In this document: piece by piece, positions 1 through 64,000 of the stretch
Numbering within the stretch: position 1 is the stretch's first letter
How the letters are laid out: each line of letters opens with the position of its first letter
IMG/VR virus record: IMGVR_UViG_3300032334_001259
Coordinates: 1 to 64,000 of that record
Reading direction: 5' to 3' (one strand)
DNA length: 64,000 bases
Position numbers and translations under genes: made by a program
Notes under the pieces: model-generated
Told to the model about the DNA's origin: nothing
Database searches by the model: none
Seen by the model: the letters and a program-made list of their open reading frames with translations, nothing else

Positions 1-2
1 GG

Positions 3-365
3 GTCATGCATATAAGCATCATATAAAATATGACTTGCTAAAAGATATAATTCCATATATTTTTCACTTGTAATTTTTTCATATGGATAACATATAAATG
101 TAAACTGACAGTCTTCTTTGCTACGTTGATTTACAACTTTACAAGCAGTTTGTGGAAATTTATGGCTTTCTATACGATTACGTATAACCCAACCAACTGC
201 AACTTGTCCTTCATAACCTTCACCATATGCTTCATAAAACAGCGCCTGCACTACGCACTCTGTTGGTGATTCCTGATAAACTTTTGGTTTTGGGAGTGGA
301 TCTTTAGAAAACGCAGGATAACTCACTACGATGAAGGCTACCAAAGATATAAAAAGCCGTTTCAT
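3..365 (-). CDS. SleB/Hydrolase_2-family cell wall hydrolase (3' end truncated by window; not in ORF track)
   Basis: ATG at 365 after SD GAGG. Manual translation MKRLFISLVAFIVVSYPAFS (signal-like)...ECVVQALFYEAYGEGYEGQVAVGWVIRNR...FPQTACKVVNQ...CQFTF, the typical SleB motif set. Confidence 0.85.
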   Translation of the reverse strand, partial: MKRLFISLVAFIVVSYPAFSKDPLPKPKVYQESPTECVVQALFYEAYGEGYEGQVAVGWVIRNRIESHKFPQTACKVVNQRSKEDCQFTFICYPYEKITSEKYMELYLLASHILYDAYMHD

Positions 366-379
366 TACCTCATAAAAGT

Positions 380-669
380 TGCAACTTTTCTGTTTCTAGG
401 TAAGTTGCCAACCCAAGAAATTATGCCGCTAGGCGCATTTCAACAGGTGCATTATCGTTTGCATCTATAACGTTTGTCAAAGTCTCTTCAAAGTCTTTAC
501 TGCACTTGTCGATCCTATTTCAGGCCCATAAAAGATACATCGGAAGGTAGACAGGGAAACTATTACACAAGTTCATCCGTGACTTGAAACCAATGTATCT
601 ATGGTGGACCTGGACGGTACCGCCCCGTCGTCCAACATGCTTATTTTACTCTGCGTCAACAACCGTGAC
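380..669 (-). ncRNA. ssrA: two-piece (circularly permuted) tmRNA, alphaproteobacterial type; outer ends approximate
   Basis: Acceptor piece ends GACGG-GGCGGTA-CCGTC-CAGGTCC-ACCA (CCA at 604-602). A 74-nt intervening segment (601-528) is closed by AGATACAT/ATGTATCT. Coding piece starts GGGCCTGAAATAGGATCGAC at 527, giving a 7-bp acceptor stem with G3:U. Tag ORF 462-421 reads ANDNAPVEMRLAA*. Confidence 0.95.
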
Positions 670-674
670 AAGAA

Positions 675-705
675 TATTTATAGCATCACTTATTGTTATT
701 GTCAA
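675..705 (-). promoter_or_regulatory. tmRNA promoter: sigma70 TTGACA-17-TATAAA whose -10 box is also a T4-type late TATAAATA
   Basis: Minus strand reads TTGACA ataacaataagtgatgc TATAAATA. Confidence 0.75.
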
Positions 706-840
706 GTTTAATTTCTTGTTGCTTACCACAATGTGGACAATACAGTTTTTTAGGCTCCCAATCGTCCATTACGGCGATACTAAACCACATTTTGCAAAAT
801 TCACAGGTAAAATGCCAAATTTTTTCTACGTTGGTTTGCA

Positions 841-1659
841 TTATTTTATTTTTTCCCAATAATCAAAATCACTTATCATATCATGGAATTGTGAACCAAG
901 ATGAAAACAATCTCTTGCATAGTAATCATTCTTTCTGCAAATCGCTGCCGCTTTAAGAATTTTATATTGTTTAGGAACGTAAACATTACAATCTAATTTA
1001 GATACAACATAATGAATAGCATCCCAACTTCTTTCATATGATATTTCTATTTCTTTTTGTGATGCTAAAAAATCAAAATAAAATTCACGCTTTTGTTTTT
1101 GTAATTCCATATCATTTGCAAATTCTTTAATTAATATAGAAATATTATTGTCTTCTAAATCCCACGGACCAAAATTATTATCATTATAATTTTCAGAATG
1201 TAAAAATTCACGTCTTGCTTTGTGTAATGAGTAAATGAAGATGAAAATATTTTTTGGTAAAACTTTACTTGTCCAAGACTTTAATAAACGGTATGCTACT
1301 TCTATACCACCACCACTTTGACCAAAATTATAAAATGAACCACCTAACTTTTGGTTAATTTTATATGCCCACGTATCTTCTATATTAAGACCAACACCAT
1401 CTGTTAAACTACAACCAAAAAACATATTAACATCATTATAGTTTTGTGTATAAAAGTCATCATATGTTCTAAAACCATAATTGTTATACAAATACTTTAT
1501 TTCAGTATTGATCCAATTATTCTTTTTTAATAATGCCTGATTGTTTTTTAGATTATATTCAAATAAGTTTTTACTGTCATTACCTATAAAATTATAAACA
1601 GTATGTGGCTTAAATAGCTTGTAACTATTTGAATAATTTTCAAAGAAATTATCTGTCAT
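841..1659 (-). CDS. SGNH/GDSL-like hydrolase-fold protein
   Basis: FFGCSLTDG block I-like motif, NFGQSGGG block II, C-terminal DxxH (RDCFH). Start moved to MTDNFF (TAATG coupling). Very AT-rich. Confidence 0.55.
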   Translation of the reverse strand: MTDNFFENYSNSYKLFKPHTVYNFIGNDSKNLFEYNLKNNQALLKKNNWINTEIKYLYNNYGFRTYDDFYTQNYNDVNMFFGCSLTDGVGLNIEDTWAYKINQKLGGSFYNFGQSGGGIEVAYRLLKSWTSKVLPKNIFIFIYSLHKARREFLHSENYNDNNFGPWDLEDNNISILIKEFANDMELQKQKREFYFDFLASQKEIEISYERSWDAIHYVVSKLDCNVYVPKQYKILKAAAICRKNDYYARDCFHLGSQFHDMISDFDYWEKIK

Positions 1660-4600
1660 TAGGTTCTTATTGTAGTAGTTTGTCCATCGGGACCAGCACC
1701 ACCCCACGGAGCAATTACGTTACGGTCCATGCCAGTATTAGTAACCTGCAACAATTGGTCATAAACATTGCCTAACTTTTTAAGCAGATTGGCTAAAACT
1801 TTATTACCAAGTAATGTATTACGTAAACCTTCTATATTTTGTGGTGTAAGCTGTGCCAACATTTCTAACATGCCATAAGTCATTTGTTCTGTTGCAAATG
1901 GATTGTTATATTTTGTTGTTCCAATATCACCATAAAGAATCTTGTTTACAATGCTTAAAATTGTAGTAACAAACATATCATTATCAGTAAGAATTAAACC
2001 ACGATTTGTAACTTGAGCAAATTGTTTTTGACTACGATCTAAACCAACAATAAACATTTTGTCACCAAGCACAAGTATATTATTATCAACTGCTTGTTGT
2101 AGTGTAGTTAAGCCAATATCTTCCAATACTTTTGAATTAGTAGTTTCCCATTGTAAATCATAGAACATTTCATCAGCTTGTGCTGGCAACATTTTACTTG
2201 GATCAAATCCTTTGTTTACCAACATTTGATTACGCATGTCTGCATAGATTTCTTGACCAGTTTGTGGAATATATGTATCGGTTAAGAAATCAGGAATATC
2301 TGGTAAATTACCGCTATAAGCATCAAGATAGAAGCCAGCAGGATCACGAAGATACTTGCTATGTGGTAATTTAAATCTTTCAACATTAACACCAAGTGTT
2401 TCAAGTGCAGCGGCATTACGACCTTGACGCATTGAGGCTTTAATAGCATCACCATAAATGTTATCTTGTGCTACACGTTCAAGATAGTCACCCATTTGTC
2501 CATAACCATTTTGCTGACCATAGTAAGGTAACCCATCTGCAAATACATAAGCACTTATTGGATTATTTTGAACTGGTGCAAATATATCAACACCCATTGC
2601 TGTGCAATGATGATTTTCTTTAAGTATTTGTGCACAACTTGCAGCATGTGCGGCTTCACTTGCTTGAATGGCTGATTGAATTGTAGGATTACTACTTGCT
2701 TTTATTACGCTTAATTGTGCTTCTATACTAGTAATTTGTGCATCTACGGCGGCATCAAGAGTAGTATAAATTGTTCCATTGATATTAATAGTATCACTTG
2801 AAGCAGGTGCGCCGCCGCCACCGCCATCGCCATTAACGTGATATTGTCCTGATAAAAGTTTGTTGAGAACAGTGATACGAGAATTTAATTCTACACCATC
2901 AGCGGTTCCCATTAAAATATTATTAGCATCTGTAATAACTGGTAAAGTGTCATTATGAATATAACCAGCAGGTGTTCCTATAAAATCTGCCATAGTAATT
3001 TCACCAATACTACCACCGCCATAACCAAATGTTTGGTAAAGTTTTGAAACGGCTTGTGGATATATTGGTGTGCTCATTTGACTCATATGATTAAGGTCAA
3101 GACCAGCATCAGTTTTGCTTAATGCTGTTCCAATATCATCAAATGTTTTTGCTTTAGTTACACCAAGACTTGTAAAATGCTGACCTAAATCACTAAATGA
3201 TTTACTTGGTCCAGTTGAATATAAATCAGGACACATATAACTCATATCTGTTAATTGTCCAAGATGATCAATTTTTTTACCCAAATTAAATTGGCTACTC
3301 ACAGCACCAACCGCTGTTGGATCATTTATACTGTTTAAAATAGATTGCACTTTTGCATCATATTGTGGATTATCGATACCAGCAATAGGAATATTATTTT
3401 TAACTAACTTCTGTGTAAGACCTGTTGTATTTCCTAAACCTGCATTCAGAATTTGTTTTGCAACACGTGCAGGTTGTTGTAATCGCAACATATTTGTTGT
3501 ATCAAAAGTTCCAAGATTTTGTAAATTACTTGCGGCGGCTGGTAGATTACTTGTGAGTGAACTCATACCATAACTTATAACACCATTATTATTAACAAAG
3601 TTTGCACCCATAGCACCTGGTCCGTAAGCACCAAAACGTAGAGCACTTGCTTCTGCAGCTGCACCTACAATATTATTGCTTATTCCACCAAATGCATTTG
3701 CTAAACCCATAGTTTGAACAAAACTGGCACTTGCACCTGCACTGGCACCAGCAACCATATTCATTCCAACACGTTGAATCATACCATTAAGACCACCGTT
3801 GGCTGCAAATTGTTGAACTGCATTTGGTAAACTTAACGGATTACGTAATACACCATTAAGTGGACCTAAAAATCCACCAATTGCACCACCTAACGCACCA
3901 CCTACTCCACCACTTACTATTTGTGTAATTTCTTTTGGTAATACACCAGTTAAACTTGGTAATATTCCACCGCCAATATTTGATAATCTATCAAACATAC
4001 CACCAGATAGTTGATTTAATGGACCAGTAGCTTGTCCAAGAGCTTGTCCTAATCCACCTCCTAAAAGTCCACCTGCTTGACTTAATGCACCGCCCATAAG
4101 TCCTGTTATTCCTGTAGCTCCTAAAGCACCAGTAGCAACAGATAATGCAGTGTTAATTGCCGCACCTAAACCATTTAAAAAACCAGCACCAGCAATTGCA
4201 CCAAAAATACCCATACCTGCACCAGCACATCCTGCTCCAGTGCCAGGTGCGGCACCTTTTGCATTTTTTGCTAATTCTGCGCTTGGTCCACCTTTTGTTA
4301 CTTTACCATCATAGGTTCCATTTGCAAGTGCGGCTTCATCTGCACGACGACCAGGATTTGCACTTAATGAACCTATTTCATTAGACATTGCAGTGCTATC
4401 ACCAGTTCTTGCTGCACCCACTGCATCACTTAAACATGTACTTCCTGGTCCATAATTGTAAGCTAAACTTGTATAAGCGGCTTGTTGTTCCGCTGTCATA
4501 TTGCTCCAATAAGGTTCGCCAATTCTATTGGCAATGCCAGCTGCATATGTGTCAGTTATAGATGTTTGTAATAAACTTTGAGCACCAGCTTGATCTATGG

Positions 4601-4751
4601 TATCACCAGCACGAACTGGTGTTCCATCTGCATAATAATGATTACCATATCCAACAGCCCAACCATTAACATCCCAATATGCTTTTTGAGCATAACCTTC
4701 ATGTGCAGCAATAAAACTGGCGGTAAGTGATGGGTCTTTTAGTGTACTCAT
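1659..4751 (-). CDS. large virion/baseplate protein with N-terminal GH24 lysozyme-like domain
   Basis: HEGYAQKAYWDVNGWAVGYG (E-x8-D), SLAYNYG and RRADEA lysozyme motifs, followed by a long Gly/Ala-rich region; near the PAAR gene. Confidence 0.7.
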   Translation of the reverse strand: MSTLKDPSLTASFIAAHEGYAQKAYWDVNGWAVGYGNHYYADGTPVRAGDTIDQAGAQSLLQTSITDTYAAGIANRIGEPYWSNMTAEQQAAYTSLAYNYGPGSTCLSDAVGAARTGDSTAMSNEIGSLSANPGRRADEAALANGTYDGKVTKGGPSAELAKNAKGAAPGTGAGCAGAGMGIFGAIAGAGFLNGLGAAINTALSVATGALGATGITGLMGGALSQAGGLLGGGLGQALGQATGPLNQLSGGMFDRLSNIGGGILPSLTGVLPKEITQIVSGGVGGALGGAIGGFLGPLNGVLRNPLSLPNAVQQFAANGGLNGMIQRVGMNMVAGASAGASASFVQTMGLANAFGGISNNIVGAAAEASALRFGAYGPGAMGANFVNNNGVISYGMSSLTSNLPAAASNLQNLGTFDTTNMLRLQQPARVAKQILNAGLGNTTGLTQKLVKNNIPIAGIDNPQYDAKVQSILNSINDPTAVGAVSSQFNLGKKIDHLGQLTDMSYMCPDLYSTGPSKSFSDLGQHFTSLGVTKAKTFDDIGTALSKTDAGLDLNHMSQMSTPIYPQAVSKLYQTFGYGGGSIGEITMADFIGTPAGYIHNDTLPVITDANNILMGTADGVELNSRITVLNKLLSGQYHVNGDGGGGGAPASSDTININGTIYTTLDAAVDAQITSIEAQLSVIKASSNPTIQSAIQASEAAHAASCAQILKENHHCTAMGVDIFAPVQNNPISAYVFADGLPYYGQQNGYGQMGDYLERVAQDNIYGDAIKASMRQGRNAAALETLGVNVERFKLPHSKYLRDPAGFYLDAYSGNLPDIPDFLTDTYIPQTGQEIYADMRNQMLVNKGFDPSKMLPAQADEMFYDLQWETTNSKVLEDIGLTTLQQAVDNNILVLGDKMFIVGLDRSQKQFAQVTNRGLILTDNDMFVTTILSIVNKILYGDIGTTKYNNPFATEQMTYGMLEMLAQLTPQNIEGLRNTLLGNKVLANLLKKLGNVYDQLLQVTNTGMDRNVIAPWGGAGPDGQTTTIRT

Positions 4752-5980
4752 TTTACATTTGTCCTACTAAATGTTGGTGGTGTCCAAGAAACGTTATTAG
4801 GAACATAAACATCTGCAACTGCATTTAACAAACCAGGTATAGCAATTGGTGCACCAGTTGGTACAAGTTTACGTAAACCTTTTGCTTCTTTGCGTAAACT
4901 TAAATCTTGATTTGAAGTTAGGTTCTTTGGATATGATTTAATAGAATCCAGTGGTGTATCTTGATTAAAATATTGTTTAGCAAGATCATGATTATCAGTG
5001 ACTCTTGCTACATTTGCTCCAATTAATGAAGCTGCAACATCAACCATTGTATGTGGAATAGCTTGACTAATTGTAGAATTAAAAAATTGTGTATCATCAC
5101 CTTTAGCAGCAGTTTTAAGTACATCAACATTATACAAAGCATTCTTTACATAGCTTACATCTGTTGCAAAAACCTTTTGATTTACATCAAAATCTTTAAC
5201 AACAGAACCATTGCCACTATAAGCCAATGAGCTACCAAGTGTATAAATGTTTGTATTACTGTTACCAGTTTTTTGATATATTGTTGCTGGTAAATTAACT
5301 AAAATACCAGTTACACTATCACGAATTGGTGGATGATAATTGTTAACTACTGCTACATTTGGAATTAAACCGCTTTGTGCCCAACGGTAAAGTTGACTGT
5401 TTACAGTATACAAACCTGCTACTGTATTTGGTTCATCATACGCCGTGCCTGGTCCAATTCCAAAAAAGTTTGTTGTTGTTTGTGTATTAAAATATCGTAA
5501 ATTGCTTACATTTGCTAAACTATTTGCATTAAGATATAAACTTGTGTTGCTTATAATATATTCAACTCTTCCAAGATAGGTATTAGCATAACTTCCATTT
5601 GCAACATATAATATATCACCATATGTTAATTCTGTTGCAAAATTAGTGCTATTACCTGTAACAACTGTGCTGTTAACATTTGCAGTTATATTTCCAGTTG
5701 TTGCATAAACATAATTTGGAATATTAGCTGTCATTGCACGATAATGAAAGTTTGTTGGATTTGTATTACTACTAATAGCAACATTTGCATTAGCAGTTAA
5801 TGTTATACTTGTATTACTATTAATATTACTAACATACCCAACAAATGTGTTGCTAACATTACCAATAACAGCACCAAGTTGTAATTGTGTTAAGAATGTT
5901 GTTCCATAACCAATTACTGTGGTATTAGTTGTATAAGTTCTTATATTTCCAGTGCCGTTTGCATAATTTGATAATGGCAT
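4748..5980 (-). CDS. Asn/Thr-rich virion structural (tail/baseplate) protein
   Basis: Two copies of a GNI..N.T.V.G..T.F.T.L..G...SNTS..L.AN beta-rich module typical of tail fibre N-termini. Confidence 0.55.
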   Translation of the reverse strand: MPLSNYANGTGNIRTYTTNTTVIGYGTTFLTQLQLGAVIGNVSNTFVGYVSNINSNTSITLTANANVAISSNTNPTNFHYRAMTANIPNYVYATTGNITANVNSTVVTGNSTNFATELTYGDILYVANGSYANTYLGRVEYIISNTSLYLNANSLANVSNLRYFNTQTTTNFFGIGPGTAYDEPNTVAGLYTVNSQLYRWAQSGLIPNVAVVNNYHPPIRDSVTGILVNLPATIYQKTGNSNTNIYTLGSSLAYSGNGSVVKDFDVNQKVFATDVSYVKNALYNVDVLKTAAKGDDTQFFNSTISQAIPHTMVDVAASLIGANVARVTDNHDLAKQYFNQDTPLDSIKSYPKNLTSNQDLSLRKEAKGLRKLVPTGAPIAIPGLLNAVADVYVPNNVSWTPPTFSRTNVK

Positions 5981-6247
5981 TTACATACCTACCAATACAT
6001 CCGATTCATTTGGTATCATGATGTGACCACACGCATCATAACTTCCTAAAAATCCTTGAGGACGACCTTCAATAATTACACTGCGGCTTGCCAATACAAT
6101 TGGGTTTGCTGGATGCAAATAAGGGTGACCTGTTACATAATCACCCATACGACTAGCTGGTCTACCTTGCATAATAACGCTTTGTGCGCCCATAATAGAA
6201 ACACCACCGCCGTTATTATAAGTTCCCATTTTTGCTGGTATTGGCAT
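5981..6247 (-). CDS. PAAR-repeat spike tip protein (gp5.4-like)
   Basis: PAKMG, GRPASRMGD and GRPQGFLGS repeats; His/Cys metal ligands (GH, CGH). Confidence 0.85.
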   Translation of the reverse strand: MPIPAKMGTYNNGGGVSIMGAQSVIMQGRPASRMGDYVTGHPYLHPANPIVLASRSVIIEGRPQGFLGSYDACGHIMIPNESDVLVGM

Positions 6248-6257
6248 TTAAGCTCCT

Positions 6258-6554
6258 TTATACAGAAGTCGCCAATGTCAGTCCTGTTGTTTTTGCAAGA
6301 TACTGTGTGGCGATATCGCTTTCTGTTTTGCCAGAAAGTGCAACTGCTCTCTTATTTAACATTACAGGTTCCGTAGGTGAAACACTAAAGATTGCAGGCG
6401 CTAAACCAAATCCATTTTGAGTAGAGATCATTACCAATGGTTTAAGTAATGAGTAGGTAGTAGCACTTTCATCACTTACACGGCTAATGATTTCTTCGCC
6501 AGTGACAGTCTTAAATGTATAGACAGTATTTTTATCCGTTTTGCTGATTAGCAT
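6258..6554 (-). CDS. conserved phage hypothetical protein (Sm-like fold)
   Basis: FKTVTGEEII motif; ORF coupled to glutaredoxin. Confidence 0.55.
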   Translation of the reverse strand: MLISKTDKNTVYTFKTVTGEEIISRVSDESATTYSLLKPLVMISTQNGFGLAPAIFSVSPTEPVMLNKRAVALSGKTESDIATQYLAKTTGLTLATSV

Positions 6555-6792
6555 GTTTTCTTTCCTGTAATTGTTCGTAAGATACTTTACTTAATCCTGT
6601 ATAACCACCTTCTACTAAAAGTTTACCGTTGTAGTAAATCTGTGGCATTGTTTTGTGACCTTCACCAATAAGAAAATCACGCACACCTTCTTCCATAATA
6701 TCTACTTCTGTAAAATCTTCACCCCAACTTTTAAGTAGCAGCTTTGCACCATCGCAATATGGGCAATGATCTTTTGTATATAATGTAATCAT
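6532..6792 (-). CDS. nrdC: glutaredoxin
   Basis: CPYC active site, TMPQI, GG motif; downstream of nrdAB. Confidence 0.9.
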   Translation of the reverse strand: MITLYTKDHCPYCDGAKLLLKSWGEDFTEVDIMEEGVRDFLIGEGHKTMPQIYYNGKLLVEGGYTGLSKVSYEQLQERKHANQQNG

Positions 6793-7232
6793 TTTGTCTC
6801 CTTGATATTATTTCTTTCGCTCACACGATTACGTAAATCAGTCGTGCTAAATCTATGCTCTCTGCGATTAAAGTAAAGTTCTATGCCACGTTTTTTACAA
6901 ATATCACGACCAGTAAAATCCTTGTCACGATATTCTTCACCAAGTATACGCACATTAATTGGATACATTGCAAGAATATCTTCTAAATCTGCTTCTGTTA
7001 CATATGGAATAACTTCATCTACATAACGAACTGCAGCAAGTTGTGCATGACGTTCTACAACAGTTTGCACTGGTTTGTTTTTAGTAGGACGATCTAATGT
7101 TGGATCAACTTGCAATCCACAGATAAGATAATCACAATGATCTTTTGCCTCACGCAACATTGCTACATGCCCTGCGTGAAGTAAATCAAATGAACTGCAA
7201 CTGAAACCTATCTTTTTTATATTGTTAGTCAT
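6789..7232 (-). CDS. cytidylyltransferase (TagD/glycerol-3-phosphate CT-like)
   Basis: FDLLHAGH (HxGH) motif, YVDEV, RxxxFSTT. Confidence 0.85.
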   Translation of the reverse strand: MTNNIKKIGFSCSSFDLLHAGHVAMLREAKDHCDYLICGLQVDPTLDRPTKNKPVQTVVERHAQLAAVRYVDEVIPYVTEADLEDILAMYPINVRILGEEYRDKDFTGRDICKKRGIELYFNRREHRFSTTDLRNRVSERNNIKETK

Positions 7233-8343
7233 TTTTAATTACTTCTATCTTCCAGTCTTTTGCTTTACCACGATTTGGTATTCTATTATATAGATATGCG
7301 GCGTGAATGGTTGCAAAACTTAAATTTAATTTTTTACATAGTCCTTTAAGATTTCCAACCTGTTGATATACTTCACCCGTTGGGGATGTAAGTTTCCAAT
7401 GGTTGCTAAAATAATGGTTTTCACCAGTCGGCATTATTCTATTTTCTTTAATTTTTTGTATTGTTTCTGGACTATGATGCTTGCCATACATTGGATTATT
7501 GCTGCCAGCAGTGAGTTCTCTAAACTTTGCACGAGTTTCTTCACTGTGCTTTTTAGGTCCATAACCGCCTCGTTCTTTCTGCAATTGTGAACGTTTGGCT
7601 CTTTGGATTTCTGCACCTTCTTTGCCATATATTTGTTCATAAGTTCTTCCCTTATGATTTGGTGGTCTTGCCTCTAAACATATATTTGTTAAAATACCAT
7701 AAGGTTCATATCCCTTACGACCATATCGCAATATTAAATCTTCTTCCATATTGTAAGCAAGTTCTTCATCAATAATATCTTCTGCAATATATTCAATTTG
7801 TGGTTCTAATCCTGCTTTTCTAATAGCATCAATCTTATTTTCTTTATGAATATTATCGTTTCTTGACATATCCCAAAGATGTGTTTGTGCTCTTTTTCCA
7901 GTTCCCTTGCCAATATAAAAAGGCATATTGTTTCTTGGGTCTATGAGAGCATATATATAATACATATTTTCAATCTCCTGATTATATTTATCAAGAGATA
8001 GAGAATATATATTATTTGTGGTATATTTTTGTATATTATTTTTTAATTTGGCAAATACATTTGTATTTCTTTTATCAGCAAATGGAGTAATATCTATCAA
8101 GTTTCCATCAATATCTTGCCATACACTATGTAATATTGCCTGATATCCCCACGCACTTTCTAAAAAGTAATAGCCAAGTATTTTTTTACCACCGTGTCCA
8201 AGAATATAATTTTTTACATTCGCATGGCATATATTTTCTTCACAACTGGCATCGGGTGTGACTGGAATATTTCCCAACCAATCACAGCCAATATTACGGG
8301 CAAAATCAGCAACTTCAGTTGTTGATGGTATAAACCAAATCAA
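7225..8343 (-). CDS. free-standing GIY-YIG homing endonuclease with NUMOD3 repeats, fused to an N-terminal domain of unknown function
   Basis: YYIYALIDPR..PFYIGKG...R; NUMOD3-like KHSEETRAKF and NPMYGKHHSPETIQKI; internal TAAATA + AGGAG + ATG at 7965. Confidence 0.85.
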   Translation of the reverse strand: MIWFIPSTTEVADFARNIGCDWLGNIPVTPDASCEENICHANVKNYILGHGGKKILGYYFLESAWGYQAILHSVWQDIDGNLIDITPFADKRNTNVFAKLKNNIQKYTTNNIYSLSLDKYNQEIENMYYIYALIDPRNNMPFYIGKGTGKRAQTHLWDMSRNDNIHKENKIDAIRKAGLEPQIEYIAEDIIDEELAYNMEEDLILRYGRKGYEPYGILTNICLEARPPNHKGRTYEQIYGKEGAEIQRAKRSQLQKERGGYGPKKHSEETRAKFRELTAGSNNPMYGKHHSPETIQKIKENRIMPTGENHYFSNHWKLTSPTGEVYQQVGNLKGLCKKLNLSFATIHAAYLYNRIPNRGKAKDWKIEVIKND

Positions 8344-9437
8344 AGACTAAATCCATTGAAAGTATTCTTGTCAATGTCTTGTTTAACACCACCAATGACA
8401 TACGAACTCACCTGCACTTGTTGGGGAGCCACCTGCACTTCTGCACCAGCAATCCACTTTTGTGTCCAAGGTAGCGGATTATTCTTTGTAACATATGGCT
8501 GACCAAGACCAACTGCTTGCATACGTTTATTAGCAATAAACTCAACATATTCTGCAAGTAGTTGATAGTTAAGACCAATCATACTACCATCTTTGAACAA
8601 GTATTGTGCCCATGCCTTTTCTTGTTGGACTGCATCATCAAACAACTTGATAGCTTGTTCACGACATTCTACTTCAATCTTTTCATAATCTGGATCATCT
8701 TTTGGAAGAATCTTCAACAGTGACTGTGTGCCAGCAAGATGTAGATTTTCATCACGTGCAATGAATTTGATAATCTTGGCATTGCCTTCCATCTTCTTCA
8801 ATTCAGCAAATGCCCAACTACAAGCGAATGACACATAGAAACGAACACCTTCAAGAATGTTCACACTCATAAGTGCAAGCCATAATGCTTTCTTATGTTC
8901 ATATGAATTTGTTTGATGTCCAAGAGCATGATTATTATTCAAATCAATTAGTTTGTCATAAAGTTCTGTAATATCACCAGCACAATCAACAATCTCTTGA
9001 ATATCCATCATCTCATCAAATACTTTTGATGGGTTAGCATACACATTGCGGATGATATGTGTATAAGAACGAGAGTGAATAGTTTCACTAAATGTCCATG
9101 TTGTAATCCAAGTTTCTAATTCTGGAAGTGAACAAATAGGACCAAATGCTACTGCTGGTGCACGACCTTGCACAGAATCAAGCAGAATCTGGCGTTTAAG
9201 ATTACTTGTAAAGATATGTTGCTCACTTGCTGTCAAATCTTTGAAATCTTTAGCATCACGCAAAATATCTACTTCTTGTGGTAACCAAAAGAATGATAAT
9301 TGTTTTTCGGTAAGTTTTTCAAACTGTTTATACTTTAGTGTATCATATCGTTGGATACTTACACCACCATTTGGGTCTAAAAATGCCAAAGCCTTTGTGT
9401 GATCACTCTTATCATTTGCGTCAAATACTGTACTCAT
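8340..9437 (-). CDS. nrdB: ribonucleotide reductase class Ia beta subunit
   Basis: FFW.PQE, LLDSVQ, ETIHSRSY, EGVRFY and RDENLH di-iron ligands; C-terminal SSY. Confidence 0.97.
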   Translation of the reverse strand: MSTVFDANDKSDHTKALAFLDPNGGVSIQRYDTLKYKQFEKLTEKQLSFFWLPQEVDILRDAKDFKDLTASEQHIFTSNLKRQILLDSVQGRAPAVAFGPICSLPELETWITTWTFSETIHSRSYTHIIRNVYANPSKVFDEMMDIQEIVDCAGDITELYDKLIDLNNNHALGHQTNSYEHKKALWLALMSVNILEGVRFYVSFACSWAFAELKKMEGNAKIIKFIARDENLHLAGTQSLLKILPKDDPDYEKIEVECREQAIKLFDDAVQQEKAWAQYLFKDGSMIGLNYQLLAEYVEFIANKRMQAVGLGQPYVTKNNPLPWTQKWIAGAEVQVAPQQVQVSSYVIGGVKQDIDKNTFNGFSL

Positions 9438-9485
9438 AACAACCTCTTTAAAATAATTATAACAAAATTATGTCAGTTGCACAAA

Positions 9486-11798
9486 TTAAATCGTGCAACT
9501 TTCACAAGCATCTTGGTCATCAAGTAGTTGTAAGTTTTTAACTTCAAAATCTTGTTTTTGTTCAACAAACTTGCTGACATCAACTTCACCTTGACCATCA
9601 TAGGTATTGAAATAATATAGGGTTTTAATACCATATTTGTAGCAAAGTAGCAGATGACCAATCATAACACTCATTGGAATCTTTTCATCTTCGTAGAATG
9701 TTGGATTATATGATGTATTGGTTGAAATACTTTGGTCAATATACTTTTGTAGGATAGCAACAATCTTCAAATAACCCTCTGGTGACTTTTGGTCCCAAAG
9801 CAATTCATACTTGTTCTTAAGTTTACGAAACTCTGGAACAACTTGCTTTAATACGCCATGCTTACTTTGCTTGACACTTATAAGGCTACGTGGTGGTTCA
9901 ATGCCGTTTGTAGCATTAGCAACCTGTGCGCTTGTTTCTGCTGGCATAAGAGCCATAAGAGTTGAATTACGGATACCATGTTCTTTAAGACTTGCACGAA
10001 GTGATTCCCAATCCATTGTAAACACTGGTCCAACAAGTTCATCAACTTCACGCTTATATGTGTCAATAGGTAGAATACCGTTGCCATATTTTGTTTCATT
10101 ACTCTTTGGACATGCACCTTTTTCAATAGCAAGTTGGTTACTTGCTTTGATGAGATAGTAACTCCATGCTTCTGCATATTCATCAACAAGTGGCAATGCT
10201 AATGGATCGCTGTATGATAAGTCATTCTTGGCGAGGAAATATGCAAAGTTAATAATACCAATACCCAATGGGCGACGATTCATTGTTGAAAGCTGTGCCG
10301 CCAAAACAGGATATTTTTGGTAGTCAAGCAATTCATCAAGACCACGAACAGCAAGGTCACACATCTTTTCAAAGTCTTTTGGTTCTTTTACATTTCCCCA
10401 GTTAATAGCACTTAATGTGCAAAGTGAGATTTCACCTTCTTCATCAAAGATATGCTTAAGTGGTTTTGTTGGTAATGCAATTTCAGCACAAAGATTGCTT
10501 TGCTTAACAGGTGCGACACTTTCAATAAATGCACCATGGCTATTGGCATGGTCAACATTCATAAGATAAATGCGACCTGTATTCTTGCGTTCTTCCATAA
10601 ACATACTAAACAAGTCAATAGCTTTATAAGTTTTCTTACGAATCTTACTGTTTTTTTCAGCAGCCTCATAAAGTTGTTTAAACTTGTCTTGGTCTTGGAA
10701 GAAAGCATCGTATAAGCCTGGAACATCACTTGGACTAAAACAAGTGATGTCCCCACCTTGGAGAAGACGCTCATACATTAACTTGTTAAATTGCACACCA
10801 TAATCCATATGGCGAACACGATTATCTTCTGTTCCCTTATTATTTTTAAGAACTAATAAATCTTCTACTTCATAATGCCATAGTGGATAGTAAAGTGTAG
10901 CCGCACCGTTGCGAACACCACCTTGTGAACAGCTACGAACAGCAGTTTGGAAATGCTTATAAAATGGAATTAAACCTGTGTGGCTGGCGTCACCTTTACG
11001 AATTGGAGAACCAATAGCACGGATAGCCCCAGCACCAATCCCAATGCCTGCCTTTTGACTTACATACTTGACAATGGCACTACTTGTTGCATTGATGCTG
11101 TCTAGACTATCGTCAGTTTCAATTAATACACAGCTACTAAACTGACGTTGTGGTGTGCGGACACCAGCCATCACAGGAGTAGGTAAACTAATATCATGCT
11201 TACTAATAGCATCATAATAGTCCCTAACATAACGTAAACGAGTTTCTTTTGGATACTTTGAGAATAGTGTTGCAGCAATAAGTGCATATGCAACTTGTGG
11301 CGTTTCCATAATTTGACCAGTTACACGGTTCTGCACAAGATACTTGCCACGTAGCTGTTCCATTGCAACATAAGCAAGACTGCAATCACGTTCATGGTCA
11401 ACAAACTTATTAATAGTTGCCCATTCTTCTTCGGTATAATCTGTTAATAGTGCAGGATCATAAAATCCACTTGCTATATTCTTTTTAATAATATCAATCA
11501 ATGCCCACGGATGATAGTCACCATATACTTCTTTGCGTAGGTGATAATTTACAAGACGACCTGCGACATATTGGTAATTAGGCGCATCTTCACTGATAAG
11601 ATCAGCAGCAGCCTTAATCATAGTTTCTTGAATTTCACTGGTTTTAATGTTATTATAAAATTGAATCTGACTTCGTAGTTCTAGTTCACTTGCACTTACG
11701 TTGTTGATATTTTCTGTTGCCCAGAATACTACTTTGTGAAGTTTATCAATATTCAATGGTTCTTTACGACCATCACGTTTAGTAACATTAATCGCCAT
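9486..11798 (-). CDS. nrdA: ribonucleotide reductase class Ia alpha subunit with ATP cone
   Basis: VTKRDG ATP cone, FSSC, SNLCAE, SLCTL, TLYY, C-terminal CESC. Confidence 0.98.
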   Translation of the reverse strand: MAINVTKRDGRKEPLNIDKLHKVVFWATENINNVSASELELRSQIQFYNNIKTSEIQETMIKAAADLISEDAPNYQYVAGRLVNYHLRKEVYGDYHPWALIDIIKKNIASGFYDPALLTDYTEEEWATINKFVDHERDCSLAYVAMEQLRGKYLVQNRVTGQIMETPQVAYALIAATLFSKYPKETRLRYVRDYYDAISKHDISLPTPVMAGVRTPQRQFSSCVLIETDDSLDSINATSSAIVKYVSQKAGIGIGAGAIRAIGSPIRKGDASHTGLIPFYKHFQTAVRSCSQGGVRNGAATLYYPLWHYEVEDLLVLKNNKGTEDNRVRHMDYGVQFNKLMYERLLQGGDITCFSPSDVPGLYDAFFQDQDKFKQLYEAAEKNSKIRKKTYKAIDLFSMFMEERKNTGRIYLMNVDHANSHGAFIESVAPVKQSNLCAEIALPTKPLKHIFDEEGEISLCTLSAINWGNVKEPKDFEKMCDLAVRGLDELLDYQKYPVLAAQLSTMNRRPLGIGIINFAYFLAKNDLSYSDPLALPLVDEYAEAWSYYLIKASNQLAIEKGACPKSNETKYGNGILPIDTYKREVDELVGPVFTMDWESLRASLKEHGIRNSTLMALMPAETSAQVANATNGIEPPRSLISVKQSKHGVLKQVVPEFRKLKNKYELLWDQKSPEGYLKIVAILQKYIDQSISTNTSYNPTFYEDEKIPMSVMIGHLLLCYKYGIKTLYYFNTYDGQGEVDVSKFVEQKQDFEVKNLQLLDDQDACESCTI

Positions 11799-11806
11799 TT
11801 GATTTC

Positions 11807-12265
11807 CTATATTTTTAATTGTTTTGCGTTTACAGTATTAATCAGTTCTGCGGTTGGACTGATTGATAGGTTATTTACAACCACTCCATCCTGGTAATTC
11901 AGCGTATATAATCCACCCTCGCACCTGACTAAATTAAGGTATTCATGTTTTTTGCGGTCACGATAAACCTCTATTACCATACTATCCTTTTGTGAATAAG
12001 AAGTAAAGTATAAAGTGTAAAAAATACCCAAAGCACGTGCAGTATCGTCATATAAACCACTGCTTATAAGTGTCCACGGGTCAGGCCAATGACGACAATC
12101 ATCAAATTCAAGATAAGGGTCAGTTAATTTGCAATTCTGCCATGCTGTGGCAACAAGACGCAAGTGATCTTTGTCTATATTGCGCCTAAAATCACGCCAT
12201 TGTAGTATGTTTTCATGGGTTCTTGGCGTAATCCATTTAGAACATATCGAAGTATCTAATAGCAT
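11807..12265 (-). CDS. hypothetical phage protein
   Basis: 152-aa ORF in operon, WPDPW motif; start uncertain. Confidence 0.6.
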   Translation of the reverse strand: MLLDTSICSKWITPRTHENILQWRDFRRNIDKDHLRLVATAWQNCKLTDPYLEFDDCRHWPDPWTLISSGLYDDTARALGIFYTLYFTSYSQKDSMVIEVYRDRKKHEYLNLVRCEGGLYTLNYQDGVVVNNLSISPTAELINTVNAKQLKI

Positions 12266-15200
12266 AGTTGATAAGACCCGTACCTGTTGAATCGGTAGTG
12301 TATGTTACATCAGTGCCATTATAACCAAATGTAACACCAACATCACTACTGAATGTCCTATCATCTTCTATACTATATAAACCACCAGAAGTCAATGTAA
12401 ATTTAGCAAGTCCAGTGCAAACATTACTGCCTCTTGTAATTGTATATTGGAACTCAAATCCAAAGTTTTCACCAAATTCATTTAATCCAGTTACAAGAGC
12501 CGCAGTTGTATTATTTGCTAATGCTAAAGTTCTACCACGTTGGTAATTGATTGTTCCCATACGCAGACCGTAAGAATATACCCATTCAACAGCTTGTTCA
12601 ACTTCACTTACATATGGTATACCAGTGCTTGTGCTTGCCTGTGCTTCTGTTCTATCAAAACTATCACCAATACTTGCACAACCACTAATAGTAGTGTCAA
12701 AATATATGATTACATAAAATGGGTTTGCAACACCAGTGCTTTTGTTACCTACATCACGGTAATAATTACTTAAACTTAAGAAATTAGTGCTGTTTGTCAT
12801 ATAACAACCACTATTATAAATTAAGTCCATTGTGCTGTTGCTTATAGTAAAACCAATAGCACTTGTTCCAACAAAATACAAACCATGATAAAGATTACTG
12901 AATGTGCAACTATCTATTAAACCATTACTTGTATATTGACTACTTGGCAAATAAACACCTGTATGGAATCCATTGAATAAACAATCTATAATATTAACAT
13001 CACTTGCATATGCAAGAGCACGACCCAATAATTTTACACCAGCAGTTGTGCTACCATTTACTGGATCAGTTAATACAGTAACTGTGCTTGTGTTTGGTCC
13101 TTGGAAGCGAATATTGTCTAATGTAACACGTGTTGCACTGTCAATAACAATACCATCATTAAGACTTTGCAGTGTCATATCACTAATTGTAATATCTGTA
13201 GGTAATGCTGCACCATTCAAACCAATTAGATTTTGAATTTGTTGTAGGTCATCAGCGGTATACATTACCCAAGTAGTATATGGATATATGTAAGGATTTG
13301 CTGTTTGTGTAATTTGTGTATTATAAGTTCCTTCACCACGTAATCTTGCACGACTTGGAACATTAATACTACCGCTTACTATATAATTACCTGCTGGAAA
13401 CCATAAAACTTTATGTGCAGCAAGACTTGAAGTTCTGCAATATAGTTCATACATTGCACGGTTAATGGCTTCTGTGTCATCAGTAACACCATCACCTTTT
13501 GCACCAAAATCTTTAACACTTACGAAATCATCAAGTTTTTTCTGTAAAGAACGTTGTGTAATTGTTCCACCATAACTTAAACTTTGTGTAGTCCAAGTTT
13601 GTGCGTCAAGACTTGTACTGATATGACCGTCATCACCAATAGCATAATAGGTGCTACCAATATAACCCATACCACGATTGCTATAAGTTACTGATTGTGT
13701 TTCTTTTCTAAAATAATTGTATTGGCTTGTGCTGTAATAAAAGAAACCATATTGTCCACCGATAACATTAGTTGTGTTATTATCAGCAATATCATATAAA
13801 TCTGGTGCTAATGCACTACTACCAAAATAGATACTTGAATAGGTCCAAGTTACTGCATCTTGTGATTTGAGATATGTTAGACTTGTGTCACCACTTACAT
13901 AAAAATATGTTCCAATATAAGTAGAACCTGTAAAATTAGCAGTTGTAGTGGTTGTTTTTGTAAACCAACTGGTTCCATTTGTACTCGTAGCTATAACACC
14001 ATGATCACCAGTAACAATCCAATAATTTGTTGATGTCCCACCTGGTGGTGTAAATGTATAATATCTTACGCTATTCAAATCGCTCAATGAAACAGTAGCA
14101 CCAGTTGGATCAGTTGCACTATTTGCAATAGCACTACTCCAAGTTGTGCCGTCTGCACTGCTTACACCAACACCACTTGCACCAACTGCAATAGCCTTGA
14201 ATGTGCCACCACCTAAATCGGCAACAGCTACGCTACGCAATTCAACGCTTGTGCCACTACTACGTGCAGTCCAAGTTACGGCATTTGGACTTGTTAGTAT
14301 TGTTCCGTTAGCACCTACAGCTATCCATGTTGTAGTGCTTAATTTTGTAATACCAAGTAGATTTTGTGTAGTTCCACTTGTTTGTGCGGTAAATGTAGTT
14401 CCAGTTGTACTTGTTAAAATTACACCACTATCACCTACTACAACCCAAGTGGTTCCATCAAACCAAACTGCATTAAGACTTGTAGATACACCACTTGTTC
14501 TTGCTGTCCACGTAGCACCTGTTCCACTGGTATAGATTCCACCACTACCAGTTAAAACTGTGAATAAGCCAGCACCATTGTGATAGATATATTTGAAATT
14601 TTCAATAGCACTTGCAACAGTTGTGACACTACTTAAAGTTGTTCCAGTTGTGTTTTTATAAACATCGCCCCAACTTGTAAGTGACCAAACATTTGTTCCA
14701 TCATTTGTAACACTTACCAACCCATCAACAAGACTACGAGTCCAAGTTGAACCATCAGTGCTTACATAAACTTTATTATTTTCACATGTTGCAACAAAAG
14801 AATTGCCAGCAGTATTAGTAATATAACGCAAACCTAAAACATCATAAAAACCAACAGTTGTGACAGTCCAAGTGATAGCATCTGGACTTGTTATGATTGT
14901 TCCATTTGCGCCACCAGCAACAAATATACTGTTACCGTATGCTATGCTATAAAGTGCATCAGTTGTGCCTGTTGTTTGACTACTCCAAGTAACACCATTA
15001 TTACTTGTATAAACTTCACCAAGAGCAGTAACGAGAACAAACTTACTACTTGCATAAACAATTGCGTTGATATTTGTATATGAAACTGCACCGCTTGCTT
15101 GCCATACTGTTCCATTTGAACTATAAAGCACTGTTCCATTAGCACCAACTGCTACGAAATATCCACCACCATATGCAACATCAAGAAGATTTTGTGTAGT

Positions 15201-15569
15201 TCCACTTATAGTGCTATTCCATGTAGAACCATCAGTGCTTGTTAAAATATTTCCATTACTACCAACTACAACATATACTGAACCATTAGACGCAATTGCT
15301 TCATAAACTGCACGTGCATTACCAGTTTGTGGATTATAACCAGCATCACTGTTTTTAAAATCATATAAATTTGCTAAATTAAGGATGTCACTGTATTCAG
15401 TGAGAATTTCTGTATTACCAGTTTGTGGCGCACCATCACTTACAAGACCGTTACCAATAAAAAGGCGGCGTTCATCGACAGCATAACCTATTTCTGCCTT
15501 TGCAAGTTGTGGTAAATTTTCAAAAATTCCGCTACGATGTTGTATTCTTGAGATTTGGACAATGCTCAT
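12237..15569 (-). CDS. tailspike/receptor-binding protein: Mtd-like N-terminus, BNR/Asp-box propeller repeats, pectate-lyase-like beta-helix
   Basis: IQHRSG...LPQLAKAEIGYAVDERRLFIG; many S(T/P)DG.TW repeats; SVKDFGAKGDGVTDDTEAINRA; FPAGNY. Confidence 0.8.
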   Translation of the reverse strand: MSIVQISRIQHRSGIFENLPQLAKAEIGYAVDERRLFIGNGLVSDGAPQTGNTEILTEYSDILNLANLYDFKNSDAGYNPQTGNARAVYEAIASNGSVYVVVGSNGNILTSTDGSTWNSTISGTTQNLLDVAYGGGYFVAVGANGTVLYSSNGTVWQASGAVSYTNINAIVYASSKFVLVTALGEVYTSNNGVTWSSQTTGTTDALYSIAYGNSIFVAGGANGTIITSPDAITWTVTTVGFYDVLGLRYITNTAGNSFVATCENNKVYVSTDGSTWTRSLVDGLVSVTNDGTNVWSLTSWGDVYKNTTGTTLSSVTTVASAIENFKYIYHNGAGLFTVLTGSGGIYTSGTGATWTARTSGVSTSLNAVWFDGTTWVVVGDSGVILTSTTGTTFTAQTSGTTQNLLGITKLSTTTWIAVGANGTILTSPNAVTWTARSSGTSVELRSVAVADLGGGTFKAIAVGASGVGVSSADGTTWSSAIANSATDPTGATVSLSDLNSVRYYTFTPPGGTSTNYWIVTGDHGVIATSTNGTSWFTKTTTTTANFTGSTYIGTYFYVSGDTSLTYLKSQDAVTWTYSSIYFGSSALAPDLYDIADNNTTNVIGGQYGFFYYSTSQYNYFRKETQSVTYSNRGMGYIGSTYYAIGDDGHISTSLDAQTWTTQSLSYGGTITQRSLQKKLDDFVSVKDFGAKGDGVTDDTEAINRAMYELYCRTSSLAAHKVLWFPAGNYIVSGSINVPSRARLRGEGTYNTQITQTANPYIYPYTTWVMYTADDLQQIQNLIGLNGAALPTDITISDMTLQSLNDGIVIDSATRVTLDNIRFQGPNTSTVTVLTDPVNGSTTAGVKLLGRALAYASDVNIIDCLFNGFHTGVYLPSSQYTSNGLIDSCTFSNLYHGLYFVGTSAIGFTISNSTMDLIYNSGCYMTNSTNFLSLSNYYRDVGNKSTGVANPFYVIIYFDTTISGCASIGDSFDRTEAQASTSTGIPYVSEVEQAVEWVYSYGLRMGTINYQRGRTLALANNTTAALVTGLNEFGENFGFEFQYTITRGSNVCTGLAKFTLTSGGLYSIEDDRTFSSDVGVTFGYNGTDVTYTTDSTGTGLINYAIRYFDMF

Positions 15570-15595
15570 TAGTATCTCTCATTTTATAGAGATAT

Positions 15596-16297
15596 TTATG
15601 AGTTCTCCGCATAGAACTGCCAAACTCTATCCCACCAAGTTGCAGTCCACTGATCAAAATCGTCACCAGTAATGATCCAACGTTGTGGTTCACAGTTCTT
15701 ACTACACATTAAGATAACAATTTGTTTGATATCTGTGCCAAATATTTCATTATGAGCAGCAGCATAAGCGGCACCTTGAATAAAATAATCATGAATCCAT
15801 TCAGTTTTTTTAGGTTTATTGGTTTGTTTATAGTCTATAATACTTGGTTTACCATTATAAACACCAACAAGGTCAGTAGTGCCAGCATAAAGCTGTGGAT
15901 AATATAGTGCAGTTTCCATACCCCAAAATTCTTGGAGTTGTCCTTTAAGATATTCATTAATAATAGTATTTGCCATTTTAGCACTTTCTTGATGAACAGC
16001 ATTACTACCTGTTTTTAATTCACCATGTTCCAACCAATTTTCAAGTTGTTTATGCATACTGGTTCCACGTCCAGCAGCTTCTGTGGTAATAGCTTGTGCT
16101 TTTTGGACACCAACACGCTTACGCCATTCATTTAATGCTTGAACTTTTTCTTTTGGCTTTGTTTTGTCAAGAATAGTGGTTACAGAAGGAACAACATCAC
16201 CACTTGGTGTCAGGTATCTACGACCTTGTTCTGTTTCTTTTCGTTTAATTTCAGTGTAATTATATTGTGGATTGTGCTTTACCAGGATATTTGCCAA
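15596..16297 (-). CDS. PD-(D/E)xK exonuclease (Cas4/RecB-like phage exonuclease)
   Basis: PSVTTIL, RGTSMH, YAGTTD, IDYK and QxxAY motifs. Confidence 0.85.
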   Translation of the reverse strand: MANILVKHNPQYNYTEIKRKETEQGRRYLTPSGDVVPSVTTILDKTKPKEKVQALNEWRKRVGVQKAQAITTEAAGRGTSMHKQLENWLEHGELKTGSNAVHQESAKMANTIINEYLKGQLQEFWGMETALYYPQLYAGTTDLVGVYNGKPSIIDYKQTNKPKKTEWIHDYFIQGAAYAAAHNEIFGTDIKQIVILMCSKNCEPQRWIITGDDFDQWTATWWDRVWQFYAENS

Positions 16298-16617
16298 GAG
16301 ATATTTGTCCCATCAGTTGATATACGACTGATAGTATACCCCAATTTAGCAAAGTTGTCAATAACTGATTGCATCTGTCCAGTGGCAAGTGCGTTGGCGG
16401 TGCTTGTCTGCCAAGCTGTATAATATTGTGTAGCCAGTGTCATTGGTGTTCCGACCACAGTATTGCCATTTAGAAATGTATTTGATGTTTTGTTTACTGT
16501 AACTGTTACATTGCCAGCAGAAACGGCAGAAAGAATGTTAAGATTTAACAATGCAATTTCTGTTTCGGTTGCTACGCTCGTTATAGTTTGTGTTCTGGCA
16601 TTTGTTGCTGTAAACAT
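16279..16617 (-). CDS. hypothetical (probable virion) protein
   Basis: ORF preceded by TAAATA and SD GGAA. Confidence 0.6.
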   Translation of the reverse strand: MFTATNARTQTITSVATETEIALLNLNILSAVSAGNVTVTVNKTSNTFLNGNTVVGTPMTLATQYYTAWQTSTANALATGQMQSVIDNFAKLGYTISRISTDGTNISWQISW

Positions 16618-16636
16618 ATTATTTTTCCACTAATAT

Positions 16637-17569
16637 TTAGGATACACTTTTGCTTTTTGTTTTGCCACCTGCTTGTCTTTTACGTCTGCCAGCACAATGT
16701 GCTTTCTGGCTAAAACCTTTTGGATGACTGCAATTAATACTTTTCTTATATTTTTTAGTCCATGTTTCAATTATTTTCTGCATGGATTTTTTAACTTTAT
16801 ACTTTTTACCATCAACAATGAAGTAATCTAAACCTTTTTCACGTGCAGTTCTCAAAGCACCACTAAAGGCATTACCTTCACTTAAACTTAAATCATTATC
16901 AACTGCTTGTAGATGTGCGTCATTTAGTTTGTCAAGATCACCTTCATTACGAAGCAACTTAAATGTAAGGTTTTCAACACCAAATTCGCCTTCACGTTCT
17001 AATCCACTTTGGCGAAGTTTTTTAATACGTTCTTTTAAACGTTTAATAGTAGCACGGTCACCGCTTTCTACCGCTTGGTCTATTTCAGCATGTAGATGTT
17101 CAAATTTGTCTTGAATGTTTGTTGTATCTGGATTAGCTACAATTGTTTTAGGAAACTTAATCCAGTTATTATTATAAATGCTGTAAATTCCATTAGATAT
17201 ATGCTTTTCATCACTGCGTTGAACATATACTTCTACGGCATGTCCATAAATGCTTATATCATGTTGGTCGTTAAATGCACCTTTTTTAGCCATAAACAAT
17301 TGATCAAGGTCTTCTTCACATGGACCATTTACGTCTGCAACAAGATGTAAATCTATATCACTGTCTGCATTATAATTATAACTTGCATTACTACCACTTA
17401 TTGTAATATCAGTTAATTGTAAATTGGGAATGTTTATAAAATCAACAAATGCTTTGGCAATCTTAAACAATGCAAGACGGACTTCTGGTTTAAGGCGATT
17501 GTTTTCCCATAAATCAAGATTCAACTTGTCATGAAATTTTGTAAGTTGTTCTAAGTCACCAATGCGCAT
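16637..17569 (-). CDS. Pol-beta superfamily nucleotidyltransferase with C-terminal micro-domains
   Basis: GS...DIDL signature (ISGSNASYNYNADSDIDLH), third acid in VEVYV; TAAATA 4 nt before ATG. Confidence 0.75.
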   Translation of the reverse strand: MRIGDLEQLTKFHDKLNLDLWENNRLKPEVRLALFKIAKAFVDFINIPNLQLTDITISGSNASYNYNADSDIDLHLVADVNGPCEEDLDQLFMAKKGAFNDQHDISIYGHAVEVYVQRSDEKHISNGIYSIYNNNWIKFPKTIVANPDTTNIQDKFEHLHAEIDQAVESGDRATIKRLKERIKKLRQSGLEREGEFGVENLTFKLLRNEGDLDKLNDAHLQAVDNDLSLSEGNAFSGALRTAREKGLDYFIVDGKKYKVKKSMQKIIETWTKKYKKSINCSHPKGFSQKAHCAGRRKRQAGGKTKSKSVS

Positions 17570-17581
17570 GTGGTATTTAGA

Positions 17582-18004
17582 TTAAAAACGTGAGGCACGT
17601 GCAGCCATTTTATCAACCGTTGCACGTTCTGGACTACGACCATTACCTATTGGAGCACCACCTTGTTCTGGTTCTGGTTCTAGTGGAGGTGGAGGCACAG
17701 CTAAATCAGGTTGTTGTGCTGCCGCATCCATTTCTGGTTCAGGTTCTGGTTCTTCTGTTTTTCCAATGGTGATATAATCTTCATTAGAATCACCAATCAA
17801 TTCATCAAGTGCTGGAAATTGTTTTTTCAAACCTTCTAATGCTTCCCAGTTAAAACTATAACCAGCATTATTCATAAGATTTGTAATGTTGCGCATTGGA
17901 ATTTTTGTGCCAGGTTCTGTCTTATTTTGCAAATACTGCAAAATTGTCATCAAGGTTCCTACTTGACTACGAACAAAATCTGGTGCAACTTCCAAGAGTT
18001 TCAT
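17582..18004 (-). CDS. hypothetical (probable head-associated) protein
   Basis: MKLLEV start; acidic Pro-rich C-terminus. Confidence 0.6.
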   Translation of the reverse strand: MKLLEVAPDFVRSQVGTLMTILQYLQNKTEPGTKIPMRNITNLMNNAGYSFNWEALEGLKKQFPALDELIGDSNEDYITIGKTEEPEPEPEMDAAAQQPDLAVPPPPLEPEPEQGGAPIGNGRSPERATVDKMAARASRF

Positions 18005-18006
18005 TA

Positions 18007-18927
18007 TTAAACTCTCTTACCACGACCCAATTCAGCAGTTCCGCCAGCGGCACTATCAGCAGTGTCCAAATCGCCACCATCACGTGGAGGCATTGGTGCT
18101 GCATCAATATCACTTGCTGGTTCAGCAGTAGGAGCAGGTGCTCCACCTAAATCACCAACTGGTGCGGCACCCATTGGTTGTGCGCCATAAACACCACGTG
18201 CTGCATTATCAAGTGTGTCACGTGCGGTGTTTGCACTATCAAGCAATCCTTGTAGAACTTGCTTGGTTGAATCATTAAATGAATTAGCTTGTTCCATGCC
18301 AATTTCATCCTTCATTGCACTTACAAGTGCTGGAAGTTGTTCGTTTTGCATAGTGCTGATCTTTTCAACAATATCTTGGACTGTATCAGCAAGGTCACGT
18401 GCAGCCATAGTAACACGAGCCTGTTCAATTTCACCTTCTGTTAATGCTGGTGGCAGAACAATACTTTCGTTCTTTGCCATCTTTGTAGCAGTGGCATACA
18501 TAACTTCCTTACCACGCTTACCATAACGCTTTTCAAAATCACCACCACGCTTTTTAAGTGACTTAACAAAGTGTTCTTTCTTCTTTGTTTCGCCTGGTGT
18601 CAACTCACGTTCGTTGAGTTGGGTTGTGCAATATTCATTAATTGCGATCATCTTTTCTGCGAGTGCTTTGCGACCTGCTGCCATTTCATTCTTCCATGTT
18701 TCAAGGACTTTAGTTACCATAACAGCTTCCATATATTTTGGATTACGTTCTGCATGATGCACTTGTGAACTTTTACGAATTGTGTTAATTGTGCTTTGAA
18801 CAGTTGAAAGCATTTGGTTAACACTGCCTTCTGTTAAACTGTCAAGATTAAGTTGCCACTTGTAAACTTTCTCTAATTGCTTATTAAGTTCTACGGCAGA
18901 AAAATTATTAAATTCTTTAACAAACAT
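18007..18927 (-). CDS. putative prohead core/scaffold-like protein
   Basis: MFVKEF start, helical coiled segments bounded by xxE sites, TAAATA upstream. Confidence 0.5.
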   Translation of the reverse strand: MFVKEFNNFSAVELNKQLEKVYKWQLNLDSLTEGSVNQMLSTVQSTINTIRKSSQVHHAERNPKYMEAVMVTKVLETWKNEMAAGRKALAEKMIAINEYCTTQLNERELTPGETKKKEHFVKSLKKRGGDFEKRYGKRGKEVMYATATKMAKNESIVLPPALTEGEIEQARVTMAARDLADTVQDIVEKISTMQNEQLPALVSAMKDEIGMEQANSFNDSTKQVLQGLLDSANTARDTLDNAARGVYGAQPMGAAPVGDLGGAPAPTAEPASDIDAAPMPPRDGGDLDTADSAAGGTAELGRGKRV

Positions 18928-18950
18928 TGTAATGTCCTTGTTTAAGTTAT

Positions 18951-19385
18951 TTATTGCAAAGACAGACTTTTTTCTAATTCTCTCAACTGTTGTTCTAACA
19001 AATCAAGGTTAGTTTCTACATTTTCTAATCTATCATCCAAGATTGGATTATATTTTGTTTTTAGTCTACGTTTAAAACGTTCTTTGTCATCCAATAGCAT
19101 GTCCATTTGGTGGTCATACGCTACCATTTTATGTGAATCGGTATATCGTTTTTTGCAAACTAATGCTGCAAATAGTATAGCAATACGGCGTTGTTTGAAA
19201 GTAGAAATTGTAGCTTTGCCCCTTTCAACATTCCAGACACCATTGCTATTCTTGATTTTAATATCATTAACCACAAAAGTATTACCTACCGATTTTACAA
19301 TGATATTTCCACGTTTAGACATATCATTATAAGAATCAGTGATAAACTTTGCTATTTTGTTGAATTGCTGTTTTTCGCTGTTCAT
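18951..19385 (-). CDS. hypothetical protein
   Basis: 144-aa ORF with its own sigma70 promoter 6 nt upstream. Confidence 0.65.
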   Translation of the reverse strand: MNSEKQQFNKIAKFITDSYNDMSKRGNIIVKSVGNTFVVNDIKIKNSNGVWNVERGKATISTFKQRRIAILFAALVCKKRYTDSHKMVAYDHQMDMLLDDKERFKRRLKTKYNPILDDRLENVETNLDLLEQQLRELEKSLSLQ

Positions 19386-19391
19386 ACAAGT

Positions 19392-19420
19392 ATTTTATCA
19401 AACAGCGATGTAATTGTCAA
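19392..19420 (-). promoter_or_regulatory. sigma70 promoter TTGACA-17-TAAAAT (leaderless)
   Basis: -10 box ends 6 nt before ATG 19385. Confidence 0.7.
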
Positions 19421-19708
19421 TTATAAGTGCGGATTTTTCGCAATATAAAGTATCAACCCTAATAGGGCTGTTAGTAGTGAGCCAATAATGCCAATTCCCA
19501 AGCCAACGAGTTTTTTATAAGCCATAGTTTCTTTCTCGATCAACATATTTTTGATCTCGCTGACTATGGATTCAACTTTAAGAAGTCTTGTTTCCATAGT
19601 ATTCATTTTTTCATCCATTCTTTCATAACGCTCTGCACAAAGATCAACGTGTGCTTCTAAACTTTCACGCTCATTTTCATAAACTTTAGTAACCACTTTT
19701 AGCTCCAA
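19421..19708 (-). CDS. coiled-coil protein with C-terminal transmembrane helix (holin/XhlA-like)
   Basis: Coiled coil followed by LVGLGIGIIGSLLTALLGLILYI; TATAAATA upstream. Confidence 0.55.
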   Translation of the reverse strand: MELKVVTKVYENERESLEAHVDLCAERYERMDEKMNTMETRLLKVESIVSEIKNMLIEKETMAYKKLVGLGIGIIGSLLTALLGLILYIAKNPHL

Positions 19709-19735
19709 ATGCAGTGCAAAGTATTTATAATATGG

Positions 19736-20083
19736 TTAAATCATTAAAAAGTGGGTGTTTTTATGTTCACTGTCTATCAAGGCACACTTTATGTCAAAAT
19801 TAATTGTTTCATTAAGTCCAGATATAATCGGTAAATGTTGCACTATTTTTTCAAGTTCAGCGATGTTTATATTTTCAGTTGCATTAAAATCAAATATCCA
19901 TACATTATGGAATCCGTTATAGGTTTTTCCAAAGTCCAACCCATTTAAATCTCTATGAATTTTTTTAGGAAAATTTTGTATTTCAAAATTGCAATACAGA
20001 CTTATAGATTGCATAAGTGAAATCCAATTTTTATTTGGATTTGTTTCAGTTCCTAAATCTATAAGTGTTAAACAACGTATCAT
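19736..20083 (-). CDS. hypothetical protein
   Basis: 115-aa ORF in series. Confidence 0.6.
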   Translation of the reverse strand: MIRCLTLIDLGTETNPNKNWISLMQSISLYCNFEIQNFPKKIHRDLNGLDFGKTYNGFHNVWIFDFNATENINIAELEKIVQHLPIISGLNETINFDIKCALIDSEHKNTHFLMI

Positions 20084-20100
20084 AAGAGTATATAGACAAT

Positions 20101-20129
20101 AAAAAAGGGCGGTAAAAATACCGCCCTTG
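20101..20129 (-). terminator. Rho-independent terminator
   Basis: AAGGGCGGT-attttt-ACCGCCCTT followed by a T-run, downstream of 20152..20586. Confidence 0.85.
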
Positions 20130-20151
20130 ATTCTACTATATTCACATACTA

Positions 20152-20586
20152 TTATATATATGAAAGTTTGAAACCCTTGTTCACGAAAAGTGAAGTAGTT
20201 GCGTTAGTGCTGTTGTTACCATAGTAACCACTACCGTTACCACCGTTACGAACAATTGCCTGAACTGCTGATGCAATACCAGCGTCAGTTGATGCAATAC
20301 CTGCTGCACCTTCAAGAAGAAGACTGATGTTACCACCACTACCTGTTTCAATTTGGTATGCAAGAACTGTAATGTTTGCTGAAAGTGTCTTCAAGATACC
20401 TTCAACACCAAGGTTTACACCAAGTTCGCTTGTAAGATCGGTTGCTGCACCACCAGAACCTGCAATATAACCTGCAAGAGCTACTGGTTGCTTACCAATG
20501 AAACTTGCACCTGCTGCTGTGCTGATAAAGCCCTTGCCGTCACCGACAAGACCAACGTTACCATTTACACGATAAAAATCTGCCAT
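20152..20586 (-). CDS. small, probably abundant virion structural protein
   Basis: TATAAATA + SD GGAG, own terminator, Gly/Ala-rich. Confidence 0.6.
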   Translation of the reverse strand: MADFYRVNGNVGLVGDGKGFISTAAGASFIGKQPVALAGYIAGSGGAATDLTSELGVNLGVEGILKTLSANITVLAYQIETGSGGNISLLLEGAAGIASTDAGIASAVQAIVRNGGNGSGYYGNNSTNATTSLFVNKGFKLSYI

Positions 20587-20659
20587 TTTAATACTCCAAA
20601 ATATGCGTTTATTAATACGCTACATGTATTTATAATTGTTGGAAAAAGTTGCTTGTTTA

Positions 20660-21484
20660 TTAGTAATAATCTTTAAGAATACGAATAATAATTTCTGGTC
20701 TACTATTTAATTTTTTAGTAAATTCAAACCAAAAAGCTGTATCATCAACCGCTGTTAATCCTAATTCACGTGCAAGTAAGTTTGCTGCCCTTGCATCTAT
20801 AGGTGCTACCTTTGTTGGAAATTCTGGAATATAATCATCTGTTTTGTAAACTTGATTAAGAACAGTATAAATTTGATTTTTTGTATCATTTGAACTTATT
20901 TTATTAAGTAAATTTTTCCAGAAAGATTCATCTGTAACAGTAGTTTTTATTATAGTTTCAATATCTCTTGAAACTGCAGGATCAATTGGTGCAACACGTC
21001 TTCCAACTGAACCGCTTGATGGTCCTTGATATCTTGCCCATAATGTTGGGTTTGTGAATCTTGCATTACGATTAGCATACCAGCTTGTAGTAGCTTGGTT
21101 TGATAATGCTATAATTGGCAATGGATTTTTAAATATTACTTCCCCTGTAGTATCATTAAATTCTGCTTCACTCGCCCTTAATGTAAATTTTGAAATAAAA
21201 TTTGACTTATCTTTTGGAACAAAGTTACCAGCACCCTTTGATAAAAGATAATCTACTACTGAATTGGTTAGATCGTTTCGCAGTTTATCTTCATCTGTTG
21301 TTTTTCTATCATATTCAGCTACATTATTTTTTTGTAGAAATTTAAGTTCATCATTAAAATCTTTTATAGCAGTTTTAATTACTTTCTCAAAAAATTCTCT
21401 ACTTTTTTCAAATTCTGGGTCACCAGATTTTGGTGGTGGATCACTTGGATTTGTAAGTTCAAAGATAAATTCACTTGCTCTCAT
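20660..21484 (-). CDS. putative internal head protein with CTS-like N-terminus
   Basis: Starts MRASEFIFE; internal duplication VAPIDP/VAPIDA...DD/E..FW. Confidence 0.55.
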   Translation of the reverse strand: MRASEFIFELTNPSDPPPKSGDPEFEKSREFFEKVIKTAIKDFNDELKFLQKNNVAEYDRKTTDEDKLRNDLTNSVVDYLLSKGAGNFVPKDKSNFISKFTLRASEAEFNDTTGEVIFKNPLPIIALSNQATTSWYANRNARFTNPTLWARYQGPSSGSVGRRVAPIDPAVSRDIETIIKTTVTDESFWKNLLNKISSNDTKNQIYTVLNQVYKTDDYIPEFPTKVAPIDARAANLLARELGLTAVDDTAFWFEFTKKLNSRPEIIIRILKDYY

Positions 21485-21719
21485 TTATTCTTCTCAATCC
21501 ACGTAAAAATTTGGCTGGTTCTTGGGTGCGTATGCTATTCAACAATCTACGTTCAAGTTCTTCTGCCTCTGGAGTATCATATGTTTCACGTAGTTGATTA
21601 ATTAAATTAATAGCACTATTAATGATATGATTGGCACGACTTTCAAGGACGTGTCCACTATCTTTGCCTATTGACATATGGCTTAATTCATCAAGAATAC
21701 TGCGAGATTGTTTACGCAA
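21471..21719 (-). CDS. conserved phage hypothetical protein
   Basis: TTG start after SD GGAG and TAAATA. Confidence 0.65.
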   Translation of the reverse strand: MRKQSRSILDELSHMSIGKDSGHVLESRANHIINSAINLINQLRETYDTPEAEELERRLLNSIRTQEPAKFLRGLRRINESK

Positions 21720-21749
21720 ATTACTTACTCCAAAATTATTTAGGGTATT

Positions 21750-22763
21750 TTAAACAGTTTCTAATTTACCACAGACTTGATCACATTGGATTAATCTACC
21801 GTTTTCATAGCTATCTTTTGTCCATGCACTTTCAACGGTATTAAACCATTTTATGCACGTTTCTAAGTCATATTCATGTAAACTATTATTTTTTACTAAT
21901 GGTTTAATTTGACGATTAATAAATCCATTAAATCCTTGCTTATAAGTTAAAGGATTAAACCCCATATAACAACATGGATAAACTAATCCATTTGCAGCAA
22001 TATAAATTGAATTATGGTTTTTTGTGAAACAATCATGGTATAGACCTACAATATATGGTTTATAAGAGTAAGTTTTGTTTGGATCTTGCTGAAAGCGAAT
22101 TATATCTTCAATATTTGTAAATCCATCATGTTTACCCATAACATGAACTAATTTACCACTGCGATCAAATACTGGACCAGTATTGCGACCATGATCTATT
22201 AAACAAAATTCTTTAAATCCTAATTTTTTAGAAAGTTTTTCTGCTTCTTCAATTTGGTGTAAATTATGCTCAAAACGTATCATCTTCCAAATAGCAACAC
22301 CGCCAGCATCTATGTATGTCTTTGCATTTTGAAGTATTTTATTAAAATTTGTATCTTGACGATACAGTGCGTGAGTATCTTCTAATCCATCTAAACAAAA
22401 TTGAATTTCAGTATTTGAAAATTTACCAAGATCGTGCCAAAAATCTGCATTTCTTGCGCTGCCATTTGTACTTATATCTATTATTAATTTTGAATAACAC
22501 GATTTAAAATAATCTAATATTTGTATAGATTCTAAATTAGCAGTAAAATCACCAAAGTTTCCATTAACTAGTATGCCCCGTTGAAGTTGGTTAATAAATT
22601 GTGACGAGAATGATTTTTTAATTAAATCAAGTGATAAATTTGTTTCTTCATAACCACTATTATATGGATAACCAAATAAGTTTCTTGGACAAAGAGGACA
22701 TCTTGCATTACATAGTGAACTAAATTCCATATGTAAATGTTTAATATTTTGATAAGTTATCAT
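21750..22763 (-). CDS. radical SAM protein with SPASM/twitch-like C-terminus
   Basis: CNARCPLC, STNGS, DG...YR, GLVYPCC; start set at MITYQN. Confidence 0.85.
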   Translation of the reverse strand: MITYQNIKHLHMEFSSLCNARCPLCPRNLFGYPYNSGYEETNLSLDLIKKSFSSQFINQLQRGILVNGNFGDFTANLESIQILDYFKSCYSKLIIDISTNGSARNADFWHDLGKFSNTEIQFCLDGLEDTHALYRQDTNFNKILQNAKTYIDAGGVAIWKMIRFEHNLHQIEEAEKLSKKLGFKEFCLIDHGRNTGPVFDRSGKLVHVMGKHDGFTNIEDIIRFQQDPNKTYSYKPYIVGLYHDCFTKNHNSIYIAANGLVYPCCYMGFNPLTYKQGFNGFINRQIKPLVKNNSLHEYDLETCIKWFNTVESAWTKDSYENGRLIQCDQVCGKLETV

Positions 22764-22767
22764 GTTT

Positions 22768-23565
22768 TTAACAATTTTTAAGTTTTTTAATAGCATTTCC
22801 AACTGTGGTATAAAAATCTTTATTATACAAAAATTCAGTTTTAGATATTTGGCTTAATTTATTATTTGCTTTTTCAATAATTTCATCTCTATACAATAAA
22901 AAATTTTCATTAGATATTGATTTGGGATTTATAATTTCTAAATTTTTAGGAGCAAAAAGCAAGTGTAATCTTTTTTTTCTTGATGCATTAAATGCACTAT
23001 GCAACACACCCGTATTTAATTTATATAATTTTTTAGTATCATTCATCACATAAGCAGCATTACCTTCTATAAAAAAACAATCTGGAATAGTGGTAATAAT
23101 TGGTAAATGATAGGCTACAAAACTTGAATCAATATGAAAATCATACATTGTATGAGGAAACATAGTAGCACATTTGATCATACGAAAATCTATTTTAGTA
23201 ATTGCTTGAATTTCTTCTAATGTTTCTTTTATATATTGAAATTTAGTATCATCTAATATGGAAATAAAACTATCAGTATTTTTTTCATAATCAATATATT
23301 GGGTTTCATTAAAATTTTCTAAACGCTGAACTAATTCTACGACTGTCATCAATTCATCATGAATTACATCATCCAAGTCTCTTACTGGACCTTCTAATTG
23401 TTTTTTTAAAGATAAAGCAGTATCGTGTGTTTTTAAATTTATTTTTTTAGTAGATGTATATTTTTTAACTTCTTCAAGTAGTACAACAATTTGATTATGG
23501 AATTTTGTCCAATTTATATCAGAGTCTTTTAAATCAATAAAATTAGGTAATTCTGGAATGGTCAT
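22768..23565 (-). CDS. AspH-like 2OG-Fe(II) oxygenase domain protein
   Basis: HID...HLPI...LNTGVLHSAFN...RLHL pattern. Confidence 0.65.
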   Translation of the reverse strand: MTIPELPNFIDLKDSDINWTKFHNQIVVLLEEVKKYTSTKKINLKTHDTALSLKKQLEGPVRDLDDVIHDELMTVVELVQRLENFNETQYIDYEKNTDSFISILDDTKFQYIKETLEEIQAITKIDFRMIKCATMFPHTMYDFHIDSSFVAYHLPIITTIPDCFFIEGNAAYVMNDTKKLYKLNTGVLHSAFNASRKKRLHLLFAPKNLEIINPKSISNENFLLYRDEIIEKANNKLSQISKTEFLYNKDFYTTVGNAIKKLKNC

Positions 23566-23639
23566 TGTTTTTTATTTAAGATATTTTTTAAATGATAAAT
23601 TATTATATTATTGGCACATTTAGGCATAAAGGGCAATCA

Positions 23640-25340
23640 ATGAAACTACCAGAAAACGCACAGGCACAATGCGAACAATTACTAAAACAATTTAGACGAC
23701 AAATACCAGATGATGCGGCGTATAGTGACCGACTTGTTGAAGAAATAGAAATCATACTGGGTCTACGCTTTACAGAATACTTCTTACAAATCCGTGAAAT
23801 ATTAGATATGACTAATGACTTACCACACATGACACGTGGTAGTGCAGGCAGTAGTCTTGTTTGTTGGGCATTAGGTATTACAGATGTTGATCCTATAAAA
23901 TGGGATATACCACTTTCACGATTTTTAAATCCGCACCGTGATGATTTACCAGACATTGATATAGACTATCCACATTGGGCACAAACTACAGTTATGGAAC
24001 GTATATTCAAACGTTGGCCTGGTAAAAGTGCAAGAATTAGTAACTATGTTACATTTAAAGAAAAAAGTGCCAAGCGTGAAGCAGCAAGACGACTTGGTGC
24101 AAAAGGAAAATTACCTCGTAACTTCAAATACGATGATCTTGACATTGACATAGGGGAAGCTATTCGTATTGAAAAGAAGTTGCTTGGTAAGAAACGAGCC
24201 ATCAGCAAACACTGTGGTGGCATACTTGTGTTCAAGCATAATCTACCTAAAAGTCTTATAAATGCTGATAATCAAATACTATTAGACAAACATGAAGTAG
24301 AAGACCTTGAACACTTAAAAGTTGATATACTTGCTAATCGTGGATTAAGTCAACTTTATGAAATAGAACCAAATATGGGTTTAGAAGATTATCCTGATTA
24401 TGATGAAGCAACTGTAAAACTTCTTTGTAATGGTGATGTGCTAGGCGTAACACAAGGTGAATCACCAGCAATGCGGCGATTGTTTCGTGCAATACAGCCA
24501 AAGTCACGTAGTGATTGCGTATTTGCTACTGCGCTTATACGTCCTGTTGCAACTACTGGTCGCCAAAAAGCCAGTTTCTTTCACGATTGGACAGAACAGC
24601 GTTTAGAAGAAAGTATTGTTTATGAAGATGATGCTATCAAAAAGATAAGCAAACTTATTGGTTGTGATATCTATGAAGCAGATATGTATCGCCGTGCATT
24701 TGCAAAAAAGAATGAAGAAAAAGTGTATGAGTTTATGCACCGTATGGGAACACACCCAAACAAGACAGAAATTGTAGATGAACTTTATCAACTTGGAAAC
24801 TTTGGACTATGCCGTGCACATGCTGTAAATCTTGGGCGATTGATTTGGGCATTAGCATATCAAAAAGCACATAACCCAAAACCATTTTGGGCAGCATATC
24901 TTAAACACTGTGAAGGCAGTTATCGTCGTTGGGTCTATAAATGTGAAGCCAAACGTGCTGGTTGGGATTTACGTGATCTAGGTTATAATTATAGTTTGTT
25001 AAATGACCCTATATATGAATATAGAAAATATGGATGGTGGGGTGATGCCGATTTTTTACAAGGTTTTTATTGTGCTAATCAATATCTTGACCGTTTTGAA
25101 TTTGCTGGTCTTGTTGCCAATGGTCGTGTATTTAAGGGAGAAGGCGGGAAATACATTACCTTTCTTACACTCGGAATTGACAACGGAAAATATATTGACT
25201 TATTGGTCAAGGGACCAGTAGCATATCATGATTATGATGTTGTATGCGGCGTAGGTAAAGTTAAAACAAGTAATGGCAGTCAGTATATTGAATGTCAAAA
25301 TGTGCGGACATTTAAGCTAGAAAAATTTATTTCTGCTTAA
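23640..25340 (+). CDS. dnaE: compact DNA polymerase III alpha (DnaE) homologue lacking the PHP domain
   Basis: RGSAGSSLV, RFLNP.R..LPDIDID, KHCGG, LKVDIL, Q.ES..M, ALIRP, RAHA, C-terminal OB-like segment; start at MKLPEN. Confidence 0.9.
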   Translation: MKLPENAQAQCEQLLKQFRRQIPDDAAYSDRLVEEIEIILGLRFTEYFLQIREILDMTNDLPHMTRGSAGSSLVCWALGITDVDPIKWDIPLSRFLNPHRDDLPDIDIDYPHWAQTTVMERIFKRWPGKSARISNYVTFKEKSAKREAARRLGAKGKLPRNFKYDDLDIDIGEAIRIEKKLLGKKRAISKHCGGILVFKHNLPKSLINADNQILLDKHEVEDLEHLKVDILANRGLSQLYEIEPNMGLEDYPDYDEATVKLLCNGDVLGVTQGESPAMRRLFRAIQPKSRSDCVFATALIRPVATTGRQKASFFHDWTEQRLEESIVYEDDAIKKISKLIGCDIYEADMYRRAFAKKNEEKVYEFMHRMGTHPNKTEIVDELYQLGNFGLCRAHAVNLGRLIWALAYQKAHNPKPFWAAYLKHCEGSYRRWVYKCEAKRAGWDLRDLGYNYSLLNDPIYEYRKYGWWGDADFLQGFYCANQYLDRFEFAGLVANGRVFKGEGGKYITFLTLGIDNGKYIDLLVKGPVAYHDYDVVCGVGKVKTSNGSQYIECQNVRTFKLEKFISA

Positions 25341-26730
25341 GATTGTTTAACATTTGTCGTAGCGCACTGCTGTTTACATCAGCCTGTATTTTACCAGGTT
25401 GATCTTCTACCACTGCTTCTGTTGATGGCTTAACATTACTGCCACCCTTGATGCTTGCAAAGATACTACTGCTTTGTTTCTTAAATTGTTGATAATCTGG
25501 ATCTTCTGCCAAATCACGAATACGCAAACTATCAATATCAAATTCAAGTTCAATCTTCTGTCCAACACCACTACTACTACGAGTCTTCATAAGTTGTAGT
25601 TGATACTTGCCATGTTCACGCATACTACGACTTGTAAAGATACCAAACAAATTATCCGCAGTGTTAATCTTACTGATACCACCACTGATATGACTGTGGT
25701 CAAATTCAACTTCTTCTACCGATGCACGGTTTAACTGTGAAGCAGTTACAAGAAGTATGTCTAATTCTTTTGCAAAGTTACGAATTTCTTCACTGACATA
25801 CTTGTCTTTAACGAACAGATCGCTTGGACTTACTTTTGCACTTACTGGCATAAGAAGATCAAGGTAATCAATCATAACAAAGTCTACACGACGACCTGTG
25901 CGGATTTGAAGTTCTTTAATATAAGCACGAACGTCATTGATATTGCTTTGTGCTGGCATATATTTGATTTGTAATCTGCCACTTTTCTTACCAAGCATCT
26001 TAACTTTAACTTCAATATCTTCAATACTCTTAAAGATATCTCGTGACGGTGTATTGGTAAGCATACCATCAATACGCATGGCAGTAAGTTCTTCACTTAA
26101 TTCAAGTGTAATGTATACGCCATTAAGACCAGCCAATATCCAATTACATGCAATATTCTGCATGAACAATGATTTACCACTACCAGAACCACCAGCAAAG
26201 ATATTCAACTCACCACGGTTAAATCCACCAAATAACTTCTTATCAAGTGTAGTCCAACCACTACTTGTTTGACCATTATTGTCTTTAATTTTATTCAATC
26301 GTGCAATAGGATCAAGGAAATAATCAGTTCCAAGGTCTTTGGTTAAACTTATTTGTACTGCATCTTTAATAATTTTTTCAACAGGATCAAAGTCACCCTT
26401 CTCAAGCATATCTGCGGCTTTAAGAATTGCACGTTCAAGTTCTTTTTGTTTAGTAAAACCTTCAAATTCTTCCAAGAACCAACTTGTATGGTCGTCGGTC
26501 ATACCAGGTATTGGTTGGAAAGTATTGCTGGTGGCAGCATTAATTTGTTCTACTAATGGCATAATAGTATGCTTGTCACAATGTTCTTTAATGAACCTTG
26601 CAGCACTTTGTAAACTACGGTCAAAGTTGTTTGGATTGAAAATGTTTTGGACACGCACATAGCTTTGTGGATCACTTAACATCATTTCAATGAATAGTTT
26701 TTGAACTTGGGTATCATAAGATTTAGACAT
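25327..26730 (-). CDS. replicative DnaB-family helicase (T4 gp41-like)
   Basis: GGSGSGKS Walker A, ITLELSE, IDYLDL, TASQLNR, MKTR. Confidence 0.93.
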   Translation of the reverse strand: MSKSYDTQVQKLFIEMMLSDPQSYVRVQNIFNPNNFDRSLQSAARFIKEHCDKHTIMPLVEQINAATSNTFQPIPGMTDDHTSWFLEEFEGFTKQKELERAILKAADMLEKGDFDPVEKIIKDAVQISLTKDLGTDYFLDPIARLNKIKDNNGQTSSGWTTLDKKLFGGFNRGELNIFAGGSGSGKSLFMQNIACNWILAGLNGVYITLELSEELTAMRIDGMLTNTPSRDIFKSIEDIEVKVKMLGKKSGRLQIKYMPAQSNINDVRAYIKELQIRTGRRVDFVMIDYLDLLMPVSAKVSPSDLFVKDKYVSEEIRNFAKELDILLVTASQLNRASVEEVEFDHSHISGGISKINTADNLFGIFTSRSMREHGKYQLQLMKTRSSSGVGQKIELEFDIDSLRIRDLAEDPDYQQFKKQSSSIFASIKGGSNVKPSTEAVVEDQPGKIQADVNSSALRQMLNNLKQK

Positions 26731-26811
26731 AACACTATTGTATCATAAAAACTTTAAATTTTCTATTAGTTTTTTATTTAAACCGCACAATAGTAGTAGG
26801 TAAATATTACG

Positions 26812-27987
26812 ATGATTACATCTGTTGAAGGCGCAGTTTCGTATAATAATAAATTATCTTTTTTGATTGATTGGGAAATTACCTTAAAATGTAATTTGGA
26901 CTGTGGATATTGTGACAAAGGTATTTACGGTGGACATGAAAACAGTATTCCTCATCCAAATTTAGAAAAATGTTTAAAAACTTTAGATTTTTTATATGAA
27001 TATGTTGACATTTATATGCAAGCAAAGAAAAATTTACAAAGTGCCGTTTTGAATGTATATGGTGGAGAAAGTTTATATCATCCTGACATTGTTACAATTT
27101 TAAAACAAAGCAAAGAAAAACATCAAAAATATAATTGGAATTTGACAATTACTACAACTACAAATTTAATTTTAAGTCAAAAAATATTAAATCAGATATT
27201 AAATTATATAGATGAATTTACGTGTAGCTTTCATTCTGAAAACACAGACAAACAATTAGAAATTTTTAAAGAAAATTTGTTATTTTTAAAAAGCAATAAT
27301 AAAAATTTTAAAGTTGTAATTCTAATGAATCCTAAAAAATGGGAATATTGTTTAGATATGATTTCTTTTTGTCAAGAAAACAATATGAGATTTTTAATAA
27401 GACAGCTTGATCAACCATTAGCCAAAGCTCCCGATAATTATAATTCAGAACTTAAAAAAAAAGAAACTTGGTATTATAATGTTTATCTTGATCGTCCAGA
27501 AAATCATGAACCCAAATACACATATTCTCAAGAACAAATATCTTGGTTTGAAGAGGAATATAATGGTAGAAATAAAAACACTGTAACTTCTATTGACAAA
27601 AATAATAATTTAAATGAACAAGGTAGATGCTGCTGTGGTGGTCGTTTATTATCTACAAATCAAAATTATAAAAATAAAGTAAGTTTTGTTAATAACAATT
27701 TTTTTGATTGGTATTGCTCAGTAAATTATTTTTTTGTTTTTGTGAAACAAGTTACAGAAGAAATATTTGTTAATAAAGATTGTATGATGAATTTTTCTGG
27801 AAATATCGGTCCTATTGGTAATTTAAAAAATTATAATGAACTTTTAAATTTTACAAAAACAAATTTAGAAAATAAAACATTACCTGTAATAAAATGTGCC
27901 AAACAACTTTGCAGATGTGGTTTATGTGCACCAAAAGCAAAAGATAAAGAAATATACTTAAAAATTATGAACAAATATATAAATTAA
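26812..27987 (+). CDS. radical SAM protein
   Basis: CNLDCGYC, YGGE, TTN, SFH, C-terminal Cys cluster; very AT-rich. Confidence 0.85.
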   Translation: MITSVEGAVSYNNKLSFLIDWEITLKCNLDCGYCDKGIYGGHENSIPHPNLEKCLKTLDFLYEYVDIYMQAKKNLQSAVLNVYGGESLYHPDIVTILKQSKEKHQKYNWNLTITTTTNLILSQKILNQILNYIDEFTCSFHSENTDKQLEIFKENLLFLKSNNKNFKVVILMNPKKWEYCLDMISFCQENNMRFLIRQLDQPLAKAPDNYNSELKKKETWYYNVYLDRPENHEPKYTYSQEQISWFEEEYNGRNKNTVTSIDKNNNLNEQGRCCCGGRLLSTNQNYKNKVSFVNNNFFDWYCSVNYFFVFVKQVTEEIFVNKDCMMNFSGNIGPIGNLKNYNELLNFTKTNLENKTLPVIKCAKQLCRCGLCAPKAKDKEIYLKIMNKYIN

Positions 27988-28982
27988 AACCATCTTTTTG
28001 TTTGTAATTTTATTTTTAAGCTAGATTGTTCAACACTACTTAAAATGCTTTTCATAGTAAATGTATGTCCATACTTGGCTACCGCATCTGCAGTATCTTT
28101 AATACCACTTTCCCAATCAGGAAATGCCACACTCCAACCATATCTTAGGGCAGCATCAACCATTGCGTGACCAGCTTTATCACGATCAGGGACAACAATA
28201 ATATCACGGTCAAGCGTTTCAATAACATCAGCTTGTATATCATTAATTTCATTACTACAAATTGCAAGTGCACCAATGGCAACTGCATCAAGTAATCCTT
28301 CAACTACAATACAGAACTTTGCGTTCTTGTGTTGTTTATCATATCCCCATATCATGTTGCTTGGATAGTTTGAAAAGTATTTGATCTTTTTCTTACCATC
28401 TTCAAATAACCGTCCACTGAAACCCATGGGCTTATTGTTCCAAGTAAATGGAACTAACACACGGTTACGCAATGCCGCATCATTAGTCCAATAAAACTCA
28501 TGCAACTTATCGCCAAAACCACGAGTATCAAGATAATTGATAGCATTTTCAAGACTGTTATAATCTGCTTCATTGATATATCCATCATTTAACCAATTTG
28601 TAATTGGACGACCAGGACAAGGATCACGTGGTTCATAGGTAGGTAACTCACGTGGTTCAACTACAACTGGCTTGGTGGTCTCTTGGCTGATAGCAAATAA
28701 TGCAAGACGACCTATAAGGTCTTCACCCATACCAAGCCAGTTCATCCAACGCCGCATTTTATAACTTAAACGACGACCAGGTTGCCAACTACAAGTGTAA
28801 TGACAATTAAAACAATGATAATTGATACCGCCTTCTGGTGTTTGATGAACGCCACCACGACCACGAGTATCGGCTTCATGTCCTAAATGCTGACAGCATG
28901 GTGCGTTAAAGCTAATCCATCCACTTGGAGTAGCTTTCTTTTTCCATGGCAAGTGTGCCAGTAGTTGGTTGGTAATTTCCAT
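27984..28982 (-). CDS. DNA primase (T4 gp61-like)
   Basis: Zn-ribbon (PCC, HCFNC), TOPRIM VEGLLDA and PDRD, KD. Confidence 0.9.
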   Translation of the reverse strand: MEITNQLLAHLPWKKKATPSGWISFNAPCCQHLGHEADTRGRGGVHQTPEGGINYHCFNCHYTCSWQPGRRLSYKMRRWMNWLGMGEDLIGRLALFAISQETTKPVVVEPRELPTYEPRDPCPGRPITNWLNDGYINEADYNSLENAINYLDTRGFGDKLHEFYWTNDAALRNRVLVPFTWNNKPMGFSGRLFEDGKKKIKYFSNYPSNMIWGYDKQHKNAKFCIVVEGLLDAVAIGALAICSNEINDIQADVIETLDRDIIVVPDRDKAGHAMVDAALRYGWSVAFPDWESGIKDTADAVAKYGHTFTMKSILSSVEQSSLKIKLQTKRWF

Positions 28983-28988
28983 TACATT

Positions 28989-29017
28989 AATATAACAGAT
29001 TTATGGTAATCTGTCAA
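28989..29017 (-). promoter_or_regulatory. sigma70 promoter TTGACA-17-TATATT (leaderless) for primase
   Basis: -10 box ends 6 nt before ATG 28982. Confidence 0.7.
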
Positions 29018-29802
29018 GGACGATAATAAATGTAATTCATCTGACCGCTAATTTGGCTTACTTTAAATCTTACAGCACGATATTTGCCTTGGAAATTAAA
29101 GTAATTTGTGCCACTGACATTAGCACAGTTAGCATAACTTATTGTAGTAAAGCTGTTAGCATCAACCACACTCTTTGCGTCCAAACTTGCTTGTAACTGG
29201 ATATTGCCAGTAAAAGCATTTGCATTATATTGTACGGTCTGATAAACAGCACTACCACGAACATAATTTGCTGTCAAGAAGCTACTGCTATAAGCAACAT
29301 TTACATAGTTTGTATCGCCGTCATTACTATAGGTAAAATTGTTAGCAAGATAGCTTGAAGTAAACTGTGGATAAACACCATCGTTTATTCTAGCTTGACC
29401 CTGTGCCTGATAGTTGTCATCGCTGTAAACAATTTCTTGTTCACCACTACCATTTGTAGCAACAATGCTGTAATTATATAAACCAGCGTTTATATTATCA
29501 AGTAAACTGCCTTCAATAAGACAAGTTGCTACACCATCACGTGTATAAACAAGGTCAAGATTGCGTGAAAATACTAATTCTTTTGTAGTGCTATCAATTA
29601 AATTAAATAAAACTGTGCTTTGTAAAAGGCTCGCAGGTTTTTGGTCATTATTTTTAATAACGAACTTAAATCTATTATCTACACCTTTATAGATTTGTAA
29701 TGGTTTGGCGTAAAACAACTGATTCTCCCTGTGTAATGCAAGGTCGCTGTTCTTTACAACAGTTATAATTTGTGGATATAAATAACCTGAAATTTGCTGC
29801 AA
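29014..29802 (-). CDS. hypothetical, probable virion/baseplate protein
   Basis: TTG start, TAAATA upstream, beta-rich, IYKGVDN motif. Confidence 0.6.
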   Translation of the reverse strand: MQQISGYLYPQIITVVKNSDLALHRENQLFYAKPLQIYKGVDNRFKFVIKNNDQKPASLLQSTVLFNLIDSTTKELVFSRNLDLVYTRDGVATCLIEGSLLDNINAGLYNYSIVATNGSGEQEIVYSDDNYQAQGQARINDGVYPQFTSSYLANNFTYSNDGDTNYVNVAYSSSFLTANYVRGSAVYQTVQYNANAFTGNIQLQASLDAKSVVDANSFTTISYANCANVSGTNYFNFQGKYRAVRFKVSQISGQMNYIYYRP

Positions 29803-29828
29803 CTAATGGACCCTTTTTAATATTTATT

Positions 29829-30203
29829 ATGAGTTTTTCACTGGAACAAATGCTTGAACAATATCCCTTCTTAAGTTACATAAAATATCCCACTGCGGAC
29901 TTTATTGGAATTATACAAAATTTTGATGGCGACATTGTTTCCATGTATGCCTTTAATAAATTAAAAACCGAAGAAGATAAACGTGGTTTTTTAGAAGCAG
30001 CAGAAATATGGTGGTGGGAAAGTAATCGGTTGATACCAATCAATATTTTTTTAAAGCATGGTTGGGACAAATATCGTTATAGTACAGTAACACTTACAAC
30101 AAAAGATATAAGAGAGCAGTGTGGTCACATAGTAAGCATTGCAAAACTTGCAGAACGTAGAACAAAACGCAGAGTTGTTCAGTTAGTTAAACGACTCGGT
30201 TAA
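29829..30203 (+). CDS. conserved phage hypothetical protein
   Basis: YPFLS, WWWESNRLIPINIFL; start set at MSFSLE. Confidence 0.65.
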   Translation: MSFSLEQMLEQYPFLSYIKYPTADFIGIIQNFDGDIVSMYAFNKLKTEEDKRGFLEAAEIWWWESNRLIPINIFLKHGWDKYRYSTVTLTTKDIREQCGHIVSIAKLAERRTKRRVVQLVKRLG

Positions 30204-30743
30204 CAAATTCATATGAACCATAACTAATTGTGCATAGCCATAAGCATGCGCTTTCTTAAAATAATAACCTTCATTTGGTTTAATCCAAATCTCATCAGCT
30301 ATTTCTCGCCATCGTTTTCCGATAAGGTGTCGTTTGGATGGACGAATGATTGCCAATACCATAGCCAACATATCCATTGAAGTAGGATGATGTTGTTGTA
30401 AGACATCAAAATGATTTGATAAATGAATAAGTTTGGCAACAAAATCCCTTTCTTTTAATAGTTCCCACTGTGGTTCACGTTTACAGAGTTCGTCAAGATG
30501 CTCGTTACTGCAAACTGAATTATAAACGTGAACATTTAGTAGGTCTAACTTCATATAACCTAATTCTTCTGCCGCATCATAATCAACATTGCTTAAACCA
30601 GTAAGTGGGTTTTGGGGTATGGGATTGACATAGACTCCAGTGTTGTGCTTGACAACGTTACCGTCACGGCGTATAGACGCAGGCACGTGCTTGATAAGTT
30701 TCAAGATATCCTCACGGCTTCCGAAATCTATGTCAATATCCAT
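30183..30743 (-). CDS. mini-DnaE: stand-alone palm/fingers fragment of a C-family polymerase
   Basis: MDIDIDF, KHNTGVYV, GYMKLDLL, LAIIRP and FKKAHAYGYA are colinear with DnaE motifs. Confidence 0.8.
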   Translation of the reverse strand: MDIDIDFGSREDILKLIKHVPASIRRDGNVVKHNTGVYVNPIPQNPLTGLSNVDYDAAEELGYMKLDLLNVHVYNSVCSNEHLDELCKREPQWELLKERDFVAKLIHLSNHFDVLQQHHPTSMDMLAMVLAIIRPSKRHLIGKRWREIADEIWIKPNEGYYFKKAHAYGYAQLVMVHMNLLTESFN

Positions 30744-30995
30744 TTATGCCCATCTCATTAAAAATAAACTACGTTCTTCATCATTAATAAACCCTAACAT
30801 CGTACCGTATTGTGACCACTTTGTCAAGGAAAAATTGCACCATGCCTTAATATCTTCTTCATTCTTTACCCAGAATGATGGATCAGCGATAATAAGAAAA
30901 CTTTTGTTTATTATCAAATCAAGCGCATAGACATTATCAGATAAGTCACGAATATCTTTCAATGATGCGGTACCAACTACAAATCGTGCCGCCAT
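30744..30995 (-). CDS. hypothetical protein
   Basis: 83-aa ORF, coupled to neighbours. Confidence 0.6.
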   Translation of the reverse strand: MAARFVVGTASLKDIRDLSDNVYALDLIINKSFLIIADPSFWVKNEEDIKAWCNFSLTKWSQYGTMLGFINDEERSLFLMRWA

Positions 30996-31729
30996 TAGCA
31001 GCCTGCTTTTTCTAATATCTGCCTTGCAAGTTCTGCTTCTGCAGCGTGTATTTTTAATTTACGTTCCCAAAATGGTGGGTCAATCCATGGCAAAGCAAGA
31101 GTAACTTGTTCTTCGTTTAATTCACCAAGTTTTTCCATGCCAGCATCACAGCAATAAATTACCCAAGGACTAATGCGACCATGCACGATATGATTTATTA
31201 AACGACTGGTACTAATCTTCTTAAAATAATCACTAAACTCTATGGTGCCATCTTTGGTTTCTTCTGCCCAACGTTGCATTGTTTCAATACTACGTTCCAT
31301 TGCTTCATCATATTTTTCTGTTCTGACATATTCCCAAAGATATGATTCATAAATTTTATCACGTGTCCAACTATCAAGTTTGTATTTGCTTGTAAGCACG
31401 TAATCTATAAATTTATTAACATTAATTGCATCAATGGCATGGCAATGACGACCAAACTTTACAAAACCTTGATACAATGAACTGCTACAAAAATCCTCAT
31501 ATGTTTTAAGTTTAGCACTGCCTTGGGTTAATTCATAAAACCGCATCCAAGCAATATAACCAATACGCACACCCTTTTCATTCTTTTGGTTTTCACGTCT
31601 TTTTGGTTCACATTGGTGAACAACAAGACTGCTCTCACGAGTGAAAGCAAGTCCACAATGCTTGCAGACATGCTCACCAGGTTTTACCTCTTTAGCGGCT
31701 TCACGGGCAATCTTACGTAATTCGTTCAT
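30995..31729 (-). CDS. zinc-finger-containing conserved phage protein
   Basis: CKHC...H.C zinc-finger-like motif. Confidence 0.6.
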   Translation of the reverse strand: MNELRKIAREAAKEVKPGEHVCKHCGLAFTRESSLVVHQCEPKRRENQKNEKGVRIGYIAWMRFYELTQGSAKLKTYEDFCSSSLYQGFVKFGRHCHAIDAINVNKFIDYVLTSKYKLDSWTRDKIYESYLWEYVRTEKYDEAMERSIETMQRWAEETKDGTIEFSDYFKKISTSRLINHIVHGRISPWVIYCCDAGMEKLGELNEEQVTLALPWIDPPFWERKLKIHAAEAELARQILEKAGC

Positions 31730-32252
31730 TTAATAATGATTTAGCTTCTTCTGTAATATAATACTTAAATCTGCTGTTGTCAAATCCTAATATCACATCT
31801 TTATGTAGTGGCAATTCATGAACATTGTATGGTTCTGTGTGAATAATTTCATTATAATATTGTGGAAAATTACCAAAATACACTTTTGGTTTTGCAATAT
31901 GTGTTATAGATTCATTAATAAATTTATGATGCAAGTGACCATACTCGCCAAGGTGATTGTGTGTTAATACAAAATCATGTTGACTGCAATGATACTGTAA
32001 AAATTTTTGCGCATCTTCACCATCAAAACCTAATTCATTATTTTTTACAAATTTCCAATCATCAGTAAAACCACCAAATTGTGTTTCAATTCCATATTTG
32101 TTCCAGAAATTTTTCATTTCAATAGCACGTGGATCATTAGAATTGTATGTAAGATAAACAATCTTCCAATTAAAATGCTGATACTTTCTTATAAATCCCC
32201 AAGCAAATATTACACAATCATCAGGGTGAGCAACTAAACAAACTGCTTTCAT
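31713..32252 (-). CDS. PIG-L/LmbE-family N-deacetylase-like protein
   Basis: VAHPDD and THN..GEYGH.HH motifs. Confidence 0.8.
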   Translation of the reverse strand: MKAVCLVAHPDDCVIFAWGFIRKYQHFNWKIVYLTYNSNDPRAIEMKNFWNKYGIETQFGGFTDDWKFVKNNELGFDGEDAQKFLQYHCSQHDFVLTHNHLGEYGHLHHKFINESITHIAKPKVYFGNFPQYYNEIIHTEPYNVHELPLHKDVILGFDNSRFKYYITEEAKSLLNERIT

Positions 32253-33088
32253 ATACGGTCCTTTACAAACTCATCCCATGCATTACGTTGGGCAGTATCA
32301 AGAAGTTTATAAGCACGAGGATGCACACTTGCAGTGAGTGCTTTGTAATCATTTTGCAATTTAACAAACCAGTTATAAAATGTATCTACTTCCCAATCCG
32401 CAAGATTGTAAATACCAATTTTTTGTTTGCCACTATAAAGATCATCAAATAAGTTATTCTTGCTTATCCAAGCACTGTAACATAAAAATTCAGTTATACC
32501 ATGTGTGTCAGGATTTGCTTTGCTTGGAAACTGACAATTACTTTCAAACCATTCTATAAAGTTTGGTTCACTCATAACCATATCACGCATGGCGTGTGTA
32601 TAAGCAAGAAAAGGAACACCAGCAGGACTGATCCACTTAAAATCTGTAATGCTATATTTTTGTTTTAGAAACTCTAAACCAGACTGCCAATGTGGACTAT
32701 TGCAGTCCCAACTTTCACAATGTGCACGATTGTATTGGTCAAATATTTCTTCTATATCAAGTGGACGAATAAACCATGTCTTGGCATCAAGTATCATGCA
32801 CCAATTACTTTCGGCATGTGCAGTGCCAAGTATCTTGCATACTTGTTGTGTATACCAACCTGACAGATGAGGTGATGGATAATAACCAAACTCGTTGCGG
32901 TGAAATATACGGACTTTATAGCCAAGTTCACCATACCAACTGATATCTATATCATCATGAGTTAGCGTTTCATCATTTAATATAACATATATATTTTGTA
33001 TTTCATCATCAAAGTAATAAGACATACTGTATGCTTGATGTTCAAGCAAATGCAATTCATCACGATAAACGACAGTTAGCAAGTCCAT
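32249..33088 (-). CDS. GT-A-like putative glycosyltransferase (DUF6492-like)
   Basis: GWYTQQVCK, LDAK, TEF..Y. Confidence 0.55.
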   Translation of the reverse strand: MDLLTVVYRDELHLLEHQAYSMSYYFDDEIQNIYVILNDETLTHDDIDISWYGELGYKVRIFHRNEFGYYPSPHLSGWYTQQVCKILGTAHAESNWCMILDAKTWFIRPLDIEEIFDQYNRAHCESWDCNSPHWQSGLEFLKQKYSITDFKWISPAGVPFLAYTHAMRDMVMSEPNFIEWFESNCQFPSKANPDTHGITEFLCYSAWISKNNLFDDLYSGKQKIGIYNLADWEVDTFYNWFVKLQNDYKALTASVHPRAYKLLDTAQRNAWDEFVKDRI

Positions 33089-33090
33089 TG

Positions 33091-33306
33091 TTACTTTGTT
33101 ATCTCATGTAGCGTTCGTGCTTGCTTTAATAAATCAATAACAGTTGGGTCTTTGCTTTGAAATACTGGTCTCCATTCTTGCCACCAATTAAATAATTCAA
33201 CCATTTCAAGTGTAAAATTACAATGTAATTGCTGACCACCAAAAGTATCACTGGTTGTTAACGATGCTATCCTGTATTCATTAGTTGTAGCACTTTTAAT
33301 AGTCAT
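33091..33306 (-). CDS. hypothetical protein
   Basis: 71-aa coupled ORF. Confidence 0.55.
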   Translation of the reverse strand: MTIKSATTNEYRIASLTTSDTFGGQQLHCNFTLEMVELFNWWQEWRPVFQSKDPTVIDLLKQARTLHEITK

Positions 33307-33767
33307 TTCAACGCCTCTTTAATTTCTTTGTCGCTGTATCCACGTTCAACTAACATTGCTTTATATTGCTCATCAGTAATTTTATCAGCAAGAAGTTCTG
33401 CTTCATAACTTTTAATATGCGGATATAATTCTAACATCTTTTTTGCACGTTTGTTCTTGGCAGTCTTACCGCTATATGCCATCCACTCATGACGATGCTT
33501 GCCCATGTTGGGGCTTACTGTGGTCAGTAAAAGCCATTGTAGTTTAGGATGCTTGTTGATATCAAAGAAACGTTTGTTTACACGCTCGTTCATTGCTTGC
33601 AAATAATATTGCTGCAATTCTGGAATACCGTTGACTACACTGCCCCAACGCAACATAAGATATGTAGAGAACTTCTTGCGTTCTTCATCGTTAAGTTCAT
33701 CGTAGAACTCACGATTACGCAAATCAAGTTGAGCCATCTCATAGCCAATGTCAAGTTTGTTCATCAA
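33303..33767 (-). CDS. clamp loader small subunit (gp62-like)
   Basis: FYDEL..EERKKFS.Y...R, HPKLQW; size and context match. Confidence 0.55.
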   Translation of the reverse strand: MMNKLDIGYEMAQLDLRNREFYDELNDEERKKFSTYLMLRWGSVVNGIPELQQYYLQAMNERVNKRFFDINKHPKLQWLLLTTVSPNMGKHRHEWMAYSGKTAKNKRAKKMLELYPHIKSYEAELLADKITDEQYKAMLVERGYSDKEIKEALK

Positions 33768-34389
33768 ATACTTCTTTTTCTGCTTCCAATGCTATTGCAG
33801 CTATCTTTCTTATCACAATACCATTATCTTTTGCAATTAATAAATGTGTTAAATCCTTATATGAATTAATATCTTTGCTATTAATTAAAACGATATCAAT
33901 TCCTTTTTGAATAATTTTTTTGTATATTTTTTCGTCGTACTCTTGTGTAATTGCCTTACCATTTGAAAATATGTTATATTCAAGATCACGTGGTTTCATA
34001 TACATAAAAAGTTGATGTAATGAATGTCCATCATACACAATATACCACGTTCTGGCATTGGAATCCCATTTTGCACCTAACTTTTTTACCCTATCTTTAT
34101 GTTCAAATGGCACATCAAGAATTATTTTATAGTTTTCTTTCATATAGCTATAACTTAAAGTTAATTCATGATATACACATTCAATATAAATGTCATATTT
34201 TTTAATATAAAAATCACATATAATATTTTGATTAGGATATTTTACTTCATATTCATATGGAAGACCACTTGGTAGCAAAAATTTATTAACAAAATCAGCC
34301 TCAAATTTACTGCGATATTTTTTACCGTCATTTGCATACGTAGGAATACCAAAGATAGGTTTTCTTATTTTTGTTTCAAGATTAACCAA
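33751..34389 (-). CDS. PD-(D/E)xK endonuclease with inserted DUF5710-like domain
   Basis: YRSKFE...YEYE...CDFYI...IYIE; VPFEHKDRVKKLGAKWD...W. Confidence 0.6.
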   Translation of the reverse strand: MVNLETKIRKPIFGIPTYANDGKKYRSKFEADFVNKFLLPSGLPYEYEVKYPNQNIICDFYIKKYDIYIECVYHELTLSYSYMKENYKIILDVPFEHKDRVKKLGAKWDSNARTWYIVYDGHSLHQLFMYMKPRDLEYNIFSNGKAITQEYDEKIYKKIIQKGIDIVLINSKDINSYKDLTHLLIAKDNGIVIRKIAAIALEAEKEVFDEQT

Positions 34390-34615
34390 GGATTATTCCT
34401 CTCCATTCACCTTTTTCAGTTGGCTGAAATATTGCAGAAATACTGTCATCATGCTTGAATTCTTTTATTTCTACACTTGCATAATACAGTGAGCGCAACT
34501 GATCTGCCACATCTTTCAACGTTGGATTAGTCTCGGTGGCTTTAAGAATATCCATCCACTCAATATATTCTTCTGTATAATACCGTTTTGGGGGTGGTGC
34601 GTTTCCAATGCTCAT
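34382..34615 (-). CDS. hypothetical protein
   Basis: 77-aa ORF with a leaderless sigma70 promoter. Confidence 0.6.
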   Translation of the reverse strand: MSIGNAPPPKRYYTEEYIEWMDILKATETNPTLKDVADQLRSLYYASVEIKEFKHDDSISAIFQPTEKGEWRGIILG

Positions 34616-34621
34616 AATATT

Positions 34622-34650
34622 ATCTTATCATACATTATTGGTTTTGTCAA
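34622..34650 (-). promoter_or_regulatory. sigma70 promoter TTGACA-17-TAAGAT (leaderless)
   Basis: -10 box ends 6 nt before ATG 34615; TG extension. Confidence 0.7.
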
Positions 34651-35369
34651 TAGTCACGATATCCATATTTTGTAAGGTCAATATCATATCCAAAACAATT
34701 TACAATGTCTGGTAGCCAAGTTTTTTCCAATGCTTCTTCATACAAAACAGAATTGAAATTTGGTTGTATTTTATATAATTCATCATATTTTTTGTTTATA
34801 AAAATGTCTTCATAACTTAAATTTTTAAAAACTGTAGAATAATCTTTGTTTACATCATCATAAACGTGAAAATCTAATTTTTCACAATTTTCTAAATCAT
34901 AAATCAAAGATTGATAGCGATTGTAATCATTTATTTCTAAATTTTTCTCTAAACAATAAAAATCTGCATGGTATTCAATTTTAGATGATAAAAAATTATC
35001 TTTTGTTTTAGACATAAGATAACTTCCTAATTTTTTTTTGAAAAAAAGTGGTCTACTCGTATAGGCTTTTACAAATCCTTCAATGGAAGCAGTACGATAG
35101 TATTTTTTTTCTATTGATATTTTTATAATTTTGCAATTATATTTTTCTAGTAATTCTTTTTCAATTCCGTATAATCTATGACCTGGTATAATAAAAAATT
35201 CTTTTTCAAGTTTTTTTTCTACATTATATCCTTCCCAATTTTTTAAATTTATTTTATGTTTTTTAGATCTAGCATGACCACCATCTGTAATTAATTTTTT
35301 AAAATTTAAAAAATTACATAAAAAATCACCCTTGCATCCACCTCTGTAATCTAAAAGATATTTTGTCAT
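34647..35369 (-). CDS. hypothetical AT-rich protein (possible sulfotransferase-like P-loop)
   Basis: YRGGCKGDFL N-terminal motif, LSYEDI. Confidence 0.4.
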   Translation of the reverse strand: MTKYLLDYRGGCKGDFLCNFLNFKKLITDGGHARSKKHKINLKNWEGYNVEKKLEKEFFIIPGHRLYGIEKELLEKYNCKIIKISIEKKYYRTASIEGFVKAYTSRPLFFKKKLGSYLMSKTKDNFLSSKIEYHADFYCLEKNLEINDYNRYQSLIYDLENCEKLDFHVYDDVNKDYSTVFKNLSYEDIFINKKYDELYKIQPNFNSVLYEEALEKTWLPDIVNCFGYDIDLTKYGYRDY

Positions 35370-35866
35370 ACGATATTTTGGATATCAATGGTTTCACTTG
35401 CACGGCTAATTTCTTTAACAAAGTATGCACAGATTGGCTTTGGACCATCACTAATTGGAATACAAAGTAGCTGACCATTTTTTAGTTTAGGAAAATACCA
35501 ACGCACATCTTGATATACATCTTCAATTTCTATTGGTAAAAAGTCAGCACGGAATGAACTTAGCGGATTAAATGTAAATGCTTCAAATCCACGGTCATTT
35601 AATTTTGTAAGTGGTAGTGCTTCTAAATCACCTATCTCTGCTTCACCAATAAGTATACGCCAATTATATGGCATCATTATACGATGTTGTCCTATTTTAA
35701 GAACCAATGCTGGATCATTAAAACTTTCTAAAAATACCAGTGGTAAGAAATAATAATCTGCTTCTGGTGGGTTACTGTTATCTAAAACGCAAAATCGTAA
35801 ATCATCAACTTGTTCTGGTAAATTATTCATTTCAAATACGGTATTGTCAACTGTTAATATTCTCAC
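35366..35866 (-). CDS. conserved phage hypothetical protein
   Basis: PLVFLESF and WYFPKLK; downstream of uvsW. Confidence 0.65.
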   Translation of the reverse strand: MRILTVDNTVFEMNNLPEQVDDLRFCVLDNSNPPEADYYFLPLVFLESFNDPALVLKIGQHRIMMPYNWRILIGEAEIGDLEALPLTKLNDRGFEAFTFNPLSSFRADFLPIEIEDVYQDVRWYFPKLKNGQLLCIPISDGPKPICAYFVKEISRASETIDIQNIV

Positions 35867-36633
35867 TGTCTTTCCTTAACAAAATTATAATATAGTTCAG
35901 CAATGGCAACCTGACCATCAGGATGCGTATGATAACCAGGGTCTACCCCTGTAAGTGGATGGCTATTACAAAAAGCACCCAATGCAAATGTAGTAGGTGC
36001 AAAATACTTTTGTAAAAATGGTTGTGGGAAATCTGCCGCCCAACCTTTACCATGAATATATGTATTCCAACCATTAAACAAAAAGGGTATGTTTAAGTAA
36101 TCTAATTTCCATAAACCACTATATAATACCCAATTATCTACTTGACGTTTCCAATGTGCATCATAAAGAAATGCAGCATAACCTTCCATTGCCATGCGTG
36201 TATGCTTGTCTACTTTTGTAATACGATAATTGTGGTCATAGTTTTCTATAACACTAAACATTGTTTCAGCAATCATGCGATAAGGATGTGCGTCACCATA
36301 ATTAAAATTCTTTAATCCATCTTCCCAAAGATAACCATTACGATTATCATGGTGTGCACTGTGGTTTGGACTACCATCTTCTATCTTGATAAATTTCTCA
36401 ACTGGAAACTCTAAACGGTCTTCTGTTGTGCTTGCGACGAATACCCAATCTGCTTTTTCTTTTATTGCTTCATCTATTTGTAATCGTATTACATTATTAC
36501 CAATACCTTGTCGTGCATATGTTATTAATTCTGCACCAAGTTTGTTAGCAAGTATTTCACTCCAATGTGTTCCTTTGTATTCAGGCAAATTACTAACAGC
36601 ACTGAAACTACAACCACACACTGCTATCTTCAT
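35863..36633 (-). CDS. SGNH/GDSL-like protein
   Basis: IAVCGCSFS, ARQGIGN, YHTHPDG. Confidence 0.55.
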   Translation of the reverse strand: MKIAVCGCSFSAVSNLPEYKGTHWSEILANKLGAELITYARQGIGNNVIRLQIDEAIKEKADWVFVASTTEDRLEFPVEKFIKIEDGSPNHSAHHDNRNGYLWEDGLKNFNYGDAHPYRMIAETMFSVIENYDHNYRITKVDKHTRMAMEGYAAFLYDAHWKRQVDNWVLYSGLWKLDYLNIPFLFNGWNTYIHGKGWAADFPQPFLQKYFAPTTFALGAFCNSHPLTGVDPGYHTHPDGQVAIAELYYNFVKERQ

Positions 36634-38072
36634 TTGTAAACACTCTTTTCTTGAGTGAATGGATATTTTGCATCTTTATAAAATTGTTTACGTTTTGTAA
36701 GATGACGTTTTGCAAAATTACAATCTGCGGTTACATCCCAGATTTGAACAAAGTCTTTGTCTTCTGCTTTACGGATTCCACGTCCGATACTTTGGATGAC
36801 ACGAACAAAACTTTTACCAGGTTCAATAAGCACAAGATTGAAAATGCGAGGGATATTAATACCAACGGCTGCAACGCCGTAAGTAGCCACGATAATCTTG
36901 TCACTAACATCCGCAACTTCATCATAGTGTTCCTTTCTGTCCGTGACTTTCATATCGCCATGAACAAATACACTATTAGGTAATCGTGTTACTAATTCAT
37001 CACCACATTCACGACGATCAACCAACACAAGTGTATTACCAGTTTTGATAATTTCATTTATCATACTTGCAAGATGGTCCAATCTTTCGCTATTAGTAGT
37101 AAGATATTTAAGTTCAGCTTGATAGTTTTTGAACTGTGCATGTTCAACTGTTTGCACAATATTAACATGACAAGCACTTAATACACCACGTTCTTGTAAT
37201 TCAGCCGCACTTAATTGATTAAGCACTTGACCAAATGATACAAGCAGTGCAGCACGTTCAAACTGTTCTTTGGGAACTGTTCCTGTTAGACCCCAACGGA
37301 TAGGAACATCAGCAAAGTGATCTGTCAATAATGCTTTAAGAACTTCTGCTTTTGCTTGATGCACTTCATCAACGATGATAGCAACAACGTTTAGCATCGC
37401 TGTCCACTCATCACCGTCTTTATTTTTCTTTAATAAATTGTTTAGGCTTTGCCATGTGCAGATAGTATGTGTGCGACCAAGTTCTTTGCGGTCACCAAAA
37501 TATACACCAACATCTAATCCAAGATTTATATAATCTGCTTCTGTTTGTGTAACAAGACTTTTGTTAGGAACAATAATGATTGTGCGACCATACTTTTCAA
37601 CACTATACGATAGTGCTGCGGTCATGATTGTCTTACCAGCACCAGTGGCTACTTCTTGTATGCCTTGTGGATTTTGTAAAAACTCGTTGACAATTTCAAC
37701 TTGATAATCACGTAGAACTATTGGCTTACCTTCTTGTGGATGTCCTTTTGGCCAGTTCTTGTTGCTAAATGTATTTTCATTTATAGCATCAAACTCAAGT
37801 TGCTCACGTGATGCACGATGATCTTCAATTTCAAAATCCCAATTTCTATCTTGCAACCATTCTATAATTTCTGGTAGAAGATTAATATAAGTTGAACCAC
37901 CAAGTTGAAAGTAAGCAACCTTTCCATCCCATCTACCAAGTTTAACGCTTGGTAAATGACGAGCATAAGGAACTTCATACTTAAACTTTGCCACAAGTCT
38001 GCGACGAGTATCAACGTCAAGACCTTCTAATTTGCAGTTGACTTCATCACGAATGATAATTTTACATAACAT
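36630..38072 (-). CDS. uvsW: SF2 DNA helicase (UvsW-like)
   Basis: LRDYQ, ATGAGKT, VDEVH, GLTGT, QSIGRGIR. Confidence 0.9.
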   Translation of the reverse strand: MLCKIIIRDEVNCKLEGLDVDTRRRLVAKFKYEVPYARHLPSVKLGRWDGKVAYFQLGGSTYINLLPEIIEWLQDRNWDFEIEDHRASREQLEFDAINENTFSNKNWPKGHPQEGKPIVLRDYQVEIVNEFLQNPQGIQEVATGAGKTIMTAALSYSVEKYGRTIIIVPNKSLVTQTEADYINLGLDVGVYFGDRKELGRTHTICTWQSLNNLLKKNKDGDEWTAMLNVVAIIVDEVHQAKAEVLKALLTDHFADVPIRWGLTGTVPKEQFERAALLVSFGQVLNQLSAAELQERGVLSACHVNIVQTVEHAQFKNYQAELKYLTTNSERLDHLASMINEIIKTGNTLVLVDRRECGDELVTRLPNSVFVHGDMKVTDRKEHYDEVADVSDKIIVATYGVAAVGINIPRIFNLVLIEPGKSFVRVIQSIGRGIRKAEDKDFVQIWDVTADCNFAKRHLTKRKQFYKDAKYPFTQEKSVYK

Positions 38073-38079
38073 TAATGTT

Positions 38080-38108
38080 AATATAGTATATTAGAAAATA
38101 TATTTCAA
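38080..38108 (-). promoter_or_regulatory. sigma70 promoter TTGAAA-17-TATATT (leaderless) for uvsW
   Basis: -10 box ends 7 nt before ATG 38072. Confidence 0.65.
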
Positions 38109-38109
38109 T

Positions 38110-38136
38110 AAAAAAGCAGCGATAAACGCTGCTTTA
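38110..38136 (-). terminator. Rho-independent terminator
   Basis: AAAGCAGCG-tttat-CGCTGCTTT followed by a T-run. Confidence 0.8.
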
Positions 38137-38313
38137 TTTTTTAGATTTTACTTCTACAATTTTTTGGATAGTTACTTTAGCACCACCAAATCCATATTGC
38201 AAATCGATCAGGCGTTTTGCACTCGCCTGATCGTTTGCATTTACTGTTAGTGAGAATTGCAGTGTGGGTGTTTGTGGTCTTGTGACAACACCCTTTATAT
38301 CATACTGCTTCAC
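38134..38313 (-). CDS. small hypothetical protein (59 aa, not in ORF track)
   Basis: GTG overlapping the upstream TGA; MKQYDIKGVVTRPQ...VEVKSKK*, ends at the terminator. Confidence 0.6.
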   Translation of the reverse strand: MKQYDIKGVVTRPQTPTLQFSLTVNANDQASAKRLIDLQYGFGGAKVTIQKIVEVKSKK

Positions 38314-39329
38314 TTACCACCACTCCTCATTACGGTAATCTCTGCAACACGCTGCCAACGAGAACCAACACTCTTACGAAGGTCTGCCAACTTGAGTGCG
38401 GTGCGTAGTGACATTTCACGGAACCGCTTGGCATTATCCTTCATAAACTGCAGGATTTCGTCCTGTTGCTCATCGGTAAAATCATAATCACGGAACAATT
38501 CACCGCTGTTTGCAATTTGCCGAATACGAAGATATTTATCGTGTTCAGTGTCAAGCGTCAAGTCAATGTAATGGCAACGTGATTGCAATGCTTCAAGATG
38601 ATCTTGCAATTTTTTAGAACGGATGTTCTCAAACTTCAAGTTAGTAATGAAGATAACACCACCCTTGAAGTCAAACTTGTTTGGAATACCTTGCTTGTTC
38701 AAAAGTGAACTGTCAGCGTTCCAGTGAATTGTGCGGCGTTTACCGCTATCAAGTGCAGCCTTAAGAATGTTAAGTGCCAATTCATCCATCAACACGCTAT
38801 CGCAATCGTCAAATACAAGAACACTACCACTTTCACTGAACTCATACAGTTTGGCATACAGACCAAGTGCAGTCATTGCACCCTTGACAACTTGATACTT
38901 GACACGGCCAGCAACTTCATCAAGAACACTAACTTGGTCAAGACGCTTGTGAACGCCATACGACTTGCCAACGCCAGGCGGTCCAACAACGATCATTGCA
39001 CGAACGTCACCTTCCTTGACAGCAGTAGTCATGTCTTCAAGGATGCTGAAACGTTCAGCAATACGTTCAATAATCTGCTCGTCAGTTTCTTTGACTTTAG
39101 GTTGAACTGCAGTTTCTGTCATCTTTGGTGCTTCCTGATCTGTATATTCAATCATATGTTCGCCATCAAGCTGAATACGGCAACGCTTGCGGTTAAATGG
39201 AATTGAGCCATCCACTGAAATATAACCACTACGACCAACCTTGGTAAATGGGGTCAGGAGCGGAAATACGGTGTTTTCAACAGGCATACCGTTAAAAGTG
39301 CCAGACTTAACGAGGACTGAATTAGACAT
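38310..39329 (-). CDS. AAA+ ATPase, phage-conserved
   Basis: GPPGVGKS Walker A, VLVFDDCD Walker B, FITN sensor, SR finger. Confidence 0.85.
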   Translation of the reverse strand: MSNSVLVKSGTFNGMPVENTVFPLLTPFTKVGRSGYISVDGSIPFNRKRCRIQLDGEHMIEYTDQEAPKMTETAVQPKVKETDEQIIERIAERFSILEDMTTAVKEGDVRAMIVVGPPGVGKSYGVHKRLDQVSVLDEVAGRVKYQVVKGAMTALGLYAKLYEFSESGSVLVFDDCDSVLMDELALNILKAALDSGKRRTIHWNADSSLLNKQGIPNKFDFKGGVIFITNLKFENIRSKKLQDHLEALQSRCHYIDLTLDTEHDKYLRIRQIANSGELFRDYDFTDEQQDEILQFMKDNAKRFREMSLRTALKLADLRKSVGSRWQRVAEITVMRSGGK

Positions 39330-39360
39330 CTGTTTTCTCCATCAACAGGTTATATTGTGA

Positions 39361-39388
39361 TAATATCATAAAATTAAGGGTTGTCAAG
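39361..39388 (-). promoter_or_regulatory. early sigma70 promoter
   Basis: TTGACA acccttaattttaTGa TATTAT upstream of SD GGAG. Confidence 0.65.
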
Positions 39389-39395
39389 CACTTTT

Positions 39396-39722
39396 TTACT
39401 GTGCACCCGTCCAACGGATACGGTCAAAAGTGCCGTCAATTACGTTACCACGGGCAAAATTCTTGGCTGGTGCTCTCCAAGATGCGGCTTTAAGGATATC
39501 ACCCATACGAAACTTGCCAACATTACCCTTGGCAATAAAGCAGTGGACGCTGTTACGTGATACAATCTTGATAAATTTGCTACCTTCTTCAATGCGGAAA
39601 CTATCATTATATTCTTGGATCATAGCCGCTACATGCGGTAAATTGGCTTGGTGACCGCACCACGACAGATAATCAGCCTTGGCTTTTTCAATCAATTTGG
39701 TGATGCCAGTTTCAAAGTCCAT
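39396..39722 (-). CDS. small early phage protein
   Basis: GDILKAASWRAPAKNFARGNV motif; SD GGAG before MDFETG; own TTGACA promoter. Confidence 0.7.
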   Translation of the reverse strand: MDFETGITKLIEKAKADYLSWCGHQANLPHVAAMIQEYNDSFRIEEGSKFIKIVSRNSVHCFIAKGNVGKFRMGDILKAASWRAPAKNFARGNVIDGTFDRIRWTGAQ

Positions 39723-39777
39723 TGCAGTTCTCCGTTGCAATCTCTATATTACCAATATAACACAGATTTAGAGGCTG

Positions 39778-39969
39778 TCAAGCATTATTTTGACAAAAAA
39801 GTGCGTCATCCATCTGCTCATAAGCCATTGAAATTTCATCATAATTTGGCTCTGGCTGTGGGTCATTTTGATGGATACGGGTCCATTCTTCCCACAAAAA
39901 TTGTTGAATTTCAGTGGAATTGGTGTCAATTTCGGTGTCAAAATTTTGACATTTTTCAAAGCGAATCAT
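39778..39969 (-). CDS. small early hypothetical protein
   Basis: SD GGGAG and TTGACA...TATTAT promoter upstream. Confidence 0.55.
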   Translation of the reverse strand: MIRFEKCQNFDTEIDTNSTEIQQFLWEEWTRIHQNDPQPEPNYDEISMAYEQMDDALFCQNNA

Positions 39970-40059
39970 AGGTAACTCCCTTGTTTACATTTTCATAATA
40001 TCATACAATTTAAGTATGTCAAGATATTTTTTTATAAATATTAACGTCTGGAGAAATTC

Positions 40060-40371
40060 ATGAAAATTATAAAAAAAAGAATTTTGGTTTTAAGTGATCC
40101 TAATACTGATATAGATGGTGATCACCCATCTATGAGATTTGATGAACAAAGATATATAGATGATGGTATAATAGAATCAATTATTGAAACCAAAAGTGAT
40201 GATAATTTAACATTTACAAAAGAAATACACTTCAATAGTTTTGAAAATTTTGCAAGATATAATGCAGACAGGTTATCATCAGTTGACTATGAATTAGAAT
40301 TAGCTAAAGCTAAGTATTTGGCTCAACATAATATGTCTTTAACTGAAATTTATATGATTTTAGTTGATTAA
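40060..40371 (+). CDS. hypothetical protein
   Basis: TATAAATA and SD GGAG upstream. Confidence 0.6.
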   Translation: MKIIKKRILVLSDPNTDIDGDHPSMRFDEQRYIDDGIIESIIETKSDDNLTFTKEIHFNSFENFARYNADRLSSVDYELELAKAKYLAQHNMSLTEIYMILVD

Positions 40372-41081
40372 TTTTCGTAATTACTTCTAGGATAACGTTC
40401 ACGATAGTGACGTTCACCTGGTTGCAAACTACGAGCCAACTCTACATAATCTGGTCCCTTACTATGCAACCAAGCCTCATGGTCAAAACGCCAATGAGGA
40501 TTGGTTGGGTGGCGTGTAAACTGTGTGAAGTTATGATTTAATCTATCTTCTGGATGTGCAATAGGTTCTAACTTGGCAATATAATCGCTTTTTGCCCACC
40601 AGAAATTGCCAGCAAAATGTGGCCACGGAACTGTATTATAATTTGTTCCTACTACTTCTGCACCTTCACGAAGTGCTTCAACATTATCACGCCATTTTTC
40701 AATCGTTGCCCAATTCATAAAATCACGCCAATCACCAACGTTTGGATCACCATAACGTAACAAACCTTTAAGATGAATATAACAAATGTAAAATGGTTCT
40801 GTTGCTTCACGTGCTTGTTGTAACATATACATCAGCGTTGGCCATTCATGATAAGCAGCATCTTTGTTGACACTTGCAAGTTTAAGTTTTCCTGCCGTAT
40901 CATTAATATTTTTTGTTGACAGCCAATTAGTAAAGGTCCAAGGTTGACCATTCATACAAATATGGATTTCATTGGCTGCATCCCATAGTCCTGACTTTTC
41001 AATTAAGTCCCACTGTTGGTCCATTACTTGGTTCCAACCGCCTAGTTCATTTACGTGCCAGAAAATCTTGATCGGTGTCAT
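40368..41081 (-). CDS. putative glycosyltransferase-like protein
   Basis: YIHLKG, WRDFM, FAGNFWWA..YI, RFDHEAW pattern. Confidence 0.45.
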   Translation of the reverse strand: MTPIKIFWHVNELGGWNQVMDQQWDLIEKSGLWDAANEIHICMNGQPWTFTNWLSTKNINDTAGKLKLASVNKDAAYHEWPTLMYMLQQAREATEPFYICYIHLKGLLRYGDPNVGDWRDFMNWATIEKWRDNVEALREGAEVVGTNYNTVPWPHFAGNFWWAKSDYIAKLEPIAHPEDRLNHNFTQFTRHPTNPHWRFDHEAWLHSKGPDYVELARSLQPGERHYRERYPRSNYEN

Positions 41082-41100
41082 GTTATTACCTTGTTGATGT

Positions 41101-41174
41101 TGGTGGAGAATATCAGAGTCGAACTGATGAATCCGCCTTGCAAAGGCGGCGGTTTTCCACTAGCCTAATTCCCC
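41101..41174 (-). tRNA. tRNA-Ala(UGC), CCA encoded
   Basis: GGGGAAT/ATTCTCC stem with G3:U70; anticodon arm CCGCC-TTTGCAA-GGCGG; T arm ATCAG-TTCGACT-CTGAT; TTGACA promoter at 41213. Confidence 0.95.
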
Positions 41175-41214
41175 ACAGGATAATAATATATATTCATATA
41201 TTATACTTGTCAAT

Positions 41215-41264
41215 AAAAAACCTCTGCGTGGCCCATGTTAGTTACACCAGAGGCAGAGGTTTTT
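41215..41264. terminator. inverted repeat / terminator-like hairpin with a large structured loop
   Basis: AAAAACCTCTGC...GCAGAGGTTTTT. Confidence 0.55.
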
Positions 41265-41410
41265 AAAGTAGCCATCATCGGATGATGAGACCAACCCAAC
41301 GAGTTGAATTGGGGGGTTAAGCTAGTTAAAAGATCAATAAAAAACGTATTCCGTTAGTTGGACACACTCTCACAGGAGTGGTTATAGAATAAATTTATAA
41401 ACTGATAATA

Positions 41411-41602
41411 TTATTTAACACTTTTTATTACGTCAATCAATAAACTTTTAAATTCTTCTTTTGCAGGTAAGAAAACCTCTTCACGAATTTGATTGCGATG
41501 TCTATAATTACTATACTTTTCTTCTTCCCACATATCATCCTGTGCATCAATCATCTTTTCCATAGCAATTAACATTTTTTCTAATAATTCGTCTGTTGTC
41601 AT
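41411..41602 (-). CDS. hypothetical protein
   Basis: 63 aa, SD GAGG. Confidence 0.6.
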   Translation of the reverse strand: MTTDELLEKMLIAMEKMIDAQDDMWEEEKYSNYRHRNQIREEVFLPAKEEFKSLLIDVIKSVK

Positions 41603-41609
41603 TTTATCC

Positions 41610-42341
41610 TCATAATGATAAGAAACTTTGTGAACGGTCTATCCATTCTAATACTAAATCTTTTTCGTCAAAATTATCAATACCATTTAGTTTAGCATCT
41701 AAACAATAGGGAAGTCTATTTGTTTCTTTTAATTCATATAAACTATTATACATACGTGGTTCATCATCTGTTTTATATACAGCAGCACGTAACCAACCAT
41801 TTTGTTTATCCAATTGAAAATGTGCATCACGACAATCAAAACCAGCACTTGCTAATTGAACAATAAGACTGCTCATAGTGTAAACATGATACATACCGCT
41901 TGTCATATTAACATTAATTGTATTGTGTTGAATATGTTCACTTATGGAAAGTGAATATGGAATTTCAACTATTAATAATCCATCTTTTCGTAACAATTTA
42001 TGCCAATGAAATAGTGTTCCAACTGGGTCCATTGCATGATGTAATACATTGTGACACCATATAAGGTCTTGTGGTGATAGTTCAACTGTTGCAAAATCTT
42101 CAAATATCCATTTCATACCTTGTACTGTTTGTAAGTTGTATGGTGGTGCTATTTCCACAGCAGTTACATTAAAATTATACTTGCGTCCTTCTGGACTTGT
42201 TAGTGATGCCCACCATACAGCATCATAACCCATACCAGCACCCATTACACAAATATTATCTAATCCCATAAGATAATCTTCTAAAATAGACAAATAATTT
42301 AATGTTACAAGACTATGGGCATGGCTTTCTTGAGGTGTCAT
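41610..42341 (-). CDS. class I SAM-dependent methyltransferase-like protein
   Basis: VMGAGMGYD motif I, DLIWCHNVLHH, LLRKDGLL. Confidence 0.7.
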   Translation of the reverse strand: MTPQESHAHSLVTLNYLSILEDYLMGLDNICVMGAGMGYDAVWWASLTSPEGRKYNFNVTAVEIAPPYNLQTVQGMKWIFEDFATVELSPQDLIWCHNVLHHAMDPVGTLFHWHKLLRKDGLLIVEIPYSLSISEHIQHNTINVNMTSGMYHVYTMSSLIVQLASAGFDCRDAHFQLDKQNGWLRAAVYKTDDEPRMYNSLYELKETNRLPYCLDAKLNGIDNFDEKDLVLEWIDRSQSFLSL

Positions 42342-42393
42342 AAGGTGTCCGTTAAATATTGCTATAGATTATATAGTAGGATATTATTCGGTT

Positions 42394-43191
42394 ATGAAAA
42401 TTTTAATCACAGGAAGCAACGGGTTTATTGGCAGTTATTTGTGCAAATATTATACCGAATATGGTCATCAAGTTATACAATTACATCGTGGTGTTTGTGA
42501 TTTAGAAGATGCTGAAAGTGTTAAAAATTTCTTTACTGCAAATCCATGTAACGCAGTAATTCATACTGCATTATGGGGTCGTGAATTAGTTCGCAGTGAT
42601 AATCCAGAAGTATATGAACGAAACTGGAAAATTTGGCAAAATCTATTAAGTAATCGTGATAAGTTTCAACAATTTATTAATCTTGGAACTGGCTTGGAGT
42701 ATGATAGTGGACGAGACATCAAATATGCTGATGAAGATGATGCCTTATATGTGGAGCCTACTGCTCCTTATGATCGTGTTAAAAACGATATATCTCGTGC
42801 TATTCATAATCTACCATCTTTTTATACACTTCTTTTATTCGGAGTAGCACATTATACAGAAGGTAATCGTTTCTTTAATCGTTTGCTGAATGAACCAACA
42901 TTTACAATCAATGAAGATCGTGAATATGATTATTTTAATTTAGAAGATTTACCAACCGTAATAGATTTAATTTTAGATAATAAAATGCAACATAAAGCAA
43001 TAAACTGTGTTTATGAGCAGAAATATAAATTAAGTCAACTTGCAAAATTATTCTGTGATATTAAAATGCTTGATTATAAAAAAGTGCAAGTATTAGACAC
43101 TAGTAATAAAAATTATACTGGAAGCAATGACAGATTAAAAAGTTATAATCTGCCACTACTTGGTTTAGAATTAGCCATGCTTCGGTTTTAA
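42394..43191 (+). CDS. NAD-dependent epimerase/reductase (extended SDR)
   Basis: ITGSNGFIG, YxxxK (YDRVK). Confidence 0.8.
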   Translation: MKILITGSNGFIGSYLCKYYTEYGHQVIQLHRGVCDLEDAESVKNFFTANPCNAVIHTALWGRELVRSDNPEVYERNWKIWQNLLSNRDKFQQFINLGTGLEYDSGRDIKYADEDDALYVEPTAPYDRVKNDISRAIHNLPSFYTLLLFGVAHYTEGNRFFNRLLNEPTFTINEDREYDYFNLEDLPTVIDLILDNKMQHKAINCVYEQKYKLSQLAKLFCDIKMLDYKKVQVLDTSNKNYTGSNDRLKSYNLPLLGLELAMLRF

Positions 43192-44178
43192 TTTACCGTT
43201 TTCATCAAACAAGATTTCAGCAAAACGTTTCTTGCATGATTCACCATTCCATGCTTGTTGCATTTTAGCAACCTGTTCAACACCAATTTCAATTGCTTGC
43301 TTAAAACTTGTTTGTGGATATTGTGGAATATACTGTTGAATGTGACGGAAAGCATGGTCACCACTGCATAACATTGGTCTACCAACCATAAGTGCTTGGT
43401 CAGTTGCACTACTGATACCAGTTGTATTACGAGCATAGAAAAATACGTTAAGTGTATTCTGTGACAACCATTCTAATAATTCTTGATCACTAAAATAATT
43501 TTCAGTAAGTTGTATTTCAATGCCAGGTTTTGCAATAGGTAAACACTGTGTAGCAACTTCCATACGAGCATAACCGCCAACATCACCATAGTAACTACCA
43601 GGTGCATAGTTCATACGAATGATTGCACGATCAAATTCTTCATTAACTGCACGAACAAGATTACCCAGATTTCTACCGTGACCAGCTAAACCATAAGTTC
43701 CAATAACTGGTATTTCTTTTTCTACATATGGCTGAACTTTTGCTGTGCCAAGTGGACGTGGGAAAGCATAGAAACGCTTGTCATGAAAATCAGCGGTTGG
43801 GTCTACCCAAAAATAAGCATCAAAATCATCAATGTTTACACCTTCTAAACCAGCATATGGATTGTTTGGAAATCCTTCAAAATGAAAGCAGAACTTCATA
43901 CCTGGCAAGTTCTTACAAATCATTTCACTACGCACACCGCTTTGGTCACGCATAGTGGAAATATGATAGTTAAAGAAATATGCATCATATGGTTCTTTCT
44001 CTTTACCACGATGAATAACTTTGCCATTATTAAGTGCGGATATATCTAAATCATTTGTTTCAAAATAATCCATAGTATAATTTGCACCGTCTTTAAGAAC
44101 ATTATGCAACATTCTACCAATAGTGCTCATACTACAAGCACCACGATCTTTGTTTATAAGTGCAAATTTATAGGTCAT
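43171..44178 (-). CDS. GT-B-like putative glycosyltransferase, paralog 1
   Basis: PVIG..G...EFD.AIIR...W.SQNT.N.FFY...DQA...RP shared with 44175 and 46118. Confidence 0.55.
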   Translation of the reverse strand: MTYKFALINKDRGACSMSTIGRMLHNVLKDGANYTMDYFETNDLDISALNNGKVIHRGKEKEPYDAYFFNYHISTMRDQSGVRSEMICKNLPGMKFCFHFEGFPNNPYAGLEGVNIDDFDAYFWVDPTADFHDKRFYAFPRPLGTAKVQPYVEKEIPVIGTYGLAGHGRNLGNLVRAVNEEFDRAIIRMNYAPGSYYGDVGGYARMEVATQCLPIAKPGIEIQLTENYFSDQELLEWLSQNTLNVFFYARNTTGISSATDQALMVGRPMLCSGDHAFRHIQQYIPQYPQTSFKQAIEIGVEQVAKMQQAWNGESCKKRFAEILFDENGKLKPKHG

Positions 44179-45155
44179 AACCCAATCCTTTTGAATATTT
44201 TAGTAAAGTCTTCATGTATCTGTTCTGGTGTAAATCTTTTGTAAACTGGTTCCCATGATTTAGTTCCGTTTGCTATAATTTGTTTCAATGATGAATTTTC
44301 AACAATAATAGTTGGTTCTAAATTCCAATAACTCTTAAACTGATGGCTTTTAGTAATTGCAATAGGGCGACGAGCAGCAATGGCATAATCAATACTACCA
44401 CTCATGCCAGCACCATCAAGATAATCATAGAAGTAACAATTGACTGTATTTTGTGCAAGCCAATTTACAATACCTTGCTCATCTAACCAATCATTGCTTA
44501 CTTCTACTTTAATACCAGGTTTGGTGATAATAGAATTTACTTGTGCAAGAATTTGTGGACCATATGTATTTTTTGGTTGTGTAAAGAAACCATCTGGCAT
44601 GTGCAGTCGTATAATAGCTTCATCGAATTCATGTTGAACTTGTGCTGCTATTCTATGAACGCCCTTCCATGGTGCTGGAAATCCTTGCCACCCAATTACA
44701 GGAATACCTTGTTCAACATATTCTACTGTTGGTGTTTTTGCAGGTAAATGATTTACAACAAATACACCTTCATTATGTGGAACGCTTTCATCGTATGTCA
44801 TCATATATTGCCATATAGGATGCGTATATGGATTCCATTGTTCAGCAAATTGTTTGGCTTGATCATAAACAATACAAATACACTTAATATCTGGATATAA
44901 TCCACGTAGACTCATTTTTTCAATCCACGGATTTACACCTTTATGAAAATTAAAAATAACTAAATTTGGTTTGTAATCTAATATCTTTTTGCTACACTCA
45001 TCAATACTGTCAGTATAAATTGTCTCAATTTTATAAAGTGGATGTGTATCTAAAATATTTGCTAATAGCGAACCAGTTAAACTAACACCACATCTACCAC
45101 GATCATTTTCATCAGTAATTGGTGTAGTAACATATAATATCTTTGCGTTATTCAT
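44175..45155 (-). CDS. GT-B-like putative glycosyltransferase, paralog 2
   Basis: Same C-terminal motif set. Confidence 0.55.
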   Translation of the reverse strand: MNNAKILYVTTPITDENDRGRCGVSLTGSLLANILDTHPLYKIETIYTDSIDECSKKILDYKPNLVIFNFHKGVNPWIEKMSLRGLYPDIKCICIVYDQAKQFAEQWNPYTHPIWQYMMTYDESVPHNEGVFVVNHLPAKTPTVEYVEQGIPVIGWQGFPAPWKGVHRIAAQVQHEFDEAIIRLHMPDGFFTQPKNTYGPQILAQVNSIITKPGIKVEVSNDWLDEQGIVNWLAQNTVNCYFYDYLDGAGMSGSIDYAIAARRPIAITKSHQFKSYWNLEPTIIVENSSLKQIIANGTKSWEPVYKRFTPEQIHEDFTKIFKRIGL

Positions 45156-46116
45156 TTGCTTTTTTTACCTGTTCTGCAATCCAGTGATATGTTTTGCTTA
45201 AGCCACCGTATAAATCTTGGGTAGGAACCCAACCAAGTTTTTCACGAATTAAATCATTATTGCTATTACGACCACGAACACCCTGTGGTCCTTCAATATG
45301 TTTAATTGTTATTGTTTTATCAGCAATACCACTTACGGTTAATACAAGATCGTTGATACTAATAAGATAATCACTACCAATGTTGATTGGACCTTCAAAG
45401 TCACTATCCATTAAACGCATAATGCCTTCTACACAATCATCAATATGTAGAAAACTACGAGTTTGTTTACCATCACCCCATACTTCAATCTCGCCGCCTT
45501 CTTCTGCCTCTGCAATTTTGCGGCAAATAGCAGCTGGTGCTTTCTCTTTGCCACCTTGCCAAGTGCCGTATTCACCAAATATATTATGAAAACGTGCTAT
45601 ACGATTACGCATACCATGTTGACGATTGTAGGCAAGATAAAGACGTTCACTAAACAATTTTTCCCAACCATATTCGCTATCTGGATGAGCAGGATAAGCA
45701 GTATGTTCACGGCAATCTGGATTTTCTGGGTCTAATTGGTTAAATTCGTTGTAAATACAAGCACTACTACTAAAAAATACTTGTTCTACGCCATGACGAT
45801 GTGCGGCTTCAACAACATTTAGATTAATTTTAGCACTGTTAGTCATAACTTCTGCATCATTAATACCAGCATTGATATAACCAGCACCACCCATGTCAGC
45901 AGCAAGCTGAAATACACGGTCAACTTTACGACCAATGATAAAATTAACGACGTTTGGATTGCGACAATCACTGATGTAGAACTCATCACATGCACTTGAT
46001 GCAAATTCTGGTTGTTTTAAATCAACACCACGAACCCAATATCCATCAGTCTTTAAACGTTTGGCAACATGACTACCAATAAATCCACCTGCACCTACTA
46101 CAACTGCCGTTTTCAT
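45148..46116 (-). CDS. GDP-mannose 3,5-epimerase-like SDR
   Basis: GAGGFIG, LAADMGG.G.I, SSACIY, YGWEK, GGKEKAPAA.CRK, GVRGRNS. Confidence 0.85.
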   Translation of the reverse strand: MKTAVVVGAGGFIGSHVAKRLKTDGYWVRGVDLKQPEFASSACDEFYISDCRNPNVVNFIIGRKVDRVFQLAADMGGAGYINAGINDAEVMTNSAKINLNVVEAAHRHGVEQVFFSSSACIYNEFNQLDPENPDCREHTAYPAHPDSEYGWEKLFSERLYLAYNRQHGMRNRIARFHNIFGEYGTWQGGKEKAPAAICRKIAEAEEGGEIEVWGDGKQTRSFLHIDDCVEGIMRLMDSDFEGPINIGSDYLISINDLVLTVSGIADKTITIKHIEGPQGVRGRNSNNDLIREKLGWVPTQDLYGGLSKTYHWIAEQVKKANE

Positions 46117-46117
46117 T

Positions 46118-47095
46118 TTATTCCTCACCGTCAAATATAATTTCTGTTAATCTTTGGATACAACGTTCTTTGCTCCAATCTTCTTGTAATTTTCTCACAT
46201 AATCAACACCATTCTCAATTGTTTCACGTAAACTCATTTCTGGATATGGTTTTTGGTATTGTAAAACATGACGGAATGTAGGGTTGTTACTTACAGCAAT
46301 AGGACGACCACTTGCAATTGCTTGGTCAGGTGCAGCCGCAATGCCTAAAATATGACGTTGATAGAAGAAAGCATTTACGGTATTACGACTGCACCAATCT
46401 ATAAGTTCATCGTTGCTGTAGAAATTATGTGTTATTTGTAATTCAACATTGTCACGTGCTGCGGCACGACATTGTTGAAGAACTTGATTTAATAGTGATT
46501 TGTTTTGGTCACTATATGCTGCTTGTGGAAGATTAATACGCACTATAGATTTTTCAAATTCTTCACTTGCTGCCTTGACAATAAGGTCAAATCCTTTATC
46601 TACTGTTACATAACCATAACAACCAATGACGGGAACTTCTGGGACATATTTGTAACCTGGTAGAATTTTAGGTAATACACGTGGATAATGATGAAACCGT
46701 GGATTTCCAAAATTTTTAGTTGGATCTAATACAATATAACCATTAAAACTATCTGGAACATTGTCTACAACTGGATTAGCATCATCACGTATTTCTTCAA
46801 CAACCATGCAATAATGTAAACTTGGAATTTTGTAAAACTGTGTACAGTCAATACGTTCCATTTCACGCATTGTATAAGGATGGTAATTCCATATAATTAT
46901 ATCGTATTGTGGTGGTTGTTGACCATCAATAAGTTTGATTATTCCATTATTCAAGGCATTGCGATCAAGAAAGTTTGCTTCTACATAATCCATATGCCAT
47001 TGGTCAGAGTCTTCATTGATTTCGTAAAAAGTTAAACCTTTTTCATAAATGGAACAATTTGCTTCACGTGTGTTAACGAATAAAAATCTATACAT
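46118..47095 (-). CDS. GT-B-like putative glycosyltransferase, paralog 3
   Basis: Same C-terminal motif set. Confidence 0.55.
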   Translation of the reverse strand: MYRFLFVNTREANCSIYEKGLTFYEINEDSDQWHMDYVEANFLDRNALNNGIIKLIDGQQPPQYDIIIWNYHPYTMREMERIDCTQFYKIPSLHYCMVVEEIRDDANPVVDNVPDSFNGYIVLDPTKNFGNPRFHHYPRVLPKILPGYKYVPEVPVIGCYGYVTVDKGFDLIVKAASEEFEKSIVRINLPQAAYSDQNKSLLNQVLQQCRAAARDNVELQITHNFYSNDELIDWCSRNTVNAFFYQRHILGIAAAPDQAIASGRPIAVSNNPTFRHVLQYQKPYPEMSLRETIENGVDYVRKLQEDWSKERCIQRLTEIIFDGEE

Positions 47096-47098
47096 ATT

Positions 47099-48028
47099 TT
47101 ATTTTTCTATATGGTAACCGCTTGTTTGTTTATTGTTCTTGATATCATCAATTGCACGTTCAATAATACGAACAGCAGGACTTGCAAATGTTGTATTACT
47201 AAAGCGGAAATCTGCGGCAATGTCAAGACCATATGGCAACAAATCTTCTGGCTTATGACTAAAGTTTACAAATACTTTATTCTTATCAAGCAAGTTTTGT
47301 TTAGTATTGGCATAAGTGAATGGTCCACTATTCTTACCAACTATAAGATTTACTTTTGTTGAAAGAAGAGAAATATCACAAAGATCACATGAAGTTGTAA
47401 ACAAATCACTTGTGAAAATGACATTTTGACATTTTGTTTCAAATCTTTCAGTAGCAACAATTGTATCATCTTTGTGATTGTCAGCAACATATTCAATAAT
47501 ACTTTTCATATTATCCATGCTGCTTTGCTTACTTGCTACTTCACTGTTACAGAAAAGATAAACATTTCCTACCAATTCTTTTTGCATTTGTGCAGTAGGT
47601 TCATGATAATGACTATAATTAATTTCTGGAACATAATCCCAAACATCTTCACTTAATTGCAAATCAATGCCAAAGTTTTGACGAATATTGCCATACATTT
47701 CACGGTAAATGCGATGGTGACTAATATAACTTGGGTGAGTGTTTGGCCAAAGACCCATGTAACTACCTACCCAAGTGTTGATTAGTATAGTATCATCATC
47801 ATTTGCAAATCGTTTCCACTGGTCAACACTTGTTAGCACACTTTCGCAATCTTCACTATCAAGTGTTTCTACAAGATCAATAATTGCACGTGGGTTTTTG
47901 CGGTGTGCATAATGAAATGTATAATCTGGTAGTTGGCGTTTAATGTCAGCGACCACTCCTCGTGTAGAGAAGAGGTCGCCATAATGCCAGTGATTATAGA
48001 ATATAATATTACCCATGTTATTATCCAA
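47099..48028 (-). CDS. hypothetical protein, possible GT-B (GT9-like) transferase
   Basis: HYGDL near the N-terminus, VGKNSGP; inside the sugar operon. Confidence 0.4.
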   Translation of the reverse strand: MDNNMGNIIFYNHWHYGDLFSTRGVVADIKRQLPDYTFHYAHRKNPRAIIDLVETLDSEDCESVLTSVDQWKRFANDDDTILINTWVGSYMGLWPNTHPSYISHHRIYREMYGNIRQNFGIDLQLSEDVWDYVPEINYSHYHEPTAQMQKELVGNVYLFCNSEVASKQSSMDNMKSIIEYVADNHKDDTIVATERFETKCQNVIFTSDLFTTSCDLCDISLLSTKVNLIVGKNSGPFTYANTKQNLLDKNKVFVNFSHKPEDLLPYGLDIAADFRFSNTTFASPAVRIIERAIDDIKNNKQTSGYHIEK

Positions 48029-49244
48029 TAACTTGGAATGTTGGGCAAGGAACTACTAACTTACCGCCCTTGGCGATAAAGTCCTGTTCACGCTTGACGA
48101 ACTCATCAATAAAGTGCCAAGGAAGAACAAGCAAGTAATCTGGATTTGCTGCTCTCATTTCTTCTTCACTGCAAATTGGAATATTAGTTCCAACTGTTAA
48201 CAAACCAAACTTATATGGACTACGTTCAGCAATAGCAGTTACAAGGTCAGGGGTGATACCAAACAATTGCAACAGTGTGTTACCCTTTGTTGATGCACCA
48301 TAACCATAAACCTTCTTACCTTCTGCCTTTGCTTGATGTAAGAAATCAAGAACTTGCTTTTTAAGTGACCAGATATTTTCACCAAATTCTTTCCAAAGGT
48401 CTTCATCAGTGATATTCCACCAAGCATTTTCATATTGTATGGTAGCGGCAATACGCATTTCACAAACGTCACGAATCTGGCGTGTAGCAAATGTCTTTTC
48501 ATCAGCAGTATCTTTTTGGAATGTTACACGGAATGAACCACCGTTAGCGTCATTAAGTGTGCAATCACGAAGAACGAATCCTTCACTTTCAAACAACTTC
48601 TTGATGCTGTTCAAATCGTAATAATACACGTGTTCATGGCAAATGTTATCAAATGCCAACTGCTTCAACATAAGTGGTGTATAACTCATTTGTAGAACAA
48701 ATACACCATCATCTGTGAGAATATCATGTGCATCACGAATAAATGGACGTGGGTTATCAAGGTCATAGAACATTGCAATGCAAGTAATAACCTTTGCCTT
48801 TGCATCTGGTCCAAGACCAAGGCGGTTCCAAGCATCCTTTGTAAAGAAGTCTTGAATTACTTTTGCATGTTTGGTGCTTTCTGCCAAGAAACTATCATCA
48901 GCAGGATCAATACCAACCTTTGTCATGTAATCAGGAACTTGACGAAGCAATGTGCCATCATTACATGCAATATCAAGCCAGATATCACCACTTTGTGTCT
49001 TGGTGCGGCTTGTAATTTCTGCAACAACATCACCAAGAAGTTTAGTCATGGTTGCATTGGTTCCACTGCGATACCAATATTGTCCATACATCTTGTCCAA
49101 TGGTGCAACACCATCAAGACGGACTGCACCAATAGTTTGGTCAAGATAAAGATCAAGCGACCAAGGTTTTGTTTCACGCATTTCTGCGCCTGGCTTCATA
49201 AAATCACTTACGTAGTGATCACCTAATTCTAAAATCTTTTTCAT
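48021..49244 (-). CDS. NDP-hexose 3-C-methyltransferase (TcaB9/NovU-like)
   Basis: YWYRSG, DIACNDGTLL, FDNICHEH, NGGS, YGASTKGNTLL, PDYLLVLPWHF. Confidence 0.88.
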   Translation of the reverse strand: MKKILELGDHYVSDFMKPGAEMRETKPWSLDLYLDQTIGAVRLDGVAPLDKMYGQYWYRSGTNATMTKLLGDVVAEITSRTKTQSGDIWLDIACNDGTLLRQVPDYMTKVGIDPADDSFLAESTKHAKVIQDFFTKDAWNRLGLGPDAKAKVITCIAMFYDLDNPRPFIRDAHDILTDDGVFVLQMSYTPLMLKQLAFDNICHEHVYYYDLNSIKKLFESEGFVLRDCTLNDANGGSFRVTFQKDTADEKTFATRQIRDVCEMRIAATIQYENAWWNITDEDLWKEFGENIWSLKKQVLDFLHQAKAEGKKVYGYGASTKGNTLLQLFGITPDLVTAIAERSPYKFGLLTVGTNIPICSEEEMRAANPDYLLVLPWHFIDEFVKREQDFIAKGGKLVVPCPTFQVIG

Positions 49245-49663
49245 TTTAATCCCTCGTTGATATATGATTTTGTTTCTACAATATCGCTATTGTATAGTTT
49301 GTTGATATCTAATTTGTATTGGCAACGGTCTTTGTTACCTTGGTGGACATCAGTGACTAACTTGATAAATTCACTGTCATATGGTTTCAAATCGGAACCA
49401 TATGTTCTTACAACGTCTTCATGTCGCCAAATCATATGATTTACTGCTTTAAGATTCTTGACAATATCATCAACTGGCTCACTTGGCTGTTCAAGATCAT
49501 TAATAATCTTCATAAGTTCTGCCAATTCTTTGTTGACATATTCAATCTTAATGCGATTAGTTTCGTTATCTACCTTACCATATTCTTCTAACTTAATGTT
49601 AAGAATAGTAATCTTATCCCACAAATCGCCAATGCTAATTGGTGCAAATACTAACTGTCCCAT
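49241..49663 (-). CDS. DUF6165-like protein
   Basis: PISIGDLWDKITILNIK...W..ED...R...K..IN...ETKSY. Confidence 0.7.
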   Translation of the reverse strand: MGQLVFAPISIGDLWDKITILNIKLEEYGKVDNETNRIKIEYVNKELAELMKIINDLEQPSEPVDDIVKNLKAVNHMIWRHEDVVRTYGSDLKPYDSEFIKLVTDVHQGNKDRCQYKLDINKLYNSDIVETKSYINEGLK

Positions 49664-49665
49664 GA

Positions 49666-50685
49666 TTAACCCCTCGAAGCCAATTTGTGATCTGTTTCAC
49701 ACATATCGTTTACAAGGTCTTGTAGGGTAAATTCTGGTTGCCAACCAAGAACTTCACGAACCTTTGTTGCATCACCTTGGATGTTTACAACATCAACTGG
49801 ACGATAGAACTCTGGGTTAACCTTAATCATAACTTGTCCAGTTGCCTTGTTACGTGCAACTTCGTCAACGCCTTCACCTTCCCATACAAGTTCAATGTTG
49901 AAATAATTTGCTGTAAGATTACAAAAATCACGGATGCTGCTTTGAATACCAGTAGCAACTACATAATCATCTGGCTTGTCGTGTTGCAACATCATCCACA
50001 TACCACGAACATAATCCTTGGCATGACCCCAATCACGAAGACTGTTCATATTACCAAGTTCAAGAACCTTCTGCTTACCTAATACCATGTTAGCAAATGC
50101 TTTTGTAATCTTACGAGTTACAAAGAGTTCACCACGGCGTGGACTTTCATGGTTGAATAGAAGACCATTACAACCAAAAATCTTATAACTTTCACGATAG
50201 TTTACAGTAATCCAATAAGCATATAGTTTAGCAGCACTATATGGTGAGCCAGGATAGAATGGTGTATCTTCTTTTTGTGGATTATACTTTTGAATACCAA
50301 ACATTTCACTGGTTGATGCTTGATAGAACTTAACATCATCAATCATCTTGAGACTACGGATACTATCAAGGATACGCAATGGTCCAAGAGCATTTGTATC
50401 ACCAGTAAGTTCTGGCATTTCAAAACTTACCTTAACATGGCTTTGTGCCGCAAGGTTATAAATTTCTGTTGGACGAACATTGTCAATAAGGTTACGGATG
50501 CTATTTGCATCACTTAAGTCACCATTATGAAACTTGACTCGATCCTTTACATCTTGAATATTTGGGTGGTCAAAGTTTGCGCTACGGCGAATAAGACCAT
50601 GGACTTCGTAGCCCTTGTCAAGTAGCAATTCTGCCAAATAGCTACCATCTTGACCTGCGATGCCCGTAATAAGTGCTCTTTTCAT
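49666..50685 (-). CDS. gmd: GDP-mannose 4,6-dehydratase
   Basis: ITGIAGQDGSYL, NLAAQSHV, QASTSE, SPYSAAK, FNHESPRRGE.FVTRK, RDWGHA. Confidence 0.95.
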   Translation of the reverse strand: MKRALITGIAGQDGSYLAELLLDKGYEVHGLIRRSANFDHPNIQDVKDRVKFHNGDLSDANSIRNLIDNVRPTEIYNLAAQSHVKVSFEMPELTGDTNALGPLRILDSIRSLKMIDDVKFYQASTSEMFGIQKYNPQKEDTPFYPGSPYSAAKLYAYWITVNYRESYKIFGCNGLLFNHESPRRGELFVTRKITKAFANMVLGKQKVLELGNMNSLRDWGHAKDYVRGMWMMLQHDKPDDYVVATGIQSSIRDFCNLTANYFNIELVWEGEGVDEVARNKATGQVMIKVNPEFYRPVDVVNIQGDATKVREVLGWQPEFTLQDLVNDMCETDHKLASRG

Positions 50686-50736
50686 TGATAATTCCTTTGA
50701 TATTGTATATATTGTTGATAATATACGGACATAAAT

Positions 50737-51198
50737 TTATGCTACCGTAAAATCTTCCATTCCTGCTGTCTTAAGTCGGACCATGTGACCCAACATAAAA
50801 TTCTTACTTTCCAGTGCTTTCATTACACCTAACCAACGGTTACGTAACAGTGCAACCTCGTTAATAATGGTTTCATAATCAATAACTTCTTCTTCGCCAT
50901 CTACATATTTTTCAGCATCACGACTTGTTAATGCACGAGCATAATGTTCCAGATATTTTTGGAAATGCTTTCTACGAATTTTACGTAATTGGATATTAAG
51001 AAAGTTAAGCACTGCTTCTATTTCTTGTAGTTGATTAAAACGATATGCTGTTATACCAGGTAGTGCACTCATATTTTTTTCTACAATACCATTAATATTA
51101 ATATCACGTTGTGCTAAATTAAATTCAGCTTCGTAATATGCAATAAAGTCTGGTATTAATCCTATGTTTTGACTTACCTTGGTATACCAATTGCTCAT
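50737..51198 (-). CDS. uvsY: recombination mediator UvsY-like
   Basis: Helical protein, EKYVDG, C-terminal L..AGME; next to uvsX. Confidence 0.75.
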   Translation of the reverse strand: MSNWYTKVSQNIGLIPDFIAYYEAEFNLAQRDININGIVEKNMSALPGITAYRFNQLQEIEAVLNFLNIQLRKIRRKHFQKYLEHYARALTSRDAEKYVDGEEEVIDYETIINEVALLRNRWLGVMKALESKNFMLGHMVRLKTAGMEDFTVA

Positions 51199-51416
51199 TC
51201 ATCAAAATCTTCGTCAGATTCCTCTATTTCAATATGTTCTGAAATTGCATTTTCCATAATTCTATCAACAGAAAGTGCATTTAGATCACTATCGCTTATA
51301 CCTAAATCAACCAATTCATTAATAACGTGGTCTGCTGCCATTTGGCGATCTTTTGCTGGAATATATTCCTTGATAGTTTGCCAAAATTGGACAAGTAAAT
51401 CACTTGTATCACTCAT
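51195..51416 (-). CDS. hypothetical acidic protein
   Basis: Start set at MSDTSD, overlapping the uvsX end. Confidence 0.6.
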   Translation of the reverse strand: MSDTSDLLVQFWQTIKEYIPAKDRQMAADHVINELVDLGISDSDLNALSVDRIMENAISEHIEIEESDEDFDE

Positions 51417-52455
51417 CAGTAGTTTCCTCTTTATTTTTTGGAGTATGCTTACTATACTCACTCATAATTATATCAAGTTGTTCATTAGTAAAGTTCTTCC
51501 TAAACTCCTTGATAATTTCTCCTGTCACAGGACTTGTATAAGCAAGGCGATTGCCATCTTTAACTAAAATTCCTTCATCTTCAAACATTTCAATAAGACC
51601 ACTATATGGACTCATACCAGTTTCGTATGGAATTTTAACCTGTACAGATTCAAATGGTTTGGCATAACGTGTTTTCATAATTTTACATGCGGCACGAATA
51701 CCATTAACTTCACTTGTCTTATTGCCATCTTCATCTTCTTTTAGTTTCAATTTACGCATTGCCACAACAATAGATGATGCATAGATAAAACCTTGACCAC
51801 CACTGATCTTATCATCTGGGTCAAACATATCTTGCGAAGCATATGTATGGTTAGTTGCGACCATACCAATATTATAACTACCAAACATGTTTACACAATT
51901 ACGAACAAGTGCGGTCAACGCCTTTGGTTTACGACCCATATCACCCTTTAAATCACCTGCTTCAAACTGATTAATATCAGTTGGAGTAAGCAACATACCA
52001 AGTGAGTCAAGAACAAATAGAACTTTTGGACGAGATTCTTCTGGCATTGCCTTGTAATGGTCCATAAAATTTGTAATAGTTTTGGCAACATCATCAATCA
52101 TTGCCATATTAAGTTTAAGAAGATGATCTTCGTCTGTCCTAACACCAAGTGCCTTGAGCCAATCCTCATCGAGTGCATTTTCTGTATCAATAAGAATTAC
52201 ATAAATTCCTTGATCTTGTGCATTTTTAACAACGTTTCCGCTGCAAATATAACTTTTACCTGCACCACTTTCACCAGCAAATACAGTTACTTTACCAAGT
52301 GGAATACCTTTATTAAAATCACCACTAATACGATAATTTAATGTGTAATTGCCTGTTGAAACCCAATCAGTTGGATCATTGTAACCAACACTCATGCCTG
52401 GAATTGCTTTAGTCAGGTCTTTTCTAAATTTTGAAATGTCAAATGGTTTAGCCAT
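51409..52455 (-). CDS. uvsX: RecA-like recombinase UvsX
   Basis: GESGAGKS, IDTE.A, VLDSLG, TNHTY, GGQG, KTR; start set at MAKPFD. Confidence 0.93.
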   Translation of the reverse strand: MAKPFDISKFRKDLTKAIPGMSVGYNDPTDWVSTGNYTLNYRISGDFNKGIPLGKVTVFAGESGAGKSYICSGNVVKNAQDQGIYVILIDTENALDEDWLKALGVRTDEDHLLKLNMAMIDDVAKTITNFMDHYKAMPEESRPKVLFVLDSLGMLLTPTDINQFEAGDLKGDMGRKPKALTALVRNCVNMFGSYNIGMVATNHTYASQDMFDPDDKISGGQGFIYASSIVVAMRKLKLKEDEDGNKTSEVNGIRAACKIMKTRYAKPFESVQVKIPYETGMSPYSGLIEMFEDEGILVKDGNRLAYTSPVTGEIIKEFRKNFTNEQLDIIMSEYSKHTPKNKEETTDE

Positions 52456-52486
52456 AATTATGCCTTTGTTGAAAAAATAATATAAT

Positions 52487-52521
52487 ATGTGGGCAGACTT
52501 GTCAATAAATCCGCCCACATT
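52487..52521 (-). terminator. hairpin after gp32 whose loop carries the TTGACA of the uvsX promoter
   Basis: ATGTGGGCGGATT-ta-TTGAC-AAGTCTGCCCACAT followed by an AT-rich tail. Confidence 0.6.
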
Positions 52522-52529
52522 TATTGTAA

Positions 52530-53531
52530 TTATTCTGCTGTTTTACGATTGCGAATCATGCTCAAGATTTCAGCTGCACGAGCATTGCTATCACCTTTTG
52601 GTGCAGTGCTTACAGGAGTAGATGCTACTTGAGATTCTTCATCCCAAGGTGCTGTATCTTCCTTAACACTTGCTACCTGTGGACGAGCAGTTGGTGCATT
52701 ACGAGTTACTGTAGTGGAATCTTCTGCATCAGCAGCATCACCACGCAAGCCAGCAGGCTTGTAATACTGTCCCCAACGTGCTTCATCATAAGTGGCACCA
52801 TCAACGCTTGCCTCAAACATTTCTTTAATAATCTTGAGTTCTGCGTCACCAGGTTTCTTTGGAAGGAAACTCTTCAAATCATAAAGACCAAATGCATCAA
52901 TTGCTGCATTTTCTGCTTGAGTCAAAGCACTTTCCTTACGTGCCCACTTGCTGGTAGCATAATCTGCATACTGACCCTTGCTCGTTTTAGTGATACTGAA
53001 ATCCAAACCACGTTCAAAATCTGTTGGGATTTCTTCAATATCAGGGTCTTTCAATGCAGCAATGATCAACGGATATATGCTGGGGCTAATAACGAACCGA
53101 CGAATTGGATTTTCGGGTACGCTGTCTTCTGCAAGTGGATTGTCACGGACAAATCCTTGGAAGATATAAGAACGCTTCTTCCAATACTTACGACCCATTT
53201 CTTCAAGACTCTTGTCCTTGAACCAAGTACGAACTTCTGTAAGAATTGGGCATGTTTCATTATACATTTCCACACAAGGAACCTGAACAATAACTGGTTT
53301 ACTGTTCATCTGACCCTTAACTCCGCTAAATGGGAGACGAATCATTGCACGTTCAACCCAGAAAAAATCATTCTTTGTGTCGCCATCAGGCAAGAACCTG
53401 ACACGTGCCGTTGCATTTTCTGGAATGTCCCAATGTGGATAGATTGCGTTATCACGACCGCCGCCGCTATTACCGCTACTGCGGTTTTCTTGTTGTGCAA
53501 GTTTTGCACGGATTTCTGCCAATGAAGCCAT
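52530..53531 (-). CDS. single-stranded DNA-binding protein (gp32-like)
   Basis: RFLPD, CP, YWKKRSY, G.DF..K...YADY..S; acidic tail; TATAAATA upstream. Confidence 0.9.
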   Translation of the reverse strand: MASLAEIRAKLAQQENRSSGNSGGGRDNAIYPHWDIPENATARVRFLPDGDTKNDFFWVERAMIRLPFSGVKGQMNSKPVIVQVPCVEMYNETCPILTEVRTWFKDKSLEEMGRKYWKKRSYIFQGFVRDNPLAEDSVPENPIRRFVISPSIYPLIIAALKDPDIEEIPTDFERGLDFSITKTSKGQYADYATSKWARKESALTQAENAAIDAFGLYDLKSFLPKKPGDAELKIIKEMFEASVDGATYDEARWGQYYKPAGLRGDAADAEDSTTVTRNAPTARPQVASVKEDTAPWDEESQVASTPVSTAPKGDSNARAAEILSMIRNRKTAE

Positions 53532-53678
53532 AGTTTTTCCCTTTCTGTTTGCCTAAATTGTGCCTTATACACTTGTTACCAAGTGCATAATGTATTTATA
53601 CACTGTAGCAAGAGTAATAGCAATATATTTTCGGCTCATAATAAGAAAATATATTAAATTTTATTTGGAGTCAATAAA

Positions 53679-53900
53679 TTATTTTACAGCGGCATAAACA
53701 ATTACTTGTGTGCCATTTATAATTGGACCAGTTAATGTAATTTGATAATTGCCTTCTGGCGTAGGTCCAATGTCAACAGCATGATTAGGAAAGTTTGGAA
53801 TTACTTCACTTATAACTTTCCAACTCATGCTGCCGCTATCTACATATCGCTGTTGATCTGCCCAATTTTGTAACCAAGCAAGATCATACGTATCAGCCAT
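53679..53900 (-). CDS. hypothetical protein
   Basis: 73-aa coupled ORF. Confidence 0.55.
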   Translation of the reverse strand: MADTYDLAWLQNWADQQRYVDSGSMSWKVISEVIPNFPNHAVDIGPTPEGNYQITLTGPIINGTQVIVYAAVK

Positions 53901-54123
53901 TATGGACTGTAGCCTTTATTTTTTCTAATGTTAGTATAGCATCATAAAGATGTTCTATGATATTGCCCGCAAATCCGCCAGTGTTTACACCCTGTTGCAT
54001 AAGATTTTTTGCCTCTGCACGAAGTTCACCAAGGAGATTAATCACATCATCTATGCTTGCATTACTTGTCAATCTTGTTGTTTCTTGTAATCCAGCAAGT
54101 CTTTTAATATCTTCTACACTCAT
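53893..54123 (-). CDS. small putative internal head protein
   Basis: ATGA-coupled start MSVEDIKRLAGLQE. Confidence 0.6.
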   Translation of the reverse strand: MSVEDIKRLAGLQETTRLTSNASIDDVINLLGELRAEAKNLMQQGVNTGGFAGNIIEHLYDAILTLEKIKATVHNG

Positions 54124-57100
54124 TTTATAACAATTCCTGCTACTGCTTGCATCCAACGAAGATCAGCTTTTACGCTTTCTTCTGTCTTTTCTTTCTTGTC
54201 CTTTACTGCCTTCTTGAATGGTTCTTTTTTGTCACCATCTTTGTCAACATCAAGGAAATCTGGCTTTGCTTTTGCTTCGTCAACCTTTGCTTCGTCAGTA
54301 TATTCAACATCATTATGCTTCATATAATCACGTGCTGTGTCAAGATAGTCAAGTGCCTTTGTAATCTTTGCTTGAACCCATTCAGGAAGATTTTCATCAT
54401 CTTGTAGGATTGCTTCAAGTTCTTTTGCCGCATCTGCCGCACCAGCAAGGTCATTCTTTGCCATACGGCCTTCTTGATCATATTCTGCCTTATCATCATC
54501 ACTTGGCTCACCATCTTGTGGAATGTTGTCATCTTCTTCTTGTGCGTAGATATAGTTTTCCATCAAAGGCAAACCCGCCAATTTACGCATTTCCATTACT
54601 TCTTTACTCATTTTGGTTTCCTTTGTTTCTTTCATATCACGTTCTGGATAATAATGTCCACCAGCATCATATGCACCGTGTGGATTGGTTGAACCGTCAG
54701 CATCATACCAGTCTTCTTTATCATCATAGCGTTTGTCATCGGCGTCTGAATCTTCATGTTCTGGTTTGTCTGCTGAACCACCTTCTTTTACTTGATAAGT
54801 TTTGCCATCTACTTCAAACTCTTTCTTACCAGCAGCTTTAGCAGCAGCTAATGCACCACTGAACTCATTGCCTTCATTTGGTTCTTCATTTACGTGTTCA
54901 CTGCTTTCCATAGCTTTTTTAATCCAAGCACGTGCTTCATCTTCTGTTTTAGCATGAAAGACATCACGACTTGGATTACGCTTTAGAACAATTTCGTAAC
55001 CACCTTTAGCATCTGGTTTAATCATATATGGAACTGGCTTTGAATCAGTCATACTTGCGGCACCAGCACCAAGACCAGCGGCAAGTGCACCAGCTGCTAT
55101 TGTTTTACCAATGCCTTCATCAGTTTCTTCTTCTTTCATGTACTTGTCTTTAATCTTGCCAAGTTCTTCTTGACTTGCACCTTCACGACCTGCTTTTGCA
55201 AGCGCAGCCATACCATCTTTGCCATATTTCTTTTTACCAGTGTAATATTGAAGTCCACTTTCTTCAACTTCATCTTCTTCAATACTTTCTGGATTGTATG
55301 CTGGTCCCTTAATGTTAGGCATTAATTCTTTATCAGAACTATGTTGTGCGCCTTTGACAAAACGATCCACTTGATTTGCGATTGCATCTTTTTTATGATC
55401 TAAATCCCAGTACATTCTATATAAATTAGCCATTCGTTGAGCATCATGCGGATTCTTTTCTTTAAGCCGTGCATAAATTTGATTAGCATCAGCATCTTCT
55501 TTGCCAGTCCACCAATAATCCAAACTTCCATCTTTTTGTTGATCATATTGATAACCAAAATTTTTCTGAACTATATCTAATATTTTTTTATGTATTGCAT
55601 CACGACTTGTTTGTATATTGGCAATTTTTTCACGAGCAACTTTTGCTGATTTATACAAAAGTTGTGGTGAAAGTTCATCAATTTGTTCTTCACTGACAGC
55701 ATCTTCACGCATACCAAGTGTTTGCATAACTTGGTTTACCATAGCACTTACATCACTGGTGCCAATTTCTTGTGCACCAACATGATCTTGCGCTACACTA
55801 TGAATAGCATCTAATACTTTATCAAGACCATGCGCACGAAGCATCTTGTTTGCGGCACCACTGCTCATAAGACGATGACTGATTGCATCAGTGATATCTT
55901 CTACACTGGCTTCTTCACCAATACTCATGATTTCTTCTGCAAATGCTTCACTTTCAGTCTTCTTACCCTTAATCTTTTCTGGCTTACGTGTTGTATCTTG
56001 ACGATATTCACGTTCCAACTTTGGATTTTGCTTAATAAGATTAAGTTCTTTAAGATACTTTTGTGCAAGAAGAATAGCTAATTTCTTGTCACTTGTATAT
56101 TCTTTGTCATCAGCTTTCTGTCCAAATGCTTCACCTTCACTGCTCATAAGGTCACCCATAAGTGCTGCAAAGTTTGCAACATCATCGCTATCAGGTGCTA
56201 CAAGACGGTTAGCAATATCACCAAGAATAGCAACCGCCATTGCCTTGCTATCTGTATAGTTACGGCTTGTCATCAACTTGTCAAGACCAGCATCTGCTTT
56301 CAAAAGTAATTTAAATTTTGGATTAAGAATCTTGTTCTTAACACTATCACTGACTTCATCAAGTTTGTTAAGTGTATTTTCACGAAGTTTTTTATAAGCA
56401 CCAGCAGCACTTGCAAGATAATTGTCAAGGTTTTCATTGTAAGTTTGTTGTGTGAACCATGCCTTTACTTCTGTAACATCATCAACTTGTTCACCCAAAA
56501 ACTCTGCAAGTGATTGTAAACTCTCATCAAATCTACGGCTATTATTGCTCAAACGATTAAGATGACGCTTAAGATTTTCTTTTACAGTTTGTGCGGCACG
56601 AATAACATTGCTTGCTTCTGCTGCTTCAAATGTGCGGCTACGTGTAGCACTTGCAAAGCGTCCCAGATTACGCATTTCATTTACTGCACGACTAATAATT
56701 TGTCCATTAGAATCATAAGGATTGCCACCACGTGATACGTGATTTGCCATTGCCTTTGCACCACTTACACTTTTAAATGGAAGTAGAAATTTCTCACCAC
56801 TTTCATTTACAAGGAAGATACGATCAACTTTTAACAAACGATTGTTTGGATTTTCCAACATGCGTTCATTATGAACAACATGAATACGAACATTGTTAAG
56901 GCTACCTTCACTCACCTTGCCTTTGCGTTGCCATAATACACGGCTTTCTTCTAATGATTCTTTCATTTTCTTTTTCTCTGGGTTGGTTTTAGCTAAAAAT
57001 TCATAATCTCTGCGACTTAATACATCTTTGCTTATGTCACGAACGTCAAAATTTAACATATGTGACTTTGCATAACGACGAAGTTCACGTAAGAAACGAT

Positions 57101-57362
57101 ACCAATAATCTTTGTCTTCTGGTAACATACGTTCAGTGATAGCATTATCAAAGAACACTTTCATGCTGTTACCATCAATAAGACTGCATGTAACTTCACC
57201 ATAATCACGTTCGCTTTGCTTATCAACATAACGGAAATTAAAAAAGCGTGAGGCTTCTGGATCAATGGTTGTTACACCATTTTCATCACCAAGTCTGATT
57301 TTTGGGAATCTATTTCTTAATTTAAAAAATAGATCGTTACTTGCATTACTTAAATCGGCCAT
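54120..57362 (-). CDS. large modular head-associated protein (conserved-looking N-half plus a string of Glu-delimited micro-domains)
   Basis: Directly downstream of terminase, TAAATA 5 nt before ATG, charged modules separated by xxE sites. Confidence 0.6.
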   Translation of the reverse strand: MADLSNASNDLFFKLRNRFPKIRLGDENGVTTIDPEASRFFNFRYVDKQSERDYGEVTCSLIDGNSMKVFFDNAITERMLPEDKDYWYRFLRELRRYAKSHMLNFDVRDISKDVLSRRDYEFLAKTNPEKKKMKESLEESRVLWQRKGKVSEGSLNNVRIHVVHNERMLENPNNRLLKVDRIFLVNESGEKFLLPFKSVSGAKAMANHVSRGGNPYDSNGQIISRAVNEMRNLGRFASATRSRTFEAAEASNVIRAAQTVKENLKRHLNRLSNNSRRFDESLQSLAEFLGEQVDDVTEVKAWFTQQTYNENLDNYLASAAGAYKKLRENTLNKLDEVSDSVKNKILNPKFKLLLKADAGLDKLMTSRNYTDSKAMAVAILGDIANRLVAPDSDDVANFAALMGDLMSSEGEAFGQKADDKEYTSDKKLAILLAQKYLKELNLIKQNPKLEREYRQDTTRKPEKIKGKKTESEAFAEEIMSIGEEASVEDITDAISHRLMSSGAANKMLRAHGLDKVLDAIHSVAQDHVGAQEIGTSDVSAMVNQVMQTLGMREDAVSEEQIDELSPQLLYKSAKVAREKIANIQTSRDAIHKKILDIVQKNFGYQYDQQKDGSLDYWWTGKEDADANQIYARLKEKNPHDAQRMANLYRMYWDLDHKKDAIANQVDRFVKGAQHSSDKELMPNIKGPAYNPESIEEDEVEESGLQYYTGKKKYGKDGMAALAKAGREGASQEELGKIKDKYMKEEETDEGIGKTIAAGALAAGLGAGAASMTDSKPVPYMIKPDAKGGYEIVLKRNPSRDVFHAKTEDEARAWIKKAMESSEHVNEEPNEGNEFSGALAAAKAAGKKEFEVDGKTYQVKEGGSADKPEHEDSDADDKRYDDKEDWYDADGSTNPHGAYDAGGHYYPERDMKETKETKMSKEVMEMRKLAGLPLMENYIYAQEEDDNIPQDGEPSDDDKAEYDQEGRMAKNDLAGAADAAKELEAILQDDENLPEWVQAKITKALDYLDTARDYMKHNDVEYTDEAKVDEAKAKPDFLDVDKDGDKKEPFKKAVKDKKEKTEESVKADLRWMQAVAGIVIK

Positions 57363-57378
57363 GTAATTATTTATCGCA

Positions 57379-58941
57379 CTATAACATAATAAAAGGCATT
57401 GGTGGAATGATATCTGCTGAATCCATGCTCAATCCATCACTGATTCTGGCATCATACATACGTAGATGTAATATCATTCTAACCGCTAATAATGTAGCCA
57501 TAACAAGGTCATCTGTTTCACCAATCTTTGCTTGATAGCTTACACCATGCGCAACGAATGTTTTTAATTCACTGACCAAAATCTTACTACAAATTTTAAT
57601 TTTATTTGTTTCTACCCACAACTTAAACTTACTACATGCGGCAATTTTGCTCTTTGGTGTAGTATTAAATCCTTTACGGTATCTACGTCCACCGCCACCA
57701 GCAGGTTCACTTAAGAAACTACCTGGTATATTTTCTTCACCAAAGTCAGCAACTGCATTAAGTGCAGCTTCGCCAATAGTATTATTTTCTATACTATAAT
57801 AGATGTTGCCAGGATCATTTGTAATTTCTTTAATATATTTGCAGATTTCTGCCATAATAGCAACTTGCTTTTGTATAATAGTTAAGTTATGTTGCCATTC
57901 AGCTACTTGACGCATGCTTGTTGCATCAAAAACTTGAATAGCGGCAGGATCACCACCTGTACCAAGACTTGGATCAAGTGCTATAATATAAACATGGTCA
58001 CGTTGTGGCTTTTCATACCAACGAACTTGACCTTGTTTTTCTATCGGTTCTACACCTTTTAAATCTGTCAAAATACTAGGAGCAATAAGAGTTTCGTCAT
58101 AAATGACAAATTCGCAATTATGTTCACGGCGGAAGCGATCTACACCAACACTTGCCATTTCACGTTCTGCCCAATCTTTACCACGTTCTGGATGACGATC
58201 CCAAGTAGCAAGATATGGACTAAATCCGTTACGACCAATAGGTGTTTCATTGCCAAAGCTATCAAATTTCTTATTTGCTTCTTTCCAAATATCAGCAAAT
58301 TGATCTTCATCACTGTTCGGTGTTGATGTAATAATTGCTTTACCACCAGTTGATAGGGTAGGACTAATAGATGTCCAAAATTCATGAGCAATAGTAGGAC
58401 GAACGAACGCCAACTCGTCACAGTATAGAAGTGAGATAGACATACCACGACCAGTAGTTTCTGTGGTGGTAGCACTTACAATGCGGCTACCATTGTCAAA
58501 TCCAAGACTACCTTTGTTATAATCAATAACGCCAGCACGTATATGGTCTGGGCAGTTTTCATAAGCATAACGAATACGCTGCATAATTTCTTGTGCGCCA
58601 ACATATTTGTTACTTGCAACCAGAATCGTGCTATCTGGAATAAACATTGCATACCAAAGTAAATAACCTGCCGCAATGGTAGTTTTACCCATCTGGCGAC
58701 CTAACATATTGATACTAAAGCGATTTTCGTGATAGTTTTTAAGTAATTCTTCCTGATAATCAAAAGGAACAAACTTTAATCTACCATGTGTAGGATGCTG
58801 AATGTAAAAGAAATTCTTAATAAAATATTCAGGTCCAGTTACGGGATCTGCACACAAACTAAACTCTATAAGTTCTTTCTGTGTTAGTTGCATACGTATA
58901 TGCGGTTTACGTATAAGGTTATTTTCTGGTTGTTTTGCCAT
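57379..58941 (-). CDS. terminase large subunit (gp17-like)
   Basis: YQ Q-motif, RQMGKTT Walker A, LLYCDE Walker B, TSTPN, ALDPSLG, DDLVMA. Confidence 0.95.
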   Translation of the reverse strand: MAKQPENNLIRKPHIRMQLTQKELIEFSLCADPVTGPEYFIKNFFYIQHPTHGRLKFVPFDYQEELLKNYHENRFSINMLGRQMGKTTIAAGYLLWYAMFIPDSTILVASNKYVGAQEIMQRIRYAYENCPDHIRAGVIDYNKGSLGFDNGSRIVSATTTETTGRGMSISLLYCDELAFVRPTIAHEFWTSISPTLSTGGKAIITSTPNSDEDQFADIWKEANKKFDSFGNETPIGRNGFSPYLATWDRHPERGKDWAEREMASVGVDRFRREHNCEFVIYDETLIAPSILTDLKGVEPIEKQGQVRWYEKPQRDHVYIIALDPSLGTGGDPAAIQVFDATSMRQVAEWQHNLTIIQKQVAIMAEICKYIKEITNDPGNIYYSIENNTIGEAALNAVADFGEENIPGSFLSEPAGGGGRRYRKGFNTTPKSKIAACSKFKLWVETNKIKICSKILVSELKTFVAHGVSYQAKIGETDDLVMATLLAVRMILHLRMYDARISDGLSMDSADIIPPMPFIML

Positions 58942-59015
58942 GACAAATATTTATTGACTGATAATCAATGTATGATAATATGCAATTGTCATATTTTACG
59001 GGTTAAATAAGTTAT

Positions 59016-59522
59016 ATGGATACTCTAATATTAAATGCAAATTATCAACCACTATCTTGGCTTCCGTTAAGTGTAATTCCATGGCAACAAAGTGTGAAAT
59101 TACACTTTATGGAAAGAATTAAGATTTTGGAATATTATGATGACTGGGAAGTTCATAGTCCAAGTGTGACTATGAAGGTACCTGCTTTGGCTATTACAAA
59201 AGATTATCATAGTTTTAACAAAGGTATCCGTTTTAGCCGTCAAAATCTTTATATTCGTGATCTATTCCAATGTCAATATTGTGCTGAAACATTTGATTAT
59301 CATGAATTAAACATTGACCATGTAGTTCCATTAAGCAAAGGTGGTAAAACTAATTGGGAAAACTGTGTGACGAGTTGTATTCCATGCAATAGTCGGAAGG
59401 CTAATCGTATGCGTAAACCAATTCGTGAACCATTTAAACCTGATTATTGGACGTTGAGTGCTAGACGTAAACAATACACGTATGATTTAAAACACCCAAG
59501 TTGGCGTGATTATATTAATTAA
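59016..59522 (+). CDS. HNH endonuclease
   Basis: RD.FQCQYC, IDHVVP.SKGG..NWEN....C..CN..K. Confidence 0.9.
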   Translation: MDTLILNANYQPLSWLPLSVIPWQQSVKLHFMERIKILEYYDDWEVHSPSVTMKVPALAITKDYHSFNKGIRFSRQNLYIRDLFQCQYCAETFDYHELNIDHVVPLSKGGKTNWENCVTSCIPCNSRKANRMRKPIREPFKPDYWTLSARRKQYTYDLKHPSWRDYIN

Positions 59523-60019
59523 GCAAAAGCAGTTTTTAATTTTTGTAAGAAACTTTGCTTTCTTGGTTGTGTAACTTGCTTTGGTTCTGGTTTAGGTTCA
59601 GGTGTTGGTTCTTGTTTTACAACATCAGGTTTTCCAAGTCCTGCACCTGCTGCCCAAAATGCTTTTGCATCTTTGCTTTGTGCTGGACTTGGTGCTACAT
59701 CATTACCTAATTCACGAACAAAATTATACATAGCACTGGCAATACCCCGTCTTTGGTGACTAGTTCTTACATTTACAAATGAAACTTCTAAATTTTCACC
59801 TTTTGGAATAAATCTTCCAAAACCTACAGCATCTATACTATTTGCTAATTCAGGATCGTCTTTATCAGTAACATATACTATAATACCAGGAGACTTGGCA
59901 TCATCTTTTGTTTGTGCAAATAAAAAATATTTTCCACCCATAATTGGTTTATGCCATTTTTTATTTGGTTCTAAACTATTAGGGTTTAACTTTTCTGGTA
60001 AAAATTCACTTGCTCGCAT
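59519..60019 (-). CDS. GNAT-like acetyltransferase with CTS-like N-terminus
   Basis: MRASEFLPE start; V...HQRRGIASAMY acetyl-CoA motif A; AKAFW. Confidence 0.65.
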   Translation of the reverse strand: MRASEFLPEKLNPNSLEPNKKWHKPIMGGKYFLFAQTKDDAKSPGIIVYVTDKDDPELANSIDAVGFGRFIPKGENLEVSFVNVRTSHQRRGIASAMYNFVRELGNDVAPSPAQSKDAKAFWAAGAGLGKPDVVKQEPTPEPKPEPKQVTQPRKQSFLQKLKTAFA

Positions 60020-60398
60020 TTTTTCTTTTACCACTATTTGCGTTTACAGGACTTTTTTGATTTACATCTGGATGTTCATGTGTATTGTCATATCTGTGTG
60101 ATTTTACTGCAGCATGACCAGTTGCTTTACTTGCACCTTGCATTGCTAACATATCACCATCACTATAAGGTGCAATAATTAATTTATCACCAAGTGCAGT
60201 TTGGTCATCATAAGCATCTGGTTGTGGTTCGGGACTACGAGCCATAAGAATACCATAACGATACATTCTGTAAAAATTTTGGCTGGCATCTGGAATTATG
60301 AAAGCACCAGGAACTTCACGTGCTTCATAATCTTTGTGGTCAGCTGCAAAGTCTTTTTCATAATCTTCTTGTTCAGTTATAAATTCTTTTGCTCTCAT
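60006..60398 (-). CDS. putative internal head protein, paralog family A
   Basis: MRAKEFITE; YRMYR; NQKSPV..NSG. Confidence 0.6.
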   Translation of the reverse strand: MRAKEFITEQEDYEKDFAADHKDYEAREVPGAFIIPDASQNFYRMYRYGILMARSPEPQPDAYDDQTALGDKLIIAPYSDGDMLAMQGASKATGHAAVKSHRYDNTHEHPDVNQKSPVNANSGKRKNASK

Positions 60399-61488
60399 TA
60401 TATCTATTTACCAAAAGTTCAGTGCATTGTTGTTTAACAAAATCGTCAAAAGGAAAATTCATAAGGTGGTTGAAATTATGTTCTACTATTGGTTTTACTT
60501 TTTCTAAAACAAATTCTTGTGGTAAATTTAATAACTGTTCTACGCATTTCCATGCTTTTTCATATCTTTGTTCATTATTCTCAATTAAATCATATGATTC
60601 ATCTATAATGTCGCAAAATGTTTTAAATCCTACCTCTTGTAATGAACGTAAAAAGTATTGCCCACTGAATATAATAAAAAGTCGCTTTCCCAAAATTGGT
60701 TTAGCAGTTTTCTCTGTTGGAAAACTTACACCATTTTTGTAACCAGTTTCTGTTACTATTGTATAAGCAGATTTATTGTATACTCCAAAAGGAATTACAT
60801 GAGCAATCCATACAGGTTTATCATAATAAGTTATAGGATTACTACTCATTAGCTTTGAATAACTATTTTTATTTTCAATATACTGACTATAATCTACGTC
60901 ATCATCTCTATACCAGGATTCACTTGTAATATCGTTTAGGTAGCTTGTTATAATTCTATCTTGTAAATTATTCTCGGTAATTTTTTTATAAACAAAATCT
61001 CTATGAAATCGCTGTGATCCTAGCAGTGCATCAAATGTAAAAGGTTTAGGGGATAATGGATTTAGTTCATCTAACTTAAATTTTAAATCTTTATAGATTC
61101 TAACACATTGTTCTAACCAACTTAAATTAGTAAAAGACTTAAGTTTAAATACTTCATGATTTATTATTCCACCCGTTACAGCAAATATTTTTGGATTTCT
61201 TAAAACTTCGGAATATATATTTTTATCACCACAAGTATTAAAATTGTAATCGTGTAATTCTTCATTCCAAATCAGTAATAAATCACAATTATTTGACAAA
61301 TCAGTGTATTCAATGATTCTTTCTTTTATATTACGATCTATATTACTATAAAAAATACTTTCACGTTTTATTAGTATTCTAAATGATTTTGAATTTACAA
61401 ATCTATCCCAATCATAACATTGTTCATAATCAAAGGTAAAAATTTTTTGAAAAAAATCTAAACCATAAACAATAACATCCAAAGTCAT
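60373..61488 (-). CDS. GT10/fucosyltransferase-like putative glycosyltransferase
   Basis: IVTET...PTEKTAKPI...GFKTF..IIDESYD...R; AT-rich. Confidence 0.5.
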   Translation of the reverse strand: MTLDVIVYGLDFFQKIFTFDYEQCYDWDRFVNSKSFRILIKRESIFYSNIDRNIKERIIEYTDLSNNCDLLLIWNEELHDYNFNTCGDKNIYSEVLRNPKIFAVTGGIINHEVFKLKSFTNLSWLEQCVRIYKDLKFKLDELNPLSPKPFTFDALLGSQRFHRDFVYKKITENNLQDRIITSYLNDITSESWYRDDDVDYSQYIENKNSYSKLMSSNPITYYDKPVWIAHVIPFGVYNKSAYTIVTETGYKNGVSFPTEKTAKPILGKRLFIIFSGQYFLRSLQEVGFKTFCDIIDESYDLIENNEQRYEKAWKCVEQLLNLPQEFVLEKVKPIVEHNFNHLMNFPFDDFVKQQCTELLVNRYNESKRIYN

Positions 61489-61661
61489 TTTTTCTTTGGG
61501 GGTTTTTCATGAGTTAAAAATGGTCTTGCAAACCATAATTTAAACCAATCTTCTGTACCTGGTTTTATTTTTTCACGTTTTTCACGATTATGCAAGTGAG
61601 TTCCATGCTTACTTGTAGCATATCCAAGACTTTTATCATCACCAAATTCTTGATATCTCAT
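61485..61661 (-). CDS. small protein with CTS-like start (58 aa, not in ORF track)
   Basis: ATGA coupling at both ends; MRYQEFGDD...IKPGTEDWFKLWFARP. Confidence 0.65.
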   Translation of the reverse strand: MRYQEFGDDKSLGYATSKHGTHLHNREKREKIKPGTEDWFKLWFARPFLTHEKPPKKK

Positions 61662-62017
61662 TTTCTTTTAGATTTGCCACTATTAAAAGGCACTGGACTT
61701 GTTTTATTAATTTGAGGCATTTCGCTGCTATCTTTTGTCGTGAGTTCTTTACTTGTATATCCCATATTTTTACCAGCCTTAATAGCAATCTCTTCATCTG
61801 CTGGTGTATAACTTATTGTAACCATATTTGGTCCTGTTGGACCATCTTTAGGCATATCATTATCGGGACAACCTGCCATTGCTACTAACATTCTATACAT
61901 ATCGTATGGATTACCGTTACTTAATTGAGGCCAAACACGTGCACCTGGTATACCAAATATTGCATTTTTAGGTAATTTACTATGACCAAGAGATTCTATT
62001 ATTTCTTTAAATCTCAT
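61658..62017 (-). CDS. putative internal head protein, paralog family A
   Basis: MRFKEIIE; YDMYR; NKTSPV..NSG. Confidence 0.6.
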   Translation of the reverse strand: MRFKEIIESLGHSKLPKNAIFGIPGARVWPQLSNGNPYDMYRMLVAMAGCPDNDMPKDGPTGPNMVTISYTPADEEIAIKAGKNMGYTSKELTTKDSSEMPQINKTSPVPFNSGKSKRK

Positions 62018-62367
62018 TTCTTTCTCCTTGCTCCACTATTATGTGGAACAGGACTTACTTTATTATTAGAGTCAGGTTCACGACCTTTTTCTTTTGTAAT
62101 CCACTTTGATTTATGTCCAAGACCTTTTATAGCATTATTAAGCATATCCATTTCTTCTGGACAATAAGCAGCAGCAAGTGGCTGATCACGGAAATGTTCA
62201 TGCTCGTGTGGTGCTTTGTGATGTGGATGTGCGGCAACTACTGTCATAAAACGATAATAATCATAACCTGAATCCATATCAGGATATACTAAACTTGGTG
62301 GCATTGTGCTTATATGCTCACCATTGGTTTTTGATTTTGCTTCTATAACAAATTCTGCGGCTCTCAT
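62014..62367 (-). CDS. putative internal head protein, paralog family A
   Basis: MRAAEFVIE; YDYYR; NKVSPV..NSG. Confidence 0.6.
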   Translation of the reverse strand: MRAAEFVIEAKSKTNGEHISTMPPSLVYPDMDSGYDYYRFMTVVAAHPHHKAPHEHEHFRDQPLAAAYCPEEMDMLNNAIKGLGHKSKWITKEKGREPDSNNKVSPVPHNSGARRKK

Positions 62368-62386
62368 AAAGATATTTATGAGAAAA

Positions 62387-62977
62387 TTACTTCTTTACAG
62401 GAAGTATCCAATATTTTGCAGTTTCGCTATCTCTGCTGCAATCTACACCTTCAAGAAACAATTTGCTACGCTTTGAATCTGTTCTCTTAAATGAGCATTC
62501 AAATGTTACACGTGCTTCTGTTGCACTTGGATTAATTGCAGTAACTGTAACTTCACTTTCTGGAAGTTGGTCTGTTTCTACAAGACTTGCAACTGCATGA
62601 CGTAGTTTGTAACCTTGTTCAACCATTGTTTCATTAATTTTATTTGCTTTAGCAATATTACGAACAAAATCTTGTGTAATACCAGCAGCTTCCATTGGTG
62701 GTTGATGTAGGAATGATTTTTGAACTTTCTCTCCATCACGTTCAAATGTAAGAACAAACTCTGCCATTTGTTGTGAAACACCTTCACTTAACAAATGATT
62801 ACGGTCAAGCATGTTCCATGCTGCATTATCAAGGTATAATTTAATACTATTATCAGTATGTTCAACAACACTTGCTTGGACACTACGTAAACTATCAATT
62901 TCAATGTTTACAATATCACCAGTTACTGGTGCATTATTTGCTCTTTCTACTGATTTTAAGTAATCACGAAAATTCAT
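62387..62977 (-). CDS. hypothetical (probable head) protein
   Basis: MNFRDYL start; xxE sites (LLSE, INE, LVE). Confidence 0.55.
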   Translation of the reverse strand: MNFRDYLKSVERANNAPVTGDIVNIEIDSLRSVQASVVEHTDNSIKLYLDNAAWNMLDRNHLLSEGVSQQMAEFVLTFERDGEKVQKSFLHQPPMEAAGITQDFVRNIAKANKINETMVEQGYKLRHAVASLVETDQLPESEVTVTAINPSATEARVTFECSFKRTDSKRSKLFLEGVDCSRDSETAKYWILPVKK

Positions 62978-62986
62978 AATAATTCC

Positions 62987-63613
62987 TTAATCAAAATCTA
63001 CTGCAACGTGTGTTGGATTATCACCACCTGCAACCTTTGGATAAGTTCCTTTAGGTCTTGCTAAATCTGTTCCACTTGGAACTGCTGCACGTGTTGGCTT
63101 TACAATTTCATGTGGACTATTTGTATAAGGACGATTTGTAGAATCATCCATAGTAATACTTGTTTCATCACCCATTGGTGGTTCAGCACTAACTGTTGCA
63201 ACGGGAGCGGCAATAGGTGCGGCAATTGTAGCTATTGCTGGTGTATTATCAGCAACCATAGACATGCTTGTTTCTGCATTAATCATACCAGCAAGTTTAA
63301 GAATTTGACCAAGAACAGCATCTTCGCCACTTAAGTCAATCTTAACAGCTTCGGAAACTGGAATACCGTTTAGCTTTGAAACACTACTTATAGCACGACT
63401 TACTTCTTCTGGACTACGATTACTGATTTCACCCAACTTTGCTAAAACATCAAACATTTGTGCGCTATTTGCTGCACGTGATGCGGCAAGACCTTCTCTT
63501 ACTGCACCAGTGTGTGGTGTTAGTTTATTTGCATTATCAATAGCACGACCAATATCTTCGGGGCTACGGTGTGAGATTTGTTCAAGTCTCTTTAATACGT
63601 CAATCATTTCCAT
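62987..63613 (-). CDS. hypothetical (probable head) protein with internal duplication
   Basis: Two copies of M.DVL..L..IS.RSPE...RAI; ILKLAG motif. Confidence 0.6.
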   Translation of the reverse strand: MEMIDVLKRLEQISHRSPEDIGRAIDNANKLTPHTGAVREGLAASRAANSAQMFDVLAKLGEISNRSPEEVSRAISSVSKLNGIPVSEAVKIDLSGEDAVLGQILKLAGMINAETSMSMVADNTPAIATIAAPIAAPVATVSAEPPMGDETSITMDDSTNRPYTNSPHEIVKPTRAAVPSGTDLARPKGTYPKVAGGDNPTHVAVDFD

Positions 63614-63615
63614 AA

Positions 63616-63999
63616 TTATGCTCTCCCCGTTCTTGGGCGTTCTGGTAATTTATTTTTTGTTGTTCCAACTGGACTCTTGTCACCCATTGGAAGGTCATTT
63701 GTTGTTTTGCCTACTTCTGGCTTTACTGCGAACTGATGTTCAATAGTCTTAACTTTTAGTGCATTTGCAAGGTCAGCAAGCAATTGTGGTGCTTTTTGTG
63801 TAGGAAGTGGTGTATCAAGAATTGCACGACCTTCTGCTTCTGGAGCAATAGGTGCGGCAAGAACTTCTTGATTTGGTGTTACAACCATAATACGGCTTAA
63901 TGAAATACCAGTTGCCTCATGAATTGCTGCTTGCATTTCTAATGGACTTATTGGATAATTTACAACCATATCAATGATATAAAGATCGGTTGCCTTTAA
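63616..63999 (-). CDS. hypothetical protein (5' end truncated by window)
   Basis: Frame is open to the window end upstream of the MVVNYP Met. Confidence 0.6.
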   Translation of the reverse strand, partial: LKATDLYIIDMVVNYPISPLEMQAAIHEATGISLSRIMVVTPNQEVLAAPIAPEAEGRAILDTPLPTQKAPQLLADLANALKVKTIEHQFAVKPEVGKTTNDLPMGDKSPVGTTKNKLPERPRTGRA

Positions 64000-64000
64000 G

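What the first reader, a model, noticed from the sequence alone, without database searches (positions are those of the whole stretch)
380..705. Phage-encoded two-piece tmRNA with a dual early/late promoter
Seen: permuted order (acceptor piece, 74-nt self-pairing intervening loop, coding piece), a GGCGGTA T-loop, tag ANDNAPVEMRLAA, and a -10 box that is also TATAAATA. Known: permuted ssrA with ANDN tags is typical of Alphaproteobacteria, and terminal AA directs ClpXP degradation. Inference: host is alphaproteobacterial, and the phage maintains ribosome rescue throughout infection.
Basis: partly seen in the sequence, partly recalled or inferred. Interest (0 to 1): 0.6.

Follow-up and report, generated by a model that had tools for sequence, protein, structure and literature searches.

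The report
Jumbo-phage two-piece tmRNA, early-plus-late promoter
A 338-kb freshwater T4-like jumbo phage carries an intact two-piece ribosome-rescue RNA (tmRNA) of a kind already known from other phages, but its promoter combines early-gene and late-gene signals, an arrangement that recurs in many phage tmRNA genes and in no cellular tmRNA gene examined.

Summary
ARAGORN and two Rfam models find a circularly permuted (two-piece) tmRNA gene on the minus strand at window 709-377. It has the tag ANDNAPVEMRLAA, T-loop GGCGGUA, a G3.U pair, an ACCA end and a 74-nt self-pairing intervening segment.

The genome is a complete 338,435-bp T4-like jumbo phage from freshwater, kin of PA5oct, GAP32 and Phosso. 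It has 23 tRNAs, no SmpB and no integrase.

The promoter reading holds up:
- TTGACA, a 17-nt spacer, TGn and TATAAATA lie just upstream of the gene.
- ATAAATA alone precedes structural genes in this genome, and TTGACA-type promoters precede replication genes.
- The phage encodes a gp55 late-sigma homologue.
- Only three composite sites exist in the genome.

The same composite promoter precedes 34 of 74 tmRNA genes in an all-viral clade (support 95/98) that holds this gene. It precedes 0 of 87 cellular alphaproteobacterial tmRNA genes. It is also present in the cultured phages Melnitz and Phosso.

The inference that the host is alphaproteobacterial is not secure. The gene belongs to a phage-only lineage, and Melnitz carries the same type while infecting a non-alphaproteobacterium. 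Expression and processing could not be tested because no RNA runs hold the sequence.

Phage two-piece tmRNAs are already published, so this is a new member of a known kind with a possibly unreported conserved promoter.

The parts
700..705 (-). -35 element TTGACA of the sigma-70-type (early) half of the promoter
   Evidence: Read directly. It lies exactly 17 nt upstream of the -10. TTGACA is enriched in sense upstream of genes (49 sense against 11 antisense) and precedes replication and recombination genes.
675..685 (-). TGn + TATAAATA: an extended -10 (TGcTATAAA) overlapping the T4-type late-promoter octamer TATAAATA (682-675)
   Evidence: TATAAATA occurs 18 times in 338 kb, 16 of them intergenic. 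ATAAATA alone precedes portal, baseplate and tail-fibre genes. The same composite recurs in phage tmRNA genes.
602..669 (-). Acceptor piece (about 68 nt; 5' end inferred from the promoter): 5' hairpin, 5' strands of helix 2, T arm (GACGG/CCGUC, loop GGCGGUA 624-618), 3' strand of the acceptor stem CAGGUCC, ACCA end at 605-602
   Evidence: ARAGORN 3' tRNA domain and cmscan alignments. The 5' end is inferred, not mapped.
528..601 (-). 74-nt intervening segment, presumably excised from the precursor; its ends form an 11-bp stem
   Evidence: positions 94-167 of the gene. Fold -21.8 kcal/mol, z -4.43.
377..527 (-). Coding piece: 5' strand of the acceptor stem GGGCCUG (G3.U), D-loop analogue AAAUAGGAUCGA, 3' strands of helix 2, resume region, tag ORF, 3' hairpin
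   Evidence: The helices were checked by hand on the cmscan alignment: acceptor 7/7 pairs, T stem 5/5, helix 2 6/6 and 6/7.
421..462 (-). Tag reading frame GCA...GCA TAA = ANDNAPVEMRLAA plus stop
   Evidence: Relatives keep an ANDN-type start (one has AKKAHNDN) and a hydrophobic-AA end.
381..408 (-). 3' hairpin GCAACUU/AAGUUGC with loop ACCUAGAAACAGAA, followed by a short U run (about 377-374)
   Evidence: the loop matches the alpha_tmRNA consensus ACCuGGCAACAGAA while the stem differs in a compensatory way. Fold. The simple terminator scan does not call it.
3..365 (-). Next gene downstream: SleB-like cell wall hydrolase with a signal-peptide-like N-terminus. Its ATG at 365 lies 11 nt after the tmRNA 3' end, behind RBS GAGG, with no promoter of its own. 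The ORF runs over the contig start and continues at the genome's other end.
   Evidence: PF07486 at 50.4 bits. Both halves were found at 78-224 and at genome 338225-338422. PHROG endolysin hits.
686..859 (-). Upstream 57-aa zinc-ribbon-like ORF; its last codons overlap the tmRNA promoter
   Evidence: Weak Zn_ribbon_8 hit, below the Pfam cut-off.

Best explanation
This is an intact and probably functional two-piece (circularly permuted) tmRNA gene carried by a lytic 338-kb T4-like jumbo phage from fresh water. It belongs to a lineage of alpha-type tmRNAs found only on viral contigs, and that lineage travels with its own composite promoter. The promoter has a sigma-70-type -35 TTGACA, a 17-nt spacer and an extended -10, which host RNA polymerase would read early. 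Its -10 is at the same time the T4-type late octamer TATAAATA, which the phage's gp55 late sigma would read. The RNA would therefore be made both early and late in infection. The inferred pathway is as follows. The precursor is cut by host tRNA-processing enzymes into an acceptor piece of about 68 nt ending in CCA and a coding piece of about 150 nt, and the 74-nt hairpin between them is discarded. The pieces stay paired through the acceptor stem and helix 2. Host AlaRS charges the RNA through its G3.U pair. Host SmpB delivers it to stalled ribosomes, since the phage has no SmpB of its own. Stalled ribosomes then resume on GCA and add ANDNAPVEMRLAA, which marks the product for ClpXP-type proteolysis and frees the ribosome. 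Shown here: gene identity, intact helices and tag, promoter elements, their class-specific use in this genome, and their conservation. Inferred: transcription timing, processing, charging, and dependence on host SmpB.
For: Identity: ARAGORN and two Rfam models. The helices are intact by hand check. Across the 74-row phage clade the acceptor stem is 95.4% paired, with GC/CG/TA/AT swaps at pairs 4-6. The T stem is 99.5% paired with swaps at pairs 1-3, and G3.U is present in 73 of 74. Phage context: 338,435 bp, estimated 100% complete, 123-bp terminal repeat, 23 tRNAs; Gp23 capsid at 328 bits; gp55 homologue phrog_234 at E 6e-23; no SmpB; no tyrosine integrase. Late motif: TAAATA occurs 193 times genome-wide, 118 of them within 100 nt upstream of genes in sense orientation. 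NATAAATA words are the most enriched upstream 8-mers, at 15-18 fold. Of the nine largest ORFs behind ATAAATA alone, six have hits and all six are virion proteins: portal, baseplate, tail fibre and structural. ORFs behind TTGACA alone are clamp loader, UvsX, SbcD-like, nucleases and RNA ligase. Composite sites: 3 in the genome against 0.63 expected. Five tRNA genes with their own promoter have the TTGACA type only. Conservation: the composite precedes 34 of 74 tmRNA genes of the viral clade, and a further 21 have NTAAATA. Among 87 cellular alphaproteobacterial genes, none has the composite and 8 have NTAAATA. The cultured phages Melnitz (TTGACA-N17-TATAAATA) and Phosso (TTGACT-N17-GTAAATA) share the arrangement. 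Every composite copy keeps A rather than the sigma-70-preferred T at the sixth position of the -10 hexamer, plus the following TA. That fits selection on the late octamer as well as on the sigma-70 elements.
Against: There are no RNA data: no sequencing run on record as RNA holds the sequence. Transcription start, timing and two-piece processing are therefore untested. As a sigma-70 -10, TATAAA lacks the conserved final T, and the simple promoter scanner does not call it. A gp45 clamp homologue was not found with phrog_223, and gp33 was not searched. The tmRNA scores only 108 bits where cellular alpha tmRNAs score about 160-313, and it lacks their conserved CUAUGGCGAUAAAC segment. The late element could instead serve the hydrolase gene that starts 11 nt after the tmRNA. 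The viral sample was retrieved with a pattern that fixes the T-loop and the 3' end of the acceptor stem, so those positions are not independent evidence.
Confidence: 0.7

Rival explanations
1. The promoter is a single sigma-70 promoter only. TATAAATA is just a TATAAT-like -10 in an AT-rich phage, and the tmRNA is an early gene, as the Melnitz paper assumed.
For: Perfect -35, 17-nt spacer and the TGn extended -10. Buchholz et al. describe the Melnitz tmRNA as lying downstream of an early promoter (PMC9004378).
Against: Early promoters of this genome use TATATT or TATTAT, not TATAAATA. The full octamer, including the non-sigma-70 positions, is conserved across divergent phage tmRNA genes, and 19 clade members have NTAAATA without any -35. 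In this genome the octamer marks structural genes, and a gp55 homologue is present.
Confidence: 0.2
2. The late element mainly serves the SleB-like hydrolase gene immediately downstream. The tmRNA lies in its leader and is co-transcribed, so late tmRNA expression is a by-product.
For: The hydrolase ATG lies 11 nt after the tmRNA 3' end behind an RBS, with no promoter between them. The 3' hairpin is not called as a terminator. In Melnitz the tmRNA is likewise described as directly upstream of, and in one operon with, a protein gene.
Against: The octamer keeps a fixed position relative to the tmRNA in many contigs. According to the paper the downstream gene in Melnitz is a different one, a transcription coactivator. 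Downstream genes of the other contigs were not examined. The two readings do not exclude each other.
Confidence: 0.25
3. The host is an alphaproteobacterium, and the tmRNA type reflects the host.
For: It is alpha-type by Rfam. Of five cultured capsid relatives, only Sinorhizobium phage Phosso carries a tmRNA, and it is alpha-type. The neighbouring hydrolase family PF07486 rang only in Bacillus subtilis and Caulobacter among 14 control genomes.
Against: The gene lies in an all-viral clade with no cellular member among 87 sampled. Melnitz has the same type and infects OM43. The best capsid matches are phages of Pseudomonas, Vibrio, Cronobacter and Xanthomonas. The nine nearest viral contigs have locus G+C of 35-52% against 35.5% for this genome, which suggests varied hosts.
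Confidence: 0.45
4. The RNA does not rescue ribosomes for the phage's benefit. It acts instead as a decoy that titrates host SmpB, or it retargets tagging towards destruction of host proteins.
For: The phage has no SmpB. A TLD-only phage tmRNA (DS6A) has been discussed as a possible SmpB titrator (PMC4131195). Selective tagging of host proteins was proposed for Melnitz.
Against: The resume region and tag frame are complete and conserved, with a standard LAA end, and all helices are intact. Nothing in the sequence separates this reading from ordinary trans-translation.
Confidence: 0.1
5. It is a host-derived passenger or an attachment-site remnant from integration at ssrA, and is not functional.
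For: Many IMG/VR contigs matching the same pattern hold only an acceptor-like piece (65 of 117). Integration at tmRNA genes is common (PMC4383910, listed).
Against: The gene is full-length with promoter, both pieces and tag. The genome has no tyrosine integrase. The gene sits in a phage-specific clade with compensatory changes.
Confidence: 0.03

Closest known systems
Two-piece ssrA of Methylophilales phage Melnitz (MZ577097; Buchholz et al. 2022, PMC9004378) and the 53 two-piece tmRNAs that paper counted in cultured phages
   Same: Alpha-type permuted tmRNA on a lytic T4-like phage. The Rfam score is about the same (106.7 against 108.2 bits), the promoter is the same TTGACA-N17-TATAAATA, the tag has the ANDN...LAA form, and a protein gene follows directly.
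   Different: Melnitz is a 141-kb marine kyanovirus. The paper reports a glutamine riboswitch at the tmRNA's 3' domain, whereas no riboswitch reaches Rfam's gathering score in this window. This phage is a 338-kb freshwater jumbo phage of the PA5oct/GAP32/Phosso group. The paper called the promoter early only.
tmRNA of Sinorhizobium phage Phosso (PV764938), a 469-kb cultured relative by capsid (67.6% aa)
   Same: Alpha-type two-piece tmRNA at 108 bits, with a TTGACT-N17-GTAAATA promoter. It falls in the same all-viral clade.
   Different: Its intervening segment is about 408 nt against 74 nt here. Its tag is ANDNVSTKVALAA. ARAGORN misses it. Its host is known, an alphaproteobacterium.
Cellular alphaproteobacterial two-piece tmRNA (Rfam RF01849; Caulobacter prototype, Keiler et al. 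2000, cited from PMC9004378)
   Same: Gene order, T-loop GGCGGUA, G3.U, D-loop analogue GAAAUAGGAUCGAC, ANDN tag start, and conserved 3' hairpin loop.
   Different: Cellular genes score about 160-313 bits. They carry the CUAUGGCGAUAAAC helix segment and a CTTT...CTATATT promoter, and none of 87 has the composite promoter. The phage gene lacks that segment and branches outside them.
T4 late promoters (TATAAATA read by gp55 with gp33 and gp45; Geiduschek and Kassavetis 2010, cited in PMC9004378)
   Same: The octamer lies at -10. There is a gp55 homologue, and the motif precedes structural genes without any -35.
   Different: The genome-wide motif here is NATAAATA or NTAAATA. At the tmRNA it is fused with a full sigma-70 -35 and extended -10. 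gp45 was not detected with the T4 profile.

Membership tests
Permuted (two-piece) tmRNA, alpha type (Rfam RF01849 / RF04321) | Covariance-model score above the curated gathering score | tested here: met
   108.2 bits against 50, and 100.5 bits against 47. The same result came from the whole genome.
Permuted (two-piece) tmRNA, alpha type (Rfam RF01849 / RF04321) | Gene order acceptor piece, then intervening segment, then coding piece | tested here: met
   ARAGORN marks it 'Permuted', with the 3' tRNA domain at gene positions 55-93 and the 5' domain at 168-191.
Permuted (two-piece) tmRNA, alpha type (Rfam RF01849 / RF04321) | tRNA-like domain: 7-bp acceptor stem with G3.U, T arm, discriminator A and encoded CCA | tested here: met
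   GGGCCUG/CAGGUCC with G3.U, GACGG/CCGUC, loop GGCGGUA, ACCA. Covariation in the clade supports the stems.
Permuted (two-piece) tmRNA, alpha type (Rfam RF01849 / RF04321) | Resume codon and short tag ORF ending in hydrophobic-AA plus a stop | tested here: met
   Resume region uauagauGCA. Tag ANDNAPVEMRLAA followed by TAA.
Permuted (two-piece) tmRNA, alpha type (Rfam RF01849 / RF04321) | Precursor processed into two RNAs that stay paired | not testable with these tools
   No RNA run holds the sequence, and only contigs could be laid.
Permuted (two-piece) tmRNA, alpha type (Rfam RF01849 / RF04321) | SmpB partner available | tested here: not met
   No PF01668 match in the complete phage genome. 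Host SmpB would have to serve, and the host is unknown.
Cellular alphaproteobacterial ssrA lineage (descent from the current host) | Branches among cellular alphaproteobacterial tmRNAs and carries their conserved CUAUGGCGAUAAAC segment and CTATATT promoter | tested here: not met
   It lies in an all-viral set of 74 rows (95/98) with 0 of 87 cellular rows inside. The segment is deleted in the cmscan alignment and absent in the phage copies.
T4-type late promoter | TATAAATA at -10 of the transcription unit | tested here: met
   Window 682-675, about 6-7 nt before the first nucleotide of the Rfam-aligned acceptor-piece hairpin.
T4-type late promoter | Phage encodes a gp55-type late sigma factor | tested here: met
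   phrog_234 match at E 6.1e-23, genome 160922-161233 (-). The profile was identified with T4 gp55.
T4-type late promoter | The motif marks late (virion) genes genome-wide and needs no -35 | tested here: met
   61 of 71 ATAAATA sites are intergenic. Portal, baseplate, tail-fibre and structural genes lie behind ATAAATA alone, and replication genes lie behind TTGACA alone.
T4-type late promoter | Co-activator gp33 and sliding clamp gp45 present | tested here: inconclusive
   phrog_223 (gp45) gave no match. A clamp loader is present. gp33 was not searched.
T4-type late promoter | Late-time initiation mapped at the site | not testable with these tools
   No RNA data.
Sigma-70-type early promoter | -35 TTGACA, 16-18 nt spacer, -10 TATAAT with A at position 2 and T at position 6 | tested here: inconclusive
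   Perfect -35, 17-nt spacer, TGn extended -10, hexamer TATAAA (5 of 6, lacking the final T). The consensus scanner does not list it for that reason.

The most novel reading that the evidence does not exclude
Phage two-piece tmRNAs may be an old, exclusively viral lineage that spreads among T4-like phages as a cassette of gene plus composite early/late promoter, independently of host class. Their late-phase expression may serve a phage-specific need rather than housekeeping rescue. One candidate need is clearing ribosomes stalled on mRNAs or tRNAs cut by phage nucleases or by host abortive-infection RNases, that is, a counter-defence acting together with the 23 phage tRNAs.
Probability: 0.25. 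Interest if true: 0.65.

Novelty: new member of a known kind. Interest (0 to 1): 0.42.

Why it matters
Phage tmRNAs are catalogued, but their timing and purpose are unknown; the one detailed paper assumed early expression. The composite early-plus-late promoter is conserved in a phage-only tmRNA clade and present in two cultured phages, Melnitz and Phosso. That turns 'when and why do phages make their own tmRNA' into a question that ordinary time-course transcript mapping and promoter mutants can answer. The clade result also warns against reading host taxonomy from the type of a phage tmRNA.

Tried and rejected
- Megablast of window 1-6000 and blastn of the tmRNA against cultured phage genomes found nothing. 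Blastn of a marine viral tmRNA (L036) hit only an unrelated Rhodobacter phage stretch.
- The exact 23-nt T-arm-plus-acceptor word occurs in one of 185,579 species genomes, an Azospirillum MAG. I took this as coincidence, because that genome's tmRNA is a typical 284-bit cellular one and groups with the cellular rows. I used it only as a handle.
- RF00023 (one-piece tmRNA) in five cultured relatives hit only tRNA-sized stretches below the cut-off.
- ARAGORN fails on Phosso's tmRNA because of its long intervening segment; Rfam finds it.
- The simple promoter and terminator scan lists neither the promoter nor the 3' hairpin. The promoter fails its rule of T at hexamer position 6.
- My first two extraction patterns missed many cellular genes. 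The final tree uses fuzzy anchors and recovers 87 of 90 cellular loci.
- gp45 was not found with phrog_223.
- The attachment-site-remnant idea was rejected: full gene, no integrase.
- The large protein searches, structure prediction and complex prediction were not used, because no claim here rests on them. No alternative genetic code was needed.
- The unpublished genome G041 enters only the 149-of-151 tally.

Full report
**1. What is there**

On the minus strand of window 709-377 lies a complete circularly permuted tmRNA gene.
- ARAGORN reports 'tmRNA*, permuted' with tag ANDNAPVEMRLAA.
- Rfam's alpha_tmRNA model scores 108.2 bits (gathering 50, E 1.4e-28), and the newer tmRNA_permuted model scores 100.5 bits.
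- ARAGORN's bracket structure and the cmscan alignment give a 7-bp acceptor stem GGGCCUG/CAGGUCC with the G3.U pair used by alanyl-tRNA synthetase.
- They also give a 5-bp T stem with loop GGCGGUA, discriminator A plus an encoded CCA, and both parts of helix 2 paired (6 of 6 and 6 of 7).
- The resume region is uauagauGCA, followed by 13 sense codons and TAA.
- A 3' hairpin has a loop (ACCUAGAAACAGAA) that matches the family consensus, while its stem differs in a compensatory way.
- The segment between the CCA end (602) and the first G of the coding piece (527) is exactly 74 nt. It folds into a long hairpin at -21.8 kcal/mol, z -4.4.

**2. Whose genome it is**

The window is the first 64 kb of a 338,435-bp IMG/VR virus record. 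The record has a 123-bp terminal repeat, is estimated 100% complete, and has 35.5% G+C.
- It has 23 tRNA genes besides the tmRNA.
- It has a T4-type major capsid protein (Pfam Gp23, 328 bits) and a homologue of the T4 late sigma factor gp55 (phrog_234, E 6e-23).
- It has no SmpB and no tyrosine integrase.
- Its capsid protein is 61-69% identical to those of the jumbo phages PA5oct, Vibrio phage 2.275.O, GAP32, CBB and XbC2, and of Sinorhizobium phage Phosso.
- Near-identical or related DNA occurs only in freshwater, lake, pond and freshwater-sediment metagenomes (18 runs, 13 studies). No holder is on record as RNA.

**3. The promoter**

Read on the minus strand, the gene is preceded by TTGACA (705-700), a 17-nt spacer ending in TGc, and TATAAATA (682-675). 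I tested whether the octamer means anything in this genome.
- TATAAATA occurs 18 times in 338 kb, and 16 of these are intergenic, although only 6.4% of the genome is intergenic.
- NATAAATA and ATAAATA[TA] are the most enriched 8-mers in the 100 nt upstream of ORFs, at 15-18 fold.
- 61 of 71 ATAAATA sites are intergenic, and most have no -35.
- TAAATA occurs 193 times. A rough base-composition estimate gives about 700. Of the 193, 118 lie upstream of genes in sense orientation and 32 in antisense.
- Of the nine largest ORFs preceded by ATAAATA alone, six have annotation and all six are virion proteins: portal, baseplate wedge, tail fibres and structural proteins.
- ORFs preceded by TTGACA alone are clamp loader, UvsX, SbcD-like nuclease, other nucleases, RNA ligase and an ATPase.
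- The early promoters use TTGACA-N-TGn-TATATT or TATTAT.

So the genome has two promoter classes with the expected gene classes behind them, and the tmRNA promoter joins both. Only three such composite sites exist in the genome, against 0.63 expected. Five tRNA genes with a promoter of their own have the early type only.

**4. Relatives**

A scan of IMG/VR for the alpha-type T-loop and acceptor word found at least 120 contigs. ARAGORN finds complete permuted tmRNAs in 48 of them.
- The closest is on a 150-kb contig: L100, 73% identity over 268 nt, tag ANDNSLLEMRLAA.
- Several carriers are large contigs that share other genes with this phage.
- In a maximum-likelihood tree of 82 viral rows and 87 cellular tmRNAs, the window's gene lies in a set of 74 rows, all viral. 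Support is ultrafast bootstrap 95 and SH-aLRT 98.
- Within that set it lies in a subclade of ten rows (96/95).
- The cellular rows were drawn from an even sample of 151 alphaproteobacterial genomes.
A cellular sister lineage therefore cannot be excluded.
- Cellular genes score about 160-313 bits on RF01849 and share a CUAUGGCGAUAAAC segment and a CTTT...CTATATT promoter. The phage copies lack both.

**5. The composite promoter is a property of the viral clade**

Of the 74 clade members, the counts are:
- 34 have TTGACN-N16-18-NTAAATA in front of the acceptor piece.
- 19 have NTAAATA only.
- 2 have both elements at another spacing.
- 3 have the -35 only.
- 16 have neither.

Of the 87 cellular genes, none has the composite and 8 have NTAAATA.

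The cultured phage Melnitz has cTTGACA-N17-TATAAATA before its tmRNA. The paper describing Melnitz calls this an early promoter (PMC9004378). Phosso has TTGACT-N17-GTAAATA.

In the composite copies, TGn, the A at the sixth hexamer position and the following TA are all kept. This fits selection on both a sigma-70 extended -10 and the late octamer.

Compensatory changes in the acceptor and T stems across the clade show that the RNA is under structural selection. The T-loop and the last three acceptor positions were fixed by the search pattern, so they count for nothing in that test.

**6. Host**

The alpha type does not give the host.
- Against an alphaproteobacterial host: the gene belongs to a phage lineage, not to a sampled cellular one. 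Melnitz infects an OM43 methylophile yet carries this type. Most cultured capsid relatives infect Gammaproteobacteria and have no tmRNA.
- For an alphaproteobacterial host: Phosso, on Sinorhizobium, is the one cultured relative tested that has such a tmRNA. The adjacent SleB-like hydrolase family rang only in Bacillus and Caulobacter among 14 control genomes.

I put the alphaproteobacterial host at about even odds.

**7. Context and mechanism**

The next gene is a SleB-like cell wall hydrolase (PF07486). Its two halves lie at the two ends of the contig. It starts 11 nt after the tmRNA behind its own ribosome-binding site and has no promoter of its own. The tmRNA's 3' hairpin is not a strong terminator. 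Co-transcription is therefore possible, and part of the value of the late element may lie there.

The most likely working model has these steps:
- Transcription occurs early by host sigma-70 polymerase and late by gp55-polymerase.
- Host tRNA-processing enzymes cut the precursor into two pieces.
- Host AlaRS charges the RNA.
- Host SmpB delivers it to stalled ribosomes.
- Stalled products are tagged with a ClpXP-type degron.

Only the sequence-level parts of this are shown here. Timing, processing and activity are inferred.

**8. Known or new**

Phage tmRNAs have been listed since the mycobacteriophages and Bacillus phage G (PMC4131195). Huge phages carry tmRNA and SmpB (PMC7162821). Buchholz et al. 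counted 53 two-piece tmRNAs among cultured phages, mostly aquatic.

The finding is thus a new member of a known kind, in a phage group (PA5oct/GAP32-like) where the four cultured gammaproteobacterial phages tested lack it. I did not find the conserved composite promoter or the phage-only clade described in the papers searched. That search is limited, and I do not claim priority.

**9. Limits and house rules**

The unpublished genome G041 enters only the tally.

Noticed in passing
whole genome G000; examples in window at 7991, 15599, 18954, 20633, 40034, 57374, 58954, 62379: The genome-wide late-promoter word is NATAAATA or NTAAATA. It is strongly depleted inside genes and sits 10-45 nt before start codons. 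A separate early class reads gcTTGACA-N14/15-TGn-TATATT. The two classes separate virion genes from replication genes.
   Followed up: yes
window 41101-41174 (-), promoter TTGACA at 41213: tRNA-Ala(UGC) has its own early-type promoter (TTGACA-N17-TATATA) and no late motif. The same holds for tRNA-Asn, Ser, Val and Gln elsewhere in the genome.
   Followed up: partly
genome 95896 (+) and 319952 (-): These are the only two other composite TTGACA-N16/17-TATAAATA sites. The first precedes a small ORF just upstream of the main tRNA cluster (96.7-104.5 kb). The second precedes an ORF of unknown function.
   Followed up: no
window 1-365 and genome 338225-338435: The contig is cut inside the SleB-like hydrolase gene, and the 123-bp terminal repeat lies within it. 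The 'ends' are therefore an assembly break of a circular or circularly permuted map, not physical termini.
   Followed up: partly
window 1659-4751 (-): A 1030-aa protein has an N-terminal phage lysozyme domain (PF00959) only. The remaining 900 aa or so have no match. It may be a virion-associated lysin.
   Followed up: no
window 7225-8343 (-), next to nrdB 8340-9437 and nrdA 9486-11798: A homing-endonuclease-like ORF (phrog_314) abuts the ribonucleotide reductase genes.
   Followed up: no
window 456-700, in freshwater run X7: A 4.9-kb contig of a related freshwater phage aligns on both sides but has 217 unalignable letters in place of these 243. That points to a strongly diverged or replaced 5' half of the tmRNA locus in a relative.
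   Followed up: no
L181 (Sinorhizobium phage Phosso, record 349553-350242): Phosso's two-piece tmRNA has an intervening segment of about 408 nt, far longer than the viral median of about 78 nt. ARAGORN misses it for that reason, so it may be unannotated in the record.
   Followed up: partly
L110 (IMGVR_UViG_3300005139_000011) and seven other viral-contig rows (L004, L015, L038, L061, L064, L067, L104): These rows fall among the cellular tmRNAs or on very long branches. They are likely host tmRNA genes at prophage borders, or spurious fuzzy matches, rather than phage-lineage tmRNAs.
   Followed up: no
L125/L126 (MAG Azospirillum sp., NZ_DASPMG010000085.1): This is the only one of 185,579 species genomes with the phage's exact 23-nt T-arm-plus-acceptor word. 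Its tmRNA is otherwise a typical cellular one at 284 bits.
   Followed up: partly

What the first reader, a model, noticed from the sequence alone, without database searches (positions are those of the whole stretch)
16790..16879. Same 30-aa micro-domain in two unrelated proteins 38 kb apart
Seen: EGNAFSGALRTAREKGLDYFIVDGKKYKVK in the nucleotidyltransferase matches EGNEFSGALAAAKAAGKKEFEVDGKTYQVK in the 1080-aa protein (about 54783-54875). Both copies begin right at a Glu. This is direct in-window evidence that these modules are mobile. The NTase then carries a second Glu-preceded module (WTKKYKKSINCSHPKGFSQKAHCAGR, two Cys plus His).
Basis: seen in the sequence. Interest (0 to 1): 0.62.

Follow-up and report, generated by a model that had tools for sequence, protein, structure and literature searches.

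The report
Shuffled mini-domain in jumbo-phage proteins
The 30-residue match is real: it is an undescribed, virus-only mini-domain (one helix plus a beta-hairpin) that has been shuffled among at least 21 kinds of highly charged phage proteins, probably ones carried inside the phage head.

Summary
Confirmed. Residues 231-260 of the NTase-like protein (window 16790-16879, minus strand) and 830-859 of the 1080-aa protein (54786-54875, minus strand) share 18/30 residues. No shuffle out of 3000 reached the score (Gumbel p about 2e-4). A third copy lies at genome position 232 kb.

The module matches no Pfam, PHROG, NCBIfam or PDB entry, no GenBank phage record, and no searched paper. A profile of 70 copies finds 1860 protein clusters. 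Carriers from 80 viral loci fall into at least 21 architectures, some with tandem copies. Only one hit occurred in 185,579 cellular genomes, on a phage-like contig. AlphaFold predicts a helix packed on a beta-hairpin.

The two window copies are old (60% DNA identity), so this is ancient shuffling, not a recent transfer. Sister phages show a route: their NTase gene carries in-frame cassettes directly before the module, each flanked by an exact 19-nt repeat.

Function is inferred. The flanks read [VILM]-x-E|G, like T4 prohead-protease sites. The phage encodes that protease. The 1080-aa protein resembles a PA5oct virion protein. Several carriers start with T4-like capsid-targeting leaders. Head-internal, protease-processed proteins are the best guess.

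The parts
16790..16879 (-). Mini-domain copy 1, residues 231-260 of the NTase-like protein P0001
54786..54875 (-). Mini-domain copy 2, residues 830-859 of the 1080-aa protein P0002
16637..17569 (-). Carrier 1: 310-aa protein. An NTase-like domain (1-229, phrog_36119) is followed by the mini-domain and a Cys/His basic tail.
   Evidence: Homology to phage NTase-like proteins ends at residue 229-231.
16685..16768 (-). Second module (E-x-W-x-K-K-Y-K ... C-x-H ... H-C), residues 268-295 of P0001. The basic tail runs on to 16640.
   Evidence: It stands alone in Bellamy gp122 and forms the C-terminus of S-SM2 gp108.
54120..57362 (-). Carrier 2: 1080-aa protein directly downstream of TerL. The N-terminal ~330 aa are homologous to PA5oct gp278, a virion structural protein detected by ESI-MS/MS. 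The C-terminal ~600 aa are acidic linkers and mini-domains.
54567..54602 (-). Motif EM-R-K-LAGL in P0002. It nearly matches the C-terminal tail of the putative scaffold protein (EM-K-R-LAGL-K-stop, genome 144838-145947).
55140..55259 (-). Another shuffled mini-module of P0002 (SGLQYYTGKKKYGKDG...), preceded by V-E-E. It is also found in the carriers at L038 and L060.
54195..54266 (-). Another shuffled mini-module of P0002 (KPDFLDVDKDGDKKEP..., EF-hand-like loop), preceded by V-D-E. It is also found in the carriers at L011, L034 and L038.
57379..58941 (-). Large terminase, directly upstream of carrier 2. It is 54% identical to PA5oct TerL.
   Evidence: TerL is the commonest neighbour of module carriers.

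Best explanation
The two stretches are homologous copies of an undescribed, virus-restricted mini-domain of about 30-34 residues. The consensus is [VILM]-x-E-G-N-A-F-S-G-A-L-x-x-A-K-x-x-G-x-D-E-F-E-V-D-G-K-x-Y-K-V-K-E. It is predicted to fold on its own as one amphipathic helix packed against a beta-hairpin. It is one bead in a vocabulary of mini-modules strung on acidic linkers in highly charged proteins of freshwater and marine phages, many of them jumbo phages. Evolution has joined it to many unrelated partners, here an NTase-like enzyme and a TerL-adjacent virion-protein homologue. This happened long ago for the window's copies. It has happened recently in sister phages, where in-frame cassettes sit directly before the module between exact 19-nt direct repeats that encode Q-G-V-A-E-G. 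These points are shown: homology, spread, predicted fold, shuffling and the repeat-flanked cassettes. The function is inferred. The carriers are probably capsid-internal proteins of the T4 type, and the [VILM]-x-E|G boundaries are probably prohead-protease sites that release or trim the beads. What the bead itself binds is unknown. My odds are about 0.9 for the shown part, about 0.45 for a head-internal location of P0002 and P0005, and about 0.3 for actual cleavage at the module boundaries.
For: Significance of the match. Third copy in the genome.

Spread: at least 297 tblastn-confirmed stretches in IMG/VR. The profile finds 1860 clusters at E<=1e-3 and 629 at E<=1e-10. There are at least 21 architectures, with up to 4 tandem copies. 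Only 1 hit occurred in 185,579 cellular genomes, on a phage-like contig of a Prochlorococcus single-cell genome.

Fold: helix 3-20 and strands 24-27 and 30-33, mean pLDDT 79.

Boundary of the NTase homology.

Cassettes: L087 and L090 are 98.5-99.3% identical on both sides and differ by a 321-nt in-frame insert flanked by the exact 19-mer. L088 and L089 carry other inserts at the same site, and gene order matches the window.

Head-internal reading:
- In 313 distinct instances, position -2 is aliphatic in 60%, E1 is present in 98% and G2 in 95%. At the C-terminal end, V29 is present in 97% and E31 in 52%.
- A Peptidase_S77 (T4 gp21 family) gene scores 90 bits in this genome, and the family is present in 4 of 5 other large viral records examined (three with the module, two chosen for the 19-nt joint).
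- The major capsid protein carries L-A-E|S at the position expected for T4-type maturation.
- The PA5oct homologue of the P0002 N-terminal domain is a virion protein by mass spectrometry.
- TerL is the commonest neighbour of carriers, at least 12 of 115.
- P0005 and P0006 and about 10 other proteins of this genome start with leaders like the T4 capsid-targeting sequence MKTYQEFIAE. There are 16 matches against 3.9 +/- 1.9 in shuffles. The conservation is in the peptide, not the DNA.
- 53 of 148 carriers have such leaders, against 24 +/- 4 expected.
- T4 specificity (L/I-x-E) and the role of the capsid-targeting sequence are taken from PMC9026906.
Against: No experimental evidence shows that any carrier is in a virion or is cleaved. 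P0001 and P0002 lack a leader like the T4 capsid-targeting sequence. P0002's own copy is preceded by P-N-E, which is not the protease consensus. The PA5oct virion homologue has no module, so the module is not needed for that family's incorporation. The aliphatic residue at -2 and the Glu could simply belong to the fold, since AlphaFold extends the helix over them. Peptidase_S77 is common in myoviruses, so its presence discriminates little. No structural neighbour or ligand was found.
Confidence: 0.7

Rival explanations
1. The match is chance or compositional similarity between two charged, low-complexity stretches.
For: The pairwise BLASTP E-value is only 0.008, and both proteins are rich in K, E and A.
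Against: None of 3000 shuffles reached the score. Thirteen positions are conserved across 70-313 instances, including F5, A12, F20 and G24. There are 1860 profile hits.
Confidence: 0.01
2. The match is a recent duplication or gene conversion between the two genes within this genome.
For: Both copies lie in the same genome, 38 kb apart on the same strand.
Against: DNA identity is 54/90, no higher than the protein identity predicts. Each copy resembles the copies in its own carrier's orthologues. The signature P-N-E-G-N-E-F is shared by P0002-family members in other contigs, and Y-F-I-V-D-G-K-K-Y-K-V-K-K by the NTase lineage. The genome holds no shared repeat of 14 nt or more at these sites.
Confidence: 0.03
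3. The module is an ordinary uncleaved accessory or adaptor domain that binds some partner or ligand, on cytoplasmic phage proteins with no link to the capsid. On this view the Glu and the aliphatic residue before it are simply part of the fold.
For: AlphaFold places positions -3 to +3 inside the helix. The NTase-like carrier has no targeting leader. Carriers also include proteins with LysM and other non-head domains.
Against: Carriers cluster beside TerL. Many have leaders like the T4 capsid-targeting sequence. P0002 shares the putative scaffold's C-terminal motif. Three different linker types in three lineages all end in aliphatic-x-E: V-A-E|G, V-N-E and [VILM]-x-E|G.
Confidence: 0.3
4. The module is itself a capsid-targeting or core-docking handle. 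It recruits cargo such as the NTase-like enzyme to the prohead core and is then clipped off, as happens to the C-terminal propeptide of T4 Alt.
For: In P0001 the module is separated from the enzyme by L-S-E|G and from the next module by I-I-E|T. T4 Alt loses both N- and C-terminal propeptides to gp21 (PMC9026906). The same module sits in a virion-protein homologue.
Against: The PA5oct virion homologue lacks the module. Many carriers already have N-terminal leaders, and tandem copies would be redundant for targeting. No partner has been identified.
Confidence: 0.12

Closest known systems
T4 internal proteins (IPI-III, Alt) with capsid-targeting sequence and gp21 processing
   Same: Diverse, fast-evolving small proteins and enzymes. 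They carry short N-terminal leaders (T4: MKTYQEFIAE; here M-R-A-S-E-F-I-x-E and similar). Cleavage motifs are aliphatic-x-Glu. A gp21-family protease is encoded.
   Different: Here the units are beads strung within long acidic polyprotein-like chains, with the motif at internal module boundaries. The two window carriers of the mini-domain lack the leader. Neither packaging nor cleavage has been shown.
Polyvalent proteins of phages and conjugative elements (Iyer, Burroughs, Anand, de Souza and Aravind 2017; cited from my own knowledge, not read here)
   Same: Variable fusions of unrelated enzymatic and binding domains in one polypeptide. In sister phages the NTase-like enzyme is fused to ParB-like and other inserts.
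   Different: The chains are much smaller. No embedded processing peptidase was seen. The domains are joined by a fixed 19-nt in-frame repeat, which to my knowledge has not been described for polyvalent proteins.
Ig-like and other accessory domains scattered on phage structural proteins (Fraser et al. 2006; own knowledge)
   Same: A small accessory domain, dispensable for the host protein's core function, shuffled among unrelated phage proteins.
   Different: The module is one third the size, has a different predicted fold (helix plus hairpin), also occurs on an enzyme, and is probably internal rather than surface-exposed.
Mobile PeSL regulatory cassettes in T4-type phages (Arbiol et al. 2010; own knowledge)
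   Same: Short conserved DNA repeats flank exchangeable cassettes and promote modular shuffling by recombination.
   Different: PeSL elements are intergenic promoter and stem-loop units. The 19-mer here lies inside ORFs, always in one reading frame, and joins protein domains.
T4 fibritin foldon (own knowledge)
   Same: An autonomous phage mini-domain of about 30 residues built around a beta-hairpin.
   Different: There is no sequence relation. Foldon is a C-terminal trimerisation unit, whereas no oligomerisation could be shown for this module.

Membership tests
Any curated protein family (Pfam-A, PHROGs, NCBIfam) or solved structure | Significant profile or sequence match over the 30-residue module | tested here: not met
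   Pfam found nothing meaningful at E<=5. The PHROG hits cover only the partner domains. NCBIfam found nothing. A PDB profile search gave a best E of 0.33. Foldseek gave a best E of 1.8.
Pol-beta-type nucleotidyltransferase (carrier P0001) | NTP_transf_2-type profile match with the G-S...D-x-D catalytic motif | tested here: inconclusive
   The motif G-S-N-A-S...D-S-D-I-D is visible. But NTP_transf_2 scores E=0.12 and MTPAP-like E=0.062, both below the Pfam cut-offs. The best PDB match, a putative NTase, scores E=0.93. Homologues in GenBank phages are annotated as hypothetical or as aminoglycoside NTase.
T4-type capsid-internal proteins | N-terminal capsid-targeting leader of about 10 residues ending aliphatic-x-Glu | tested here: inconclusive
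   Met for P0005 (M-R-I-N-D-I-I-V-E) and P0006 (M-K-M-E-D-V-L-G-E). Not met for the two window carriers P0001 and P0002.
T4-type capsid-internal proteins | gp21-family (Peptidase_S77) prohead protease encoded by the phage | tested here: met
   PF03420 scores 90 bits at genome 146086-146511.
T4-type capsid-internal proteins | Physical presence in the head and cleavage after Glu | not testable with these tools
   The only evidence is indirect: the PA5oct homologue of the P0002 N-terminal domain is a virion protein by ESI-MS/MS.
Polyvalent proteins | Several unrelated effector domains in one chain, plus a processing peptidase | tested here: not met
   The window's P0001 has one enzyme-like domain plus two mini-modules. 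Multi-domain versions exist only in sister phages. No peptidase domain was found in the carriers.
Repeat-flanked in-frame cassette system (19-nt joint encoding QGVAEG) | The exact 19-mer, or the peptide G-V-A-E-G, at module junctions | tested here: not met
   Absent from the window's whole genome at up to 4 mismatches, and absent at peptide level. Present in orthologous loci of sister phages.

The most novel reading that the evidence does not exclude
A clade of freshwater jumbo phages loads its heads with trains of mini-domains and small enzymes. N-terminal leaders like the T4 capsid-targeting sequence, together with scaffold-like motifs, bring the trains into the prohead. The gp21-type protease cuts them at aliphatic-x-Glu joints into free beads, including this helix-hairpin module. 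In sister lineages the joint is fixed as an exact, GC-rich 19-nt in-frame adaptor (Q-G-V-A-E-G) that serves both as a protease site and as a universal recombination site. Any cassette can then be swapped in frame between genes and phages. This would amount to exon shuffling without introns.
Probability: 0.2. Interest if true: 0.85.

Novelty: new variant of a known kind. Interest (0 to 1): 0.62.

Why it matters
The module defines a large virus-only domain family of 1860 clusters that no database or searched paper describes. It opens a view on a whole vocabulary of mini-modules in jumbo-phage dark matter. If the carriers are head-internal and protease-processed, T4's route for loading varied internal proteins has grown into a modular cargo system in uncultured freshwater phages. 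The repeat-flanked in-frame cassettes seen in sister phages would then be a simple, testable mechanism for domain shuffling in viruses. They might also serve as natural design rules for packaging foreign proteins into phage heads.

Tried and rejected
- Complex prediction, P0002 module against P0001 module: no verdict. It counts neither for nor against binding.
- Foldseek against the PDB found nothing usable, for the 38-residue model or for the P0002 N-terminal domain.
- The PDB sequence-profile search and the ESM Atlas feature search found nothing usable.
- tblastn of the module against 50,697 GenBank phage records gave no hit for this module. Only the second module was found there.
- Pfam scans of 156 carriers returned almost no known partner domains: DUF3008 four times and LysM once.
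- I looked for a conserved DNA joint or repeated 14-mer in the window's own genome and found none.
- I tried to define module boundaries from BLAST HSP start points. They were too fuzzy to use.
- I asked whether the N-terminal leaders are a mobile promoter or RBS cassette. This was rejected: the upstream DNA and the codons are not conserved.
- An assembly or adapter artefact as the source of the 19-mer was rejected. The site is in frame in 145 of 147 cases, occurs in JGI and ENA assemblies, has rare synonymous variants, and is flanked by 99%-identical DNA with or without the insert.
- Two technical failures occurred.

Full report
**Setting.** The window is the first 64 kb of a complete 338,435-bp viral record with direct terminal repeats and 35.5% G+C. 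Its large terminase is 54% identical to that of Pseudomonas jumbo phage PA5oct and 50-52% identical to those of Sinorhizobium phage Phosso and Agrobacterium phage Atu_ph07. Lake and freshwater metagenomes from several studies hold partial matches to 20-30% of the sampled 31-letter words, so the phage has freshwater relatives.

**Observation.** The 310-aa protein P0001 (window 16637-17569, minus strand) carries the quoted 30 residues at 231-260, which is 16790-16879. The 1080-aa protein P0002 (54120-57362, minus strand) carries its copy at 830-859, which is 54786-54875.
- Identity is 18/30 in protein and 54/90 in DNA.
- BLASTP gives E=0.008.
- The Smith-Waterman score is 86 against 45 +/- 6 for shuffles. 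None of 3000 shuffles reached it, and the Gumbel p is about 2e-4.
- A profile of the two copies finds a third copy at genome 232357-232452, in a 245-aa protein (P0005), at E=1e-4.

**What the module is.** It has no match in Pfam, PHROGs, NCBIfam, PDB sequences or the searched literature. tblastn against 50,697 GenBank phage records does not find it.

It is nevertheless common in uncultured viruses.
- A pattern scan of IMG/VR gave at least 297 confirmed stretches.
- A profile of 70 copies found 1860 proteins at E<=1e-3 and 629 at E<=1e-10 among 1.84 billion cluster representatives.
- Only one hit appeared in 185,579 bacterial and archaeal species genomes, on a phage-like contig of a Prochlorococcus single-cell genome.

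With the module masked, the carriers from 80 loci fall into at least 21 unrelated architectures. Proteins carry one to four copies, often in tandem. Carriers are very charged, about 19% D+E and 15% K+R, and almost free of known domains.

The alignment has near-invariant E1, G2, N3, F5, A8, A12, G16, F20, V22, G24, K25, Y27 and V29. AlphaFold with this alignment predicts a helix (3-20) packed on a beta-hairpin (24-27, 30-33) at mean pLDDT 79. Nothing similar was found in the PDB, which is expected for 38 residues.

**Shuffling.** NTase-like homologues of P0001 in cyanophages, Maribacter phages and Lak megaphages align only up to residue 229-231, exactly where the module begins. The N-terminal 330 residues of P0002 are homologous to PA5oct gp278, which has no module.

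It is a 51-aa stand-alone protein in cyanophage Bellamy and the C-terminus of S-SM2 gp108.

The window's two copies are old. They show 60% DNA identity. By my count from the sequences, P0002's copy is about 79% identical to the copy in its orthologue at L012. That copy shares the orthologues' P-N-E-G-N-E-F signature, while the NTase copy groups with NTase-lineage copies. The window therefore shows ancient domain shuffling, not a recent intragenomic move.

**A mechanism seen in sister phages.** Metagenomic orthologues of the NTase locus have the same gene order as the window. L087 and L090 are 98.5-99.3% identical on both sides but differ by a 321-nt in-frame insert placed directly before the module. 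L088 and L089 carry other inserts at the same point.

Every insert is flanked by the exact 19-mer AGCAAGGTGTGGCGGAAGG, read as Q-G-V-A-E-G. Its final E-G doubles as the first two residues of the module. The 19-mer is perfectly conserved between phages whose flanks are only 71-78% identical.

The sites are in the same reading frame in 145 cases and lie between unrelated protein segments. Conservation stops sharply at the edges of the 19-20 nt. Of 255 G-V-A-E-G sites in these loci, 223 use the same codons.

Sites are few per genome (2-4) and are clustered in a few genes. Contigs that include a terminase belong to the window's clade, with TerL 61-64% identical.

These multi-joint proteins contain the same modules as the window's P0002, P0005 and P0006. 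The window's own genome has no such joint in DNA or peptide, so this is evidence from relatives.

**Function (inferred).** Several independent hints point to capsid-internal proteins of the T4 kind.
1. In 313 distinct instances, position -2 is V, I, L or M in 60%, followed by x-E|G. At the C-terminal end, V29 is present in 97% and E31 in 52%. T4 gp21 cuts after L/I-x-E (PMC9026906). The Q-G-V-A-E|G joint and the E-S-V-N-E linkers of another lineage fit the same rule.
2. The phage encodes a Peptidase_S77 (gp21 family) protease. So do 4 of 5 other large viral records examined, three chosen for the module and two for the joint. Its major capsid protein has L-A-E|S where T4-type maturation is expected (the T4 site is from my own knowledge).
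3. PA5oct gp278 is a virion protein by mass spectrometry. TerL is the commonest neighbour of carriers, at least 12 of 115.
4. T4 IPII and IPIII begin MKTYQEFIAE. Sixteen proteins of this genome begin with a similar leader, against 3.9 +/- 1.9 in shuffles. They include a tight M-R-A-S-E-F-I-x-E family, P0005 and P0006. The conservation is in the peptide, not in the DNA or the upstream region. Of 148 carriers elsewhere, 53 have such leaders, against 24 +/- 4 expected.
5. P0002 and the 87-aa ORF next to it contain E-M-R-K-L-A-G-L-type motifs. Otherwise this motif occurs in the genome only at the very C-terminus of the putative scaffold protein, which lies between the protease and the capsid genes.

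Against this reading:
- P0001 and P0002 lack the leader.
- P0002's copy follows P-N-E, not the protease consensus.
- The -2 residue and the Glu may simply be part of the helix.
- Nothing here is experimental.

What the bead binds remains unknown. A module-module complex prediction gave no verdict.

**Verdict.** The module is a new, large, virus-only mini-domain family. Its most likely context is protease-delimited beads of head-internal proteins, at roughly even odds for location and about 0.3 for cleavage. The repeat-flanked in-frame cassettes of sister phages are the most unusual result, and they lie outside the window.

Noticed in passing
L087:3192-3210; L090:3192-3210 and 3513-3531; L088 and L089 likewise; 147 sites in L091-L210: The exact 19-nt sequence AGCAAGGTGTGGCGGAAGG lies inside ORFs, always read as Q-G-V-A-E-G. 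It flanks in-frame cassettes and joins unrelated protein segments in viral contigs of the window's clade. It is GC-rich in AT-rich genomes and is sharply bounded. It is absent from the window's genome.
   Followed up: partly
window 20660-21484, 59519-60019, 60006-60398, 62014-62367 (all minus strand); also genome 232144-232881, 243515-243916, 297068-297964, 298696-300048: A family of N-terminal leaders, M-R-A-S-E-F-I-x-E, resembles the T4 capsid-targeting sequence MKTYQEFIAE. There are 16 matches against about 4 expected. Conservation is at the peptide level only. Three of these genes lie just upstream of TerL.
   Followed up: partly
window 54567-54602 and 54082-54117 (minus strand); genome 144838-145947: The motif E-M-[KR]-[KR]-L-A-G-L occurs three times in the genome: in P0002, in the adjacent 87-aa ORF, and as the C-terminal tail of the putative scaffold protein. 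Similar L-A-G-[LIV] motifs recur in module carriers elsewhere (L034, L060, L011, L012).
   Followed up: partly
genome 297068-297964 (plus strand); L127, L193, L196: A twin-arginine-signal-like stretch (R-R-G-F-L-K-G-L) follows directly after a T4-like targeting leader, or after the Q-G-V-A-E-G joint, in several proteins. This hints at proteins that are exported by the host Tat pathway after delivery.
   Followed up: no
window 55140-55259, 54195-54266, 55716-55904 (minus strand): P0002 holds further shuffled mini-modules: S-G-L-Q-Y-Y-T-G-K-K-K-Y-G-K-D-G..., an EF-hand-like K-P-D-F-L-D-V-D-K-D-G-D-K-K-E-P, and a 63-residue helical unit. They recur in other combinations in L011, L034, L038, L060, L093 and L097. 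In the related 316-kb phage (L034) they are spread over separate genes.
   Followed up: partly
genome 231197-232881 (L005:341-2025, minus strand): P0005 and P0006 each carry one half of Pfam DUF5872 at sub-threshold scores, plus Cys-rich mini-modules (C-W-K-G-Y...C-V-K; C-P-H-C-G-G). These reappear as Q-G-V-A-E-G-bounded cassettes in L113 and L120.
   Followed up: partly
proteins P0055, P0065, P0047 (metagenomic carriers): In another phage lineage, long proteins are built from many small domains separated by a repeated linker, E-S-V-N-E or E-S-I-N-E. This linker also ends in aliphatic-x-Glu.
   Followed up: no
protein P0019: A 261-aa metagenomic protein joins a TctC-like periplasmic-receptor N-terminus to the ParB-like cassette and the two modules. 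It is probably an assembly chimera rather than a real fusion.
   Followed up: no
window 12237-16297 (minus strand): The NTase-like gene sits in a block with a 1110-aa pectate-lyase-type fibre or spike protein and a PD-(D/E)XK exonuclease (phrog_298). The 306-aa protein upstream (18007-18927) hits a 'virion structural protein' PHROG.
   Followed up: no

What the first reader, a model, noticed from the sequence alone, without database searches (positions are those of the whole stretch)
23640..25340. Second, PHP-less 566-aa DnaE inserted antisense next to the helicase
Seen: complete palm motifs (RGS, PDIDID, KVD), shortened thumb and fingers, an apparent loss of the HhH/clamp-binding region, and a terminal OB-like fold. 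There is no PHP domain and no room for one upstream. The gene is on the opposite strand and overlaps the helicase 3' end by 14 bp. Known: T4-like replisomes (gp41/gp61/gp32) normally use a family B polymerase. Inference: an accessory, non-proofreading (possibly error-prone or lesion-bypass) polymerase. Two differently reduced DnaEs within 7 kb is unusual.
Basis: partly seen in the sequence, partly recalled or inferred. Interest (0 to 1): 0.62.

Follow-up and report, generated by a model that had tools for sequence, protein, structure and literature searches.

The report
PHP-less auxiliary DnaE polymerase in jumbo phage
A complete 338-kb freshwater jumbo phage that already has a proofreading T4-type family B replicase also carries a strongly conserved, stripped-down bacterial-type (DnaE) DNA polymerase with no proofreading or clamp-binding parts, most likely an extra, dispensable polymerase whose job is still unknown.

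Summary
Window 23640-25340 (+) encodes a 566-aa DnaE-type family C polymerase. It has palm, a short thumb, fingers and a terminal OB fold. It has no PHP domain, no HhH/beta-binding domain and no tau-binding tail. Its 3' end overlaps the 3' end of the DnaB-type helicase gene by 14 bp.

The window is the start of a complete 338,435-bp phage genome. That genome encodes an 887-aa family B polymerase with an exonuclease domain. Six-frame searches found no PHP, DnaQ-type, Y-family, PolA, DnaN or HhH domain. The DnaE is therefore an additional, exonuclease-free polymerase.

It is not a recent insertion. The DnaE(+)/helicase(-)/primase(-) order is kept in 28 of the 30 related contigs, down to 68% identity. 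dN/dS is 0.03-0.06, and well over a hundred 90%-identity clusters of 555-579 aa proteins form one family.

It is dispensable. One close relative has it deleted. A complete 322-kb relative and all cultured relatives lack it.

Its N-terminal half lies at about 257 kb.

An error-prone or lesion-bypass role is untested. I rate this a new variant of a known kind, of moderate interest.

The parts
23640..25340 (+). Gene for the 566-aa PHP-less DnaE-type family C DNA polymerase. The longest ORF starts at 23592, but homologues support a start at 23640.
23835..23843 (+). RGS motif (residues 66-68), the nucleotide-binding loop of the palm. Invariant in the family.
23952..23966 (+). DIDID (D105, D107, D109), the metal-binding catalytic aspartates. 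They align to PDIDIDF of Mtb and Taq DnaE.
24324..24326 (+). D229 of the KVD motif, the third catalytic aspartate (LKVDIL aligns to LKMDFL of solved DnaE).
24342..25034 (+). Fingers domain (residues about 235-465), shortened. It includes the YRRAFAKK and CRAHAVN motifs that align to the RRAMGKK and NKSHAAAY motifs of DnaE.
25083..25325 (+). C-terminal OB fold (residues 482-562). It follows the fingers after a linker of about 17 residues that replaces the HhH/beta-binding domain.
23566..23639 (.). 74-bp AT-rich spacer between the DnaE gene and the divergent hydroxylase-like gene (22768-23565, minus strand). There is no room for a PHP-coding extension.
25327..26730 (-). DnaB-family replicative helicase (467 aa). 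It is convergent with the DnaE gene and the 3' ends overlap by 14 bp.
27984..28982 (-). DnaG-type primase (332 aa). It lies directly upstream of the helicase in most relatives.
26812..27987 (+). Radical SAM gene between helicase and primase. It is variable cargo, absent from nearly all related loci.
30183..30743 (-). C-terminal half (186 aa, starting MDIDIDF) of the split minimal Pol III alpha. The N-terminal half (171 aa) is outside the window, at about 257.4-258.0 kb of the genome (L002:1513-2028, minus strand).

Best explanation
The gene encodes a catalytically competent DNA polymerase of the bacterial DnaE type. It is reduced to the polymerase core (palm, short thumb, shortened fingers) plus an OB fold that binds single-stranded DNA. 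It has no exonuclease of its own and no PHP domain. It lacks the double-strand/clamp-binding HhH domain and the tau-binding tail.

It is a lineage-specific auxiliary polymerase of a clade of aquatic T4-like ('group 2.2') jumbo phages. The core replisome of these phages is a proofreading family B polymerase with a DnaB-type helicase, a DnaG-type primase and an RFC-type clamp loader, plus the split minimal Pol III alpha.

Shown here: the fold, intact active-site motifs, the missing domains, the presence of the family B replicase, strong purifying selection, conserved position next to helicase-primase, and natural dispensability.

Inferred, not shown: the enzyme does short-patch synthesis on single-stranded template at or behind the fork. 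This could be primer extension, gap filling, or synthesis where the proofreading replicase stalls. The family B polymerase would do the bulk synthesis. Whether it uses the phage clamp is unknown.
For: DnaE identity:
- Pfam E=1e-40 and 9e-15.
- A profile of the family hits solved DnaE chains at E=5e-37 to 1e-33.
- Structural Z is 15-25 to DnaE and PolC cores and about 8 to SSB/PriB OB folds.
- Catalytic and dNTP-binding motifs are invariant in 27 homologues.

The genome has an 887-aa family B polymerase:
- It carries PF03104 exonuclease and PF00136 polymerase domains.
- A clamp loader is present.
- Six-frame searches found no PHP, RNase_T/DnaQ, Y-family, DnaN, PolA or HHH_6 domain.

Conservation:
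- dN/dS is 0.034-0.063. The helicase is 0.024-0.10 and the primase 0.09-0.27.
- The 120 best hits are all 469-579 aa (nearly all 555-579) at 63-96% identity.
- DnaE(+)/helicase(-), with primase(-) beyond it where the contig reaches that far, is found in 28 of the 30 related viral contigs and in a marine MAG contig.

Accessory status:
- L035 keeps only the last 62 or so codons, behind a stop codon.
- A complete 322-kb relative has the family B polymerase and the split Pol III half but no match to this protein.
- About 95 cultured jumbo phages carry the split Pol III halves, yet no cultured phage has a full-length homologue of the 566-aa protein.
- A distant 484-kb uncultured phage has a 574-aa homologue (37% identity) together with a family B polymerase and no PHP.
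Against: - No biochemical or expression data exist. No RNA sequencing run holds this sequence.
- The sliding clamp of this phage was not identified, so clamp use cannot be judged.
- The very strong conservation, tighter than for the primase, is unusual for a dispensable gene and could mean a more central role in this clade.
- The deletion in L035 comes from a single 23-kb metagenomic contig and could be a defective genome or a misassembly.
- The specific role (primer extension, gap filling or lesion tolerance) rests on analogy only.
Confidence: 0.72

Rival explanations
1. A dedicated error-prone or lesion-bypass polymerase, analogous to DnaE2/ImuC. It would take over when the proofreading family B replicase stalls at damage, for example UV lesions in surface waters.
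For: There is no exonuclease or PHP domain. The gene is accessory and dispensable. The family is found in lake, pond and Tara ocean metagenomes, that is in sunlit waters. No photolyase or Y-family polymerase in the genome could do that job instead.
Against: No ImuB/Y-family-like or ImuA-like partner was detected. Bacterial DnaE2 keeps the PHP and beta-binding domains, which are missing here. The score to the DnaE2 model (160 bits, cut-off 939) is no better than to the DnaE3 model (163) or DnaE1 model (155). Sequence conservation is as tight as for the replicative helicase.
Confidence: 0.25
2. A primer-extension polymerase coupled to helicase-primase.
For: The gene sits tail-to-tail with the helicase-primase pair in the related loci, down to 68% identity. 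The OB fold suits single-stranded template. The missing clamp-binding domain suits short, distributive synthesis. The best-scoring equivalog model, and the best non-family tblastn hits (Listeria records, 30% identity), are Firmicutes-type DnaE, but only by small margins.
Against: T4-type family B polymerases extend RNA primers themselves (established knowledge of T4). Related phages replicate without this gene. In the distant 484-kb phage the homologue is not next to a helicase. No interaction was tested. Gene adjacency on opposite strands is weak evidence.
Confidence: 0.2
3. It is the main replicase of this clade, and the family B polymerase has a secondary role.
For: DnaE-type enzymes are replicases in bacteria and in many actinophages. 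The gene is more conserved than the primase. It lies in the replication gene cluster.
Against: It has no proofreading and no clamp-binding domain. It is deleted in L035 and absent from a complete relative and from cultured relatives, all of which keep the family B polymerase. The family B polymerase has all exonuclease and polymerase motifs by eye, and its sequence ends in NLFEFI, which resembles a clamp-binding tail.
Confidence: 0.06
4. It is a non-catalytic or decaying remnant of a full-length DnaE.
For: Three domains of canonical DnaE are missing.
Against: All catalytic residues are invariant. dN/dS is 0.03-0.06. Length is uniform at 555-579 aa across well over a hundred 90%-identity clusters.
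Confidence: 0.02

Closest known systems
Bacterial DnaE (Pol III alpha; solved for E. coli, Thermus aquaticus, M. tuberculosis)
   Same: The same palm-thumb-fingers fold (Z 15-25). The same RGS, DxD and KxD catalytic motifs and finger motifs. An OB fold follows the polymerase core.
   Different: No PHP domain, no HhH/beta-binding domain and no tau-binding C-terminal domain. The core is about 100 residues shorter. Scores to every NCBIfam DnaE equivalog (84-167 bits) are far below their cut-offs of 434-1806 bits.
Split minimal Pol III alpha of group 2.2 jumbo phages (Iyer et al. 2021, PMC7824862)
   Same: A phage-borne, PHP-less family C polymerase that accompanies a family B replicase. It is encoded in this same genome as the 171-aa and 186-aa proteins.
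   Different: The 566-aa protein is a single chain with thumb, fuller fingers and an OB fold. It is much closer to bacterial-type DnaE (120-130 bits) than to the split halves (22-26 bits, E 1e-2 to 1e-3). Iyer et al. state that phages with the split version have none of the other Pol III domains. This clade is an exception.
DnaE2 / ImuC error-prone polymerase
   Same: A second, non-essential DnaE-type polymerase that does not rely on proofreading.
   Different: DnaE2 keeps the PHP and beta-binding domains and works with ImuA and ImuB. None of these is present here.
Full-length and other reduced DnaE-like polymerases of phages (phrog_405; actinophages, Bacillus phage G; two-part enzymes of Pseudomonas phage PA5 and Corynebacterium phage P1201)
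   Same: Best PHROG match is phrog_405, E=1.5e-63, profile positions 341-848 of 1190. BFVD contains phage DnaE-like proteins from 460 to 1350 aa, so truncation and splitting of phage DnaE is common.
   Different: In those phages the DnaE-like enzyme is usually the only replicase. Here it co-exists with a family B polymerase and a split Pol III. Identity is only 13-30%.
574-aa homologue in the uncultured 484-kb phage LR756508.1
   Same: The same full-length architecture at 37% identity. It also co-occurs with a family B polymerase in a genome with no PHP domain.
   Different: It is not adjacent to a helicase, and that genome has no detectable split Pol III C-terminal half.

Membership tests
Family C DNA polymerase, DnaE type (catalytic core) | Pol III alpha palm/NTP-binding domain (PF07733) above the gathering score | tested here: met
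   140.3 bits against a cut-off of 23.9, E=1.2e-40
Family C DNA polymerase, DnaE type (catalytic core) | Fingers domain (PF17657) | tested here: met
   54.9 bits against a cut-off of 22. Covers profile positions 19-157 of 166
Family C DNA polymerase, DnaE type (catalytic core) | Three catalytic aspartates and the RGS nucleotide-binding loop | tested here: met
   R66-G67-S68, D105, D107 and D229 are invariant in 27 homologues and align to the corresponding motifs of Mtb and Taq DnaE
Family C DNA polymerase, DnaE type (catalytic core) | Three-dimensional similarity to solved Pol III alpha | tested here: met
   Z 25.1 to 5lew (382 residues aligned), 24.4 to 3e0d and 18-19 to E. coli structures. 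The model has mean pLDDT 72
Canonical bacterial DnaE (DnaE1/DnaE3 architecture) | N-terminal PHP domain | tested here: not met
   No PF02811 in the protein or in the six-frame genome search at E<=10. All homologues start at the same position
Canonical bacterial DnaE (DnaE1/DnaE3 architecture) | HhH / beta-clamp-binding domain (PF14579) | tested here: not met
   No Pfam hit in the protein or the genome. In the model only about 17 residues separate the fingers from the OB fold
Canonical bacterial DnaE (DnaE1/DnaE3 architecture) | OB fold after the polymerase core | tested here: met
   Residues 482-562 align to SSB/PriB with Z about 8 and rmsd 1.7 A. The Taq alignment extends to residue 1127
Canonical bacterial DnaE (DnaE1/DnaE3 architecture) | Score above the NCBIfam equivalog cut-offs for DnaE1 or DnaE3 | tested here: not met
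   155 bits against 1002 (PRK05673) and 163 against 1806 (PRK06920)
DnaE2 / ImuC mutasome polymerase | Score above the NF004225 cut-off, and presence of an ImuB (Y-family-like) partner | tested here: not met
   160 bits against a cut-off of 939. No IMS-domain gene in the genome
PolC-type family C polymerase | Match to PolC models | tested here: not met
   29 and 26 bits against cut-offs of 1043 and 873
Split minimal Pol III alpha of group 2.2 jumbo phages | Two separate small proteins split between the RGS helix and the DxD motif, with specific sequence similarity to phrog_11778 and the Rak2/121Q homologues | tested here: not met
   The 566-aa protein is a single chain, and its similarity to the two halves is marginal (E 0.012 and 8e-4). 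The window ORF 30183-30743 and the 171-aa ORF at 257 kb do meet this definition. Their predicted complex scores 0.91 (ipSAE) in each of three runs, and the best of 3 controls scores 0.00. The tool's pass mark was reached by 58 of 80 solved complexes and 2 of 110 mismatched pairs in its calibration. The runs agree in at least 93% of contacts, and the partner's pLDDT is at least 91.
T4-like (group 2.2) jumbo phage replication module (genomic context) | Family B polymerase with exonuclease, DnaB-type helicase, DnaG-type primase, RFC-type clamp loader | tested here: met
   The sliding clamp itself was not identified

The most novel reading that the evidence does not exclude
This clade of aquatic jumbo phages would run a replisome with three polymerases and a division of labour. 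The PHP-less DnaE, positioned with helicase-primase, would extend primers or restart synthesis on single-stranded template. It would then hand over to the proofreading family B polymerase. That would be a viral parallel to the DnaE/PolC and Pol alpha/Pol delta arrangements, combining bacterial-type and archaeo-eukaryotic-type polymerases at one fork.
Probability: 0.15. Interest if true: 0.7.

Novelty: new variant of a known kind. Interest (0 to 1): 0.45.

Why it matters
Family C polymerases are thought of as the bacterial replicase, with PHP, clamp-binding and tau-binding modules around the core. This protein is a natural single-chain DnaE reduced to the polymerase core plus an OB fold. It is abundant and under strong selection.

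It sits in genomes that also carry a family B replicase and, in this clade, the split minimal Pol III. It gives a compact enzyme for asking what the DnaE core can do without its accessory domains. It also gives a test case for how phage replisomes combine polymerases of different families.

It corrects a published generalisation, namely that phages with the split minimal Pol III have no other Pol III domains. It is not a new kind of system, and the finding is so far only comparative genomics.

Tried and rejected
- Megablast of window 22000-31000 against the phage collection found no match.
- The scan of bacterial and archaeal genomes found one hit, a 42-kb contig binned into a marine Legionellales MAG. 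That MAG also holds the phage-type 887-aa family B polymerase and a homologue of the split Pol III half. I read this as phage contigs binned into the MAG, not as host evidence.
- The promoter and terminator scan around the gene gave counts no higher than shuffled sequence, so no transcription signal can be claimed.
- Public sequencing runs included no RNA run holding the stretch, only DNA runs from freshwater, pond and lake samples. Expression could not be checked, and read laying was not used.
- The sliding clamp was not found. Pfam models for the gp45 N and C domains and for DnaN found nothing, and PHROG scans of genes around the clamp loader and the family B polymerase found no clamp. Clamp binding could therefore not be tested. 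The family's C-termini show a weak [KR][LI][DE][KRQ][FYW][LI]-like pattern, which I do not interpret.
- The single complex-prediction job went to the two halves of the split Pol III, whose binding the report does claim. No partner of the 566-aa DnaE (helicase, primase, clamp) was tested.
- No photolyase and no PolA were found.
- I did not build a DnaE1/2/3/PolC tree, because labelled reference sequences were not at hand. The NCBIfam scores are a proxy only.
- A literature search for PHP-less phage DnaE found nothing specific.
Full report
**What is there**

The window is the first 64 kb of a single-contig virus record of 338,435 bp. The record has direct terminal repeats and is rated complete. 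Nearly all genes in this part of the genome lie on the minus strand.

The ORF at 23592-25340 (+) has 582 codons. Its homologues are 555-579 aa and all begin at the position of M17.

The gene ends 14 bp inside the 3' end of the convergent DnaB-type helicase gene at 25327-26730 (-). Upstream, a 74-bp AT-rich spacer separates it from a divergently transcribed hydroxylase-like gene, which leaves no space for a PHP-coding extension.

**Identity and architecture**

- Pfam finds the Pol III alpha palm domain (E=1.2e-40) and the finger domain (E=8.8e-15), and nothing else.
- A profile of 27 family members hits solved DnaE chains at E=5e-37 to 1e-33 and PolC only at 1e-4.
- In those alignments the RGS loop, the DIDID metal-binding aspartates, the KVD aspartate and the finger motifs (YRRAFAKK, CRAHAVN) all line up with their DnaE counterparts. 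They are invariant in the family.
- The AlphaFold2 model has mean pLDDT 72 and pTM 0.67. Residues 5-465 superpose on the palm-thumb-fingers of Mtb DnaE1 (312-868), Taq (from 303) and E. coli (283-840), with Z 15-25.
- Residues 482-562 form an OB fold (SSB/PriB, Z about 8, rmsd 1.7 A, 78 residues). In full-length Taq this region aligns to the polymerase's own OB domain.
- Between the fingers and the OB fold there are only about 17 residues. Canonical DnaE has the HhH/beta-binding domain there.
- The catalytic core is about 100 residues shorter than in the solved enzymes.

**Is there a PHP subunit or a gp43 elsewhere?**

Six-frame searches of the whole genome gave these results.

- No PHP domain at E<=10.
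- No RNase_T/DnaQ exonuclease.
- No Y-family polymerase.
- No DnaN.
- No PolA.
- No HHH_6 domain.

They did find an 887-aa family B polymerase at about 222.4-225.1 kb. It carries the PF03104 exonuclease and PF00136 polymerase domains. By eye, all Exo I-III and Pol A/B/C motifs are present. An RFC-type clamp loader lies at about 255.7 kb.

Neither condition is met, so the DnaE is an additional, exonuclease-free polymerase.

**The 'second reduced DnaE'**

The 186-aa ORF at 30183-30743 (-) starts MDIDIDF, which is the catalytic DxD motif. It continues with the third-aspartate motif and the finger motifs, and it matches phrog_11778 at E=1e-60.

A 171-aa ORF at about 257.4-258.0 kb ends just after the RGS loop and the following helix. 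It carries the only other PF07733 signal in the genome.

These two ORFs are the halves of the 'minimal, split DNA polymerase III alpha' that Iyer et al. (Viruses 2021, PMC7824862) described as a hallmark of group 2.2 jumbo phages, which also have a family B polymerase. Each half has homologues in about 95 cultured jumbo phages, including RaK2, 121Q, GAP32, PAC2, Phosso and SCTP-2. The split point is conserved in metagenomic relatives.

A complex prediction supports binding of the two halves. The ipSAE score was 0.91 in each of three runs, and the best of 3 controls scored 0.00. The tool's pass mark was reached by 58 of 80 solved complexes and 2 of 110 mismatched pairs in its calibration. The three runs agree in at least 93% of their contacts, and the partner's pLDDT is at least 91. 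Solved DnaE is a single chain, so this pass may reflect memory of that fold. It shows likeness rather than proving binding.

This part of the finding is already known. It is one split enzyme, not a second whole polymerase.

**How the 566-aa protein relates to known groups**

- It is far closer to bacterial-type DnaE (120-130 bits to PDB chains; phrog_405 at 216 bits) than to the split halves in the same genome (22-26 bits).
- Against NCBIfam it scores about equally to the DnaE3 model (163 bits), the DnaE2 model (160) and the DnaE1 model (155). All are far below their cut-offs. It scores almost nothing to PolC.
- It is therefore of the DnaE type but belongs to none of the curated bacterial groups. 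I did not build a tree.
- Iyer et al. state that phages with the split version contain none of the other Pol III domains. This clade is an exception, because it adds thumb, fuller fingers and an OB fold in a third polymerase gene.

**Distribution and selection**

- The word search found 2035 related proteins. The best 120 clusters are 469-579 aa (nearly all 555-579) at 63-96% identity. They come from JGI, ENA, Tara and NCBI metagenomes and sit on contigs of up to about 306 kb. Their only names are automatic 'DNA polymerase III alpha subunit' labels.
- DNA runs that hold related sequence are from lakes, ponds and other fresh water.
- No cultured phage in the collection has a full-length homologue. 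The only full-length match is a 574-aa ORF (37% identity) in the uncultured 484-kb phage LR756508.1. That phage also has a family B polymerase and no PHP domain, but no split Pol III half.
- Of the 30 related viral contigs, 28 show the DnaE on the plus strand facing the helicase on the minus strand, down to 68% protein identity. A marine MAG contig shows the same arrangement. The primase follows the helicase wherever the contig extends far enough.
- The radical SAM gene between helicase and primase in this window is variable cargo. Some relatives carry another plus-strand gene between the DnaE and the helicase.
- Pairwise dN/dS for the DnaE is 0.034-0.063. The helicase is 0.024-0.10 and the primase 0.09-0.27.
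- The GC content of the gene region (37%) is that of the genome. The flanking radical SAM and hydroxylase genes are AT-rich, at 28% GC.

The gene is thus an old, well-integrated resident of this clade and not a fresh insertion.

**Dispensability**

- In contig L035 the space between the radical SAM gene and the helicase holds only the last 62 or so codons of the DnaE, preceded by a stop codon. The neighbouring genes are intact.
- A complete 322-kb relative with terminal repeats has a family B polymerase and a 50%-identical split Pol III half but no match to the 566-aa protein.
- The cultured group 2.2 phages also lack it.

The replication core is therefore the family B polymerase plus the split Pol III, and the 566-aa DnaE is a clade-specific addition.

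**Mechanism**

What is shown is an intact active site on a DnaE core with an OB fold, no exonuclease and no known clamp-binding or double-strand-binding module.

From established knowledge of DnaE, the HhH/beta-binding domain provides processivity, and PHP or epsilon provides proofreading. This predicts a distributive, non-proofreading DNA polymerase that works on single-stranded template.

I commit to an auxiliary role beside the family B replicase (confidence about 0.7). Within that role, the sub-roles are not separable with the present data. The main-replicase and dead-remnant readings are unlikely (0.06 and 0.02).

**Verdict**

The feature is real and correctly described. The 'two DnaEs' point is explained by a published split enzyme. 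The 566-aa PHP-less DnaE is an uncharacterised but abundant variant of a known enzyme family in an unusual genomic setting with three polymerases. It is a new variant of a known kind, and I score interest at 0.45.

Noticed in passing
window 30183-30743 (-) and genome C1 about 257.4-258.0 kb (L002:1513-2028, minus strand): These are the two halves of the split minimal Pol III alpha of group 2.2 jumbo phages (Iyer et al. 2021). The split falls exactly between the RGS helix and the DxD motif, and the halves lie 227 kb apart. The predicted complex scores 0.91 (ipSAE); the best of 3 controls scores 0.00. The tool's pass mark was reached by 58 of 80 solved complexes and 2 of 110 mismatched pairs.
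   Followed up: yes
L035:2504-2794 (IMGVR_UViG_3300032265_002095): A natural deletion variant. Only the last 62 or so codons of the DnaE remain, behind a stop codon, between an intact radical SAM gene and an intact helicase gene.
   Followed up: yes
window 23640-25340 compared with 25327-26730, against loci L007-L033: Synonymous divergence of the DnaE (dS 0.36-0.87) is lower than that of the adjacent helicase in all but one locus pair (0.50-1.55; about half to a third in the more divergent pairs). This could mean a more recent spread of the gene by recombination, or constraint on synonymous sites.
   Followed up: partly
window 377-709 (-): An Alphaproteobacteria-type permuted tmRNA (Rfam RF01849, 108 bits; tag peptide ANDNAPVEMRLAA by ARAGORN). 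This hints at an alphaproteobacterial host. A tRNA-Ala(TGC) lies at 41101-41174 (-).
   Followed up: partly
window 21750-23565 (-) and 26812-27987 (+): AT-rich islands (28% GC) flank the DnaE-helicase pair. They carry two radical SAM genes and an Asp/Arg-hydroxylase-like gene. The plus-strand radical SAM gene is absent from nearly all related loci, so it is variable cargo.
   Followed up: partly
window 42394-43191 (+) and 59016-59522 (+): The other plus-strand genes in this mostly minus-strand region are accessory or mobile types: an NAD-dependent epimerase and an HNH endonuclease.
   Followed up: no
window 12237-15569 (-): An 1110-aa protein with many short Gly/Thr/Ser-rich repeats of the 'S.DG..W' type and a C-terminal region that looks like a beta-helix. 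It is probably a tail fibre or receptor-binding protein. It was not analysed.
   Followed up: no
L037 (PBLX01000009.1, MAG Legionellales bacterium SP228) and other contigs of G001: This marine MAG contains contigs of a related jumbo phage: a DnaE at 68-70% identity, helicase, primase, a split Pol III half and an 887-aa family B polymerase. This is most likely a binning artefact and is not reliable host evidence.
   Followed up: partly
LR756508.1 (W01) 260.6-266.9 kb: In the 484-kb uncultured phage the family B polymerase signal is spread over two ORFs of 1022 and 625 aa. This could be an intein or an insertion. It was not examined.
   Followed up: no
genome C1 about 256.6-257.0 kb (L038:10623-11012, minus strand): A Cpn10/GroES-like co-chaperonin gene lies between the N-terminal half of the split Pol III and the clamp loader.
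   Followed up: no
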